Source of the DNA: Phallusia mammillata | Lineage: Eukaryota | Reading direction: 5' to 3' | Length of the DNA stretch: 64,000 bases | NCBI GenBank assembly: GCA_965637545.1 | Contig: OZ281500.1 | Coordinates: forward strand, 19,530,001 to 19,594,000 | Shown here: one piece after another, positions 1-64,000 of the stretch | Position numbering within the stretch: position 1 is the stretch's first letter | How the letters are laid out: the number at the start of each line of letters is the position of its first letter | Made by a program: the position numbers and the translations under genes | Notes under the pieces: model-generated | The model's database searches: none | What the model saw: only the letters and a program-made list of their open reading frames with translations | What the model was told of the DNA's origin: nothing

Positions 1-1814
1 TTGTCAGCCGGTTCTAAACACAAAAGTCATATTTGTCAGCCGGTTCTGTTACAAAAAGTCATATTTCCATTGACAGTAACCAGTAATGCTAACCGGTTCG
101 CTGATCTCATAAAATTTCGTGAGACGGTTCAAAAGAACCCGTGCGAACCGGCTTTATCCCACCACTGCCTAAACTATATGTTTGTTCTCCAGTCAAATGT
201 CCATGTTGCTTGCTTCTCTGGTTCCTGATAATGCCCACATCTTCATTGGCATCTCCTCTTCGACGCCGCTTTTATTTCTCCGCCCCGCTCTTTTCCACCA
301 AACTTTATTATTACATGCAACATTGAAAGGCTTTGTCCCCTACTAAGAGATGCCACCATAATAAGTCTCTATGATGTCACTTTAAGTTGCTCGAAGGACA
401 AGTAATGATCATTTAAAGAATGAGTGTGTGTGTGTGTGTGTGTTTTGAAGTGTTGCAAACAAAACGGTAATTTTTTTCTGGAGTCGTTGCTATACCGGGG
501 CTGGACACCGATCGACAAACCGTCATCTTTAAGTTGTTCTAATAATAACGAAACCGTCATGAGAGGAGGTAGGCTCCATCCGGATGGTAACAGCCCACTT
601 GCTGCACTAGCCTACGCCTCGCTATGGGGGTTGTTCATCCACTAGGTGCCGCCACGTTCCTCCTATACCCAGTCAGAAAATATCTCGGAGTTATTCCCGG
701 GCCAAACTAGGGATTTGGGTCACTGTTCGAATTAGCAGTGGTTTATCTTAGATTAACTCAGATGAGTGTTCTTACACATTTTTCTTATTTGAGGTTGTGA
801 AGACGATGTTTTAACAAGTAAACAACATTTTAATTCATGTTATTGCAAACTATGTTAATCTTGTGGAAAACTGTTTCTATTATTAAATGTGATAACTCAT
901 GGGTAAATCGTGGAAGTGCCGATGATATTTTCGGAATCTTGTGTTATTGCCAAATCAATGACTTTACATCAAATTTACTGTTTAAATAAGTTTAAATTTG
1001 TATCTAGCCTACATAACTAATACCCTATACATAAAACGCGTGGGCATATAAATTATCAATAGAGCGGTTTTTACACTCGCTGTACATATTTTTTTCGTTG
1101 TTGAAACATACAATGCAAAAACTATGCGAAATATTTTAAAATTGTTGGCTGGTTTCGTCACTGTGAGTTCAGTTTTTGAAAGAGTTTGGCAACACAATTT
1201 AGGTTTTGGCGGGTGGCGCGTGTTTAGGTGGATTTAAGTTGTTTGAAGTCCGTTAGTGCATAAAATGAAACGAGCCATAAGGAAGCAGGTTTGTGGAATG
1301 TATAATGACATATGTAAAAGTCTTCTAGATGTAGGCCACGTTAACTGCTGGCAAGACTATATTTGCATTTTCCAACTTACTCTGTATATGTTACATCTTA
1401 TTTGCCAGTAACTGCCGATTTCTATTGATTCCCGCATTTCCTCAGTACAACTTGTGTTGTAATCTATTGCGTTGTGTGACGTAATAATCGACTACCAGTT
1501 TTGTGTGATAACGCAGCGTGATTTAGTCCTTTTCGTTGCTGACTTCCGTGGAGCAAGATGCTGCGTCGGTTGTATTAGAAAAGTCGTTTATTGTCGTGTT
1601 GGTTTGTTGGTGAGTCACTTTGTATATATATGTGTTTAATGACTCCAAAATGTGAATTACTACAATAAATGCGAACTTAACTGCAATGACTTAAAGTGTC
1701 ATTTCGCTTTGTAGTATTTGTACTGTACGTGTAGTTGGGTTCATTCATCCGACCATATATTTTTTCTTAGGATAACAAGAATATAGTCCATTGATTCGTA
1801 ACATACATTTAGAC

Positions 1815-2482
1815 CAGGGCTTCTCAAACTTTCTTCCTCTGCGACCCCATTTTTGAAAAGAAATTTCTACGCGACCCCTTGATAGGTATAGCTAGTATAC
1901 GTAAATGATGTACAATAAACGACCATTAAAAATAAACGTCGCATTGCAAATCTAAAGTGGCTTTTTTGTGAACAACGAATGTATTCAGTAAAACGAATAA
2001 CCAATTACAAAAAAATTGGTTTATAAAATTTATGAAGCGCGTTTAATGGGATGGATGCGCTTGATGATTTTTACATAAGTCATCCATTCGTGGCTTGATA
2101 CAAGACAAAGCAGGACGAAGAACATCCTCAACATTATTTAAAGAGGATCGGTATTTGGCCTTAATAATCACCAATCTTGAGAATCCCGCTTCACACAAAT
2201 ATAGCAAAAACCTACTGGAACGTAAAATGTTAGGTAAAAATAATTCGTTGTGATGTCATAACTACTTTAACAATATCAATGGCATAGTGCAGATAGCCAA
2301 GCTATTAAGGACAAAGGCATAACAACAACTTAACGATGACAAAAACCGGTCCAGAAAACAATTTTGCACGCACGTATACCATTTATTGTGACAACGACAT
2401 AATAACGCATAATCTTTCGCGACCCTAAAATTATATTCCGCGACCCCAATTGGGGTCGCGACCCACAGTTTGAGAAGCCCTG
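1815..2482. mobile_element. Non-autonomous hAT-type MITE
   Basis: TIRs CAGGGCTTCTCAAACT / AGTTTGAGAAGCCCTG; perfect 8-bp TSD ATTTAGAC (1807-1814, 2483-2490); repeated subterminal GCGACCC motifs. Confidence 0.92.
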
Positions 2483-2643
2483 ATTTAGACCACAAAAATG
2501 CACCCCAAACACCTGCGAAGCTTGCCGATATATGTTTTTTGCTATTGTCTCCAGCACAAACAACGCATCGTATGACCGGAAGGTGCTGCCACCTAGCGGA
2601 ATGTTTGATTTTTTTTAAAAAAATTATTTTTTTTCCGGCTGAA

Positions 2644-3125
2644 CCAAAGTATATATAAAACACAAGTAGTCCAACCCATTGTTACGCGATAGAGCTCCAT
2701 GGACGCCATTTTGTGTCCAAATTAATACAGCAGGTATAGGGAAAAACACATAAATTGTCTGATTTTTACAAACTGGTGGGCTTTAACACGAAATTGATAG
2801 GCAAAATCAAATAAAACTTTTAGGTTCTAACATTTGAGCGTGATAACGCACGCTGAATGCAAATATTTTAAGTTTACATGAAAAATAAGTGGCAAAATTT
2901 ACATGAAAAAGCCAATTTAGCTTTTAATATTACGGTGAAATGTTAGAACCCGAAATTTACATGCAATTTGGCGAATCAAATTCGCGTAGAAGATCTCCAG
3001 TTTAATATCAGACAAATTGTGTGTTATTTTTCTCTACCCACAGTATCATTTTGGACACGAAATGGCTACATAGGCTTTATTGCGTAACAATAGGTTGGAC
3101 AAATTGTGTTTTATATAGACTTTGG
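2644..3125. mobile_element. Foldback/palindromic MITE-like element with ~190-bp imperfect arms
   Basis: Left arm ccaaagtatatataaaacacaa...gtccaacccattgttacgc...gttctaacattt is the imperfect reverse complement of right arm aaatgttagaac...gcgtaacaataggttggac...ttgtgttttatatagactttgg. Confidence 0.7.
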
Positions 3126-3590
3126 GCTGAACAACCCCATTTCCGCATGTTCATATTATGCTCCGTTATGTCATGCTGCCCCCTGCAATGGCTATTTTTT
3201 TGGACATAACACATGTAAAGGCTGTGTACAAAATCTGGCCTGCCAAGATCTTTAATCCGATTTGCTAAGCTTTTATCATTAAAAGATTTCACAAGATTAC
3301 TATTGACACAATAGCATTTTTAATGTTATGCACATCTGTACGCTTTTCAGTTAAAAAAATACAAATAGGGAAAAAACCCTAAACGGAAAAGTTTAATAAT
3401 GTACTTTTTATATGGCCGCTTTCCGTATGTTTTCGATTTGGAACAACATAGTTATCAGAGTTTTTTATTCAAAGCTTGTATTTTAAAGGACATTCTCAAA
3501 ACAAGACTGAAACGCTTCAAAATCCTGAAATATAATGTGTCCAAAACAGAAATATTTCGTTTTTTTTAAACCAGCATTATCTTTTGATAG

Positions 3591-6500
3591 GTGAAGATCC
3601 AATTGTTCATTTTCCTTGTCCTGAAGATGACCTTTGTATCAATGGAAAATGGACGAATTTCTTTAACAGAGACCATCCCCAATATGGCGAGGGTGATTTT
3701 GAAACAAGGGCATTGCTGGATGTAGAACACCCAGGAAAAATTTGCGAGCGACCTAGCAATATTGATGTTCGACTGGCCAATGGTGACCACTATAGTAAAG
3801 CAGGGCAAATTGTGCATCGAAGTTTGGTTGGTGGATTCAAGTGCATCAATGAGGATCAGACTGATAATGCTTGCATGGATTACAAAATTCGCTTTTGTTG
3901 TCCAACTGGTACTTTATTATTATTGTTTCGTAACTAAAGTTAGAATAATAATGGATTTTGACAACTGTTGTGATTTATCAAGTGCAGTTGAGCATATTTA
4001 ACTAAAGCCTACACTTTGTGTGCACATCATCACAATTTTCCTTTCCAAAAGCTGTATATCTTGTCAGGATATTTGCTATCACTAAATGTTCCATAAACTT
4101 CTGTTTTTAAATTTGTTTCTATTTACTCATGTTTCTATTTACAAAACAAGATAACTTAATAACATTAATAAATTATTGCAGATCAAATACCTTTAGGACC
4201 GGAGTTGTTTTGTACTGCTTGGGGTAACCGGCATTACCAAACATTAGATGGTTTCCCTTATGACTTTTTAGGAAGCTGTACATATAATTATCTGTCAACT
4301 ACTGGGTCAGCCTCTCAAACCAATCTGCATTCATTTGGTGTGTGGGTAAGCAGAATCCCACCTAAAAATGTATCCCATATTAAACAATCTTCATCACATT
4401 ACGAATATTTTTCTGTACAGATTCAAAATGACCATCCATTCGCAAATATTGGTGTATTTTCTATGAGAAAAGTACATCTTAGATTTTCGGGCCAACTAAT
4501 CACGCTAGACCATGGTCGACATGTTAAGGTGAATAGTGCTTTTGTGCTGTTTTGCTTGACATGTGGAAATTATATGCATTGTAGAAACATTTTTCCAACT
4601 CAAACTGGCAACAGTTGCAAGACCCAGCTCTTAAAAAGATATTACATACAATGTAGAAGTTTTTTTTAAGGTAAATGGAAAAATAATTGACCTAGGCACT
4701 GACTACGAGGACCCCTTTTATGGCTACCAAGTTCACGACAATGGAATGTTTTTGGAGTTTACTTCTGTGTTTGGGTTAAAAGTAATGTTTGATGGCAATC
4801 TGTACCTCCGAGTGGGAATTTCTGTTGATTATCAGGAGAATGTTAAAGGTAATTACAGCTGTACATAAACACCAAGTGCTTCCTAATTGAGGTGAGCCAC
4901 CTAGAAGTAATAAAGTAGTTATGGGCCAATTCACCATTAATATGAGCTAATTTTAGTGATTTAGCCTGTTTTCTCTTTTTTAACACTGTTTTCTCAGATA
5001 CACCATAAAATAGAAAAACCCTGAAAATGTATGAATGAAATCAATTTGAACAGTTTGTACTCCATAGAGGATATTTATTTATGCACAGTACCAATAACTT
5101 TGTTTGATGTCACAATACCAAACATTCTTATAGTTATCTCTTGAAATGTATTACAGTATTTACAACTTTGCATGTGTGAGGGACCCATGCGTTTCTGCTT
5201 GCAGAAACAACCAAGGTTATAAAAGGCTGTTCATGATATGAGACCCAATGTAAAATAAGTGTAGGAAATATATTAATGTTTTTAAATAGGTAATAGTGTA
5301 TATGCAAGGGCAATATGTGCAAAGCCACCCTTCTATTTTATGCAGGATTCAATACTGTAAAGTTACATGCTGATGTTTTAAATTATATTATTTTTTGGAC
5401 CGGATAAAAAGTCTCCTAAACCTAGATTTTTCTCTAATACTCCTTCTAAAACCATTTCCCTATGACTCCACAGTCCACATCCATAATCTAAACTTACTCC
5501 ATTCTTGCTCGTCTGTTATCTAACTAATAGGACATGTGCATGCAATTGGAGTAAATGTTGGAAATGTACTACTTTGTTTTTTAAGGTCTCTGTGGAAACT
5601 TTAATTCCGATGTATTTGATGATTTTCGTCCATTTACAAACGACATAGAATTTGCTCATAGCCATGGTGTTTATGCTAAGTAAGTACTAAACGACTTTTC
5701 TTGTACTGTACATGAAAAATTATGCCTTTTGACCAAATGCAACTTAACCTATTTGGTTTTGTCTGTACTATAAACCCATTTAAACTTTAAAGAGTAAATT
5801 TAATCAGTTCATTTATACAGTTTTACTTGTACACTGCTTTTTATTTTTTGTAAATACCAAAGAAAAATGCTCTTTACTATTCATATATGTGTCATTAGTT
5901 GTAGACTGTCTTAAACCTCTTTAAACAACAACTCTGGTCAGAAGTAATCTAGGTGGAGACAGGTGGCTAGATTCTAGGGCCCCCAAGACTGGTCCCACCA
6001 TCATTTCCCCCCAAGTCGTGTTATACTCAATGTGCACCACACTAACTTCCTTGTGAGCACCCGCTACGTAACGCCATATAATACGGTGTAGCTGCAGCGT
6101 GTTGTACCACTATCCACCAATTATGCCCGGCACTTTTTTGCGCTCCATAACGTTTTAACGTTGCGCAGCTGTTTCCGACTTGGTGATTGTTTTAGTGCAA
6201 TTGAGTTACTATGTTGTCTTTCACCAAGCGAAATAAACTCAACTTAACTCTGTACTATAAACCTTTTTGTGATTCAGATGTGAGAAACCTGAACCTGCCC
6301 CAGTTTGTGATGGACTCATTTCAACATACTCTGTCCAAATGTGCTTTAATATGATCGGAGCTTCATGCTTTATTGGTTGTTTTGATTCTGGTTTTTCAAC
6401 TCCCTTTGTAGCAGTAAGCCAGTTTTGATTTTATATTATTTATTTAAATTTTCTCACATATAAGTTTATGTGTGGAGTATCACCTAAATACACACGGTAA

Positions 6501-9500
6501 ATTGCAAAACAATAAAAATATAGATAAATTGTGTATACAATTGCAAGTACTGCATACACTACGAGTACAACATGATTGTTGCTGTAGACATGCCAAAAGG
6601 ACTACTGTGCTTTGAAAGGGAGTCAGTTTGCTCTTGACGCAACCTTAAAGGACATGCACATGCACTGTTCTGTAATTGGTGCAAATCCTTGTGATGACCC
6701 TTCAAGTGCTTGGGATGGTAAACAATTATTACCAATAGATATTGGATGCTTCTTTGCTAAAATAAATTAATTAAAAAAACTGTTCAAATCATTGTTGTCA
6801 AATGCTTTATTTGGTCATGGAATAATAATATCTAGCCTATAGTTTAAGAATCAGAATGAAAAAAGAAATCTATAAATAAACAAAATTAAAACTTTTTCTT
6901 ACTTTTTCTTGACCACTAGACCAAGACCCTATAGTTTTGTCTATGTTTGCAGAGGTACTTTGTCAGCCAGACAAAGTTCTTAATCGATGTGGACCAGCTT
7001 GCCCAGCAACATGTGAAAACCCAGAACCTGAGGAGTGTGGGCCTTGTATTGCAGGTAAATATTACTTTTTACTCATACAAGGTTAAACTTACATCCCTGC
7101 TAAGTCCGCTCCCCTATAAGTTTGCATTCCAATTTTATATTCAACTTTCATATTTAAGTTCATTCAACATTTTTAGAATTTTATTGATTTAATAACATTT
7201 ACAATGGTTCAATCTTGTCAATGAAAGTTCCCTATAAAACCATCAAGCCAGTAAATGTAAGCTGCAGACAGTGCACACTCTTTCGACCTATATGGATCAG
7301 TGCAGCTGGTGACAAGACAACTTTCCCTATCTTATGCAACAGTTTAAACACAAACACAAATTTTTGCTATTTGTGTCAGTGTTTTACAGAAAGTTTGTTT
7401 GGAACATCCATATTATTTATGTTCATGCCTGGTACTAGGCATGTAATATATGAGAAAGAAATCATATTATGATAGCAAATTGCAATACTTCGGCTATGAT
7501 GACTTAAAATATAGTTTTATTTTTTAAAACTATTTTTGGTTTACCCTGTTTAAAATCAACAGCTTGCCAATGTACTGAAGGTTTGGTTTTGAACACCGAC
7601 TCGAATACATGTATACCAAAGGAAGCATGTAAATGCACACCAGTAAGAACGTTTTATTTTTTTCTGTTTTGATTACAGCAACTATACATTTTGCAATCTA
7701 CTACTGTTCCATTTGCAACAGTTTGTATCTGACAACAAGTACAGCAGTTAAAGTTGAGATTCAAATGTTAACAACAATAACTTTAATCGTCTAAAATACT
7801 AAAATGTCAAGCATATAGCTCTTAACCACTTTATTGGCCTGTATACCTAACCAATATATGGTGTCAAAGCAATAATGTGTATAAACTGATTATGCAGGAT
7901 ACAACTTTTCGGACAGAAGGTTGTGACTACATTTGCCTCTGTTCTTCAGTTGGAGTTGCTTCATGTGTTCCCTTTCCATGTTTCATAAATGAAGAGTGTA
8001 TCAATCGGACTTGTCAACCCAGTATGACCATGAAGCCAGTATCATTTATAACAGCTATCATTATGGTTTAAGTTGATGAAAAAACATTAAGTCATTCATC
8101 TTCAAGATCAAATAAATTCTATTTGAATAAGATACCGATGAAATCAAGGATAAATGACTTAATGTTTTTCATAAACTTGAATCAATAAGCATATGGTTCA
8201 TTATAGTCTTCATTCACCAAGCACTGAGCTAGGAGATTATAGATTTAAGTATATACAGTAATGGGTTTCAAATTTTGCTGAACTTTTAGGAGAGACCTGT
8301 CCCATTCCCAGTGGATCATTTATGACTGATTGCGCCTCCCCATGTCCAGCCACATGTCTTGACCCATATCCAGATCCTTGCCTTGAAGAATGCCAACCAG
8401 GTAAACAAAGTGGGACAATATGATTTAAACACATCATAGCCCTGTGCATATTGGTATTATATTTGCTTCAACATGATCATATGTGTTGGATATTTACTTT
8501 AGACGTGTTAAACAAATAAACTACTTTGGCAACTGTAAACTGAAAAGCATAAGTAAGCCTGCTAAGCAAAATTCATTATAGAAACCACTGCAACATCTTA
8601 TTTTACTCAAAGTTCTATAAAACCGGCAAATTTATACCATTTTGATAGTGTTGAAAGTATTATGTGTTAAGGCTGTTGCGTTTGCCCTATAGCCTCAAAT
8701 GTTGGCTTGTTACTTTGCCGAAATTGCATTAGGTATTAAATAAAACCTTTAATGTGCAAAATATGGACATATGTAAAACAAACCCCCATAGTGCATCCAT
8801 TGCATAGGCCCAGTCTTTAACAAGAATACCTATTTAGCAACTTTACACCTTTGCATTGCTGTGGAAACATTGTGTAAAACTATGTGGTATTAAAGCATTG
8901 TATTTTTAATAGTTATGCAGTTGTTTTGTATTTGTAACAAATAGATTGTGAAGTTGTAACAAGTAAATCATTTGTAATATAGGTTTTAGGTGAGGTGCAA
9001 TGGTCACATGGCATTTGTGTTTTAATGACAATCTTGGTTGTCTGTCTTGTGCATTAATTAACAACATGGATTGGTTGTGGTATTGTAATAGATAGCAAAG
9101 TTGCATATTAAACTCTTTAGGTTGGAGACAGTTAGGAAATTCTTTAAACCTAACGTATATAAGGTACAGTAAACTTCGGTTAAACCGACCCGGTTAATCC
9201 CAGTTTTCGCTGATTCTTAATGTTTTTCTAAACAACACGCTTCGGTTTATCCGGACCTAATCTGGGGGGAAAATGCACTTTCTTCATCTCCTAATACGGA
9301 TTTTTTATGTTTAATTGCAAATTTGCACTTCAAACCATGTTCCAGTTACGTGGTGATTTATAACAAGTGCTTACTGACGCCATTTATACCGCGCGAAATA
9401 CACTTAATGTAAACATGGGTTATAATCAGGGTTGCCAACGACACAGAGTCGAAAATAAGGACAACCGAAAAATTAAGTTTTCATAGGAAACGAAACAAAC

Positions 9501-12500
9501 TTTTTCGAATAAATCTTTGCCTTTATACGAGCCATGACATATCACATGCCATATTTTTTGCCAGAAACAATTTGTTCCAGCGACTCTCCTTGTTCGTAGA
9601 AATTACTTGCTGCGTCTCACGACAGCTTACGTCTAGGTTCACTTCTACTTGTAGCAGGGATTTGACTTGTAAATGTTGAAAATAAGACAAAATAAGGACG
9701 TAAGTCAAAAGAAAGGTCATTTCTTAGAAATAAGGACCATATATTTTTCGAAGACATTGCCCTTTAAATTCAGGACAAATTTTAGAAATAAGGACGGTAT
9801 GGCAACCCTGGTTATAATGTATCACTAAATTTAGACGTTGTTCATTGTATTAGGTCGTTACTGATCCCATTTAGGGTAATTTGAAAACAAACGACATCGG
9901 TTTATCCGGATTTTCGCCTAATACGGACAAATTTTGTGGCCCAATCCAATCGGATCCAGGTTAACCGAACTTTACTGTGTTTATAGAAAGTTTGGACCAA
10001 AAGCAATATTAAAAATTTATGCAACTTCAATAATTAATAAATTGTTGCTAGGGTGTGAGTGCCAAGACAGTGAAGTCGTAGAGAGTGATTTCTTTTGTAC
10101 TTCAATGGAGTTTTGCTTTCGGTGCTCAGATCGTAAATACCAGGTTTGAATCCAGTGGCTAAATAAGCAGAGTTTTATAAAACCACTCCTTTTTCCTTTT
10201 TTCAAACTAATCCTAAAACAGAAATTACACTCATTTTACCAATCTTTTTGTCAGATGTCGAAAAAACGCAATATTAATTGAACTGACACGTTGTCATCAA
10301 CTAAAATTGATTGATGTTGGTTTCATAAAATTAAAACCTTTTCGGTCGTACCTTTCGAAGACTTGAATTAGCGGTTAAAGAAATGAATAAGGCTCGAAAT
10401 ACACTGACTTGGCAAAGCGATTTTTTTATGGCTTGTGGTTCAAACCACTTTTGTTACAGGATGGTGTGATGTACTACAACTATGACTGCACTTCTGTTTG
10501 TTGGTGCAACAATGGCGTGCAAAACTGCCAAAGCACGTTTTGCGACACAACCACCGCCATCTGCTCCAACGGTCAATGTATACCGGGTATGTACGAGTAG
10601 TAAGGGCGAAAAATATGCTGGCATTGCCAAAAATATGCCACTTTTGCCAAGTTAATTCTTAAAAAGCGCACCCACTGTTAAAACTAGCCCAAAACGCACA
10701 AGCAAAATCTTCAAGTCCAAAATCAGTCCAGTTTACCTTTAATGAAAAAAACCCAGTGGTTATGAACCTTATACTGTTCGCGTACCACCTGGCGACACTT
10801 CATAAAGAATATCAAAGACATGGGTTTTGCCAAAAAACAGGGCTATCAGTTGGATCAGTTCAATTTTTAAATCAGGCAAATTAACAAAAAATGGTAGCCC
10901 CTACATCAATAAGGAATAAACACAACCCAAAACTTGATATCATAAAGGAGCTCAACCGGGCCACAAGAGCGCCACCCTGGCGATGGTAACTAATATTAGT
11001 TGGCCTACCAATGATTTTTTTAAATGACAATTTACATGCATTGTGTTTGTAGAGAATGGGTATTGTGGAGAAATTATTGGATCATTTTACTCTGACTGCG
11101 CTAATCCATGTCCGCCAACTTGCTCGAATTTAAACCCAACGGGCCCGGAATGCACCCAGCCCTGCATCGAAGGTTTGTTGTTTATTCCTCAACAAAAACT
11201 AAAAGATAATGTTTTCACGCTCTCAAAATGCTGCTTTAAGTAGATCTCCTATATGACTTCTTTTGGAAGACATTTCCTATTTTTTATTGAAATTTGACTT
11301 GTCGTTTTAAATCGTTACGTTCCTCAAAAAGCAATATTTCGTTGTTTACAGTCTCTGTCACTTTAGGGTGCCAATGCTTTCCTGGTTTTGTGTTGCAAGA
11401 GGACATTAACCAGTGTGTTGTACCAGAGGCATGTGGATGTTACGACGAAGTCAACGACTTTTATCTTCAGGTGCTATGGTATAATGTTGAACAACGGTAA
11501 ATCCACAAAAACACCGCCCTTATGGTCCTAAACGGTTTAAGGATGTATTTGTCAATCAGGCAATACTTTATTGTATTAATGCGTTTGAGGATGTATTTGT
11601 CAATCAGTTTATACCCTGATCATTGGCAACAACATACAATACATTGTTTTAAACAAGAACAGTGGGGTTTTAAATGCAGGATGGAAGCCCCTTTTCCGTC
11701 GATCGTTTAAACAATAAACACAAAGGTGACTCAACAACTTCAAACACCATGTATTTTCGCAGTCACATTACAAACCAAACTAATTTATACAACCTAACCG
11801 AGGCGCCGTTTGTTTAAACAGCACGAAGAGCAGAACATTTTGAGCATTAAATATCAATCCATCTTTACTTTTGCAGTTTGGCCAGTATTTGCGCACATGC
11901 ACTCGAGTGTGTGTTTGTCTCCCTGGTGGAATTCAGTGTTTTGATGGTTTAACTTGCGAGCCGTTCTTTGGTACATGTGATGGAAACGAATGCATTCCAT
12001 GTGAGTGTATTGCTCATGAAAGTATAGTCTGGTTATTTGCAAGATCATGTCACAAACGTGCAAGCAAAAGTGTCGTGAGCGACCTAAAATCCCGAGTTTA
12101 TCTCTTCACGAACAGGGCTATAGAGTCAGTGGATAACTTTTCAAGGTTGTGAGATTCAAGTCATAACTAAATGTGCAAAACAGCACAAAAGCTCAAAAAA
12201 GCTTTAAAGGGTGGCTTTTTTTAATGGGAGTGAAAGTAACCGGCTTTACAACCTTATACACCCTTAACAATTATTCGACTATTCATGCTAAAATGCTTTG
12301 CGGTTTATATGTGTTTTCAAGTACTCTGAACACCGTGCAGTTGTACTCCAATGATATACTCTTTATTTTCCATATAGACCCTCCGGAATGTGCACACATA
12401 CCTAACTCGATTTACTTGGAATGTGGTCCGTCTTGCCCAGAAACGTGCATTCCAACCAATGAGACAATTTGCTCCGATGTGTGTGTGGAAGGTGTGTGAG

Positions 12501-15151
12501 TACTTTTGACTGAACCACAGGCTTGCGAATATTACTTGTGAAAGTCGAAAAATAAAATTATGAACACTGCCAATCAGTTCGGTTGGTGTTTTGGCAACTG
12601 TATTGTAAATTAAACAACGTTCCGATTTCATATTGGATTTTTTATTGCGAAAATACTATTAAAACAAAGGATTCTTTCTGCAAAATTTTAGCCCTCACGA
12701 CTGGTCCCACCAACGTTCTTACCCCAGTCGTGTAATGGTCGCAGATCGCCAAACTCACTCTCCGGTGAGCTCCCGTCACATAACACTTCATGATACGGTA
12801 TAGGTACAGGACGTTTAGTCATGATGAACAACCAAGTGTGCATCCACTAGTTTGCGCTCAAAACGTTTCAACGTTGCGCAGATATTTTCGGCTTGGTAAT
12901 TGTTCAGTGCCATTGTGACGTTATAGGCTACGTCCCTTTACCAAGCGAAATAAATTTTGCTTAACCCAACAACGTTTATAAAGACTTTGTAGAAATACGT
13001 ATTGTAGAAATACGTTTTGATTTAATCATAAACATAACTGCAAAGGAACTGGTGTATATAGAATACATCATGCAGCCTACACTGATGATGATAACAGAGA
13101 TTGTTGAAACGTGTGTCTACATGATGTATATACCAGTTCCTTGGCAGTTATGTTTATGATTAAATTACTCGTCCGTGTATAGTGTACGTTTTGATTTCAT
13201 TTATTTGCTAAGTAACGTGGTTGTACGTTTGTGTTTACAACAATACTGTAAAAACAAATTATTGACTATAAGACTACCTTGTTTTCACTGCAGGATGTCA
13301 TTGTCCCCCGAATCTGATATTGAATGAAGCCATAAACGCGTGTGTTGTTCGTGACGGTGGATGCGAAGGCTGTCAAAATGAAGCCGGCGAACCAATCATG
13401 GTAAGCTATACAACCAAGATTGTTTATAAACTGTACAGTAACCCTCATTAATTTTGAAACCAGGCCCTTTTGGACCAACCAAAATATCCGAATTAGGCGA
13501 AGATCCGGATAAACCGAATCCTGTTTGACCGGGGTTTACTATTTTTCCTAATACTTCCTGTTTAAGCCATTGTCCATTACTGTCTAATGTGTATGTTTTC
13601 TTTATTGTAGGCTTATAATTAAATTTTGAAGGATTTTTTTCCTTCAAACAAGCAAATATATTTCAAAAACCCAAGTTAAGAAACGGCTTTACGGAAAACT
13701 TATGTTATAAACTTTGGAAAATAAGAGCTCTTAGCTTAGTTTCCCAAACCTTTGTTTAATTGTAGTTGCCTAAAACTTCAATTAAAATTTGGGAACCATT
13801 GCTTGAAATCGACTGCAAAAAAATCTTTTTTATATTTTTGTAAAGAAATCATTTCGTTCCCTGATCTTTCCTTTTTTAATGTAACAATCACTTACAAAGT
13901 ATGTTATTCAGTGTAATAAAAGGGTTTCAGATATGTTTCTCACCGAGATCCGCAGACTTAATTAGTTTATGTCAAGGACCCGTTACCACAAAAGCGACTA
14001 AATCCTAAATAAAATGAGTTACTTATTGTCCAACTGTTCATAAACGGGTTGATTTGTAACTTAAAAAGACATATTTTTTTGAAAAACAACGTAGAAACCA
14101 ATGGTCAAGTCGTGTTTTTCTTTTGCAGGAGAGTTTCGGATTTTTTCAGGAAAATTGTACAGAATTATGTTTTTGCCGCGCAGGAACGATAGTCTGCTTT
14201 GACTTTACCTGCGATTCCACTTGCGTGGACGAAGTTTGCAGTGAGTTTTGTGTAGCATAAGACAGTGCTCTTCAACCTTTTTTGGCTTGGTGAACCCTTA
14301 AAGTTGTTGTGACGAACTCATGTACCCTGTTTACTTAAAAAGGTTAACTGAGATAAAAGCGACATTAAAAATCATTATGCATATCATCATGTCAATCAAA
14401 CCGAGCGGAGCTCGCAAAAATTGCTTGAATTGCTACCAATACTCCAAGCATATGTTCGCGAATTTTCTGTAAAACACAGGAGAAAAAGCTTAAACTCGAT
14501 GTCCTATTATAACCCGACTGTAACGCAGACACTATCAAACTTGGACACGGGGATAAAACATTAAAAAGTTTACCTTGGCTCACATCATTTGAAACCTACA
14601 TCTTTTTTCTAATATCCTAACAGTCAAATATTTAATGGTTCATTAAAAGTTTGTGATGCACCCTTGTATACCCCTTCGTACTGGTGCACCCCATGCATAT
14701 TTTGGTGCACCGTGCACACCGGTTGAAGAGCACTGGCATAAGAGACCAGTGTTTTACGAAAGCAAGTTTTACAGCCCAATCATGAAGGAATATCTACAGA
14801 CTGTTATGTTACTAAATTGGGCGTAGCCAGTGACGTGACTTGAGCTAAAAATTCGGAAACATGCATTTTAATTGTTTTGTGGATTTTGTTTCCATGAGTT
14901 TTTAGGAGTAAACTTACGGGAAAAAATCTTATATATCGTTTCCGGGTGTTACCATTTTTCGCTCTACATGCATTTTTTTGCAAAGAAACCATACCGCCGA
15001 TAATAAAAAAATGTTTGCAGTACTTCCACCATCACCTGCGTCTGGTTCCGCCGGTATCCCAGTTGCTGACCCGATTCAACTTATCGCAGATAGAAAAGAA
15101 ATTGGGTCCGCTGACTTCCAACGTCTTATTGCAAAGTTGTTGGGTGGTTAA
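3591..15151 (+). CDS. Secreted gel-forming-mucin-family protein (FCGBP/zonadhesin/tectorin-like): WxxW - VWD - C8 - 4x(TIL-TILa); >=880 aa, N-terminus unresolved
   Basis: 19 phase-consistent GT-AG exons: 3591-3908, 4182-4528, 4671-4848, 5586-5679, 6278-6413, 6588-6717, 6953-7054, 7563-7642, 7898-8021, 8290-8400, 10052-10143, 10460-10586, 11053-11172, 11367-11470, 11877-12000, 12378-12491, 13294-13400, 14129-14240, 15021-15151(TAA). Motifs: WTNFFNRDHP..GDFET..CMDYKIRFCCP (WxxW); CTAWGNRHYQTLDG..GSCTY and GLCGNFN (VWD); CGPACPATC, CASPCPATC, CANPCPPTC, CGPSCPETC (TIL). Confidence 0.88.
5967..6250 (+). repeat. Dispersed SINE-like repeat, copy 1
   Basis: Shares gactggtcccacca...aacgttgcgcag...accaagcgaaataaa with 12691-12965 and (reverse) 42495-42620; ends in a short simple-repeat tail. 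Confidence 0.7.
7234..7316 (-). mobile_element. Degenerate fragment of the hammerhead element family found at 29789-30308
   Basis: aagctgcagacagtgcacactctttcgacctatatggatcagtgcagctggtgac aligns to 29817-29875, but the catalytic core/stem II is disrupted. Confidence 0.8.
9167..9977. mobile_element. Tc1/pogo-type MITE containing a nested hAT MITE
   Basis: TIRs CAGTAAACTTCGGTTAA / TTAACCGAACTTTACTG, preceded by TA; a related short copy is at 13436-13541. Confidence 0.75.
9427..9810. mobile_element. hAT MITE nested in the pogo-type MITE
   Basis: TIRs CAGGGTTGCCA / TGGCAACCCTG; 8-bp TSD GTTATAAT; subterminal AATAAGGAC repeats. Confidence 0.9.
12691..12965 (+). repeat. Dispersed SINE-like repeat, copy 2
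   Basis: Homologous to 5967-6250. Confidence 0.7.
13011..13197 (+). mobile_element. Small inverted-repeat insertion with a degenerate hammerhead-like core (Penelope-like relic)
   Basis: 13-bp direct repeat TACGTTTTGATTT at 13011-13023 and 13185-13197; ~55-bp imperfect inverted arms (13021-13082 / 13111-13164) enclosing CTGATGATG..GAAACGT. Confidence 0.6.
13436..13541. mobile_element. Short pogo-type MITE remnant
   Basis: TA|CAGTAACCCTC...GGGGTTTACTA; internal atccggataaaccga matches (reverse complement) the 9167-9977 element. Confidence 0.55.
14263..14735. mobile_element. hAT MITE
   Basis: TIRs CAGTGCTCTTCAACC / GGTTGAAGAGCACTG; 8-bp TSD GCATAAGA. Confidence 0.92.
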
Positions 15152-15329
15152 TTAACTCTATCCCGACCCAGTGGTAGTGTAGCGGCCATCATATTATAGT
15201 GTACAATGTTTACATTGACGTTTTCGTGTACAAACGCATTTCATAGAACGACGGGAAATGGATTTTAGCTCGTCACAATAAGTTTTCAAAGATATAACAT
15301 TTTCCGTTCACTAGCTAAAATATATAGAG

Positions 15330-16417
15330 CAGTGGTTCCCAAACTTTTCTAAAAAAATTGTCTGGTGGACCCTTTGTAATTATTTTGATATTTCGCGGCC
15401 CTATATAAAAATCAAAGAATGCTATAGGAAAAATGCAAAACCATTGTTATAGTACACTAGTGCAGTCACGATTCTTTTTAATGTAACAACTTTCAAACTC
15501 AGTGGTTTTCAAACTTTTTGATTGTTTTTTCAGAACGGTCACCTTGCCATTATAGCGAGGACTCGCGGACCTTAAGCCTGAAGGTGTATTTTAGCAATAC
15601 GAAAGTTGATTAGCAGAATTTTAGCTTATTAGGTATGGAAAATTACACATAACAACGTTCTAAAGACGGTTTGTGACATCACAGACAAGACAGAAAACAT
15701 TACGATAGTGCGCAAATATTGCATTCTTGATAGTTGTTATGCAATAAAGGCTATAGTAATGGAGGCAGTGAATCTCTAATTGTACTTTGATTTAAACTAG
15801 AGATGTACCGAATATTCGGTTTGCCGAATTTATTCGGTCGAATCGGTCAATTTTGCAAAGATTCGGTTTCGGCCGAATAATTTTTTGCGATTCGACCGAA
15901 ACCGAATCTTTTACGAACACAAATTTAAAGCGTTAAACGTGCCTTTTTTGCCTAGCAAGGTGCCACGCAATCTTTGAAAAGCCCAAACATAACGAAAATT
16001 AAGTCAATTTTTATCTTTTTCAACATATCGTTTTTCCACTGCAGTGAAAAAAATTAGTAGTTTATTGGCAGGTTGCCAATCATGCTTAAGGCAATTTTAA
16101 ACCCCACAGGACTGAAATGAGAACAAAACACAACTATTCTGCACTATATGCCTGGTAGATAAACGTTGTTTCGTGTCAAACGCGCAGTGTACGACTTCGC
16201 GTGACGTCATAAATGATTCGGTTGATTCGGCCGAATTTATTCGGCAAAACCGCCGAATAATCGGTTTGGGCCGAACCGAAATTTAGCCGATTCGGTACAT
16301 CACTAATTTAAACCTATTCAGTGACACAAATTGACGCCAAATAAGACCATAGAGGCACGTCAACCTTTTCGCGGACCCCGCAAAATTGCTTCACGGACCC
16401 CAGTTTGGGAACCGCTG
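15330..16417. mobile_element. hAT MITE with a nested element
   Basis: TIRs CAGTGGTTCCCAAACT / AGTTTGGGAACCGCTG; 8-bp TSD ATATAGAG. Confidence 0.9.
15798..16305. mobile_element. Nested hAT MITE (TAG-ended)
   Basis: TIRs TAGAGATGTACCGAAT / ATTCGGTACATCACTA; 8-bp TSD ATTTAAAC; dense subterminal TTCGG/CCGAA motifs. Confidence 0.9.
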
Positions 16418-17911
16418 ATATAGAGCCATTTCGTTCTTCTATAATGTTCTGCATAAACATTAGGCGTTTGTTCATCATTGCACATACTTCCTCCTGTTTA
16501 TACTGTGGTTTTCGGTTCAAGTTAAGTAGAACACACCCGCTCGTACCTGAAAAACATAGCAGCTCGGTATGAGGCGCTGTGGCTTTATGAAATTGCACAT
16601 TTGCCATAAAATAAATTCTATTACTAAAAGGGTTTACTGCTAGACTAAGATTTTGCATTACTATAAATAAGCTATTTTCCATTCTATTTGAATTAGAGAG
16701 GGGTTGCTCTGGCGATTTTTTTTATGTAAAATTGTTGAAATTTGCTGCTGTTAATTCGCCTACTCAAGAATACAAAGAAAGAAGAGACACTCTTTGTAAC
16801 TGTTAATCAGTCAGCTTTTATTGAGATGCAAAGATTAGACTTGCCAAACATTTTGTAATGAACATTATAGTTTACACTGTAGCCGCCCTTTACAAGTCGT
16901 CATCGACGCAGACTCGGCTACAGCAGCCTATAATCAGTTTTGATACTAAAATTTCAGTTCTGGTTTTTGTAAGTGTTTGCATTAAATCGCAAATTCGTTA
17001 ATATTTTTGACGTAATATTTTACCACCACCAACAGAATTAAGCACGTGTATTTTGTCTAGGACACAGGAGTTAGGACTATAGCATGTTACAGTTGTTTGC
17101 GCATTGTTTTCACAGTATATTTTTAATAAACAAGGTCGTTTGTGTAAATATTTTCAGCACCATTAAGCTGTAAGTTCGGGGGAACCTTTTTTCTTTTGAG
17201 GCCCATTTTCATGAAACAAAAATTCTGTGGCCCAGTAAATTTATATGAAAGAAAAACACAACTATAAAATAGGTTCAGAACAAAAAAGTGCAGATCATAT
17301 TTTAAACATATGTTAAGTTTAAAATAACTTAAAGCAAAAAAAATCATAAAACAGCACTTTCCCTTCTTTTAATCACTTTTAGTTATGACCAGAGTAATTG
17401 GACAATGGATATGCTGCTACTATCTGGCTTTATTGCAATCACAAAGTAGTTTATTACATCATAAACAAAAGGTGTTGCGGAAACGCAAAGTAAATTTATA
17501 CTGTAAATAGAATAACAAATCAATTTACATTCCTTCTCAATTCCTCCCCAAGACATTATTCTTGTAAAATTGAGTGTATTGACACAAATGAAAGTATTTT
17601 TTTTTAAAGTTTTTCATTTGATTGGTCTGTGGCCCAATGAAAATGCTTCTATGGCCCACTGGTGGGCCATGGCCCACTGATTGAGAACCGCTGGCCTAGT
17701 CAGTCCACACAAGGTTTCTAGAAACTGTTTTGTTTTAAAAAGTTCGCGTTAATCTACTCCGTCTTTAAAATTTTGTTTTCCGAATTTCCATTGTTCCGTT
17801 GCGTGTTTCAGTACAAGTCCGTAAATACTAAGCACGTATGATTGCGATTTACGCCTAAACTTAAAAAACTGTATTTTGTGGTTTTATTTGGCATTTACCT
17901 GTGAATGCATC

Positions 17912-20900
17912 ATGGAGAAACAAAGAATGAGCAAAGCAGAAATAGAAGCACACGAGAGGGCAATTAAGCAGGTTTCAACAATGTTGCAAAGACCAGACCA
18001 ACTTGACAAAGTTGAACAGTTTCGAAGACGAATTGCTAGAAAAAAGGTACCGGTACATACTTTTTAAATTTGCAAAATCTGCTTTGTAAAACTTTGTAAA
18101 AATGTATTACGCTTGTAAAAGACCAAGTATATATGCTGGTATATCATATTTATCTTTAATTCAATTTCTTGCAAATAAAAATATGAAATGTTAACTTAAC
18201 ATGCACACAAGGTAAACTATTTGAAATCGTTAGAAAATGCTTTCAGGAATTAACTATTATTATGTGCAAAATATACCACAACGCAATGGTCTGTACATTT
18301 TTCCGGTTATTATAGTTTTTGTTTAAGTTACTTTTTTGTCCCAATGCCTAAAACTGCAATTCAAACCACATTTAACAAATTTAAAACAACAAGTATAGAT
18401 ATATATTTATATTTAAAAACAGACATAAAAACAGTATTTTGTCCAGCACCACAACAAATTTGTTAAATATGCAACCTGGTGGAAGAAACATTTGTTCAGT
18501 ATATTAAAAACACATTTGCTAGTAGTTGATCTATATTTCAGTTTGTGTGTGTGAAAAAGTTGTTGGTAAACTTTGCTAATTTATTGGTGTGCACTGCACA
18601 ATAAATGTTTTTAACTATTAAACTGAAAAACCTTAGGCATCTGTTGAAGCAAGATTGAAGGCTGCTGTCCAGTCCCAACTTGATGGTGTAAAGACTGGAA
18701 TTCACCAAATGACGGATGCACTGAAAGAAGTGAAAGAGATCAAAGAACATATGAGTGATGTTGATGAGATGTACTTGAGTTGTGGAACACTCAGTGACAA
18801 AATGAGGCAAGGAAAACTTTTTTTGTTGTGATGTGCCTGAAAATTTGTTTTATGTATATGCATAAGGAAGTGTAACATTTAGACACCATTGGTGATAAAT
18901 TTTATTATTTTGTTTAACTTATTTATGAGGCAAAATTTTCAACATATAAAAACACCGTTTTATAAAAAGAGAATAAATAATCATGTTTACTGGTGAATTG
19001 TGTGTCCCATATTATAACCAATCATTGTGCTTTTGCCTGGTATAGGTGCTTATACATGTATATTACTTCTTTTGGTCTTTTTTTAATGTTTTTGAGCAAA
19101 TGTGGCTTCAATTATTACTAAATAGTTTAAATGCAAGTAGATTAAAATAACTACGAAAAAATCTTTCTGCGATTGTACTAGAAATGCTTTTTGCACAAAA
19201 TTCCTGTTAAGTGTTCCTTTTTTTACACTTGTTCCAACCATTTGTGCAAACAAACTTACTTTCTTTCATTTACACTTTTACAGGGATATCAAGGACATCA
19301 GTTCACAGCATCGTCAACTTGTAGCTGCAATGGAAAATCTAAAGCACATATTCAGTGTCCCAGAAGAGGTAGCCAAAGCGAGGCAGATGTTGGCCGATGG
19401 TCAATTACTTGAGGTGGGCCAAGTGCTGTTTTCCCAATGATGTCCATGTGTAGTTAATTAAAAAACTTAATGAAAGGATATAAATACTTATTATATGCTT
19501 TTAAATTGTTCAAAATGTCTTTAAATGCTTCTGGTTAGTTTTTGTGTTTGGTTTATGCTAGTTGTGTAAACTTGTCCAGTTGATTGTCATATAAATGAGT
19601 TTTACTGTTAAAGTTTTGTTTTCTGCCCTACACTGATGCACTGTTTGAATGGGTATTTCAGGCACACAAGGTTTTAACAGACTTGGAAACGTCCAGAGAT
19701 GATCTTTTATATGAACAATACAAGTTGGAAAATCACAGTGACCAGGACATTAAACAACTTCAGTCATTCTTTGCAGAAGCAGAAAAACTTTCTGTAAGTT
19801 TCTGGTTATGGTTTTTACCTAATAGAATTTGTGTTATCAAAAACAGTCACATTTTTTAAACTGTGCATCATTTTTACTCACAACCCAACCATATTGTATA
19901 ATATTAATCGATTTGGATAATGTTGATTTTAGCACATAGCTAGTAAAGCGCATGTGTAGTATTTAATAAATATTATTCTGCTGCTATTATTCTTAGGATG
20001 AACTTGGAGAAGCTTTGTTCAAAGTTATTGCAAAGACAATGTATCTTGTGAAAAAGGATTCATCAAAAATTGTGACAGTGCTAAGAATTGTGGAAAGAGA
20101 ACACAGGTTTGTATGAATTTGTTACCTTGTTTATGAAAGGATTTTTCAAACTGAACACATGTAACTTTTTATTTTCCCACAATACTAATCCCCTCGTGTG
20201 TACTGATTTAAATGCATAAATTTTTTACAAAAGAACAGTGTTTTGTGCCAAGCTATTGCACAGCTTAAAATTGCTGTAAATCAGGGGTGGGCAACCTGCG
20301 GCCCTTCTTTAAAGGTTGTGCGGCCCGCAGAGACGCTTGGATTTCAAAAGTACTGGCAAACGAGTCCAATTATTACATATTTTCGAGCTGATTAATGCGC
20401 CTGATGCAAGTTTTCTGCGATCTGGCAAAAAGTGGTTAGAATCAAATACGAATTATACTTGTAGTTAAGCATATTTGGTAAGAAACAATGTGCGGCCCGC
20501 GATCCAATTTTGACATTTATAATTGGCCCTACAGTAAAAAAGGTTGCCCACCCCTGCTGTAAATTGACAGTGAGAGGATTTTTGCTACAATTGGTAATTG
20601 CAAAATGTTTCTAAACTATATTTCATCCAAGTACAAGTTATGTGCCTGAATAAGTATGTTAGTAGTGCTCAACACATGGTTTACCTATTCTGACTACCCT
20701 ACCTCAAATTTTTATTCATATTCAATTTTTTATGCACAAATTCATGTGTCTTAGATAAAAACAGGTGGTTTTTATCACAGAGCTGACACAAAAATGCAAG
20801 AACAAGAAAGAGCATCAGGATTTCTGCCACCAGGAAGACCCAAGCGCTGGAGGGAAAAAGCAATGGAGACCATTCGACAAGCAGTAGACAATAGGTAAGC

Positions 20901-23900
20901 ATAGAACACTGTTTTGTCAGTGGTTCGAAACTTTTTATTCTTGCATCACACTAAATTATGCTGAACACTTAGGGCATAAAAAGTTTTTAAGGACATAATT
21001 TTATACATAACACTAGAACGATCTGGTATGTCAATAAAATACCCAATCAAAAGCGCAGATGGTACAAACTGTTTTAACAAAAAAGTTCTTTCACATTGAC
21101 TGAAAAGACTTTAAAGCCAGATTAGTTATGAGTAGGGCAAGTAAAGTCATTAAAATCAAGTTTTTTTTGAAGTTATTGCGGTCTGGTTTTAAGTAAAACT
21201 TCTGGACACAAGAAGTATAAGTTTTAAAATCCTAGTTTCATAGGTTAATAAAAAGTCTTTTAATTTTTAAGTTCTTCAAAACTGCTTTAGTTATGACGTA
21301 CAATACCAAAAGAAACGACTAAGCGTAACCACATTTTTTTAACAATTGCAGAATCGATAGTGATGTTTATGATGACCGTGAAGCAGACAAAATGTGGTTG
21401 GTAAAACATCTTGAGATCTTAAGAAGAAACATTCTTGAGGATTTAAGATTGGCAAGATTCCTCTGTATTCCATGCTTTCCTCCTGCTTACAACATTTTTG
21501 AGCAATTTTTGCATTGGTATCATCTATCGTTGGCCAACCATGTAAGTACCATCGTGTGGTTATGCTATGTCAAACAAGTACATAATACAGACGAATTTGT
21601 TTAATTTCATATGGATGATAAATTTATACCCTGAGCCACTTTTAAAGAAAATTCTCTGGTTGATCATATAATCTGCTTAATTGCACAAACAAAAACTATT
21701 GTAAAATTATAGTTCTTGCTTAGTTGCTTGTTAAAAAAGCCCTCTACTAAGGAAAAATGCCATATTTTTACATAATTATAATCTAAACAAGTATTTTATA
21801 AAAATCTATGCAGAGATTAGATTGTGGTCAAAGGGTTAAGACTTGTTTGGATTATTAGCAAAATCGATCAAAGCTTTCACACAAACTGGTGTTGAAACCC
21901 ACTGCCACTGTCTTCACAAAACAACAATATTTTAAAATATATTATTTTTGACGATGTTTTTTTCTGGTTTATTCCTTTCAGTGGGTAATGCAAAGTTTAG
22001 AGACAAAAAACAGCTGGTTTTTATGCATGCTAAAGTGTTGATTTTAAAACATTGACCAGAGTTTTGCATTGTAGCTTCACCAAATCATACAGGAGGGATT
22101 AATTGGAAATGAAATTATATCCTTGCTAACATGGCTTAATCACTATACAGGTAACCAAAATGATAAGGTGGTATTGTTTCATATTTATGAAAGTTAAATC
22201 CAGTTATCCTTTACTTTAGTACAGCTATTTAGCATGACTAGTACCTACCACTACAGATCACACACGTTTATTTTGTTGATTGGTTTTTGTTTTGTAATTT
22301 ATCAATTAACTAGTAGAGGCTATTAAAGCAATGTATTTTTTTTGTATTTAGTGTAAAGTGTTGTGTATTTAGTGTATTTTTCTCTTTCAGGCAGCGAACT
22401 TATGGGCCATGCAGAGCTGTCTTCACACATTGACACAAACAAACTTCCAGCTTTGCTTGATGATTCAGTCAGCGAGGATCTGATCAGAAGGTAGAACTTC
22501 TTATTTAATCGCAATTTATCATCTCATAGGATAGACAAGCCCGGATAATAATAGATTGCATTTGTAGTATGCTTCAGTAATGGTGGTTCATTTCATAGTG
22601 CATTGATTCACTTTTTAACAGTTTTTACTCAAAGTATTGACTCCCATACTTTTTGTACTTGCATAACAATTCGAGGTTTCCTACAGTGTTTCTGTACCAC
22701 CTGTTTAGACAATTTGTGTGCATACCATTAGTATTTGAATAAACTGTTGTCAACTAATGTAGGTTTGCAAATTGAAAATCATTGAGAAGGCCTTTGGCGT
22801 ACCGCAGTTTGAAAATCAGTGACTTAAAGCAAGTTGTTGCCAAGTTACATGCACAATAAATGCTTTTTGAAACATTTTGCATGTTTTTTAACCTAAGAGT
22901 TTTCTGAACAGTATCGGACCCATAACCAAACATGTATTTCTTTTAGTTATTTCGTCACAACTCAGGATAACATGTTGACGTGGACACAAAAATCCCTGCA
23001 GCAAGATTCTGCGGACTGGAGGAGAGAAGAAGAGCCGGAGACGGATGCCGATGGATATTATCGCACATCACTACCAGTTATATTGTTCCAAATGATCCAA
23101 CAGACAATACAGGTTTGTATATGTATGAGACATATTTGAGTATTGACTTTTTTGTATTGTTTTTGAGATGCTTTTAATAGTGGGTACTTATAAAGCTGTT
23201 TCTTTTTTGCAGTAAATTTGGATTGTTTGCATCTTTTTATTACATATACGATAAAATATAAAGGGTTGGTTCTAGTTATGAAAATTTGTGCTGTGAACAT
23301 AAGATAGCTTCATTCTTATTATGGCTATTAAAAAATAGGCCTCTATAACATCAATGCATTTATAAAGTATATCTTTGTTTGAAGTTTAAGAAAATGTTCA
23401 GCACTTTTTAATGCAATGGCCCATGAGTTACAGCTTTAAAATCCTGTGTGACACAAAAAACTTCTTAAAGCTAGATTTTGATATAATGCGGAATACATAC
23501 ATATATTTACTTGAAATATAGAAAATTATGAGAAAATGCAATTATGAGGTTATGGCGCTTTTGGAAAAGGCGGCATGGAGAAGGCCAATCTTCTTGTAGA
23601 CTTCATTGTTTAAAAGCGATAAATTTCGTGCTTTTTAGGTGGCGCAGACTATCTCTGATGACTTGAAACGCAGGGTGTTCGACGTGTGTATAAACGAGAT
23701 GAACAAGTTTGTTCGTTTGTATGCAGGTACGTAAGATCTGTTTTCATGATATATGTGGCTTTTAAACCATGCATAACCTGAAATGTTTGACATACATTTG
23801 TGACACTCAGGGTTGGTTAAAAATTATCCAACAAATTTTCCGACTCCTTACAAAAACAAAGCCTGATGCTTTTCAACGAATTGGCCAAAAGTTAATACTC

Positions 23901-26900
23901 CCCCTAAATCCCTAAATCACGACTCTGACTTCACAATATAAAAAGAAATGATTCTGACTTTACAGCCCTATATAGTGCCAGTGTAACAGTTTCATATTTT
24001 ATCACAGAGGCGATTGTGTCGTACAAGGAAGAACATTTTCAAGATAGGGAACTACCCATCTTCTATCCACTTTACATGGTGGCTGTCACCAATAACTGTG
24101 AAGCGTTTACTGAGTTTGCTGTCAAACTGCAGGTAAAGCTATATTTTGGAAACTGTGTGTTGCGTTTGTTAACCTTGGGACCGTCGTTTTTTAGCGTGAA
24201 ATGAACGGGGAAAAGGTACAAACTGAAAATCTTAGTTCAGAACTGGAGTTACTTCAGATGGACCGAGAATTTAATGAAATTGAAAACGACAACCCGTTTG
24301 TCAATGATGAAAAAGATGATCCACTAGCTCAGTAAGCAAATAAACACGTTAAAATTAATACCAATGAGGGCAAGACCATACACAAAGTTTTTTATCAATC
24401 CACTTCCTTTCTCTTTTTCAATGCTCTAAGAACGATTTGAAAGTTTTTACAACGAAGTATTGGCTTGTGTATTTCTTATTAGAATCTTTGAAACCGTAAC
24501 TTTCGTACCTAAAATCACTTTCTTTCTATTCTGTCAAAAGCTATCTGTATAAAAGTTAAAGAAAAAAAAGAAAAAAGCTTTTTTAACTAACGTTCCCTAG
24601 CCTAACAAACACGTGAATTTTACTTTATGATGTAGATTCCGTCGTGAAATGGACCAAGTAGCGCAAGCTTCGTGTGGTTACTTGCTAGATGAAGTATTTC
24701 TTGATTTAAAGGTAGCTCTGGGTTTCATTTTGTATCATCTTATGTAGTCTCGTACTGGAGTCCTTAAACAACGCCCGATTAACGCAGTTTATCGTGCCCT
24801 TACAGTATTGCTTGAATTTGCTTTAATAAAACGTAAAATAAAGCAAAAATTGCTTCGCGGGGTCCAGCATTTTTTTGTAAAGTTATCCTGCCTGCTGTGA
24901 AAAGAAATTTGACTACCCCTATTCTGCATTCGGCCACATTATTAGGACCAAGGTTGGTTTAAAGCTGTTACTTAATACCTTTTCAATATTATTAGTTTGT
25001 CTGTTGGTCTTGAGCTTTAATTCAAGCTTAAAATCTGTTTTTAGACTCATTGTACATCCCTATTTACACGCTCGTGGCTGACGGACAGATCTGCTGTCGA
25101 CACGATTTGCGTCACAATCGAGGATTATTACACCGACTACGTCCATTTAAGGCCCCGGTATTTCGCTTGGATCATGCGAGAAGCTGAACGCCGAGTGGTT
25201 GTGGAATATTTGAGGGCTGTGCTTGGAAGGTTTGTGTATTACACGAAATTATGCCAGTTGTGGTGTATTCATTTTATGCCGCATTGTGCTACAAGCAAAA
25301 ATGACCGCCGAATATATAACTACTAATAACACCATAACTCTCGTCACCACAGTATTTAACTGAATTTCGATAGGTGGCGCAAAAAACTAAAATATTTATC
25401 TAAAGTGGATTTGGATTAGGAAGCAAGTTTTCAAAAATATTAGATTAGGTAGTAAGTTTCAAGTTTGTTGTATCAAATTTGTAATGATAGGTCCCAAATA
25501 TCCCTAACATTTAGCATTTTAGAGATATGCCGTTTTAAATGGTTATTCGTGCTTTTTGCGCCATCTGTTGAAGTTCAATTAAAACTGACATGAGATATGG
25601 CGGCAGTAAATTTGCCCATTATTTTACCCAAATGCATATGATGTATTATTTCACTCAATTATCACCCATAGATATTATTTTAGGTTAGGCTATGCTGTTT
25701 CCAACGTTTTGTCAAGCAAATTGTTTTCAAATTGTCACACATAGATAGGTATCCAGAGTTAGAGCTTGCAAATTTAAATTTTTATTCTCACGGACCCCTG
25801 CAGGTTTATAATGTATAAAAAGCCCATACTATCTAAACATCAATAGTGCGTGAAACACAGCACACCGCATAAAAACCAGGCCTCAAGTTCTGGTTTGTGC
25901 TTGAAAAAGAAAAAAAAAGAATTTTATAGTCAAATTCAATTAAATGTGAATGTCATGTAGCAAATAACAAGAATTAGAAAAACAACGCGTTTTTGTACCT
26001 CACAGACGGATTAAGATGAACAACCAATCAGAACGGGCAAAGGCCGGTGAAAAGCTACTGCAAGAGCAACAACTTTTGTCCTCCCTGTTCAAAAAACTTC
26101 ACCAGCCTGTGGTAAGTTAAACTCTGTTGTGAAAATGTCATAAAAATTCATGCCCTAAGTCACTGCATACGCCCCACAGAGGGGGTGGAATTTGGTTTTA
26201 GGACCTAATCAAGATATTTTCCAAAACTGTTTTGTTTATTTTTTTTCTCTTTTATTGATGTTACGTATTTGGCAGCTGGTTTAAACAAAAATACTTGATT
26301 TTTGAAAAGGTTCAACCATATTTTCCCGCATAGGGGCATTAGGATTTTTGGTCAAATATGTGTGGCGTGGACAAAACAAGGTTTAATAGCACTGCCCTAA
26401 ATTAATCAAGGAGTAGAAAGAAATAGATTTTAGCTTTTCAAATAGAGATTCGCTAATATTATTGCTGGGTCATTTTCCTGTTGAAAAGCATTTTGTCTAA
26501 TATTCTGTACTTATTACAAATAGAAGTTTATGCTGCAGTACACCTGAAAAAGGCTTGTTTTGTTTTTCACTCTATCATCCATTTTTTTTCTACTTCACGA
26601 TTCGAGTTTGTGAGATTGAAAGTACCATAGTATATGATTCCTACTTACAACATCAGGACATGTATTTCAGGGCCCATCGCCTTGTGAAGCACTGATTCCG
26701 ATTGCTGAAGTAATAAAACTCCAAGATAAAAGCATGATGTCTTTAGAATTGTCGGTAAGTCGAAGCAATTTGTTCAATAGTTAGACCTAACACACAGGTA
26801 TTTAACCAGGGGTAAAGTTGCTCAGCGATGCGACGAATTTGAATCTTTTAAACCTTCCAAAGGCGTTTAAACGAAAAAAATATGTTTAAAAGGTTTGATC

Positions 26901-29263
26901 ATAAATTAGAGTGTTCAAGAAAAAGGCCTTTTGCCAATGCCACCATCGCTTTTTAAGTCTATTTCGGCCGTTTTTCCTCATTAAACATATGAGCAGATCC
27001 GTGTTTAAAGTTCTGTGGAATTGAAAAAAAATCCTTCCAGGGCCTTGTCAACAAATACAATGATGCCACTGTAGAGCAGCTTACAGCTCTTCTAGCAATC
27101 AGAGGGGACTTTTCGGCTTCCGATGCAAAAGAGGTATGGGCCATAGTGACGTATCAACTGCGCTTGTTACGTCACACAGTGCATGTGATTGTGACGTGTG
27201 AGTTTGGCATGTGGGAATTTCCCCGGACATTTTTCGTTTCAAGGGTTTACGTTTTTACTTTTTTTGTTTCGATTGCCTGCGTTTGCACGTCAACCAATCG
27301 CGTCGCCTGCTTGCCTGCCACGCCCCCTATCTCGACCAATAGCTGGCCGAGGAACTTAAGATGGACAGCCGCGATTCGTTGACTGATGATAGCGAACCTG
27401 AAGTGAGGTTGTTTATCGACGTTGATTCGGCACCTGCCACCGGATTCTTCAGCAAATAAGTCATAACGATTCGCGTAAGGCATTTTTTAATGATTTCTAT
27501 GTTTTAAATACTTTTAGTTTAAGCAATTCTTGTGCATATTTGAACAGATTTTTTTCTTTAGATTTATTTAACCAGGTACTATTTATTAAGGTGTAACATT
27601 TCACATAGATTTTCTCAGATTAGAATATTGTAATTTACCTTTTTTCTTCTATGAAGTTGTTCGGTTTAGGTTTCAAACCTATTTTTTTAGTCTTGGGGTT
27701 TGCTTGTGAATGTGCTTCCTCATCATTTTGCCTGTGACTTCGATGATTGGCATGAATCAGATTAGTTGAAACAAATTTCTGATCCATTGGTTTTGCTTTA
27801 GTTTGATCCTATTATACAAAACTATACTTTTTTTAAAGCAGTATATACCAGTTTTTGAAGGAACGAAAATGTTATGGCTCTAGGTCAGTGCTCTTCAACC
27901 TTTTTAGTGGCACGGAACCCTCATGGTGTTTTGTCAAACTTTGCGGAACTCCCATAAAATAATTTTAATGTAATACAAGTATCATAGAAAAAACATGCAC
28001 AAGACTGTGTTTAATACGTCACAATTGATCAATGGTGTAACCAAGGTTAACTAGATCAGTGTTTTTCAACCTTTTTGAGCCACGGAACACTTTATAACTT
28101 ACATTAAAATATGTTTGCGGAACACCAAACGAAATTTTGATGCAATGAAAAAACTATAGGCTCAGGGTGACACTAAAACGCTAAAACGCACATCACGTAA
28201 TCACTAAAACGGATGAAAATGCTCATATAGCGCTATTAAAGTTGGGGGAAGTTTTACTAAATCGTATCATTGAAACTAACATTGTACCTACTAAATACAA
28301 TATTCGCCTAGTACTGACTGTTCCGTGATTCATCGTTTTCCTCGCAAGCAATTATGCTGAACGTCAGAAAATTTGTTGAATCTCGTGTCGACTGAGACAG
28401 CGTTTAAATATTATATTATTTTTAAACAACACTCAAAGCTAAATTGCACCAACCGTCAGCAATTTACCCGCGATTCAGCTATTTCATTATGAGTCTTAAT
28501 ATTACACAACAGTAAATGAAGCCAATCACTACAGAACATTCCAATCGGGGATGGCGGATAATTATTTTCATAAAGGAAAACCTATTTCCGCCTATTGTAT
28601 TAAACCAGTGATTTTCGACCGGTGTTTAACAACACAATTCAAACCATAGAAGTCTAAAACATTAGAATCCTATATTCAAACCAGCAAATTTCTCGCGGAA
28701 CACCTGACGATCTTTCACGGAACACCAGTGTTCCGCGGAACACCGGTTGAAAATCACTGAACTAGATCGTACGGGCGAGCATTGCTGTTCACAACAATGA
28801 CATTATGAATCATTCATGTTTGAATTGCGAATTGCTACTCCGCGGAACCCCGGTTGAAGAGCACTGCTCTAGGTTCAAATTTTAAAACATGATAATTTTC
28901 TGGCCGGCAAAGTCTATGATAGCGGCTATTGTTTTAGGATGTCTAGAAAAGTGCCAGTTTGTACAGGTATTTTTGCATCATTCAACTTTTGTACAGTTTT
29001 AAATTGCTTGTAATATTCAAGATGAAACCATAGTGACATGGTTTGAACCACAAGAGCTTTGCAATCCATACATATCTCACTTAACGTTTTGTCCACGTTT
29101 CCAGCTTTGCACTGAAGTTTGTGAGGGCGAATGGAGTAGTAAGACACCAACCAGAAAATCAAGTGGACTTTACAAAGCCGCAGCGAAGTCTACTATCAGC
29201 AGTGTTCCAAGCTCAAATATATCAACTTCTATTTTCAGTCGGTTTAACCGATTTATTGAATAA
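17912..29263 (+). CDS. EXOC3: Exocyst complex component 3 (Sec6), ~770 aa
   Basis: Signature [73 protein letters not shown]. 19 exons: 17912-18046, 18637-18806, 19284-19413, 19662-19793, 19997-20106, 20781-20894, 21352-21541, 22075-22150, 22391-22490, 22947-23112, 23639-23726, 24008-24132, 24258-24331, 24636-24711, 25045-25229, 26006-26111, 26671-26754, 27041-27133, 29105-29263; total 2313 nt, in frame. Confidence 0.96.
20282..20556. mobile_element. hAT MITE
   Basis: TIRs CAGGGGTGGGCAACCT / AGGTTGCCCACCCCTG; 8-bp TSD CTGTAAAT. Confidence 0.92.
25350..25587. repeat. Imperfect ~36-bp inverted repeat, probable old MITE
   Basis: cagtatttaactgaatttcgataggtggcgcaaaaa vs tttttgcgccatctgttgaagttcaattaaaactg. 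Confidence 0.5.
26161..26394. mobile_element. Old hAT MITE
   Basis: Ends cactgc.. / ..gcactg with imperfect TSD CCCTAAGT/CCCTAAAT. Confidence 0.45.
27886..28866. mobile_element. hAT MITE with a nested relative, in the last EXOC3 intron
   Basis: TIRs CAGTGCTCTTCAACC / GGTTGAAGAGCACTG; 8-bp TSD CTCTAGGT. Confidence 0.92.
28057..28759. mobile_element. Nested hAT MITE
   Basis: TIRs CAGTGTTTTTCAACC / GGTTGAAAATCACTG; 8-bp TSD AACTAGAT; subterminal CGGAACAC repeats. Confidence 0.9.
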
Positions 29264-29817
29264 AAGCTTTATCTGTTTTCCTTAGCTGAAAAATGGCTGG
29301 TGCAGGATTCTATTACAAAGCAAAGAATCCTGATTGTGTGTGTTTCCCATGCTCTGATTCTCGCTACGCGCCTAATGATTAGTTGTTGTTTCGTGTCATG
29401 CGATGCTATTCTATATATCGTGCAATACATACTTTACACATGGAAATTTCCTATGATTCAGAAATTAGCGGAGTCGATTCCGTACTCGATCGGTTCTTGG
29501 CAACGTTGTGTTTTGGTTCTATTTACAGCAAATTAAGTCCTCGGTGCTGCACCAATTTCGACTGAACATTGTGTAGTAATATACTGGAGTTGACTACTTT
29601 ATAAACAAAACTATTGGACGCTGAAAAGGAATTTGGCCTGGTATACTTTTGTATTGTCTGAATCTAGGTGCATTTCGGCCAAATACATTTTAACAATTTT
29701 TCTTGAACAGCTTTACGTTTTAAGAACGTTTGACTCATTGTTTAGCATAGCCTAAAATAAACTAAAGCTGCAAACTAGGTAAGGCATTGTAAAAGCATAT
29801 AGAGCCAATAAATGATA

Positions 29818-29869
29818 AGCTGCAGACAGTGCACACTGTTTCGACCTATAAGGTCTCATCAGTGCAGCT
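29818..29869 (-). ncRNA. Type I hammerhead ribozyme (minus strand)
   Basis: RNA AGCUGCA-CUGAUGA-GACCU(UAU)AGGUC-GAA-ACAGU(GUGC)ACUGU-C^UGCAGCU: full conserved core, three helices, GUC cleavage triplet; predicted cut between 29825 and 29824. Confidence 0.9.
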
Positions 29870-30260
29870 GGTGACGAGAGATCGGCCGCATTGGCTAGTG
29901 TAGCCATTCAACGGCACTCCAGTTTGTTGGGAGCACAGGGTACAACCCCATGCATCACCTAGTCTGTGCGATGCCACAACTGGACATACAGCACAGATGA
30001 AACTGGCTCACAATGGCCAAACAACTGCTTGGGAACCACAGTGAAGTCGGCTCAGTGTCACAGTATCAATGTAAAAGCATATAGAGCCAATAAATGATAA
30101 GCTGCAGTTGGCCATTGTGAGCCAGTTTCATCTGTGCTGTATGTCCAGTTGTGGCATCGCACAGACTAGGTGATGCATGGGGTTGTACCCTGTGCTCCCA
30201 ACAAACTGGAGTGCCGTTGAATGGCTACACTAGCCAATGCGGCCGATCTCTCGTCACCAG

Positions 30261-30308
30261 CTGCACTGATGAGACCTTATAGGTCGAAACAGTGTGCACT
30301 GTCTGCAG
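30261..30308 (+). ncRNA. Type I hammerhead ribozyme (plus strand, inverted copy)
   Basis: CUGCA-CUGAUGA-GACCUUAUAGGUC-GAA-ACAGUGUGCACUGU-C^UGCAG; predicted cut after 30303; stem I is 5 bp. Confidence 0.88.
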
Positions 30309-31376
30309 GTAAGGCATTCTACTACGAAAACCACTGCGCCTAAGGTGCAAAGTTTTTTGCAAAGATATTGTATTTTTACCAACAATAAGACTATAGCGGG
30401 GATGCCTGAAGTGCTGATGCTACAGTTTTGAATTGTTCGGGGTGTAAGCATTTGTATCTTGGTTTTGGCACCCGTAAACGAATAAAAATGAATGAATTTG
30501 ATCTCTTGTCAACGCTGTTACACTTACAAAATTCAGTCCACTTATTTACCATGTTGGTTTTTGCTTAAGTTTCATTCCAAACTGGACTGCTTTTGGAGCG
30601 GTATGTTGTCTGTAGTCCTCAAGTAGTACAAATCCTTCAATGCGGTTTCAAAAAGTATGACGTCATAAAAGAAACTTCCAGAATGTCAAGCATCGTTTGT
30701 TTGCTTCAAAGTGTACAGTTGCAAAGGCTGAATGTTGTAATTTTTTTAGTTGTTTTCGAACTACAAAATCAGCAATTTAGGCAAAGTTTTCAGCATTGTA
30801 GGACAAGTAATTCAATGTGTAATATTGCTTTCCTTACGAGTGGCCTGGAAGAAACAACTCCACTTCAAAAGAAATTCAAAGGTAAAAATGGTTAACTTGA
30901 AGTTGCAGTATATTATATAAGGGTCTGTACGGTGTTGAATGTATCGCTGTCGCCTATATGTCCTTCAGCGATAGTATTGGCATTTTGTTCTGTATATTTA
31001 GAAACTTGTTTGATCATGTTAATCGTGATTTGTCTGTGGTGGTCACGTTTGATAATGTCTTGCCAAACTATTTCCAGTTGCGTGCAAGTTCTTAATGGAC
31101 CAGCATTTGGCGAACTTTGGATTCAAAACTGTGCGATTCGTTTCTAAACGAGTATTTCCAGTCGAAAGTTGGAAAATCATTTTAATTATGTTTGTGATCA
31201 GGCAATGTATCTCTGACATGTCAGTATTAACTGAAACTTCCATTTTTATGCCCAGCGAGTCGGTTTGTCGGGAAAATAAACACAGTACTGTACAGCAAAA
31301 ACATAAAAATAACACTTTGCTATGGGGAACACATCGCGTCTCTAGTCGTTCTTCAACGGCAGTAAACACTGCTGAC

Positions 31377-34300
31377 TCATAGGTTGCATCGGTTAATACA
31401 GATTTGTTCGCTAATTCTAGCCGAAAGCATATCGTTTAGTCCTTCGAATCCCTCGTTTGCAATGAAATAATTGCTGCGATCCCCAACGATTTCTCTCAGC
31501 CCGTCGTCCAATTCGTCAACTCCAAGTTTACCGCTTGGCGGCATTACTCCAATGCCAAACATCTGCACACATACACAATTACACCGTACTGGTCACCTAA
31601 TGGCTGTAAAAATGCATTGCCACACACTTAAACATGTGTGTGTGTGTGGTGAAACCTCGATTTCATGGCCAAGAGTCAAATTTTGAATCGCCCCGTTTAA
31701 ATGAGCTCAATGTTTAGAAACAGTCAATAGTTTTTGTCAAGACGCTATAACGGAGAACAAAGATATAAGATTTTTTGTTCCATATGTGCTAAGGTTTTCG
31801 TGGTTGATATGAATTTGAAACTTTCACGTATTGTGGAAATAGTTTTTTTTTCCAAAAAATTTATTTGCTTTTATTCTCATTATTTTTATGGAACAAAAAT
31901 TTTAATTTTGTTGTTGAAAACTTTGAATTTAAATTTTGATTCAACAAAGTGATCTCGTTGCTTACCAAGACTCCACGCTTCCTTAGGTCCACAGAATCGA
32001 ACTCTACGGGGTCTTTCTCTGATGTTTGTCCATCAGTAATAATAATAATCACGTTTTTCGCATGAAGTCTGTCGCCCGTCGTTTCGTTAAATACCACATC
32101 TCGGGCATGACGTAACGCCCGTCCCGTATAGGTGGCTGCAAATACACGGTTTCCAACAGTTAAATCCCCTCGTGATGCTTGCAAATTGTGCTTACCAGGA
32201 ACCTATAGAGCTATTACGTATTTTTTGTCGTTTTCGGAACTTACATGAAGGCCTGTAATTCATTTTTCCGACCGCTTCCAAAAGGCCTTCGCCGTCTTCC
32301 GAGTAATCGTTGAGAAGGATTTGGGATCTCTTGTTTGGCCGCAGACCGAAACTAAACACTGCAAATTGTGTCGCATCGGGTGATACTTCGAATGTCCTGC
32401 AATATTTTGTTTGGTGAAAGAACATATAACTCGAACACTAAAATGTTGTTGTTGGAACTTGTAAGTGGGGTAGCTCTAACGTCTAGATGTCAGCGAAGGG
32501 GTGTGTTTTTTCATGATTTTTATGGAAATAATTTCAAGGAAGCGAAGTTATTTGCAATCCTGTACAGTTTGAACCTTTTTGCCTGTTGTTGTTTTTGTAT
32601 ATATATATGGTCATTTAAAAAGGTACATTTCGGGGGACACGCATAAGCGCAAAGTTTTCAGTTGCCTTATAAGTTATAAGTATGATGTGAGCTAAGGTAC
32701 AGTGTGAACATTTGCTTACTTGATGATGCTTTGGGCAAAATTGATCATAATTGGCCAGTTAGATCTTCTTACTGACAATGATGAATCCAATATAATGCAA
32801 GCATCCATAAGCGCATGCGGTGGACACGACCCTGCGTAAGCAAGATCACGGTCTGAAATTTGCTTTAAATGCGTTCAAAACGTCCTGCTAGTTACAAAAA
32901 TCAATATAGTACATGCGGCATACAGAAGGACTTACTCGCGCAGCACGGTTTTGGCTTATCCCACTTCGGTAGGGGATCTTGTTGTCTTTCGCACGTAAGG
33001 GTGTCGCTTTGACGCGGATAAATCTCGTATTCCTCTTGTAGACAGTGGAAATTGCATTTCGACCCAAGGTAGAACTCATCGGTGCATTCAAATTCTCCAA
33101 GATTAATGCTTGGCACGGCGTCACAAAGCTTAGCTACCAGAAAAAAGTAAAATGGTTTGATTTACAGTAGAATTCGTGTTATTAAGTGTGCTTTGTACTA
33201 ACGTAAACATCTTGGAATGTCACCGTTCCAGTCAGCCAAGTTCCCTCTTTTCTGACACGTAACCATCTCGGGACCAGCCATATCGTATCCTTAATGTTTG
33301 ACAAGAAAATGAATATGTAAGCTGTTGCTGCCAGGCATGATATCTACTTTATAGAGCCTATTTGGTAATTGTATTTTTGTACCAACATTTTGACGTCCTT
33401 TACAGGTCGCCTTCATCAGGGTAAATAACACTGAATGTTCGTTTAGTTGTAATGTACCTCTTATTTGCCATGCAATTTGGGTAGGAATAGGGTGCGTTTT
33501 TATATGTCTTGATACAAAAGAAATTCTTTCCATTGTGGGACATGGACATTAACATAATTCTTCTAAACATTTGTCATTGAACACTACTTGGGCTTATGTT
33601 TTCTTACCTTCATCGCATTGGTAGTAACATTGCGCTCCAACTTCGGTGGTCGTTCTTCTAAAGTCACACGTTCGTTCGCCGTTCTTGGGTTGATGAAGGT
33701 AGGGACATTGCAGCACAACCGGCCCTGCAAACCATCAAGAAATTGTAACATTTTGCAGGTTTCATGTTGTGGTTTGTACCCTGTCCATCAATTGATACTA
33801 TGAGATGAAATCAAAATGCCTGCCAACGCCATCGGCAATGTATGAAGACCTATGGACATACGATATAGGTTTTGTGTGCTTAACAGTAGGTACCTCGACA
33901 TGACACCGCTGGTCCGTTACAGAAGCTTGTCAAACAGCAACATCTACAAACTGAACTTGGGGCTCGTGTGTTGCATTGGGATGGAAACCACGCCGGTCTT
34001 GGATTCTATGTTGAAAAAAGGCGTAACTTGTAATAAATCTCTCGATTGTAGTTTGAGATGTATGATTAGTATGAAATCTTAAAAACGTTGCATGCCAACG
34101 GTATTATTCATACCACAGGTGATGCCCAGGGCTAGAAATTCCAATTTACAACGAACCCACTTGGTTCTGCACTAATTAAACGCCAATGTTTAGTGTTTAT
34201 ATGAATGAAAAACATGAAGCGCACATTTCAAACATTACATTGGCATAAAATCGCTTTGTTGTTTTGATGCTAAGCCTGCATTGTCAGTGTGTAAAGTTTG

Positions 34301-35918
34301 AGGTTGTGTAACACTCAAACTGACATTTTAACATTCGATTTAATTCTGCTCGGCAGAAAATAATTTCTAGCGATTCTGGTGAACGTGCAGCCCGTCAACC
34401 TATCAACCGCAAACTAAGTGTTTTTGTTAAACTAAAACTTTCAATCGGTTTGTTGGATTGGTACAGGTCATAAGGTTATTTTTTTTCTGATTTTTGAAAA
34501 AAATCCGCTGAAACTAATAAAGAGGGCTTAGACCTTTCGCCCAAGGAAACTGTAACAAATTAACAAAACAGATGCTCATGGGCGTTTATTGTCTTTCGAG
34601 GTAAATTAAATAAGCTGATATTTGCTTTTATTATGGCATGTACTTGAAAAAAGTTGTTTCCGCATGCGTTTGCTTGCTTGCACGTTTTGGTGATAAATCG
34701 TCGATAACCGCTTCTTCTCACTTCGTTTTGGCAAGCTTCCTGCAAAAGTCAAAACTAGTTAATGACGCACAGTTTTAATTGTCATTTAACGGCATGGAAA
34801 ATAGGTATGTTCCAGCGCACGTTTTTGCAATTAATTTTTCAGATTTCTTTGTTAGAATGATAGTAGATTTTTTGATGAAAATAACGGCCCAAATAGACGT
34901 AAAAACGACATGCTTTATTGTTCAAACGTTTCACTTTTTGCTGTTATTTTCATCATTAAACTTATAATTGGATGCGTACATAGCGTTCCAATAATAGATT
35001 TGTATTCCCAAATTCGCTACGCAGTTTCGGGAATTGTAAATATTCACCTAACTTCGTAATGCGTCTTCTATACTTCTTGGGCTATGATGTGACTTGCTTG
35101 ACATAATTAAATCGTGTTGCCACCAAGCAAGTGTATGTTGTGGATGTCTTGCACGAGTAGGCGGTTTCGCGTTAGTCATTACAATACTACACCAATTCGT
35201 GGCGTACATGTGCCAGGTATAAATTTGGGTAACAAACATTGCCAGAATGTTTTAATAACAGTTGCTGTCTGCCTAAAGATGGTTTATCGTTAAAGTTTGT
35301 TCCGACGTGGTTAAAAAAACATATAAATTTATCATAGATTTTCTTCCCTTTATTATATTATGTGGTTTTTAATAAAATGAACACAGTTATGTTACAAACA
35401 CGGCACATACCTCGTTTTGAGCGCATTTCTTTATCCTTCCAAAAATAATACAGTGTCTGTTGGTTGGCTGATTTTCGCAAACGAAGCAATTGATACCTGC
35501 AAATAACTTGAATAAGACTTGTACGTATTCAAGTACGTATAAACTTAAATAAGATTAGTAAGTATATACATGTAGTTAAAACAGTTTGTTTTTGGTTCAA
35601 ACTTTAACAGACGTAGTAAATAAGTTTCGTAGAAAAAGAATATGCTCAAAATTAGATAACTGCAATGTGATTGTATTTTTCCAATACTCTTTAAAGTTAC
35701 AATTCGGTGTGTAATGTCGATCAAAAAAAGATCGGAAAGAAAGAACATAACACACTTATTGTTTTTTCGTCAAACTTTACGGTTTAGCGTCAATTTTAAC
35801 ATTGCACTAAAATAATCACTTTACCGCGCAGCAATACACACGAACGCAATTAGCGAAGCTTACCTGCAGTACAATGTGTCAACCATGCTAAACTCAGTAA
35901 AAGAATCAGAAACCTCAT
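31377..35918 (-). CDS. Secreted Ly6/uPAR-like - 2xCCP(sushi) - vWA protein, ~456 aa (short paralog)
   Basis: 11 exons (minus): 35918-35864 (signal peptide MRFLILLLSLAWLTHCTA), 35496-35411, 34739-34644, 34005-33894, 33724-33608, 33289-33203, 33133-32936, 32831-32720, 32396-32245, 32135-31966, 31562-31377; total 1371 nt. vWA motifs ILDSSLS, TYTGRAL, IIITDG. Confidence 0.88.
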
Positions 35919-37554
35919 GATGGCTTTTTATTATCAATGTCACTGCTCAGTGCTTCTCTAGGCTGTAATCCGCCCTTCTGAGGGTTTGACTTGAATCCAT
36001 GTAGACCAAGAGATGGTGCAGCACGTATTTAAAGCCATGCGCACGCTTGCTTGGCGGCGCATGATTGCCGAAATGACGCCAAAAGTTTTTTTGATATCGT
36101 TTTCAATTTCGTAACTGCTAAGCTTCCTTATCCACTTTAACGATAAAACGTTAAAGCTAGTATTCTTCAATCTTTTTTCTTAGTTTTGTGTTTACTTGTA
36201 TAGGCCTAATGGAAAAGGCTGCTCTTCGTAGGCATTGTGCCAAATATACAGTGCTTTTGGTAGACATTACTAAAAGTTTATTGGCTTTTTTGGATGGAAT
36301 GTGAAGTTTGGACCGTGTGGTTGGATAATTTTTGTTTTTGCGTCATTAGGCTCTCCCACTAATAGCAACACGATGATGTTGGCAAACCAATACAATGTTG
36401 GAAATTACTTTAACAATACACTGTTCTAAATGCAAATTTACACAAACAGCGTGTTGCATGCAGGCGTATAAAGTATGTGCACGAATTGGCAATGTTCTTT
36501 GGTCGCTTTGCATTTGCGTGATGGTTGTAATTATGCAGTTTGACATAAAAAATCAGTCAATTAGTCAGATCAATTAAACAGTAAAGTATGTCGTTTGATC
36601 CCGAAGCAGTCACCTTGCTTATTTGCAAGCGAGCGACGATATTTATGATACGTTTGATCTTATTACAGTGTATTTTTACTTAAAAGATTTTGTGTAAATA
36701 GTTATCTTCCTAAAACCAATTTGGTTAGCTTTTTTAGGTTTTCTTTGCAACGATCATGCGCTGTTGGTCAATGTGGCACTACTTTAGCCCCCGCGACTCA
36801 AAGACGCCTCTGAGTGTACATGAAACCTAGAACAGCCATAAAGCATATGTTTTTCAAATCCAAGTTTTACGTGCGACACCTTACATTACTAAATATTTCG
36901 TCGTTAAAAACAGTAGCCTGTCAAGAAAGTTTGATATTTTTTTAGCTCTCTGCGGCATGTAAATTAAAAGCCAAAAAAATAAAATGTGCCGCAAAACTAT
37001 TAAATCCCAGCTCCTGTTTAAAGCGTCGTGGAAAATTTTGTGATATAAATCATTATTCAGTGAGCGGTGCCGATCGTTGACATATGGTTCGTTAGTTTTG
37101 ACAGTTTTTTTAAGTTAAAATGCGCTCTTAATCTATATGAAGTTGTTGTTTTGTTGTTTTATACTATGGATTGCAAGCGTATACTGTGAATTTCTACTTT
37201 TAAATATGGTTAGCTAAATCTTTTTAAGTTTAACGCCTTAGGCTGCTGCAATTTTGTTGAAACAAAGCATAGGATAGATCTTCAATACATAGATTTTATT
37301 TGTTTGAAAAACACCGACATCAAATAATGGCTAATATGTTTTGGCAAGAGGCGATTTCTTTGTCTAATATAGATACATGTACGCAAAAAGAGGAAGGCAG
37401 CTCAGCTTGAGCATTCTCAACACCGCTTTAAAGAAAACACCGCGAAAAATGCACATAACTTAGAATAGGCTCTATGCTTTGGCGGCGAAAAAAGATGTAC
37501 ACCTCAAATATATTAGTGCGTTATGGTTGTAAATTGATTCCCTTGGTAAACGCT

Positions 37555-40500
37555 TTAACCGGCAAGTTCAGCCTCATCGTGCTCATGAGCGTCGAAGCAA
37601 GGGTCACCACAAATCTGTGTGGCAAGCTGGGACGAAAGCGATTCACCAAGATCGGCGAAACTTCCCTCAGCGATGAGAAGCCTGCTTGGGTCTCCGGCGA
37701 TTTCGTTCAACTGGTCTAAATCAAGGGCGCCTACTGGGGGTTCGATTCCAAGTGCGTATGTCTGCAAGAAAAATGCCCGTTAGTTCTGTGATATAATTGC
37801 TTATACTCTGTTTGAGAGGTATCTTACCAATGCACCATCGGCACGAAGTTGGTTTGAAATTGCTCCGACATCATCCTGAGAGCGACCGTCAGTGATAACC
37901 AGTACAACGTTCTTGACGCCGGGCCTGTCTCCATTTGCCTCTGTGAAGATTACGTCACGGGTGTAGTTGAGCGCCTGTCCAGTACGAGTACCTGTGTACA
38001 AAAATTGATGTTGTATTAACAATATAATGTATTTTTTAAATTTGAATTGTTTTTTCTGTGCTTACCGGATCCATCGTAAGGGATTTCACCAAATTTAGCA
38101 ATGAAGTCTTCAATGTTGTCGAAATCGTTTAGTAGAATCTGAGAGGCAGTGTCTACAGCCCTGTTGTATCTGTACACGGAAAGTCTAGCCGAATCCGGAG
38201 CAAGGATATATTTTCTGTGAAATAAAGCTATTTGTTAGATTGGTGTTGTAAACTGTTCCGATACTAAAAGGAATCAAATGATTGAGAAAAATAATTGTAA
38301 AAATCTTTTTTTTCAATTGGTTACTTTTCATGTAGACGTATTAGGTAACTTTTTATACTTTGTCTTTGCACTTACTCGAGGACGGTCCTGACGAAGTCTT
38401 GCATGATTGGCCAGTTATCAATTCCGATAGATGACGATGAATCCAGAATAAAGACGGCGTCCATCAAAGCATATGGAGGACAGTCTCCTGCAAACGAACA
38501 AATAAGGTTAACTCGGTTTGGTAATTTTTTGGAGCACAAACTGTGTCGCTTTATGCAACTATTACTTCAACGGAAGCGACATGTGCTTCAGGGATGATTG
38601 CAAGATAACTATAACTTACTTGCGCAGCATGGTTTGGGCACAGTCCATGCGGTATCGTTAAGGCAAATGTTCTGATCCCGGCCTGGTGGGTAGATTTCAT
38701 ATCCCTCTCCAGTGCACTCGAAAGTACATGTCGATGTGGCGAAATTGTCATTGCTGCATGAATAGTTTCCATGAAGGAGAGTTCCTTGGTCAGGGCATTC
38801 GTTGGCTGTTGCAATACAAGAAAAAATTTGCTGCAAATCATCCGACCAAACAACACCTTTTTTACTAACAACTTAAGTTTCGCGAATTTTATGTGGAAGG
38901 GAAAAAAACTTGGCAGCATCGAAAATCATGCATTCACTGTAATGTTTTTTATTTGTTCCAGTTTTATGGTTGTAATGTGTAAAAATAATATTTGGGTATT
39001 TATTTTATTACATTTACATGCCCTAATTGCTTACGTTGGCAAATTGGAGCTTCGTTGTCCCAGATGAGGTTTCCTTCATTTGGCTCAACACAATTGGTGT
39101 AAAGGGGTCCAACACGTGTGTGGAATGGATCGCAACCGAACTCGCACTCAGAACCAAGGAAGTTGCCGTCGGTACAAACACGGAAGCCATTTTCTGGTGC
39201 TGCTGGTGGAGTGCCACATGTTTTACCTGAAATTAGTGTAACATATGTTGTTTAGTTGAAATCCTTGCTCCTGTGTGAACCTAGGAAGACATGCACATGC
39301 TTAAGAGTTGCAAGAAATAGGATGTTCAAGTCGACAAACACTTGCTTGTCGACTCGCCAAGCGGTAGGAATATAGAAACAACGAGAAGGGAAAAGTACGT
39401 GGCTGCTATATCAAATATGATATAGAAACCTGTAAATAATAAATGTCAACAAGATTTGTTGCGTGCAGAAGTTCAGTATGATGAAACGCTAAAGATCCGA
39501 CGCAAACGTTTGCGTCGGTTATGTTTGCAAGATTCCGGCGTTTCGCCTGGGGAAAGAAAGCAAAGGAAAAGCCATGCGCTTTTCCCAAAGTCCTGTAATA
39601 AAAAATAAGCAAAGAAACATGCTTAAGTTGGAAAAGTTCATCCAACTTGCAAAGGTATTTGAAGAAAAATGTTATGCGTTTCATAACCAAAGCATATGGA
39701 TAATAGGCAAAGCTTAAAAAAGTCATTCCAAGAGGCAAGTGATTTGTTTTGGAGAAGAGCCCATCGTCTTACGTTCACAAGTAGCTGGCGGTTGGCTCCA
39801 AACTCCAAAAGTGTCGCCATTTCCGTCATCTAGGCAGATGGTAGAGGGGCTACCGCCGAGGGTATAGCCTTCATCGCAGGTAAACGTACACTGACTGTTT
39901 ATGCTATTGCCTGCATCGCAGGAAACCAAACCGTTGAGGGGATTGGTCTGCTCCGGCAAACAGACGATCGCTGCAGGAGAGCAATAATACTAAGTTTACT
40001 GGCCTGGTCGTTTGGTGAATGCACGAGCAGTGCAAACTTACGTTCACAGGTTGGCGAAGGATCGCTCCATACACCCAAGGCATCGCCGTTTCCGTCGTCT
40101 AAGCAAGTAACTACAGGTGCACCGACCCTCGCAAAGCCAGCGTCACAAGTGAATGTACAATCGGCATCAACAATGTTACCGTTGGGACAGTCAACCAAGC
40201 CGTTTGTGGGGTTGCTCAGTGGCGGGAGACACACAATCGCTATGTTAAACAATTGGGATTTAATATGACTATGAAAGTACCGGGGAATTGACTGGTCAAG
40301 ATAACCTACGTTCACAAACGGGGGCAGGGTCAGTCCAAACACCATTGGTGTCATCGTTGATATCATCTAAGCAAGTAATAGAGTCTGCACCAATCAAGGC
40401 GTAGCCAGGTTCACACTGGAATGTGCAAACGCTGGTAGCTAAGACTCCGAGACTACAATCCACTGTGCCGAATGTCGGGTCTTGTTGGATGGTGCATACA

Positions 40501-43500
40501 ACGGCTAAAAGAAGGAAACGATTTTTGAAACACGTTTCGACGAAATCGAACTGTGTAATTCAAAAAGAATTAGAGAAAACCTACGGGAGCAAGTGGGGGG
40601 AACGTCAGACCATGTTCCCACAGCATCACCATTGCCATCATCGTTACAGATAAGTTGCGGTGCGCCTTCGAGGAAGTAGTTGGCATCGCAAACGTAATTG
40701 CACGAACTGCCAACGGTGTTGTCCCCGCAAGTAACCGTGCCGAAGGGAATGTCCGATTGTGCAGGACAAAGGATAACTGTGCACAGATGTTGGCGATAAA
40801 CAAGGTGTCCAATCGTTTCGAAACATTATCGTTCTTCTTTGTGTTTTTATAGTAGAACGAGTAGGGCAATTTACTTACGCCTTCTTGCTTGTGTTCTCGA
40901 TAGATAGACCCACGGACAAGGACACCTAGTAAACTACTCTTTACAAAGCATGCAACACTACTCAAGAGATCTAATTGAACGTCGACATATTTGCCTCCAT
41001 AACTAAAATTGGCTACGGTACAGAGAGATCACATATGATGGTGTCGTCATGCCATGAAATACTTACGTTCGCAGGTTGGTGCTGGGGAGCTCCAGACACC
41101 CAAAGCATCACCGTTGCCATCGTCCAAGCAGGTAGAGCGGGGGACTCCTGACATACTGTAACCCTCGTCACATGTGAAGTCACAGTCGCTGGTCTCTCGG
41201 TCATCGTTGCTGCAGCTAACAGCGCCGTTGAGTGGGTCGGTGTGAGGAGGTTCGCAGACAATCGCTATAGTTTAAACCAAAAATGTAATTTGCTTGGGAT
41301 CTCGTAGGAAAAAGAAAATTATGACGAGAAATGCATCTATTAAGCGGGGACCTAAAAAAGACCTAAAGCAAGCGGAGACATCTTACGTTGGCAGATAGGG
41401 GCTGGTGCGGACCAAACACCCGCTGTATCACCATTTCCATCATCGAGACAGGTTGGTTCGGGTTCGCCAAGAAGAGCATAGGTTGGGTCACAAGTGAAAG
41501 TACATACACTGGTTGCGAAGTTGTCGTTCGAGCAGGACAAGATACCGTTTGCTGGAGCGGCCATTGGTGGCTCACAAGTGATTGCTGTGCGCGAAAGTTA
41601 ACAGTTAGGAGGTCCAATGTTTTTAAGGTACTAGAAGATTTTTAACACTAACGTTCGCATGTTGGTGCGGGTGTGGTCCATACGCCGAAAATGTCACCAT
41701 TTGCATCATCAACGCAAGTAGATACTGGTGCGCCGATAAGAGCATAGTTGACATCGCAAGTAAATGTGCAATCGCTTCCTTCGTTCATACCGTCACTGCA
41801 ATCGACTTGGCCGTTGGCGGGATTAGTGTGTGGTGGTGGGCAGGTAATACCTGTATAATCGGTTAAGTTTTACTTTTGATCTATTGGGACTTAATTCACG
41901 TTGGTTTGATGATTTGTCCTCTTGTTTAGAAGAATTTACAAAGTTCTAGTTGTCCCGAACTTTTTAAGATCTTTAAGTTTGTGGACATCCTTGTCATAAA
42001 ATATAAGCATGTTGTTCCTCGGTGCTGTTCGGTGAAAAATGATTACATTATATGGTTATTTCGAAAAATGATCACTTTTAAGTGACACTGTATGACCAGT
42101 GTTTGTTTAAACATAGGTTAGTGTTGTTAGGTGTGAAATATACATGGCATAGTTTTGGTCTTATGCTTAATAAAGACTTTGAGGCCAGTTAATTTGTCAC
42201 TTACGTTGGCAAGTGGGTGCGGGTGAAGACCAGATTCCGATTCCGTCGATGTTCAAGCACTCAGAAGTTGGGGTTCCGACGAGCGCGTAACCAGCATCAC
42301 ACACAAACTCGCATTCACTTCCCTGGTTGTTTTCATCGGAGCAGGTCACTCCACCATTGGTTGGGTCGGTGTGTGGTGGGTCGCAAACGTTACCTGTGGG
42401 GTATTGCATTCGTTTGAAAGGCATTCTATGCAGTTGAAATTGGTAACAGCACTTTTTGTTGTTTAAATGCAACTACAGTCTAACTAAGGTGCTTGAGTTT
42501 AGTTTATTTCGCTTGGTAAAATATGACATAGCTGTGCAACGTTATGGAGCGCAAAACAATGGTTGCACAACTGGTGGATCAATCATAGCTAAACGCGATG
42601 CTAAATAATACCGTACTTCACAGCTTAGTATCGTAGGTCTTTTCGACTATGAGTTTCAATCCGGAAACTAAACCATCATAGTTAACATTCAAAGAATTTG
42701 CGTTTACCTTTTAAATTAAAAGCGAAGCAACCTTAAAAAAATGATGTTACCCATTTGGATTAAGCTCGCAAATTGTTTGTGCTGCTTAAAAAACTAACAA
42801 ACGTTTACAATCGTCAAGATAAGCCTACACAAATCTTACGTCGGCAACTGGGTACATTGTTGGTCCAAACTCCTTGAGCATCATTGTCGTTGTCATCCAC
42901 GCATACACGGTTTGTGTCTCCGATAAGGGTGTATCCGGCATTACAGGTGAATCTGTTCAGAAAATACCAGTTTCATCCAATACATGCCCACCACAACAGA
43001 TAAAAATCCACCAGGATAAGTCGTTGAAACAAGTTATGTAGTCATTCTGTGACTACTGTTGCTGGGTCGAGGAATTACAGTTGTTTATTTGTATTTTGGG
43101 GCAAAGCATTCTGCACAGTAATAAACTTAAAAGTATGTATTTGAAAAAATTAAAGGTGCTGTTTTTCCTGGTCTAATGATCTCACTCATTAGTTACATAG
43201 AGTGACAAAGTTTAACATGTTAAATGAAGAGTAAGTAGTTACAAAACTTACGCGCAGTCGCTTCCCAAACGGTTTCCATTCGAGCAGCCGACGGCACCGT
43301 TTGTTGGTGGGGTCTGGGGTGGTGGGCAAGTGATTGGAGGACAGATTGGTGCACGGTTGTTCCATCTGTTGTCCTCTCCTAAAAAAATTCAAAGTTTGAT
43401 GAATTCACAAATCATTTGCCCATTTCAACACACAAAGAAGCTTCGTTTAAACTTTTACAAGAGTTCAAAGTTTTCACTTAGCCTACTCAGTAATCTACTT

Positions 43501-46500
43501 ACCGCAAGTGGTTGAGCTGCTTCCTTGCAAGAAGTATCCTGCATCACATGTGAATTCGCACACGCTTCCAACAGTGTTTCCGTTTGTACACGACACGCCT
43601 CCGTTGAATGGGGCAGCTTGTGGTGGTATACATCTGGTTGCTAAACGGAAAGTTCTTGTTATATCAACTAGCTTGTATTTAGGATACAGTCCATCTTTTT
43701 ATCGCTCGGTCTATTAGACTATCTGAGATGCTCTTTAACAGGCAAAGTGGGAAAAAGTTTACGTCTGATCTCGATTTAAACTGATGTCATGTTACTTGTA
43801 TTTCAAAACCACATTTTGTTTTTCAATCTATCCTTTGATTGCTCGAAGCTTAAAAATGTCTTTTGACGACGAATGTGTCGTTAAGCCTTATAAAATTGTG
43901 TGCATTGCCATATTGCGGAATCTATATCAAAATCTTACGTCTGCAAGTGGGCGCTGGTGAGCTCCAGGTTCCGACTTCATCGACAACACCGCAAGTGGAG
44001 ACGACTTCTCCGACCAATTCGTAGCCGGCGTTACATCTGAAAGTGCAGTCGCTTCCGTCGTTGTTGGAGTCGGTGCAGTCAACACGTCCGTTTGCGGGGT
44101 TGGTGTGGGCTGGGGTGCATCCTGCAGGACAAACAAATGGTTAAATTGTGGCAGAATTGTGATCTGTAAAGTGCTACAGAAAGGCTGAGCTGGTTAGACA
44201 GGATTTTGCACCGCCCATGTTACCAATGCTAATTGCTGTTCAAATTATATCGATCATTTGTATCAAACCCATTGTTGAGAAGCAGCTTGCCCTTGGGCAA
44301 AGCAGTTTTGTTCCCACACGTACCACGCCAAGTGTAATTACAGAGAGTCTGCTGAGCCCGGTGGTTGAAGAATTACCGAGCAGTAACCGGTGTGTTTCGT
44401 GATTATTGCTAATTTGACGTTTGCTGATTCATGAACCGCTCCTAGTCATTGCTTCTTGTACCGACTGAGCCCGTGAAGAGGCACCAATCAACTTTAACCG
44501 GCAATAACGAAACCCATGATATGTCTTAATTGACAGGCTGTGCCCCCGCGGCCCACAAGGCGTATTTCACACCTTTCCTGGCTATTAGCGAACTAGAGAA
44601 GGCACCAATGTTCGCTTCCTAATCGTAATGCCTAATAATAAAATCTTACTGGCTCCAAGGCATCCGAGCAGGGGCTTGTTGCACTCGTCGGTATTACAGC
44701 AACATCTGCATACGGAGTGGGGAATGTCCAAGTTGCATTGGCTTGGGAACCACGCAGGTCTGGGGTTCTGTAACAAAACTTCAATTGAAAAACACCTCCG
44801 TTTGATACAATGTAAAGTAAAAATTTGTCCGATGTTGCTTAAAAGAAGCAGAATGCCTTTACGTTGCACTCTTTAAATTTTGCTGTCTACGTTTGTATGT
44901 TGATGCTGGAATATTGAGTTTCAGTCTTCATTTACCTGGATAAAGTTGTTGTCGCATGCGTGTGCTTGTTTGCAACGTTTGGTGATTCTCAATCCTTGGT
45001 TGTCTGTTCGCACTTCGTTCTGACAAGCTTGCTGTTGATTTTAAAGTTTCATGATTAGTTTCTGAACACGATTTGCCTTATACCGTTCAACGTTATAGGT
45101 TCATGAAATTTCATGCTCATTTAGCGAAGATTAGCATGCAGCTAACTTTGCCACGCAGAGTAATAATAAGTATCGTCAAATGGCTGCAACTGGCAGCCAC
45201 AATAACAATGACGCTTTATTGACTTTATGCACGTTCAGCCTATAATTTAAGGCTATGCTGCTGATAAAAAAATGCCTAGCCTGAGGCCAGAGAAGCAAAA
45301 AGTCTTCTTTGTGTAATCTCTAACAATTAAGCGCATTTTGATGGCGACAAAATTATATTTTTGTAGTTACCTGATTGACTTGACATTGCTTTAGTCGACC
45401 ATTCTGCATACAAGCTTCGTTGCTTCTCTGATTTTCGCAAATCCAGCATTGAAGAGCTAAACAAAATATTCGTGTGATTATTTAGTTGTAAATGCCAAGC
45501 ATTTAGAGTGACGTTATGTTTTGTAAGCCCAAAATGCGTTCAGTATGATTTTCTTTGCCCACAGAATCAACGTTATTCCTAAGATTTCCGCTTATCCTAA
45601 AAATAGGATCATTTTTGCGTTTGCTTTGCCTATATGACGTATCGCAGACCTTCCCGATTACACCATCACAAAAATAAAACGCGATGCGCCGTGACCATAT
45701 TAATCCAATAACATCGCGCACTTCATCCTAGGGCTATTTGTTGTGTCTGCGTCATGTTTGTACGTAGAATCGTTCGCAGAAGCTAAGATGTTTGTGGAAG
45801 TAACGCAAGGGCTCGATTATGCTGCCGGCACAGTGTTGATTGGAAAGAAATGTCTATTTGAGTTTGTTTTAGAACAATTCTTCTTACCCATATCAGACAG
45901 CTCATTTTACTTAAGGTAAGTCAACGCTTTCTTATACTACACAGCCTGTACATGTAACAAACATTTATCTAATCCTATAATCAAGTTACAAAAATTAAAA
46001 AAGGGCCTTTGTATTACATGCGAGATACGTGATGTTCATATTTTTTGTTGAATAGCTTTCGTTTTCGGTTTGTAATGCGCTTAGGCGTATAATTTAAATT
46101 GCTCCAGGTGCTTTTCATGCCTGGTTGTCTGTACGTCGCGTTTGGTTTCAATTACGTTGAAGTCGACGTTTTCGAGTGACAAAAAAAATTATAAGACAGA
46201 CATTCGTATTCCCTGGTTAAATATTTCGACTATTTATGATTCTGCGCTTTGCGATTCCCACGTTTAAAATACCGGACATGTTACGTTAACCTCCGTCTTC
46301 GGCTGTATTTATCGTAACATTTTTACGCTTTATAATTAAAATTGTTTTGCCAAAAATTTAAAGATCAAAGACGAAAAAATGGTTTAGGCTTAACATCGAT
46401 ATATATAATAAACATTTTACCAAATCTAAAACAAAACTTTAAAAAATGGGCAAAAAATCTACTCAAATCTTTAAAAAAAAATAAAAAAAAACGTAAACTG

Positions 46501-46560
46501 CATACCTGATGTTGAAAGAACAAGTGAGGTAAAGACGGCGACAACACTGTAGAACTTCAT
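37555..46560 (-). CDS. Secreted Ly6/uPAR-like - 13xCCP(sushi) - vWA protein, ~1163 aa (long paralog)
   Basis: 22 exons (minus): 46560-46506 (signal peptide [19 protein letters not shown]), 45456-45371, 45031-44936, 44767-44650, 44121-43939, 43640-43503, 43378-43252, 42952-42840, 42393-42205, 41850-41653, 41584-41387, 41264-41067, 40776-40585, 40504-40310, 40239-40042, 39970-39773, 39226-39035, 38805-38620, 38487-38376, 38214-38066, 37991-37828, 37761-37555; total 3492 nt. CCP consensus C..P.NG...C..C.F.CD.GY.L.G....C..W..P.P.C; vWA ILDSSSS, TRTGQAL, VITDG. Confidence 0.9.
42495..42620 (-). repeat. Dispersed SINE-like repeat, partial copy 3
   Basis: gagtttagtttatttcgcttggtaaa...aacgttatggagcgcaaaa is the reverse complement of the 3' part of 5967-6250. 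Confidence 0.6.
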
Positions 46561-46621
46561 CTTGAAGCTGAATATCCCAAGTCTGTTCAGCAAGTGATGA
46601 TTACCCCTACTTTGCTGCTCG

Positions 46622-46825
46622 CTTATATACTATAAGACGGAGGCGTATCATCCAATAGGGGATCACCATACTCCCGCCAGACCGGTCGCCTTTTTTCCGT
46701 CTTCTCTGACCTGGTCAACCAGTTTTTGCCTGCGCCCGGCAATGTCACGTGATTCGCTCTTGTCAGACGTTTAATTAAGTTTGTCGGCGAATGAGATCGA
46801 TCGAATGCGGATTAATAATCACGTG
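46622..46825 (-). promoter_or_regulatory. Putative promoter of the long LU-CCP-vWA gene
   Basis: TATATAAG (minus, 46622-46629) ~60 bp upstream of the ATG; two TCACGTGA E-boxes (cores 46746-46751, 46820-46825); locally CpG-rich. Confidence 0.5.
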
Positions 46826-47707
46826 ATCGCTTTGGCCTTTTTGCTGTCACCTGGAGGGCGACCAGGATAAACACTGGCTTCGACTAACGCAACATGCTCA
46901 AGCTACCAGAACTTGACAAGGCTTTATGAGCTAATATAATTTATTTAGAAACATTGTTTAAACAAAGTTTACAAACATATGTTGAGTAATCTTTTGCAAA
47001 TTCTGCACTAAATTTTGGTTGAAAAAATAATTGTAACTTATATCGAAAATCGCGTCTTAGATTTCCCGCGTGGCCTGTGTTAAATCTTGGCACTGGTTTT
47101 GTGGCTTTTTGGATTATCTGAAAGTGGCTCCTTCGCAATGGAGTCTCTTTTTCAGGACAAGTGGCGAAAATTTTACGTCTAATCCCGATTTAACCTGATG
47201 TCATGTTACTTGTATTTCGAAACCACAGAACTAGTTGATGTTCTTGTTTTTCGGCCTGTTACTGGAAAACGGATTAATTTGCATTTTGTTTTGTTTTTTC
47301 GTTTCACTGACCTGAAATCTTGAGGTCGTTCTAGTTGTAGCGATTAGCGGGAGACCGATGGCACATTTGCATTTCGTGTTGTGTTACAGGATACATCGTC
47401 GGGATTACCCAATTTTTTTATTACGGATGATAAAATACTTGCGTTTATCAAAATATTTCAAAATCTTGCCTAACCCTTGTCTACACATAATTATGTATAT
47501 AATATATAAAATTATAATATGTTAAACTTTAGTTAAGTATATTTTCAGTAATACACAATCAGTCTGTGTTTTTCGTTGTGCGATGTAACATATAAAGATC
47601 GATTTCGACGATGATTGGCATCCTTAATTATTATTCGAATAGAATAATATAACATTTTCTTGTTGTTTGCAACCTAGTTACTCAGAATATTATCGTTGAA
47701 TGCTTTT

Positions 47708-47826
47708 AGAATAGATGTCTCCGTGATGATGGCATGAGCATTGGTCGAAACGTCTGAACAATAAAGCATGTCGCTTTTTTGCGTCTATTTTGGCCGTTGT
47801 GTTTCTCTATGAACTTAAGAATAGAT
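47708..47826 (+). mobile_element. Truncated Penelope-like pLTR relic with a degenerate minimal hammerhead
   Basis: 9-bp direct repeat AGAATAGAT (47708-47716, 47818-47826) flanking GTGATGATGGC...GTCGAAACGTC followed by AATAAA. Confidence 0.6.
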
Positions 47827-49939
47827 ACACTTTCAGACATTTTCTATCTGTGTTGTTTTGGCGCGACTCATCGATGGTCGTTTATCATATTTGGATCATA
47901 ACTGTTGTAAATATGTTCTACCATTGTCGCTAAGCGTTTTATTGCTGCCATGATTTTAGAGTGTGTTCGTTCGCTTGTCTCTCTGGATAGAGTTTTTATG
48001 TGCAATGTTTGTGGATTTGGATGGGTTTTGTAATGGAAATTCTGCACAAGGCATCAGCAAAACAAAACTTTAATAATATTGTTTGTACTATATTTCCATG
48101 TACGTAAAGCTGTTGTGTTAAAAAAATCCCATCGGTATTTGTTTAAATTGGCGTGCTTTATGGTAACGTTATTATGAGCCAAAAATGCCTGTTGCAGAAA
48201 TATTGCGTTTCAAAATTTACATTTAGAAGTCGACAACCCGTGTTTTTGTATGTTTTTATGCTTGACATGCAGAACATCGTAAATTAGCGACAGGTCCAAA
48301 CAGCAGAGCAGCGTCTCATTCGTTTTTGAGTAAGAGCAAACATATTTAAAAAACAAACGCATCCGACCGACCTTCCCACAAAGTCGCGGCGATCTTTGCC
48401 GTGTCGATGTTTGTTTACAAGTATCAACACGCCAAGTGGCAATCCCGCCTTGCCCATGAGACGTGGAAAGCGAACAAATTTTGTTGTAAATGTTTACGAA
48501 TCGCCGCCTTCAACGCTACAAGATTGACCTCATGATGTTAGGTGACCAAAGTCGAACCGGGTCAAATACAAGCGTCTTTTAATCGTTGCTCTGACGCGAT
48601 TTTGTTCGTGGACACTTTTAATCTGCTGTTGCGATTGGTTAGAGGCTTGATTCGGACAAACGTGCTTAATTACTGATCTGACCAGACAGGTTACGCTTGC
48701 TTACCGCATTATAACACAGTGGTCAATACTGTTGCAAATGCGTGGCATTGTCATCCATATGGGCAAAGCTTTTAAAATGAGTCAGTTTGCGAGTACGTAT
48801 GAATTTTAGTTTTTGAATAAATGTCGATGCATGTTTCATAAAACATTTATGGCTTAAAAATTTAAAGAACAAATGGACGTGGGTTTAAGTCTTCCAACTA
48901 TGAGTGCTGTTCGAGTAATTTAGTTGTATTAAAATGTGACGTTCTTCAATTGTGTAAACAGTATTAAAACTGTCAGTCCCCCTCCCCCACGCAAAATAAG
49001 CGGCTGCGGGAATCAAAATGGGTAACGTTGTTCAGATCTTTGGGTGCACGACAGAGTTATAGCCACGCAACTGTTAAAGGCCTTCTCGGAAAATGTAATT
49101 TGGCTTAGGCATTGTCTGCCGGTGTCTGAACCGACTCGAATTCAGGTTTTGGCTTCTAATTTAGCGCATGCACGTCCGGTCCATGACTTCTGCCCTAATT
49201 TAAATCAATTTTTCGCAAAATCTTAAATCCTGTCTTAATCACCCGGATGTCCAGATTTTATTCATCAGGACAATTCATTTTGCCAGGGAAGCGACCGTTA
49301 GCAATCAAGCACACTCGCCTTTTTTAGCTAATGAGTTTTTAGCATGATTTCATGCACCCACCTGATCTCGTAATTATTCACAATGTGCTGAGGTGTTGCC
49401 GAAATTCGTCACCATCTCTTCGGTGAAATTACGTGGCCGTCAAGTTTACCGTCCTCGTGTTTTAATATATTTTCGCGCTTTTGTTTGCAAATAAATCACC
49501 ACACGTCGTGGACTGGACGGAGCTTGCGTAATTAATACCGCCCAAGATTGTAAAGCCAGAAAAATCGTTTATATTTATTTTTAAACCGCGCCCAGATTTG
49601 ACCTGATTTGGCTTGACTAACTGACCGGTTTGTGGTGTTTGTTTTAGTTTTGACACAAACTACAAACCATTAAGCTTATATTAGCACGCACTATTCCAGC
49701 TTTATTACAAAAAAATCGTAGTATAACTTAGTAGCCAAAGTTGTAAGCTGGGCTGGATTCGGGCTTAAGTTTGAATAAAATGATTCAGGCCTGACTTCAC
49801 ATTCGGCTTATTTGTTCACACTCGACCTTATGTGGGCTTTGTTTCAAAAAGCTGGTTGCCAGGTTCCGACCAGGTTTTTGGACCCCAAGTTCGGTGTTAA
49901 TCGTATTTTTTGTTACGACCAACATTTTTATATTCCTTT

Positions 49940-50837
49940 TTACAACTTTTTTTAAACACTGTTTTTGACAAAGTTTGTTTGGTCTTGTTGTGCAGCCATT
50001 ACCTCACAACTTTTTTCAAACACTGTTTTTGACAAAGTTTGTTTTGTCTTGTTGTGCAGCCATTACCTTACAACTTTTTTCAAACACTGTTTTTGACAAA
50101 GTTTGTTTGGTCTTGTTGTGCAGCCATTACCTTACAACTTTTTTCAAACACTGTTTTTGACAAAGTTTGTTTGGTCTTGTTGTGCAGCCATTACCTTACA
50201 ACTTTTTTTAAACACTGTTTTTGACAAAGTTTGTTTGGTCTTGTTGTGTAGCCATTACCTTACAACTTTTTTTAAACACTGTTTTTGACAAAGTTTGTTT
50301 GGTCTTGTTGTGCAGCCATTACCTTACAACTTTTTTTAAACACTGTTTTTGACAAAGTTTGTTTGGTCTTGTTGTGTAGCCATTACCTCACAACTTTTTT
50401 TAAACACTGTTTTTGACAAAGTTTGTTTGGTCTTGTTGTGCAGCCATTACCTTACAACTTTTTTTAAACACTGTTTTTGACAAAGTTTGTTTGGTCTTGT
50501 TGTGCAGCCATTACCTTACAACTTTTTTTAAACACTGTTTTTGACAAAGTTTGTTTGGTCTTGTTGTGCAGCCATTACCTTACAACTTTTTTTAAACACT
50601 GTTTTTGACAAAGTTTGTTTGGTCTTGTTGTGCAGCCATTACCTTACAACTTTTTTTAAACACTGTTTTTGACAAAGTTTGTTTGGTCTTGTTGTGTAGC
50701 CATTACCTTACAACTTTTTTTAAACACTGTTTTTGACAAAGTTTGTTTGGTCTTGTTGTGCAGCCATTACCTTACAACTTTTTTTAAACACTGTTTTTGA
50801 CAAAGTTTGTTTGGTCTTGTTGTGCAGCCATTACCTT
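49940..50837. repeat. Minisatellite, ~14 near-identical copies of a 64-65-bp unit
   Basis: Unit ttacaac(t)naaacactgtttttgacaaagtttgtttggtcttgttgtgcagccattacc; no unique spacers. Confidence 0.97.
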
Positions 50838-53800
50838 AACTCTTAGATAAATCGTGCCGATGTGGAAATAAGGTATTGATGTGCATAACTCTGAGAAGCA
50901 GTTTCGATTTTCGACGCACTTATTTGCATTCACCTTAAATGCAGTTATTTCGTGTTGAACAAGCGAGTATCTGTTTAAAGGAATTCTGTCTGGACCGGAC
51001 TAAGCCCATCAGTCAGATTACCAATCAAGTTTATTTTCAGAAATTACTTTATTATGGTAAAATTTTTGTACAAAATTGCAGTTGTTTTACTGCGCATCAA
51101 AATTTAATACCAGCAACGGAGATTTAAAATTGCATTAAAAAAACACATAATACACCAGCTTCAAGCAGAATAAAATTAAGTTGAATACCACTGCAACCCC
51201 AAATATTGTAATGACTACGTTGACATAAAATAATGACAGATGATAGGGACCTTTGCGCATGCGTAATTTGCCTGCGTCCATGCTGACTGTACATGCAAAA
51301 TTGGCATTCGGCGGAATCTTAATTGCTTGCATTGCATATTTAACGTCAGTGTTAATGGCTATTAGCCCCGAAGTGCCATGTGCAGCCATATTCGCTCTTC
51401 GAAAATGCCCTCGTTGCCAGTTACGTCAATTTACATGTCTCCGAAAACGCATTTCGTTTTATCATTATCCATTCAAATTTGATGGATGTGTTCATTTGAA
51501 ATGGATATGTGCATTCTCACAAAACGAGACCTTTAAATAAACATCGCGCTTGGAAGTCTGCATTCGTGTCTTTACTGGTAAATGCTATGCCATTTATTTA
51601 TTTTAGTGTCGTTTTAACTAGCTTTATTTTTTTTGATAAAAAAAAACTTTGTAATTTGCGCACGTTGCAACGATTTGTTTTGCAAATTCCATGGCACTTT
51701 TTACATGAAAACACACCTAAAGCAAAGCTCCTTGCTATTCTGAAACCACAAAAGCAGACCGAAAAGTTGTTTTGCGAAACAGCAATTTAAAAAACGCCGA
51801 ATGCGTACGACAGTTTGGAAATTACAACGTTATGTAACCACATAAATATCGTAATGACCATCAAAAGCGTGCCAATCGTGCATGCACGTTGACGTTATTC
51901 GTCTGGCGCATGTGTTGATCATTACACATTTTTGCCTTTGTTTGGAGCGAACGCGTGGGTTGCGTTGAACGTCGCGACTTAGTCCGCAACGGAAAACAAG
52001 AACAGCCTAAAGCAGTAGCTCTTCCCGTTGATTAAAGCCATGAATTATGTTACCAGGCGCATAGTTTCTTGTTATACTTCCTATTATTCATCCTCGTTGG
52101 TCGCTTTATTCATTTTCGAAAAAAACAACTAGTGTGAATCAGGATTCGTCGACAGCGTGGGCTATGAATTGTTCCTTATTCGTCCTTCGCCACTTTATTT
52201 TTAGCCCCGAAACACTACTACGGACTACATACACGTCTGGTGCCTTTGTGTGCTAAGGTACTAGCGAGAATTTTTAGAAACAGAATTTCAAGTGTCTAAA
52301 AACGATTTTTCAGGACCACATTTTTTGCTGACGTATTACTAAGTCTTACTGTTACGTCAATGCCGAATGAGCAAAACCAAAAGACTACAAAATGATATAT
52401 TTGTCGCCCACAATCTTTATACCGTGGTAGTAATGCAATTTCGCATTAGGCATTTGCTTGTATAAAGTGTCCACAGCTTTGCAGTATGTTTGGGAAATGT
52501 TTAATTGTTGCACAGTTTCGTACGTCACTCTTGACCTTTTGTAAGTTACAATTAATTTGTCTAAGTTGCGTTTGAAATTCGGGAACTTCCGCTAAGTTTA
52601 TCTGCGGTCAATTTTTAACCAATATTAGATGCTTTGCACGAAATGACATTTGCTTCAAGAACCGATTCAATAAAAAATGGTTCGAAGTTTCCCTGACCTG
52701 TTATATAGGCTAATTGTGTTCCTAAATTTTATTAGATGCCTAATATAGCGATTTATCACTGAAAAACATTTTTCAGTTTTTTTAGCTAAACTTTAAACAT
52801 GATCACTTTTATCGACAAATCTAAGCCAGTTATTTTAAAACCGCTGTGGTTTGATAAAACAAAATTGCTGCGAAAAAATAACTACGTAATAGGTAAAGTG
52901 GGGTTTAGTTTTTTACGGAGAATCTTATTGCACTGGTGTGTAAAGCAAAAAGCACTTTTTATCAGCGGTCAGTGCGTAGGAGTGGTGGATTCAATTCTTT
53001 GAAGGATTACAACCGCAGGGATTAGAACTCCTATTGTATTACCATTACAATCGTGACACACTAACCCAAGCACGTCAGATTGTGTGTCCAAAACTCAGGT
53101 GATTTGTGAAGAAATTGAATCATGGTCTTACCTCAGAATATGCAGAGGTTGAATCGCAAGGACCTGCATTCTTTAAGTAACGTCTGGCTTTCTGAGTCTT
53201 TCCGATTTCTCGATAAAGAAGCGACGTTACGTCAGAGTATTACGCACACGCATGAGTCTTGCAGACAGACGCACACTTGCTTTTCCGTTTGTGGTGAATC
53301 TATTCATGGCTGTATGTCTATTCTCCTGTTTCTTCGGTTTTGCACTGGGTTGTTGTTTGTGTTTTCGGAAGTCTTACTCTGGAATAGGTTAACTTTTGCG
53401 GATTTTTGAAATTTTGTTGTTTAGGTGTACATGCTTTTCAGTTGATGTGGGATGGCGCAAAATATCCAACATACGTACAATGTTTAATGAGTCATTCTCC
53501 TTATGTTTGTAGCGCTTTTATTCTTTGAAAGATGATTTACTATTACCATATTGGTTAAATAAGTTTATGTTGGTCATAACTTTTTCTACGCTTTTTCAAA
53601 CAAAAGCCTTACATTTTAGGAAGTTTTTCAAAGCATTTCTATGTGGTGCGGTGAGGTGTCATAATAAATTGTGCGACCACTTCTGTTGGATTAGTAAGAG
53701 CTTTTTAAAGGACCAAATAACACATTTTGTATTCAACAAACCATTGGTGTAATGTGAGTTGTTGCATTTGCTTTATTTGGTTTCTTCACAATCTCAACCT

Positions 53801-56800
53801 CTTGATAAATTTTTTGTTCAAAACAATAACGAGACGATTCGGTTTCATTTTCAGGACCTGAGAAAAATGTTTGGGAACTATAATTGGTATAATTGTGTGG
53901 GTTTCCTCAAGTTTAAATTGTAATTATTAGTTTCGCGCCCTGAGCATGACTTTGTCCTGGGTTGATCCGTCACGTATCCAAGATATGACTTGCAATGTAT
54001 CAAAAATATGACATTCATTTAAAACATCTTAAAGTTTTCTGTAACAAGCCACAACGAATCTTGAATGTAGTGATTTTGGATTTTTGGTTTCATGTTGTGG
54101 AGCGCTCTCTAATACCTTCCATCTCGCGTGGATTAAATTTATTTTATTGCACCTCTGGGCTTTTTCGAATACAGCAATATTGAAGCGCCGAAACTACTTC
54201 AAATTTCAGGTTTAGTGGTGTATTTCAAAAAAAGTTTTAATGAGACTTGCAGCCATCTTATCCAGCTGCAATGAGTTTTTCGCTTAGTGATTTATTTCTT
54301 GGAAACGCAAACGAAGTGTTTTCCCACTTGATCAGAAAACGTTGGTCGCAACCTAAAGTTCACCAAACCGTCTTCTACTTCTAAACAAGAGGTGATAAAA
54401 AGTTTGTTAGATGCCCGCAAATAATTTTTACGTAGCAATTATCCCTCTACAAACGTCGTGTCAACGAAACTGCAGCGGTTTTTCTTCGCACGCATCCTAA
54501 CGTTAGGCCAAAAAGCATTCAGATTATTCGACCACGCATTGACATGCCAACAAAAATACAACCGACTTCAATAAAACCTGGCCGTTTGATGTGCGAGAAG
54601 TTCCATGTAATGATGGTCCCATGTACGAAAAAGCGCCAATCGAATATCGTGAAAAAGGTTAGTCATTGGAAGGTGTGGAGACACTGTTGTTCTTGGCACT
54701 GAACTGCAAAATTATTTTTTGCATTGTACCAGACTTTCCGTGGTTTACTTTGGTGCTTGAGCACATTCTGGGCATGGGTACAATTTTAATTATATGCAAA
54801 TTTTAATCCACCTTAAATGGAAAAACTTTTGTAGCGGTATATTTGCACCGCCAATCCAGCAAAAATGCTTAAATCAACAACTTTTTTTGCCAATGAAATG
54901 GAAATATCGTTTGTCGCTGCCATCTTGCCCTGGGCAAAAGCTGGTAATTTTGGCAAAGTAGTGTGTAACTATTGGAGAAACTTTCAACTAAAGTCTTAAC
55001 TAAGGTCTTAATTAGAAAAGAAGGAAGATAATCGGATATTGACGTTGATTATGATACATATTATCGAAACATAATAGCAAGCCTGAGTGTTCACGGTTTC
55101 GAATCTGTACGTGACATGAAGTATCGCCATGAATTACCACGAAACTTGCACTCATTGCACTATGTGGAACGTTAGAAAGCGCTATATGCACTTCACGTTC
55201 TCATTTCACGCTTATATGCCATTTGAATGTTGCCCTATGTGGAGTACCGCCCTGTTCGAATGTGTATTACAATTAGGTCTTGATTGTGCAAATTACAACC
55301 TGCATAAATTCTGTGGCCGCCTTATTGCTAAAATTTTTGTGTTAATTAGTCATGCACGTTTCATCCAGGAACAACTTAAAGTTAGTATGCTCCTTGCAAG
55401 CAATCAAACATTGGCTTGGTTACAATGTGGGGTTATGCGTACCAACCTTTACGCACGTAAATAATAGTTACAGGGACTAATTGTCAATTGTCGCATAATT
55501 TTTGAAAAAGTTTTAATTTAACAGTATACTTTGTCCTACAGGTGATATTGTCATTTCTTGCCAAAAGCAAATCACGTATGAAATGTGAGCCGGTAAAATT
55601 ATGGTCACGTTTGCCAAATATCCGCACGCAATCGCTGCCAGGGACAGATCCAATCGTGATTATTGTCCAAGAGTTTTTTTTGCAGACAGACAGTATTAGC
55701 CACAGTCGGACACGTTGATCATTCAACACGCATATATCGTCCCACGAATCAATAGTCATGCAAATGTTAATTGACTTCTCTGGAAATAGTTTGACGCTTG
55801 CCTCTAAACGTGAGCCTTAATTGGCACCCACCGCAATACTTTATATAGTGGACATCTTCGCTTTCTTCGTAGTCTTTGTGTATGGATGGTGGCGGTCATG
55901 AGGTTAACCCTATGGCTATGTTTATATATGGCCACCAACACGATGTTTCTCCATGTATTTACCTATTGTTCCGAAAAATTCAGACTTTAAAGTCTCGATG
56001 ACGTGTTTACACCATGTCCCATTGCGTAACAAACTTTGATAGATTGTTTTCTTTGCTCCGACGATCATTGGTCTGTTATTTTTTCAACCGCAAATTTTCG
56101 TTATGATTTAAAACAGGAAAGTCCAGATCGACGACCAAAAGCATAATAAAGGATGCAAACTGATTTTGTGCTACGCAAGAAGACCCGTTCGCAAAATTAG
56201 TCTATCCCTAACTTATAAACTAATTAAATTTCGTCACATTTGCAAATTTTAGAACGAAGCGTTGAAGTGGACTGAATTTTAGATGAAAATTATTACGGCT
56301 CCACGAAACCTTGGTGGTTTTGCCTTTGGCCCTATTTGGAAAGGTTGCCGACCCCTGCCCTGAATTGTGACCAAATGAGGATACAAATCCAAAGCAAAAC
56401 TGTCTGTGTGTTTTGAATGTTATTCTTTTCTGTTTTATGGCACCACCAAACAATAAAGTCAATCGTCCACAGTTCGTCATGATGGTCGAGTTGGGCCGCT
56501 TTTATGCGTTTAGAAGATTACTTTATTCGGGCACACTTTGTTATTTACTTTAAATCGTTTAAATCTTAAAAAAAGGAAAATACATTTTAAACATATGTTT
56601 TGAATTTGGTTATTCCATCTTAAGTTTCTGAAATATTTAGAGTATAGTTGTCCAGGTGTTTACAAATATATATTGCCACCGTTTAAAAGCAAAGTGTAGA
56701 GTAGCAAGTTTTTTTTTAGTTTACAGGCCAAACTACCAACTATTGGACGGCATTATTTGCAGAGCACCGATTGCTGCAAATCGCCTCATTTCTTGATCCA

Positions 56801-59004
56801 TTGTACGTGATCAATTTGAATGTTCAGTTTCCTCATCTCGTGGAATAAGACTTAAAATGCAAATACACGACTTCAGTGACATTTGTGTTCGCCTAATTGT
56901 GCCAATTATCACCATTTGCATTTGGCTAATATACTTTGCATTACAACATGGCCTGATCCACTTTGGCATATTACTTGCAAAACTTAAAGAGTAAGCAAAG
57001 CACAAATGTCCCAGTATTTTGATAATTGATAAGCACACGAAAACAAACTCACAACATATTCAAACATAATAGTGATTTCGGCAAAATCTATGTTTTATGC
57101 GGTCGGAGAAAAATCGCTTTTACGATGGTGAGAGTTTTCCAGCTGCCAAAACGCATCAAATTGCTTGCCGGTCAAAATTTAATCGGATTGTGGTGTAGAT
57201 GGTGCAACAAACACAGGTCATCGCGCTTGAAAAGCCACACAAATAACCGAGCTTCGGCCAATCACGTTTTAGGTAAATTTGCAAGCGGACGAAACGACAA
57301 TTAATTAAAACTAACCGTGGATAGTCGGCATCCATCAACCTAGTAATTATGGACATAATTATTTGACATACAACAGTATGAAAAACCTGTTTTTTCGCTT
57401 TGCTTGCGATTTTTAAAGGTGCGGCGGTTCCATTTTAAGCGCGCAAACCCATATTTAGACATTTTGATCTTTTTTTGGTCTTGCTTTGTAATTGAGGCTT
57501 TCGTTTTTGTGCTAGTAGCCTTTATATTTGTGATATAGTAGCCTAAATAATTGTGATATATCGGCAATAGATAACACTTATTGTATTTGCCATGTTACTT
57601 TTCTAATAGGTAAAGTAGTGTCATGACCCCAACCATTAAAAGCGAAACAAAACAGCACCATTTTGCGACTTTTTTAATTCACAAAAAAATGGCAAAATGT
57701 TTAATTAAATTTTAAAAGCGATGAGGTTGTTGCAAAAAAAGCAATGCATTTTTCTTGGTGGTTTCGTTGCAATTTTCCTCGTACAAGTCTCCACGACATA
57801 CCTTGGGTAATTTCCTCCCTGCAGGTGTGCATATGCACCACCGGAACATGTCAGTTTTCCAGAGGTGACATGCGGTCGTCGGGATTACAGACCAACACGC
57901 CGAAACTTGTCGAAAATGCCAAATCAGTTCAAGCAGACCAAAATTTTCACTCACTATTTGACGCACGCCACCATCCCGTCAGCAGAGGCCCGCGTACAAG
58001 ATCCAGGCGAGTTAGTAATTAAAATTCCATTGGGTGCACTTGCGCCTACGCCTGCTCAACCTGTAGTCCGATGGGCTTGCTTTCCAGGGATTGGCCGGTC
58101 CAAAACACAGTTGTTTGTCGTTGAAATAAAGTATTAACGGCTACTGCAGCTAATGTTTAAATTGCCGTTTATTATTATCCGTGTATTTCTGGACCCCCGT
58201 CGTTTGACCTCATGGCACTACGTTTTCACAAGTATATAGAAAAGTTTGTTAAATTCTGTTGAGTTGTTATATAACACTAAGATCATTTTTAGGTATATTT
58301 TTTACGATTGTCGTTTCGTTTGATGGATAATTTGATTTTGCGACGCGAAACGAGTCAAACCAGCAAGACATGAAGACCTTTAGATTTAAATTGCAAGTTG
58401 AGATGTTTAAATACCAACATGAAGGAAACTTCCGAAAAACGCCGAATTATGCACCAAACAAGGTGGGGGTTGAAATGATCACTTTCCCAGGATGTGGTAA
58501 TAATAGATTTACATCCTCAAGAAAATTATCTTCGCCTTTTGCATGACCTACACTCAGTGGGAAACGCGTGGGTTGGCAATTTTCTGGTCTTATACCCCGC
58601 CTGTCCAGTTTCTCATACTCGTGCTTCAGGATTACCCGCCTTGCTTCCGCTTACATACAGATCCACTTTGCAATACGATTTTCCCAGCTCCGAGTTCGAT
58701 AACAATTTCGATTGCCGCTGTTTGACCTCTGCTCATCCGACTTCGCTATGAAACAGAAGGCGAGAATCAGACAGGATTAACTCAGCATAACTTCAACTCG
58801 CGTCTTTCGTACAAGAGGTTGACTACTTAATATCGCTGATGATTACATACCGGTGTCCATGTAGGTCACGACTGCAAGCTGTTATTTTGGCGAGCCTGTA
58901 CTTATCCCGGCTTCCGTGCTGCACAAAGTCTTTTTGGGACACAAAACCAAAAGTAGGCTATTGTTACCAGTTTGTTGGTTTCATTGATTAATTCAGTATT
59001 TTTT

Positions 59005-59186
59005 TAATTCTATGTGTCGCCGTTAGGGGGCGTGAGTCGTACTGACTGGAACTAAAAAAGTTATTCCGGTTAAAGAGGGCAGGAACTTAGCCGAATGGTC
59101 TGGTGTGCCTGACCCATATACAGGCATAAAAACCCTGATCGGGATTCGTCCCCGGGGGTGTCCTGGGGTCGAACCCCGTGAAAAAA
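59005..59186 (+). mobile_element. tRNA-derived SINE-like element, copy 1
   Basis: A box TAGCCGAATGG, B-box-like GGGTCGAACCC, short A tail; CCGGTTAAAGAG repeated at 59066-59077 and 59189-59200. Confidence 0.7.
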
Positions 59187-60256
59187 TACCGGTTAAAGAG
59201 AATGATATCGGTCTAATGTCCTGACCCTTATGCAGACATAGAAACCTTATCGTACTAAGGTGCATACTGGCTTATGTGCCCTGAAAAACAAATGGTATTG
59301 GTGGATTTTTGCATAATCAGCAGAAAAAAGAAGTTATTTTGCAAATATGCTTTCACAGATTTGAAACAAGGCTGTTTGTATTTTTCAAAAGACAGTGTTT
59401 GAAGTCAAAATGGTATTATCTTAAAATAAACTTGCATGCCACCATAACCTTTTCTTGTCTTGCTCCTGAGAGCTTAATCGCATATTAAACGTCATTACAT
59501 CGGTAAAACAAGAATTTTCAGCGTTTTTACTCAAACAGATTATAAATTCTTTGATCCTCTTTAACCTGCATTATTTGTGATGTATTCCTATTATTATTAT
59601 TTTTATAGTCTATTGTTTAAAGCTGCTGTGATCACGCATTACACGTAACACTCCCAACGGCAACACGTTTGGAAATTCAGAATTGCTTGCAGATATCCAT
59701 TGATGGTATTACAATGGATTTTAAACTAAGTGACAATGAATGCACGTAGGTTATAGCAGATCGTGGCATGCAGCCAGGAAAATACAACTACTGGAAGCAT
59801 TTAAGTTTTGTTGGATCAACAAACGAATGGATGCACATGTTTACAACATAAATACTCAACGCAATTAAGACTACTTTCAATGCATAGTCGTGCTTGGAAT
59901 AAGGCGATTAGCAGTAAACACCTTCGATGACTTTCGACTTTATCATGGACGTGTTGTCACCCCGGTTTACAGGTTAAGTATATATCATCGCATCTTAGGC
60001 CTAAGCTTAATTCGAAAAACAATTGTTAAATATACATTTACCCGCAAGCTTGGTTTGTTAGTCAAATTTACCAGCACACGTGAACTTTCGTAGAAATCTG
60101 GCAAGGTGTGTAACGTATTTTTTTAACTTGTCAACGATAAAGGTTCTACGATACCCTCTAGCGTTTCTTTATGCCAAAATTATAAAACCACCGCAAGTGG
60201 GCGACAACGAGTTGTTTTCAAAATGCAAATTAGAAGTTAATCAAATTAGAAGTTAA

Positions 60257-60457
60257 TAATTCTATGTGTCGCCGTTAGGGGGCGTGAGTCGTACTGACTG
60301 GAACTAAAAAAGTTATTCCGGTTAAAGAGGGCAGGAACTTGGCCGAATGGCCTGGCGCGCCTGACCCATATACAGACATAAAAAACCTGATCGGGATTCG
60401 TCCCCGGGAGGTTCCTGGGTTCGAACCCCGTGAAGAAAAAAAAAAAAAAAAAAAAAA
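60257..60457 (+). mobile_element. tRNA-derived SINE-like element, copy 2 with long poly(A)
   Basis: A box TGGCCGAATGG, B box GGTTCGAACCC, ~22-nt poly(A); first ~83 bp identical to copy 1. Confidence 0.75.
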
Positions 60458-60482
60458 TCAAAGCTATAGTTATAGCCTACAG

Positions 60483-60770
60483 CAGGGGTCAACCTTTTTG
60501 GCGACGCGTGCCAATTTACTTGTTATTTCCATATGTTAATGACCTCGCGTGCCAACGTTTTTCTAAATAATTGTGGTTCGTGCCAGCAGATACCAATAAT
60601 AAAGAGAAAGCAGAGTGTTTTGTGCATGTAATGCTGAATTTTAAGACAATGGCATGATGAAAAGCATAAACAAGCAGTGTAACAGGGTAAATTGTTACTT
60701 CATATTAACACGCAAATCGGTTGGCGTGCCATGGAAAACCACCTCGCGTGCCAGGTGTTGCCGACCCCTG
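60483..60770. mobile_element. hAT MITE
   Basis: Ends CAGGGGTC.. / ..GACCCCTG; 8-bp TSD GCCTACAG; subterminal GCGTGCCA repeats. Confidence 0.88.
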
Positions 60771-62453
60771 GCCTACAGAATGTCATAGCTGTTGGTTTTG
60801 GCTTGTTAATTTTTATTGAACAGTATAGACTACCATTACGTAACTATGAACAATATTATCAGCACCAAAATACCTGTCACACTAGAGTTGTAGGCAGGCC
60901 TGGTATTTGAGCCCGACAGTTTGATTGTCATGCCCATACATAAAAGCCTGAAAAACGAACGGCTGTAGAGAATATAAAATTAGACATACACAAGGGACTA
61001 GATAAGACGTTGTTAGGACTGTTGCGTTATAGGTTAAGGTTAGTAGGCTACTGTATATCCAAACGGTTTTGACACTACCAAATTCCTTTTACGATGTATC
61101 GGATGCATCAACCCGATTGTGCAGCAAAAACATTTCGAAGATGGTGTTGTTTGTACAACGCTGGGTTGGATTTCACACACAATAAAGTTACCGAAACATT
61201 ACCAAAACCGTAAACATCACCAAACGAACATATCCGACCAAAATGTTTCGGACAACTGAAACTTCGTTGAATCACCAAGTATTAACCATGAAGCAGAACG
61301 CATTTACGCTAACATTTTGTTGATGAATCTTTTTTTAATCATTACTATCGCTTCCTAAAAGAGAAGCAACAATCTTAAACAGGCTTTCACCAATGTCATG
61401 TTTCACGCAAAATCAAAATTGTCACTAAAGCGTGGGTATTGATGAGCATATACCCGAGTGAACACTCAATCACCTATACAATTTGCTGAACAAATCATTC
61501 AAAACGTACCCACGTAACCCGGAGATTTAGGAAATAACATTCCCGAACAACTCATTGCTTTGCTATTGTTCCAACATTGTTATTATCCTGTTAAATTCAG
61601 AAACACATGGTTTGCCGCACGTAGCGTCTACATGCACGAGGTTATAGAGGTCTATGTGAGATTGTCCTAAAAACTGGATTAAAAAAAATTGCTCCAATGT
61701 CGACAAAATTGCTTTACATGAGCACTTTCGAAAAATACAAAACAGGCTTATAGCTGCGTTTATTCGAACATTATACGAATACCACGAAACCGGTTCACCA
61801 AAAGTATCTTCTGGCTTGATGTTCGGTTTGTTTGATCTGTCGTCGCTCTATTGCAGCAACTTTATGCATTAACACACACACAAGGCAATGTTTCCTGTTT
61901 CTTGTGGTGTATACCACGGGAATATAATAGTCGGCGCCAAAACAAGCGTGCTTTACATCAATGTTTTTTGTTAATACCTACCATGTCAAAATCGATCCAC
62001 CCCTCACTACTAAGATCACATAAAACGTGTAAACCCTATACACTTTTCTAAACGTATGTCAAAATGTAGAAAAATCAAGCAAGATCAGTGGGAACTGTCT
62101 GTTTCTAACGGGTGTCCAAATTAAAACACGTCAGGAACTCGCGATATAAAACGGGATTTAAATTAACTTTAAAGACCGTGACCCTCCTGATACTTTAACA
62201 CCATGCATTCACCAAAGTTCGTTCTTATGCGAGCGCAAAAATCGCGGCAGTACATCATCTTTATGGACAGTAATTGGCACGTGCAAGACGCGAAGCGACT
62301 CCCTTAATACAGTCGTGTGTGTGGGGAAAACACCACGCCTCAGGGAAAAATGAAAACAACCACACCAGATAAGTATTTGGGCGTGGATATTCATCTGGCA
62401 GCTGCCAATCATCAAAAGGAAAGACAGCAAGTCAGTTTAATGATCAATTCAAC

Positions 62454-64000
62454 ATGTTTGCTAAAATGAATTTCTGGTTATTTGCTGCTTGTGTGTTTAT
62501 TTTAAATTTGACCTGTAGCCAAGCTTTGAATTCAGGTAAGTAGCATAGTTTTGATATAAATTTATTTGAATATAATACATGTTCATGACAAAAGTATGCC
62601 AAGTTTATTAGAGCCAGGTAGTTTTTCAACAGTTTGCTAACGTACGTTTTTTGTCCAGATTGTCGATGTTGGGAAAATCCAATCTTTCGTGTTTCTTGTC
62701 CCTCTGGTGATTCGCTGGACGAAACCTCCTGTCGGCAGGCGGGCTGTTGCTATGACGACCAGACTCTAACTTATCACTGGCCGAGGCCAAAATGTTACAT
62801 GAAAAAAGGTTTGACTCCCTTAAACCATGTAGGCTAAATAGTGAAACGTGACAAAGGTGTTGCAATTAAGAGAGAAATGCTATTTTGTACTGCAGGCTGT
62901 CTAAGTACTCTTCATCACGTAAACTGTAGTCTAATATAACAGTCTGGTGATACTTTTTGCAGGAACTTGCCCGAAAGATGAAAAGTGTATTGTGTATAGC
63001 GGACGGGAGGTTTGTGGACACAGAGCAATGGGAAGGACTTTGTGTGAGATGAAGAGATGTTGTTTTGATAACAGCCAATATCCATTTTGCTACAAACCGA
63101 AAGGTAGGTTTAATCAATATAGTCTACTCTAGGCTACTATTTTTTGCAAGCTCGCACGAAGTTTGGCAAATCGAAACGCACATACGCAAAAAGGATTCAA
63201 AAATTTGTACAATTGTTAACCTGAAACTCATTAAGACAAAACTGGTGGATATATGCCCAAGTGCCCAGATAAACTATATCAATAGGCCATTCTTGATGAT
63301 AAATAACACAGGTTATCATTTTAAACGACAACACTGGAGAGCAGTCTGTTGCCCAAAGTCTAAAATACTACTTTGTGAGATCATGGATATTAAAACTGCG
63401 TTGTAGCTACAAGACATAATAATTACTCTGATTTATTTCAATGATTTTCGCAAAATCAAAAAGACCCACGATTTTCGTCCACTAATTTGAATTTCTCAGC
63501 TGAAACATTGTTGTATTTTTGTTGTGCTGTGTCAAAATAACTAGCAAAGGAATTTAACATTGTTGCAAGTTGGCGACACGCGACATGTTTAAACAACTCT
63601 GCGCTGCGATAATCCCACTTGACTCCAGTCCACCCTACAAACACAAATTTACACAAAACATTGTTTCTAATGCAAAATCTAGCGATGAACCGACAAGACC
63701 CTTCAGAACCTTGGCGCGTGCCATCCCTATTCTAAACAATACGAGTTAATCCCGCCTAGAACAAAGCAAGTGCCCCGAGACGCGGAGACGCAATAGCCCC
63801 GCGACACTTGTTTTTTGCGTAAACTACTTTGAATAATGCACGCCACGAAAATTTTATGTGGTTTCAACAATCTATCACAGCGGTACCAACTACATCATTC
63901 ACCACACGTACGAGCACGTTTACAATCCCAACAACAGCAGCAACTACAACTTCAATCCTGACGTCACCAACAACAGTTTTCTCAACATCGTATCGTCCTG
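62454..64000 (+). CDS. Secreted trefoil (P-type) domain mucin: signal peptide - 2 trefoil domains - Thr/Ser/Pro-rich region; 3' end beyond window
   Basis: Exons 62454-62535 (MFAKMNFWLFAACVFILNLTCSQA), 62659-62808 (C..RVSC..SCRQAGCCYD..CY), 62963-63103 (C..REVCG..LCEMKRCCFD..FCY), 63881->64000 (VPTTSFTTRTSTFTIPTTAATTTS..); all phase-1 junctions. Confidence 0.85.

What the first reader, a model, noticed from the sequence alone, without database searches (positions are those of the whole stretch)
29777..30318. Recently inserted hammerhead-ribozyme retroelement whose 282-nt unit runs from cleavage site to cleavage site (candidate circular-RNA retrozyme)
Seen: an intact type I hammerhead (CUGAUGA/GAAA core, GUC triplet, three stems). 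A ~37-bp direct repeat with period 282 nt ends within 1 nt of the predicted cleavage position (30107 vs 29825). A 10-12-bp TSD brackets the insertion and there is no credible ORF. Established: type I hammerheads occur in Penelope-like element pLTRs and in short non-coding metazoan retrozymes that produce monomeric circular RNAs, and Penelope insertions often carry an inverted truncated 5' copy. Inference: a self-cleaved or circular 282-nt RNA was reverse transcribed for slightly more than one unit, stopped at the ribozyme-generated 5' end and template-switched to make the inverted arm. Identical arms and an intact TSD imply a very young, possibly active family that may be undescribed in this lineage.
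Basis: partly seen in the sequence, partly recalled or inferred. Interest (0 to 1): 0.85.

Follow-up and report, generated by a model that had tools for sequence, protein, structure and literature searches.

The report
Young hammerhead retrozyme insertion, Penelope-style
This is a recent, still polymorphic 518-bp insertion of a small non-coding jumping element that carries a self-cutting hammerhead RNA; its two head-to-head copies and one-sided "tail" are the known scars of Penelope-type retrotransposition, so it is a new family of a known kind rather than a new kind of element.

Summary
Window 29789-30306 is a 518-bp insertion flanked by a 12-bp target duplication (AGGTAAGGCATT). It holds one full 282-nt unit plus a 36-nt tail on the minus strand, and a perfect 201-nt inverted arm on the plus strand. 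Each arm carries a canonical type I hammerhead. A contig from an independent public run joins 29776 directly to 30307, which is the empty allele, so the insertion is real, exactly bounded and polymorphic.

The unit belongs to a very young family: 291 exact hammerhead 43-mers in the genome and about 0.7% divergence from the consensus. Copies are dispersed, carry TSDs and are 5'-truncated, or sit in arrays of up to about 5 units.

Across 102 arms, insertions follow strict rules. The two 3' ends face outward. One ends about 9 nt past the ribozyme cut and the other about 38 nt past it. This is the published Penelope-like-element signature. 5' ends are mostly scattered, but they are enriched at the cut, which is a footprint of self-cleavage in vivo.

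It is a retrozyme, but the 37-bp repeat is the PLE "tail", not evidence for a circle. Circular RNA, expression and the helper PLE remain untested. This scan had already met the same 282-nt family on other DNA of this genome. Verdict: new member of a known kind.

The parts
29777..29788 (.). Target-site duplication, left copy (AGGTAAGGCATT)
   Evidence: Direct repeat D3. The empty-allele contig in run X4 joins 29776 to 30307 and so holds one copy only.
29789..29824 (-). Long tail: unit positions 1-36, repeated downstream of the ribozyme cut. This is the 3' end of the full-length arm.
   Evidence: Direct repeat with spacing 282. 51 of 102 family arms end at +31..+53, with the mode at +37/+38.
29825..30106 (-). 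One complete 282-nt unit. Position 1 is U at 30106 and position 282 is C at 29825.
   Evidence: 99-100% identical to many genomic copies, and tandem arrays have a period of exactly 282. The only private variant is at unit position 86 (window 30021, A where the family has G).
29818..29869 (-). Type I hammerhead ribozyme. The predicted cut lies between 29825 (C17) and 29824.
   Evidence: Rfam RF00163, 22.8 bits. Three-helix minimum-energy fold. The exact 43-mer occurs at 291 genomic sites.
30107..30107 (-). Inner junction base. It is either C282 of an upstream unit or one untemplated nucleotide. The full-length arm's 5' end sits at the cut, plus or minus 1 nt.
   Evidence: The sequence reads CTGCAG|TTGGCC. 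Exact-extension analysis places this arm's 5' end at position 282.
30108..30306 (+). Inverted 5'-truncated arm: unit positions 87-282 plus a short tail of 3 nt. The tail could be 5 nt, because the next two bases (AG) are shared with the TSD.
   Evidence: Inverted repeat I1, 201 nt, 100%. 43 of 102 family arms end with a short tail at +4..+14.
30259..30308 (+). Second hammerhead copy, in the inverted arm. The predicted cut lies between 30303 and 30304. Helix I is shortened to about 5 bp by the insertion end.
   Evidence: Mirror of the minus-strand motif.
30307..30318 (.). Target-site duplication, right copy

Best explanation
The stretch is one young, polymorphic insertion of a non-autonomous, non-coding 282-nt hammerhead retroelement. 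It belongs to the metazoan non-LTR retrozyme kind and was integrated by the reverse transcriptase/GIY-YIG endonuclease of a resident Penelope-like element (PLE).

Shown here:
- The element was inserted into a 12-bp staggered target.
- It consists of two sense copies facing outward. One runs from the ribozyme cut through a full unit to +36. The other runs from unit position 87 to +3/5.
- Dozens of other insertions of the family obey the same rules.

Inferred mechanism:
1. Unit RNA is transcribed from tandem or read-through copies, and part of it is cut by the hammerhead.
2. The PLE enzyme nicks both DNA strands 8-12 bp apart.
3. One DNA 3' end primes cDNA about 38 nt downstream of the cut. The other primes about 9 nt downstream of it, on a second copy of the template.
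4. Each cDNA runs until the RT falls off or reaches a cleaved 5' end. At this locus the first cDNA ran to the cut.
5. The two cDNAs are then joined head to head.

Both priming sites lie beyond the cut. The template must therefore span it, either as an uncleaved multimer or as a religated circle. Which of the two was used is not known.
For: Insertion and its age:
- Anatomy and TSD are set out.
- Run X4 holds the empty allele in one contig. In run X2 the contigs break exactly at 29788 and 30307.

Family size and youth:
- 124 scored matches out of 2319 candidates, many at 99-100% identity.
- 99 copies of the 30-mer that starts the unit.
- 291 exact hammerhead 43-mers.
- 0.73% mean divergence from the consensus.

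Insertion rules:
- 3' ends are bimodal, 43 short and 51 long out of 102 arms.
- 34 of 36 two-armed insertions have exactly one long and one short tail.
- TSDs were found at 39 of the 63 arm clusters the script scored; most of those without one are single arms or run into an assembly gap or a locus end.
- Opposite-strand hammerhead neighbours are arranged (-,+) 18 times and (+,-) once.

Published PLE signature: partial tandems, an inverted 5'-truncated copy and a 30-40-bp tail at one end only (Craig et al. 2021, PMC8557442).

Resident PLEs:
- They are abundant, with open frames up to 845 aa.
- One lineage shows the same behaviour of having or lacking a 38-nt tail.

5' ends at the cut:
- 8 arms end at C282/U1, against 10 arms over the 21 positions upstream of it.
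- L047, L048 and L050 are TSD-flanked insertions of positions 1-35, 1-37 and 1-41 only.

Class: non-LTR retrozymes of 170-400 nt with type I hammerheads are described in Cervera & de la Pena 2020 (PMC7229834) and Li et al. 2026.
Against: - No RNA evidence. All available runs are contigs, the runs labelled RNA are only guessed to be RNA, and one of them also covers the flanks faintly.
- Self-cleavage was not assayed, and the Rfam score is below the gathering threshold.
- No helper was identified. The 3' regions of the two PLE lineages I could read share nothing with the unit.
- Three of the eight 5' ends at the cut involve the CTGCAG palindrome or an internal deletion, and could be microhomology effects.
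Confidence: 0.85

Rival explanations
1. It is not a separate non-autonomous family but a solo or partial pseudo-LTR of an autonomous PLE whose ORF has been lost at this locus.
For: PLE pLTRs carry hammerheads and give the same tandem and inverted structures. PLEs are abundant in this genome. Li et al. 2026 relate retrozymes to pLTRs.
Against: - Arrays repeat with a period of exactly 282 nt and hold no ORF.
- No family site lies within 10 kb of a PLE ORF hit. The one exception is an independent TSD-flanked insertion in L033.
- The PLE lineages I read carry different, minimal hammerheads and unrelated 3' regions.
Confidence: 0.05
2. It is a SINE-like element mobilised by a LINE or another reverse transcriptase, not by a PLE. 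The inverted arm would come from L1-type twin priming.
For: It has a variable-length TSD, 5' truncation and no coding capacity.
Against: - There is no poly(A) or microsatellite tail.
- Both outer ends are 3' ends of overlapping copies, unlike twin-priming inversions.
- The strict rule of one long and one short tail matches the PLE description.
- A resident PLE shows the same tail dimorphism.
Confidence: 0.06
3. It is a hammerhead-bearing satellite or foldback DNA element that spreads by DNA-level mechanisms, and the flanking repeat is coincidental.
For: The family forms short tandem arrays with exact unit junctions. The locus is a long perfect hairpin.
Against: - An empty allele carries a single TSD copy.
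- TSDs of variable length occur at most insertions.
- Inner junctions are variable, and insertions as short as 35-45 nt exist.
- The largest arrays seen hold only about 5 units.
Confidence: 0.03
4. It is an assembly artefact, a foldback chimera in the reference.
For: Perfect inverted repeats can arise from chimeric long reads. No contig I saw crosses the inner junction at 30107/30108.
Against: Contigs of an independent run (X2) break exactly at both outer boundaries, while X4 holds the empty site. The same architecture recurs at dozens of loci.
Confidence: 0.01

Closest known systems
Metazoan non-LTR retrozymes (Cervera & de la Pena 2020, NAR, PMC7229834)
   Same: - A non-coding unit of 170-400 nt; this one is 282 nt.
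- A type I hammerhead, tandem copies, and TSDs longer than 4 bp.
- A self-paired unit RNA: the circular fold gives z = -3.0 with 66% of bases paired.
- Autonomous PLEs carrying minimal hammerheads coexist in the same genome.
   Different: - The host is an ascidian according to earlier notes of this scan; I did not check the species. No retrozyme paper I found mentions tunicates.
- Helix III is long (5 bp), so the ribozyme should act as a monomer.
- Most copies here are dispersed, 5'-truncated two-armed insertions rather than long arrays.
- Linear and circular RNAs, which define the published families experimentally, were not tested here.
Penelope-like element insertions (Evgen'ev & Arkhipova 2005; Craig et al. 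2021, PMC8557442)
   Same: Partial tandems, an adjacent inverted 5'-truncated copy, a 30-40-bp tail at one end only, a TSD, and a hammerhead near the repeat end.
   Different: - There is no RT/EN ORF.
- The unit is only 282 nt.
- The hammerhead is canonical with a stable helix III, whereas the resident PLEs I read carry minimal motifs with a 1-bp helix III.
Plant LTR retrozymes (Cervera et al. 2016, PMC4918200)
   Same: Non-autonomous, hammerhead-bearing, and proposed to move through unit-length RNA.
   Different: The plant elements carry type III hammerheads inside LTRs, have a PBS and PPT, make 4-bp TSDs, and use Ty3/Gypsy machinery. None of this is seen here.
Newt satellite 2 / Schistosoma Sm-alpha hammerhead repeats
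   Same: Short repeats carrying type I hammerheads that are transcribed and self-cut.
   Different: Those hammerheads have a weak helix III and work as dimers. Newt satellite 2 forms large arrays, whereas this family is dispersed, has TSDs, and includes a demonstrably polymorphic insertion.

Membership tests
Hammerhead ribozyme, type I | Conserved core CUGANGA...GAAA, an A15.1-U16.1 pair and a cleavage triplet GUH | tested here: met
   The sequence has CUGAUGA, GAA, A-U and GUC in the right order and spacing.
Hammerhead ribozyme, type I | Three helices around the core, with helix I open-ended | tested here: met
   The minimum-energy fold of 29810-29880 (minus strand) gives helix I 7 bp, helix II 5 bp and helix III 5 bp, with helix I closed only by the rest of the unit.
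Hammerhead ribozyme, type I | Score at or above Rfam's gathering threshold for RF00163 | tested here: not met
   22.8 bits against 34, and no match at E<=0.5 in the whole-window search. The shortfall comes from the 8-nt longer helix III, not from any core mismatch.
Hammerhead ribozyme, type I | Self-cleavage activity | not testable with these tools
   Indirect only: 5' ends of genomic copies are enriched at the predicted cut.
Metazoan non-LTR retrozyme | Short (about 170-400 nt) non-coding unit with a type I hammerhead, occurring in tandem copies | tested here: met
   The unit is 282 nt, and arrays of up to about 5 units have a period of exactly 282. No ORF longer than 65 aa is present.
Metazoan non-LTR retrozyme | Retrotransposed copies with TSDs and no LTR, PBS or PPT | tested here: met
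   TSDs occur at 39 of the 63 arm clusters scored. An empty allele exists for this locus.
Metazoan non-LTR retrozyme | Low GC content (under 45-50%) | tested here: inconclusive
   The unit is 49.3% GC, against 37.8% for the window.
Metazoan non-LTR retrozyme | Expressed as unit-length linear and circular RNAs | not testable with these tools
   Only Logan contigs were available. Runs guessed to be RNA hold element contigs but cannot show ends, strand or circles.
PLE-mobilised (non-autonomous Penelope-like) element | Adjacent inverted 5'-truncated copy, so that both outer ends are 3' ends | tested here: met
   Seen at this locus. Family-wide, opposite-strand neighbours are (-,+) 18 times and (+,-) once, and 36 two-armed insertions were found.
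PLE-mobilised (non-autonomous Penelope-like) element | Tail extension of 30-40 bp at one end only | tested here: met
   Here the long tail is +36 and the short tail +3/5. 34 of 36 two-armed insertions have one of each. The tail proper, between the two ends, is about 28 nt.
PLE-mobilised (non-autonomous Penelope-like) element | An autonomous PLE in the same genome that shares the element's 3' end or hammerhead | tested here: inconclusive
   PLEs with long open frames are present. Two lineages that I read share nothing with the unit. A third lineage could not be fetched.

The most novel reading that the evidence does not exclude
The family acts as a natural reporter of how Penelope enzymes integrate RNA.

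- Every insertion starts cDNA at two fixed sites, about +9 and about +38 after the hammerhead cut. These sites sit at the two sides of a small predicted hairpin (unit positions 8-12 paired with 39-43).
- Minimal insertions of 35-45 nt begin exactly at the cut.

If this reading holds, the first 40 nt after the ribozyme cut would be the minimal cis signal for PLE reverse transcription, and the ribozyme would define the template's 5' end in vivo. Neither point has been shown for any PLE or retrozyme.
Probability: 0.25. Interest if true: 0.6.

Novelty: new member of a known kind. Interest (0 to 1): 0.4.

Why it matters
Animal retrozymes are thought to be mobilised by Penelope-like elements, mainly because the two occur together and because pLTRs resemble retrozymes. 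Here the insertion scars themselves carry the PLE signature: outward-facing arms and a tail at one end only. An empty allele shows that the family moved recently. The excess of 5' ends at the ribozyme cut is a genomic footprint of self-cleavage in vivo. Together these make a young, homogeneous family in a laboratory ascidian a convenient system for testing PLE integration and retrozyme circle formation. This extends known biology and is not a new principle.

Tried and rejected
- **Rfam on the whole window:** it gave only a spurious MIR841 match on the hairpin at 29952-30175 (82 bits against a gathering score of 200). I rejected it as an effect of any long perfect hairpin.
- **Hammerhead in L033 near a PLE ORF:** it proved to be an independent, TSD-flanked 282-family insertion, not the PLE's own ribozyme.
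- **Shared 3' tag with a helper:** the UUUUAC motif also occurs after the cut in PLE lineage c. That element's homology runs on to about +107, so the motif is not its terminus, and I dropped the lead.
- **Private variants shared between the two arms of one insertion:** too few variants to decide, with 5 shared out of 49. The identical arms at this locus therefore say little on their own, because the family is so uniform.
- **Rolling-circle test on arrays:** the L016 units share private variants but the L010 units do not, so the result is inconclusive.
- **Fetching more genomic copies and the third PLE lineage:** I did not try to get round this.
- **Depth in the DNA runs as a copy number:** not used, because contig depths are summed.
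- **Covariation analysis of the hammerhead:** not possible, because no diverged but intact relatives were found in the loci I held.

Full report
**1. The observation**

- A perfect 201-nt inverted repeat, 29820-30020 against 30108-30308.
- A 41-nt direct repeat with spacing 282, 29785-29825 against 30067-30107. It has one mismatch, which lies in the flank.
- A 12-bp direct repeat, AGGTAAGGCATT, at 29777-29788 and 30307-30318.

Rfam's type I hammerhead model matches 29819-29868 on the minus strand at 22.8 bits (E 0.035 in 4 kb). This is under the gathering score of 34, and the match disappears at E<=0.5 when the whole window is searched. The low score reflects a helix III that is 8 nt longer than the model expects, not a defective core. 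The RNA reads AGCUGCA-CUGAUGA-GACCU(UAU)AGGUC-GAA-ACAGU(GUGC)ACUGU-C^UGCAGCU, and the minimum-energy fold is the three-way junction. The predicted cut falls between minus-strand C (29825) and U (29824), so the direct repeat ends on C17. No ORF above 65 aa overlaps the element.

**2. It is a real, exactly bounded and polymorphic insertion**

Public runs of the same organism were available only as contigs. In run X4 (a different study, 2018) one 1148-nt contig lies on 29600-29776 and continues without a break on 30307-30476 (table 8, record 17). That is the empty site carrying a single copy of the 12-bp target. In run X2 the flanking contigs stop at 29788 and start at 30307, as expected where unique sequence meets a high-copy repeat. 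The insertion is therefore 518 bp plus a 12-bp TSD. It is present in the reference and consistent with X2, and it is absent from the X4 contig. No contig I saw crosses the inner junction at 30107/30108.

**3. The family**

I define the unit in RNA sense from U1 (window 30106) to C282 (29825).
- A search of the window's own 240-Mb genome gave 124 scored matches out of 2319 first-look candidates. Many were 99-100% identical, and some formed tandem arrays with a period of exactly 282.
- The first 30 nt of the unit occur 99 times at two mismatches or fewer, against 0 in the reversed control.
- The exact 43-nt hammerhead occurs 291 times, against 0 in the control.
- Mean divergence of copies from the family consensus is 0.73%.
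- This locus differs from the consensus at one base only, unit position 86 (window 30021).

**4. Anatomy of insertions**

I mapped 102 arms in 63 distinct loci.

3' ends fall into two classes.
- 43 arms end with a short tail 4-14 nt past the cut. The mode is +9/+10, ...GUC^UGCAGCUUA.
- 51 arms end with a long tail at +31 to +53. The mode is +37/+38, ...GCUUUUACAU.
- Of 36 two-armed insertions, 34 have exactly one tail of each class, and none has two long tails.

The arms face outward. Among neighbouring opposite-strand hammerheads, 18 pairs are (-,+) and one is (+,-).

Flanking duplications of an apparent 9-15 nt were found at 39 of the 63 arm clusters the script scored. Most of the clusters without one are single arms or run into an assembly gap or the end of a locus. 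These lengths include microhomology with the element ends.

This locus fits the pattern. Its long-tail arm is on the minus strand (unit positions 1-282 plus 36) and its short-tail arm is on the plus strand (positions 87-282 plus 3 to 5).

[quoted passage not shown] 2021, PMC8557442).

**5. Does the cleavage site matter?**

5' ends are mostly scattered, as expected for 5' truncation, with many between positions 195 and 260. However, 8 arms end at C282/U1, against 10 arms spread over the 21 positions 261-281. That is about eight-fold above the local density (Poisson p about 7e-6). If I drop the three cases that involve the CTGCAG palindrome or an internal deletion, 5 remain (p about 0.003).

The clearest cases are L047, L048 and L050. 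These are TSD-flanked insertions holding only unit positions 1-35, 1-37 and 1-41. L048 and L050 start directly at U1, and L047 starts at U1 after three extra bases. They are what a cDNA primed at about +38 on an RNA whose 5' end is the ribozyme cut would look like.

Most arms, however, read through the cut or stop elsewhere. A second small cluster of 5' ends lies at positions 267-271, inside helix III.

**6. What the template was**

Both priming sites lie downstream of the cut, so the template must span the site. It could be an uncleaved multimer or a religated circle. At this locus the template had a free 5' end at one cut and an intact site 282 nt further on. That fits a partly processed multimer and not a 282-nt circle.

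Arrays inside single insertions have exact unit junctions with no extra bases. This argues for continuous templates rather than end-to-end jumps between linear monomers. The four units of L016 share two private variants, which is compatible with rolling-circle copying of one monomer. The units of L010 differ from one another. The data do not decide between circles and multimers.

The unit RNA is more self-paired than shuffled controls. As a linear molecule z = -2.7. As a circle the fold is -97.8 kcal/mol with 66% of bases paired and z = -3.0. Immediately after the cut the fold predicts a small hairpin, positions 8-12 paired with 39-43. The two priming sites sit at its two sides. This is an observation only, and the stem is weak.

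**7. RNA evidence**

There is none that counts. Small runs guessed to be RNA, from three studies, hold the element's words, and two of them that I laid yielded contigs of it. One of those also covers the flanks faintly, and contigs cannot show ends, strand or circles. Expression and circular RNA remain untested.

**8. Helper**

The genome holds many PLE copies. A 301-aa RT-thumb/GIY-YIG query gave 133 scored matches out of 985 candidates. They form a group at 84-100% identity, with open frames up to 845 aa, and a large group at 35-40% identity with many open frames of 750-820 aa.

I could read two lineages. Lineage a (L032-L035) and lineage c (L031, L077) both carry minimal hammerheads with a 1-bp helix III just downstream of the ORF. 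Neither 3' region resembles the 282-nt unit.

Lineage a shows the same tail dimorphism. Homology among its copies ends 84 nt after its cut in two copies and 38 nt further on in two others.

No 282-family site lies within 10 kb of a PLE ORF hit, apart from one independent insertion in L033. This argues against the unit being a PLE pLTR.

**9. Comparison with what is known**

The element meets the sequence-level definition of metazoan non-LTR retrozymes (Cervera & de la Pena 2020, PMC7229834). A 2026 preprint argues that these are non-autonomous PLE derivatives in vertebrates (Li, Clavereau & Pollet).

Neither paper mentions tunicates. A search for retrozyme together with tunicate terms listed no retrozyme paper among its top results, and a search for Penelope with Phallusia found nothing. 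The only ascidian paper mentioning hammerheads lists 9 Rfam hits in Didemnum.

Earlier notes of this scan call the genome the ascidian Phallusia mammillata. I did not verify the species. Those notes also show that the scan had already met this same 282-nt family elsewhere in the genome and reached the same class (s1-395743, s1-405485).

**10. Verdict**

This is a new member of a known kind. What this analysis adds:
- the empty allele;
- the strict rule of +9 and +38 ends, with one tail per insertion;
- the excess of 5' ends at the ribozyme cut.

Noticed in passing
window 29952-30175: Rfam reports a MIR841 microRNA-precursor match (82 bits against a gathering score of 200, E 1e-15). It is simply the long perfect hairpin of the two retrozyme arms, so it is a false lead for annotation pipelines.
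   Followed up: yes
L032-L035 (G000 C1:4030545-4033652, C1:4270906-4274013, C5:22713047-22716289, C3:12268530-12271637): A resident Penelope-like element lineage with a YVDD RT, a GIY-YIG EN and a minimal hammerhead (CUGAAGA...GAAAC-GUC^AGCAAAAA). Two copies end 84 nt after the cut and two carry a further 38-nt tail.
   Followed up: partly
L031 and L077:3-1100 (G000 C1:26849681-26852911; C6:8970930-8972030): A second, divergent PLE lineage, about 27-30% identical in RT/EN to the first. It has its own minimal hammerhead (CUGAUGA...GAAAC-GUY^UGUUU), and homology between the two copies ends about 107 nt after the cut.
   Followed up: partly
G000 C2:24755260-24761305 and many other places: A third, abundant PLE group, 35-40% identical to the first, with many open frames of 750-820 aa and tandem copies every 2.6 kb. 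It could not be fetched, and it is the untested candidate helper.
   Followed up: no
runs X18 and X19: Two runs filed under a second species label ('organism B') hold about 47% of the sampled 31-mers, which corresponds to the element itself at near identity. This could be a sister species sharing the young family or a labelling issue.
   Followed up: no
L056-L059 (G000 C3:4160269-4164298, 4234742-4238771, 4551383-4555412, 5087996-5092025): Four loci carry the same retrozyme insertion with the same flanks, including an older element copy 1.6 kb away. They are segmental duplicates made after the insertion.
   Followed up: partly
L055:1993-2209 (G000 C2:30408656-30408872): One copy lacks the ribozyme from the CUGAUGA core through C282 (unit positions 245-282). 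The deletion joins the helix I 5' strand to the next unit's start through the CAGCUGCA/UGCAGC microhomology. It looks like a template jump across the base of the hammerhead.
   Followed up: partly
window 29668: The empty-allele contig of run X4 carries A where the reference has G. This SNP is linked to the haplotype without the insertion, and it is also seen in X7.
   Followed up: no

Follow-up and report, generated by a model that had tools for sequence, protein, structure and literature searches.

In a 64,000-nucleotide window of the Phallusia mammillata genome (contig OZ281500.1), two neighbouring genes on the minus strand, A and B, encode secreted proteins that combine an LU (three-finger) head, a spacer of CCP modules and a C-terminal vWA domain, an order found in a multigene family of ascidians. 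We tentatively propose that both proteins are monomeric or weakly oligomeric, two-ended adaptors of the ascidian extracellular matrix, whose ligands we infer. The complement flavour of the architecture looks superficial when judged by sequence.

The locus extends from the ATG of gene A at 46560 to the stop of gene B at 31377 (window coordinates, minus strand throughout). Gene A (37555..46560) has 22 exons and encodes a very acidic protein of 1163 aa (pI 4.05) with a signal peptide, LU head, 13 CCPs and vWA; gene B (31377..35918) has 11 exons and encodes 456 aa (pI 6.65) with the same elements and only two CCPs. The signal peptides are encoded by 46506..46560 in A (N-terminal hydropathy 1.76) and 35864..35918 in B, each exon being 55 nt long and ending in phase 1. 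The LU domain of A (44650..45456; exons 45456-45371, 45031-44936 and 44767-44650) contains 14 Cys, and that of B (33894..35496; exons 35496-35411, 34739-34644 and 34005-33894) has its 14 Cys positioned as in A. CCP1-13 of A (38620..44121) occupy 14 exons, with introns splitting CCP2 and CCP3 and the rest being single phase 1-1 exons. The CCP block of B (32936..33724) consists of CCP1 (exons 33724-33608 and 33289-33203) and CCP2 (33133-32936), the latter a last-type CCP with an extra Cys. The vWA domains end both proteins: 37555..38487 in A (exons 38487-38376, 38214-38066, 37991-37828 and 37761-37555), with conserved flanking Cys and a short polar tail before the stop, and 31377..32831 in B (exons 32831-32720, 32396-32245, 32135-31966 and 31562-31377).

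These models were derived from sequence and homology without cDNA; each of the 31 introns is GT-AG, and no internal stop interrupts either frame. Exon structure agrees closely between the genes. The Cys-rich exons measure 86 and 96 nt in both, each ending in phase 0, followed by 118 nt in A versus 112 nt in B, ending in phase 1; the vWA exons measure 112 nt in both (phase 2), 149 versus 152 nt (phase 1) and 164 versus 170 nt (phase 0) before the last exon. LU, CCP and vWA profiles together span 97% of protein A and 93% of protein B. In a Pfam scan of 27 exons, Sushi was matched by all 11 single-exon CCPs of A, 10 of them above the curated cut-off, and, below the cut-off, by both of the two scanned CCP exons of B's three; VWA was matched by two of four vWA exons in A and three of four in B, and in both genes the first of the Cys-rich exons weakly matched Toxin_TOLIP (E about 0.02, below cut-off).

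Beyond residue 25, the peak 19-residue hydropathy is 1.26 in A and 1.02 in B, and both C-terminal tails are polar; judged by hydropathy alone, these values indicate that neither protein has a transmembrane segment or GPI signal. Additional downstream protease or anchor exons were considered and rejected: both frames stop after the vWA, homolog tails are 0-38 aa long, and no trypsin catalytic motif occurs in the 2259 six-frame stretches of the window, a search in which an intron-split motif could be missed. The same stretches contain no third paralog and no extra LU, CCP or vWA exon. The observations of an earlier sequence-only reading therefore stand, since exon lengths and phases agree for these adjacent same-strand paralogs in their signal, Cys-rich and vWA parts, the counts of 13 and two CCPs are those of the gene models, neither an anchor nor a protease was found, and the downstream protease domain that the reading itself had set against its proposal was not found in the window.

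A and B are 57% identical in LU and 39% identical in vWA. A recent duplication giving rise to the pair is not supported: in a quick maximum-likelihood tree of 32 proteins, with 12 of 29 inner branches open, B sits on a long branch (1.51) and does not group as the sister of A. A is nonetheless the protein with the highest identity to B (46%). At the DNA level, the two genes resemble each other only in two short stretches of exon (73-75%) and in a 52-bp repeat that is non-coding.

Database searches recovered 55 proteins with the LU-CCP(n)-vWA order, with between 1 and 25 CCPs. Among 60 matches, all 42 bearing an organism name were ascidian, consistent with the earlier view of a lineage-specific family, and the full order was present in 34 of 44 named ascidian proteins; an ascidian genome holds about 10 family genes. 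Entries such as Ciona XP_009861089.1 and XP_002125315.1 or Clavelina LOC143450401 reach 76% identity to gene A in the LU and 60% in the vWA. As had been predicted for automated pipelines, most members are named P-/E-selectin-like or SVEP1-like, and an ESM Atlas cluster called "P-selectin-like" (52 members) is the same family; the LU head is missing from the precomputed Pfam lists of these "selectin-like" and "SVEP1-like" entries. A and B carry all the family hallmarks, namely a 14-Cys LU, six-Cys CCPs, a last CCP with an extra Cys and a vWA with flanking Cys. No description of the family was found in open-access full texts. Boltenia Vwa1/Ccp, Ci-vwa1c, Ci-sushi and Ciona adhesive proteins could be members. 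Five RefSeq and six UniProt/LOC family identifiers were absent from 11 supplementary files of a proteomics paper that does contain "Sushi domain-containing" entries (PMC13225635).

The head has 14 invariant Cys, including the ten-Cys core of the Ly6/uPAR superfamily that ends in CC-x4-CN, and Pfam Toxin_TOLIP matched four of nine homolog head domains, one of them above cut-off. Evidence for the fold comes from the domain of a close homolog, P0004, to which the head of gene A is 76% identical. The P0004 model is a three-finger fold (pLDDT 75), as had been expected for the N-terminal domain, and its top matches by Foldseek and VIA are LYPD1, LYPD6B and LYPD6; TGF-beta/BMP receptor ectodomains rank lower. 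Structural Z-scores were 9.2 for LYPD1, 8.9 for LYPD6 and 6.3 for CD59, and LYPD1 was the best match overall (sequence E 2.5e-7; rmsd 2.5 Å over 84 residues; 30% identity); ESM Atlas returned for the head alone only leads, all below 0.8. On the basis of this model, the head is of LYPD1/LYPD6 type rather than CD59 type. LYPD1 (Lynx2), LYPD6 and LYPD6B are single-domain, GPI-anchored receptor modulators; the head of A and B shares their three-finger fold with an extra finger-III disulfide pattern but differs in having 14 Cys and a finger III with a predicted helix, and in heading a multidomain protein that is soluble. The single LU with a GPI signal that typifies LYPD1, LYPD6 and CD59 is replaced in A and B by several domains and a C-terminus that is not hydrophobic.

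Across 107 LU domains, ten polar residues (R55, K65, K68, Q69, N75, N76, Q79, N80, Q89 and R100) are conserved at 80-98%, alike in 49 LU-CCP-vWA proteins and in 58 proteins where the same head is fused to other partners, among them globin, carbonic anhydrase, EF-hand, WSC, EGF and TSP1; these residues may be structural. LU and vWA also occur together in proteins without CCPs. One paper (PMC10650076) presents the Ciona globin Gb-4/CinHb4 as a signal peptide, a 133-aa "uncharacterized sequence" and a globin. Its cargo is thus globin in place of CCP-vWA, and our homologs include an LU-globin protein of the same size (P0055). A CDD three-finger model presumably carries the name of CinHb4.

The spacer is made of CCPs with six Cys in 189 of 225 family modules; most of the others have seven owing to a linker Cys, and 222 of 225 have six or seven. 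Six-Cys CCPs are of the selectin/SRPX type, and those of factor B and the complement regulators have four Cys. The linker is four residues long at 169 of 193 junctions. Eight of the 13 CCPs in A contain an acidic loop, CxDDx[DN]xDxxGxW, and the pattern D.[DN].D occurs nine times in A's CCPs versus 1.06 ± 1.04 in shuffled sequences (0 of 1000 shuffles reached nine). CCP13 of A has an extra Cys at a conserved position, and the last CCP best matches the last CCP of homologs in 24 of 24 cases for A and 21 of 24 for B. The middle CCPs of A resemble each other (0.50) more than those of other proteins (0.36), and close sisters differ in CCP number (12 vs 10, 4 vs 3 and 6 vs 4). The variable-length spacer seen in the pair recurs across the family, from 1 to 25 CCPs. 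AlphaFold gave no confident domain arrangement (pTM 0.56), and the idea of an extended rod thus draws on linker length and precedent.

At the other end, the vWA MIDAS reads D-S-S-T-D in both A and B, bearing out the earlier claim that it is intact; 42 of the 57 family proteins likewise preserve it. In seven one-CCP members, His replaces the first MIDAS Asp, indicating that the MIDAS is not the working site in every member. All five flanking Cys are present in A and B, as in most of the 57. When the vWA was compared with PDB sequences, its closest neighbours within the best 60 of 118 matches were collagen VI (E 1e-8, best single-domain construct), the mussel byssus protein PTMP1 (E 2e-21, two domains) and the I domains of integrin alpha-X, alpha-E, alpha-1 and alpha-2; the best 60 of 94 matches in another search gave a similar picture. 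Structural alignment of the vWA to collagen VI, integrin and vWF A3 domains gives an rmsd of 1.6-3.4 Å. An intact MIDAS does not name the ligand, and vWF A1/A3-type domains bind without a MIDAS. A predicted complex of the LU with the last CCP, vWA and Mg2+ (P0009) scored 0.00, with the alignment not used, and weighs neither way.

Compared with known systems, A and B share with the selectins (P, E and L) a six-Cys CCP array as spacer but have an LU head and a vWA tail instead of a C-type lectin, EGF and transmembrane segment. SVEP1/polydom has an N-terminal vWA with HYR, EGF and pentraxin domains, whereas the vWA of A and B is C-terminal and leaves no space for these. Matrilins, with a vWA-EGF(n)-vWA-coiled coil layout, collagen VI A-domains and PTMP1 are likewise secreted matrix adaptors, and the latter two are the closest solved vWAs among the best 60 of 118; matrilin clusters appeared as ESM Atlas feature leads (0.75). 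The family proper differs from this group in having one vWA, no coiled coil and no collagen helix, with an LU head and CCP spacer added, and A and B also lack EGF and end in a short tail.

In the adaptor reading that we tentatively prefer, A and B would act in the tunic, in mucus or an adhesive secretion, or in the basal lamina. The C-terminal vWA would bind Mg2+/Mn2+ at its MIDAS and capture an Asp or Glu of a matrix or cell-surface protein, by analogy with collagen VI-, PTMP1- and integrin-type A domains, and the conserved Cys would fix it to the last CCP as a single unit. The LYPD1-type head may bind a second, probably anionic target, such as a sulfated or phosphorylated glycan, through its conserved Arg, Lys, Gln and Asn. 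Between them, the six-Cys CCPs with four-residue linkers would form an extended rod; taking 3.5-4 nm as the length of a CCP module, it would span about 7-8 nm in protein B versus 45-50 nm in protein A. Duplication of symmetric phase 1-1 exons would resize the rod, so that the paralogs could bridge the same kinds of partner across different distances. The acidic DxNxD-type loops of gene A might bind Ca2+ or hold the rod extended.

Expansion to about 10 genes in each genome, together with how fast B has diverged (branch 1.51), fits an immune role equally well. The proteins could be soluble opsonins or pattern-recognition bridges, joining microbes at one end to haemocytes or deposited C3 at the other, with paralogs widening recognition. 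Secretion and the divergent vWA and LU sequences of the paralogs accord with this, as does the alphaX-type I domain among the best 60 of 118 vWA matches, given that MIDAS A-domains of integrin alphaM/alphaX bind iC3b. In one report (PMC12212465), a Botrylloides gene labelled sushi/vWA, a candidate relative, marks circulating phagocyte-like cells. We nevertheless consider an opsonin unlikely: the head's conserved residues are common to globin-, carbonic anhydrase- and EF-hand-bearing proteins without an obvious immune role, which suggests a constant host ligand and not diversified recognition. The ranking of LYPD1, LYPD6B and LYPD6 as best head matches in sequence and fold, above TGF-beta/BMP receptor ectodomains, would suit a matrix-tethered signalling modulator whose head binds a nicotinic receptor, LRP6 or BMP/TGF-beta while the vWA anchors it at a set distance. 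The LRP6-binding element of LYPD6 is an NxI (Asn-Ser-Ile) motif at the tip of finger II; in the family alignment, the head loop aligned to it is variable and lacks the motif. Identity to LYPD1 is just 30%, a common three-finger fold does not imply a common function, and we find such a modulator quite improbable.

Fixed ends flanking a variable rod, and the co-occurrence of LU and vWA even without CCPs, would also be expected of self-assembling filaments or nets in which the head binds the vWA or head of the next molecule and spacer length sets the mesh. The head, however, lacks a conserved Asp or Glu that could fill a MIDAS (57% in the best Glu column), and proteins that join it to other partners, in many cases with no vWA, retain its conserved residues, making self-assembly a distinctly unlikely account. 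Descent from complement we regard as very improbable. A protease-less factor B/C2 derivative or regulator would occupy C3b through its CCP-vWA part and block convertase assembly; like factor B and C2, A and B are secreted, with CCPs leading directly into a MIDAS-bearing vWA. C2 and factor B head the whole-protein Foldseek list (E about 1e-20), an ESM Atlas cluster named "Complement C2 (Fragment)" ranks second by features (0.86, a lead only), and single CCPs match CR1, DAF and MCP. The Foldseek matches, however, have 16-18% identity, a TM-score of 0.28-0.30 and an rmsd of 32-36 Å, and so reflect domain order only; factor B and C2 are outside both the best 60 of 118 (vWA) and the best 60 of 94 PDB sequence matches. 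The serine protease is absent, the CCPs have six Cys and vary in number, and an LU head, nearer LYPD1/6 than CD59, is added. Regulators of complement activation (factor H, CR1, DAF and MCP) have four-Cys CCP arrays as their main or only module, as opposed to the six or seven Cys and the LU and vWA flanks found here. Known C2/Bf proteins, according to one paper (PMC11312191), are CCP-vWA-trypsin with one CCP-only exception. Factor B descent, for which domain order is the one argument, was set aside on these matches, and the complement framing of the sequence-only reading is not supported.

A broader and unlikely reading takes the 14-Cys LU as a lectin-like tunicate "address tag". It would direct a wide range of secreted cargos, from globin, carbonic anhydrase and EF-hand proteins to those with EGF or vWA, towards a single polyanionic matrix, for example the tunic with its cellulose and sulfated glycans or the mucus used in feeding. 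In that case, the LU-CCP(n)-vWA paralogs would serve as graded rulers of 1 to 25 modules, cross-linking this matrix to cells or fibres of protein and determining its mesh.

Taken together, an ascidian LU-CCP(n)-vWA family of some ten genes per genome is real and carries wrong automatic names. The "P-selectin" and "SVEP1" of ascidian expression studies (Ciona tail regression, Styela endostyle, Botryllus oocytes and siphons) may partly be this family, and with the right annotation the apparent selectin or complement signal disappears. The three-finger fold, familiar mainly from toxin-like proteins or single-domain GPI-anchored ones, is used here in soluble, multidomain proteins, their LU head being a module common to unrelated secreted cargos. 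If the adaptor model is true, the family would offer a testable handle on the assembly of the tunic, mucus net or larval glue; if the address-tag reading is true, the three-finger domain would be a portable glycan-binding module and a way into tunic and filter-net assembly.

Judged by their sequence-based models, assembled by coordinate splicing of the minus-strand reading, genes A and B are real and intact: all 31 of their introns have GT-AG borders, and three domain profiles cover 97% of protein A and 93% of protein B. Gene A (46560-37555, minus strand) comprises 22 exons encoding 1163 aa (pI 4.05), and gene B (35918-31377, minus strand) comprises 11 exons encoding 456 aa (pI 6.65). The exons for the signal peptide, the Cys-rich (Ly6/uPAR-like, LU) domain and the vWA domain have equal phases and near-equal lengths in the two genes; the Cys-rich domains share 14 Cys at identical positions and 57% identity, the vWA regions are 39% identical, and the number of CCP modules is 13 in A and 2 in B. 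A Pfam scan of 27 single exons confirmed Sushi and VWA, with a weak Toxin_TOLIP match in the first Cys-rich exon of both genes, and the metal site of the vWA domain (MIDAS) is intact in both. The sequence-only reading was thus accurate in its description of the tandem pair, including coordinates, exon phases, CCP numbers and MIDAS. Its view of proteins without protease or transmembrane segment also held, as no trypsin motif was found in the 64-kb window and no hydrophobic segment beyond the signal peptide in A or B. The window contains no third paralog. A TATA-like box, read by eye, lies about 60 bases 5' of the gene A ATG (46622-46629, minus strand), and single AATAAA/ATTAAA signals lie ~250 bases past the stop of A and ~190 past that of B.

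The neighbours of the pair are on the plus strand: a multi-exon Sec6/EXOC3 gene (~17900-27400; Pfam Sec6 matched by two exons), convergent with gene B, and a mucin- or FCGBP-like gene (~3500-12500) with WxxW, VWD and TIL/TILa exons. Between 47000 and 64000, inspection of 30 open frames of at least 75 aa showed no obvious coding exon. Two non-coding repeats, an 83-bp direct repeat (87% identical; 43731-43813 in a gene A intron and 47145-47227 upstream of A) and a 52-bp inverted repeat (90%; 34883-34932 in a gene B intron and 47747-47798 upstream of A), are possibly remnants of small mobile elements.

The third LU exon as a query retrieved one protein, a Clavelina model named 'P-selectin-like', the kind of automatic label that had been predicted, with 50% identity to gene A over 721 aligned residues. 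The last CCP and vWA of this model retrieved 25 proteins, and a profile from 23 members retrieved 60, of which 18 are unnamed and all 42 organism-named ones are ascidian (Ciona intestinalis, C. savignyi, Phallusia, Clavelina, Styela). Full LU-CCP(n)-vWA order was found in 34 of the 44 named proteins examined: 11/11 in Clavelina, 10/10 in Styela and 13/19 in C. intestinalis, where some entries are redundant between assemblies; the Phallusia and C. savignyi entries (0/4) look like fragments. Because the named-protein search relies on shared words and the HMM library carries no taxa, the proposed lineage specificity is supported but not proven. These homologs also make it most likely that the window itself is ascidian DNA. 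An exhaustive LU-profile HMM search gave 385 representatives at E ≤ 0.001 (153 at 1e-10), the best 150 of which comprised 50 LU-CCP-vWA, 18 LU-CCP, 8 LU-vWA and 71 LU proteins lacking both CCP and vWA, the remaining 3 being other mixes. Once genes A and B and seven further named proteins are added, 57 proteins show the LU-CCP-vWA order, with 1 to 25 CCPs per protein. MIDAS is intact in 42 of them; among the remaining 15 are truncated models and seven one-CCP proteins in which His replaces the first MIDAS Asp. This subgroup (P0061, P0074, P0091, P0096, P0101, P0118, P0141) carries further MIDAS changes, and its sequences suggest a different metal site or ligand.

In a quick maximum-likelihood tree of 32 proteins, built on LU, last CCP and vWA after excluding rows in which LU or vWA was incomplete, gene A clusters (support 89) with proteins from Ciona and Clavelina that carry 6-12 CCPs, and the long branch of gene B falls in a group of poor resolution; the tandem is therefore either an old duplication or a duplication followed by fast divergence of B. 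Across 32 proteins, the 225 CCPs comprise 189 with six Cys and 33 with seven, and the linker is four residues in 169 of 193 junctions (12/12 in gene A). The last CCP is a distinct type of conserved position, and its extra Cys and three vWA-flanking Cys are kept in most members. In 16 of 17 long members the middle CCPs resemble one another more than those of other proteins, and most in gene A are single phase 1-1 exons; the rod therefore lengthens through duplication of its own exons. An acidic CxDDx[DN]xDxxGxW loop occurs in 8 of the 13 gene A CCPs (39773-43378, minus strand) and in 24/225 family CCPs, with none in Styela or gene B. It resembles the Ca2+-loop motif Dx[DN]xDG, and by this analogy one might guess that it binds Ca2+.

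The nearest solved sequences of the vWA tail are collagen VI, mussel byssus PTMP1, integrin I domains, Toxoplasma MIC2 and vWF, and factor B/C2 is absent from the best 60 of 118 and the best 60 of 94 sequence matches. For the whole-protein model of the LU-CCP3-vWA homolog P0009 (pLDDT 89, pTM 0.56), C2 and factor B rank first by Foldseek E-value, which would favour factor B decoys, yet at 16-18% identity and an rmsd of 32-36 Å; individual vWA domains (collagen VI, integrin alpha1/2, vWF A3) superpose at 1.6-3.4 Å with 25-26% identity. The ranking, the principal finding on the complement question, reflects domain order, and the modelled inter-domain geometry is uncertain enough to leave room for factor B-like packing. 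The CCPs match CR1, DAF and MCP, with E-selectin in the same list, and such matches are generic. The complement flavour suggested for the pair looks superficial.

We tentatively favour A and B as two-ended extracellular adaptors. In such a molecule the vWA would grip, via MIDAS, a matrix or surface protein at an acidic residue, the LU head would bind a conserved anionic target, and the CCP rod would fix the distance between them. Architecture, fold and conservation are the observed basis of this model, from which we infer ligands, shape and tissue. Opsonin-like bridges are a less probable alternative; matrix-tethered signalling modulators and self-assembling nets are both improbable, and factor B decoys still more so.

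In the LU head, all 14 Cys are invariant among nine homolog domains, and their profile matched LYPD1 best in the PDB (E 2.5e-7), then LYPD6B and LYPD6. The domain of homolog P0004, 76% identical to that of gene A, gave an AlphaFold model (pLDDT 75, pTM 0.66) with the anticipated three-finger fold; Foldseek returned LYPD1, LYPD6B and LYPD6 first, and VIA-align gave Z 9.2 for LYPD1 (rmsd 2.5 Å, 84 aligned), 8.9 for LYPD6B (4.1 Å, 85) and 6.3 for CD59 (2.9 Å, 72). These matches make the head an LYPD1-type three-finger domain that carries an extra Cys pair and, in finger III, a predicted helix. In 107 near-complete LU domains with the extra-Cys motif, conservation lies at 80-98% for ten Arg/Lys/Gln/Asn positions, irrespective of partner, and no acidic residue attains that level; we read this set as a constant site for an anionic ligand, though its role could instead be structural.

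As in the sequence-only reading, no characterised family with this order came to light: no paper on the architecture was found in the open-access literature searched, although older papers and supplements may describe individual members. The domain itself is probably already catalogued, because CDD presumably contains a three-finger model named after CinHb4. In the papers covered (PMC3390340, PMC12212465, PMC4109947, PMC6337849, PMC11312191, PMC4523013, PMC9953650, PMC10650076, PMC8495957, PMC9265791, PMC13225635), ascidian genes labelled P-selectin, SVEP1, Ci-sushi or vwa1c are reported from papillae, anterior endostyle, oocytes and siphons as well as from tail regression, and at settlement the top changers include vWA proteins; none of these could be tied to the family. 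The family is sizeable, misnamed and apparently undescribed. It is not a new kind of system, because well-known modules are joined by ordinary domain shuffling.

The LU domain is a mobile module. Among 53 LU matches, picked mainly as unexplained by CCP/vWA, Pfam partners included globin, carbonic anhydrase, EF-hands, WSC, thyroglobulin, TSP1, fn3, EGF and vWA, and 12 had no match. In homologs P0055, P0082, P0080, P0105 and P0045, the 14-Cys head is joined to globin, carbonic anhydrase, EF-hand, WSC and EGF domains. Ciona globin Gb-4 is described as a signal peptide, an uncharacterised 133-aa stretch and a globin (PMC10650076), a layout that fits the LU-globin match, and the LU head likely explains its uncharacterised N-terminal part. 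The shared LU head is a more surprising lead than the gene pair itself.
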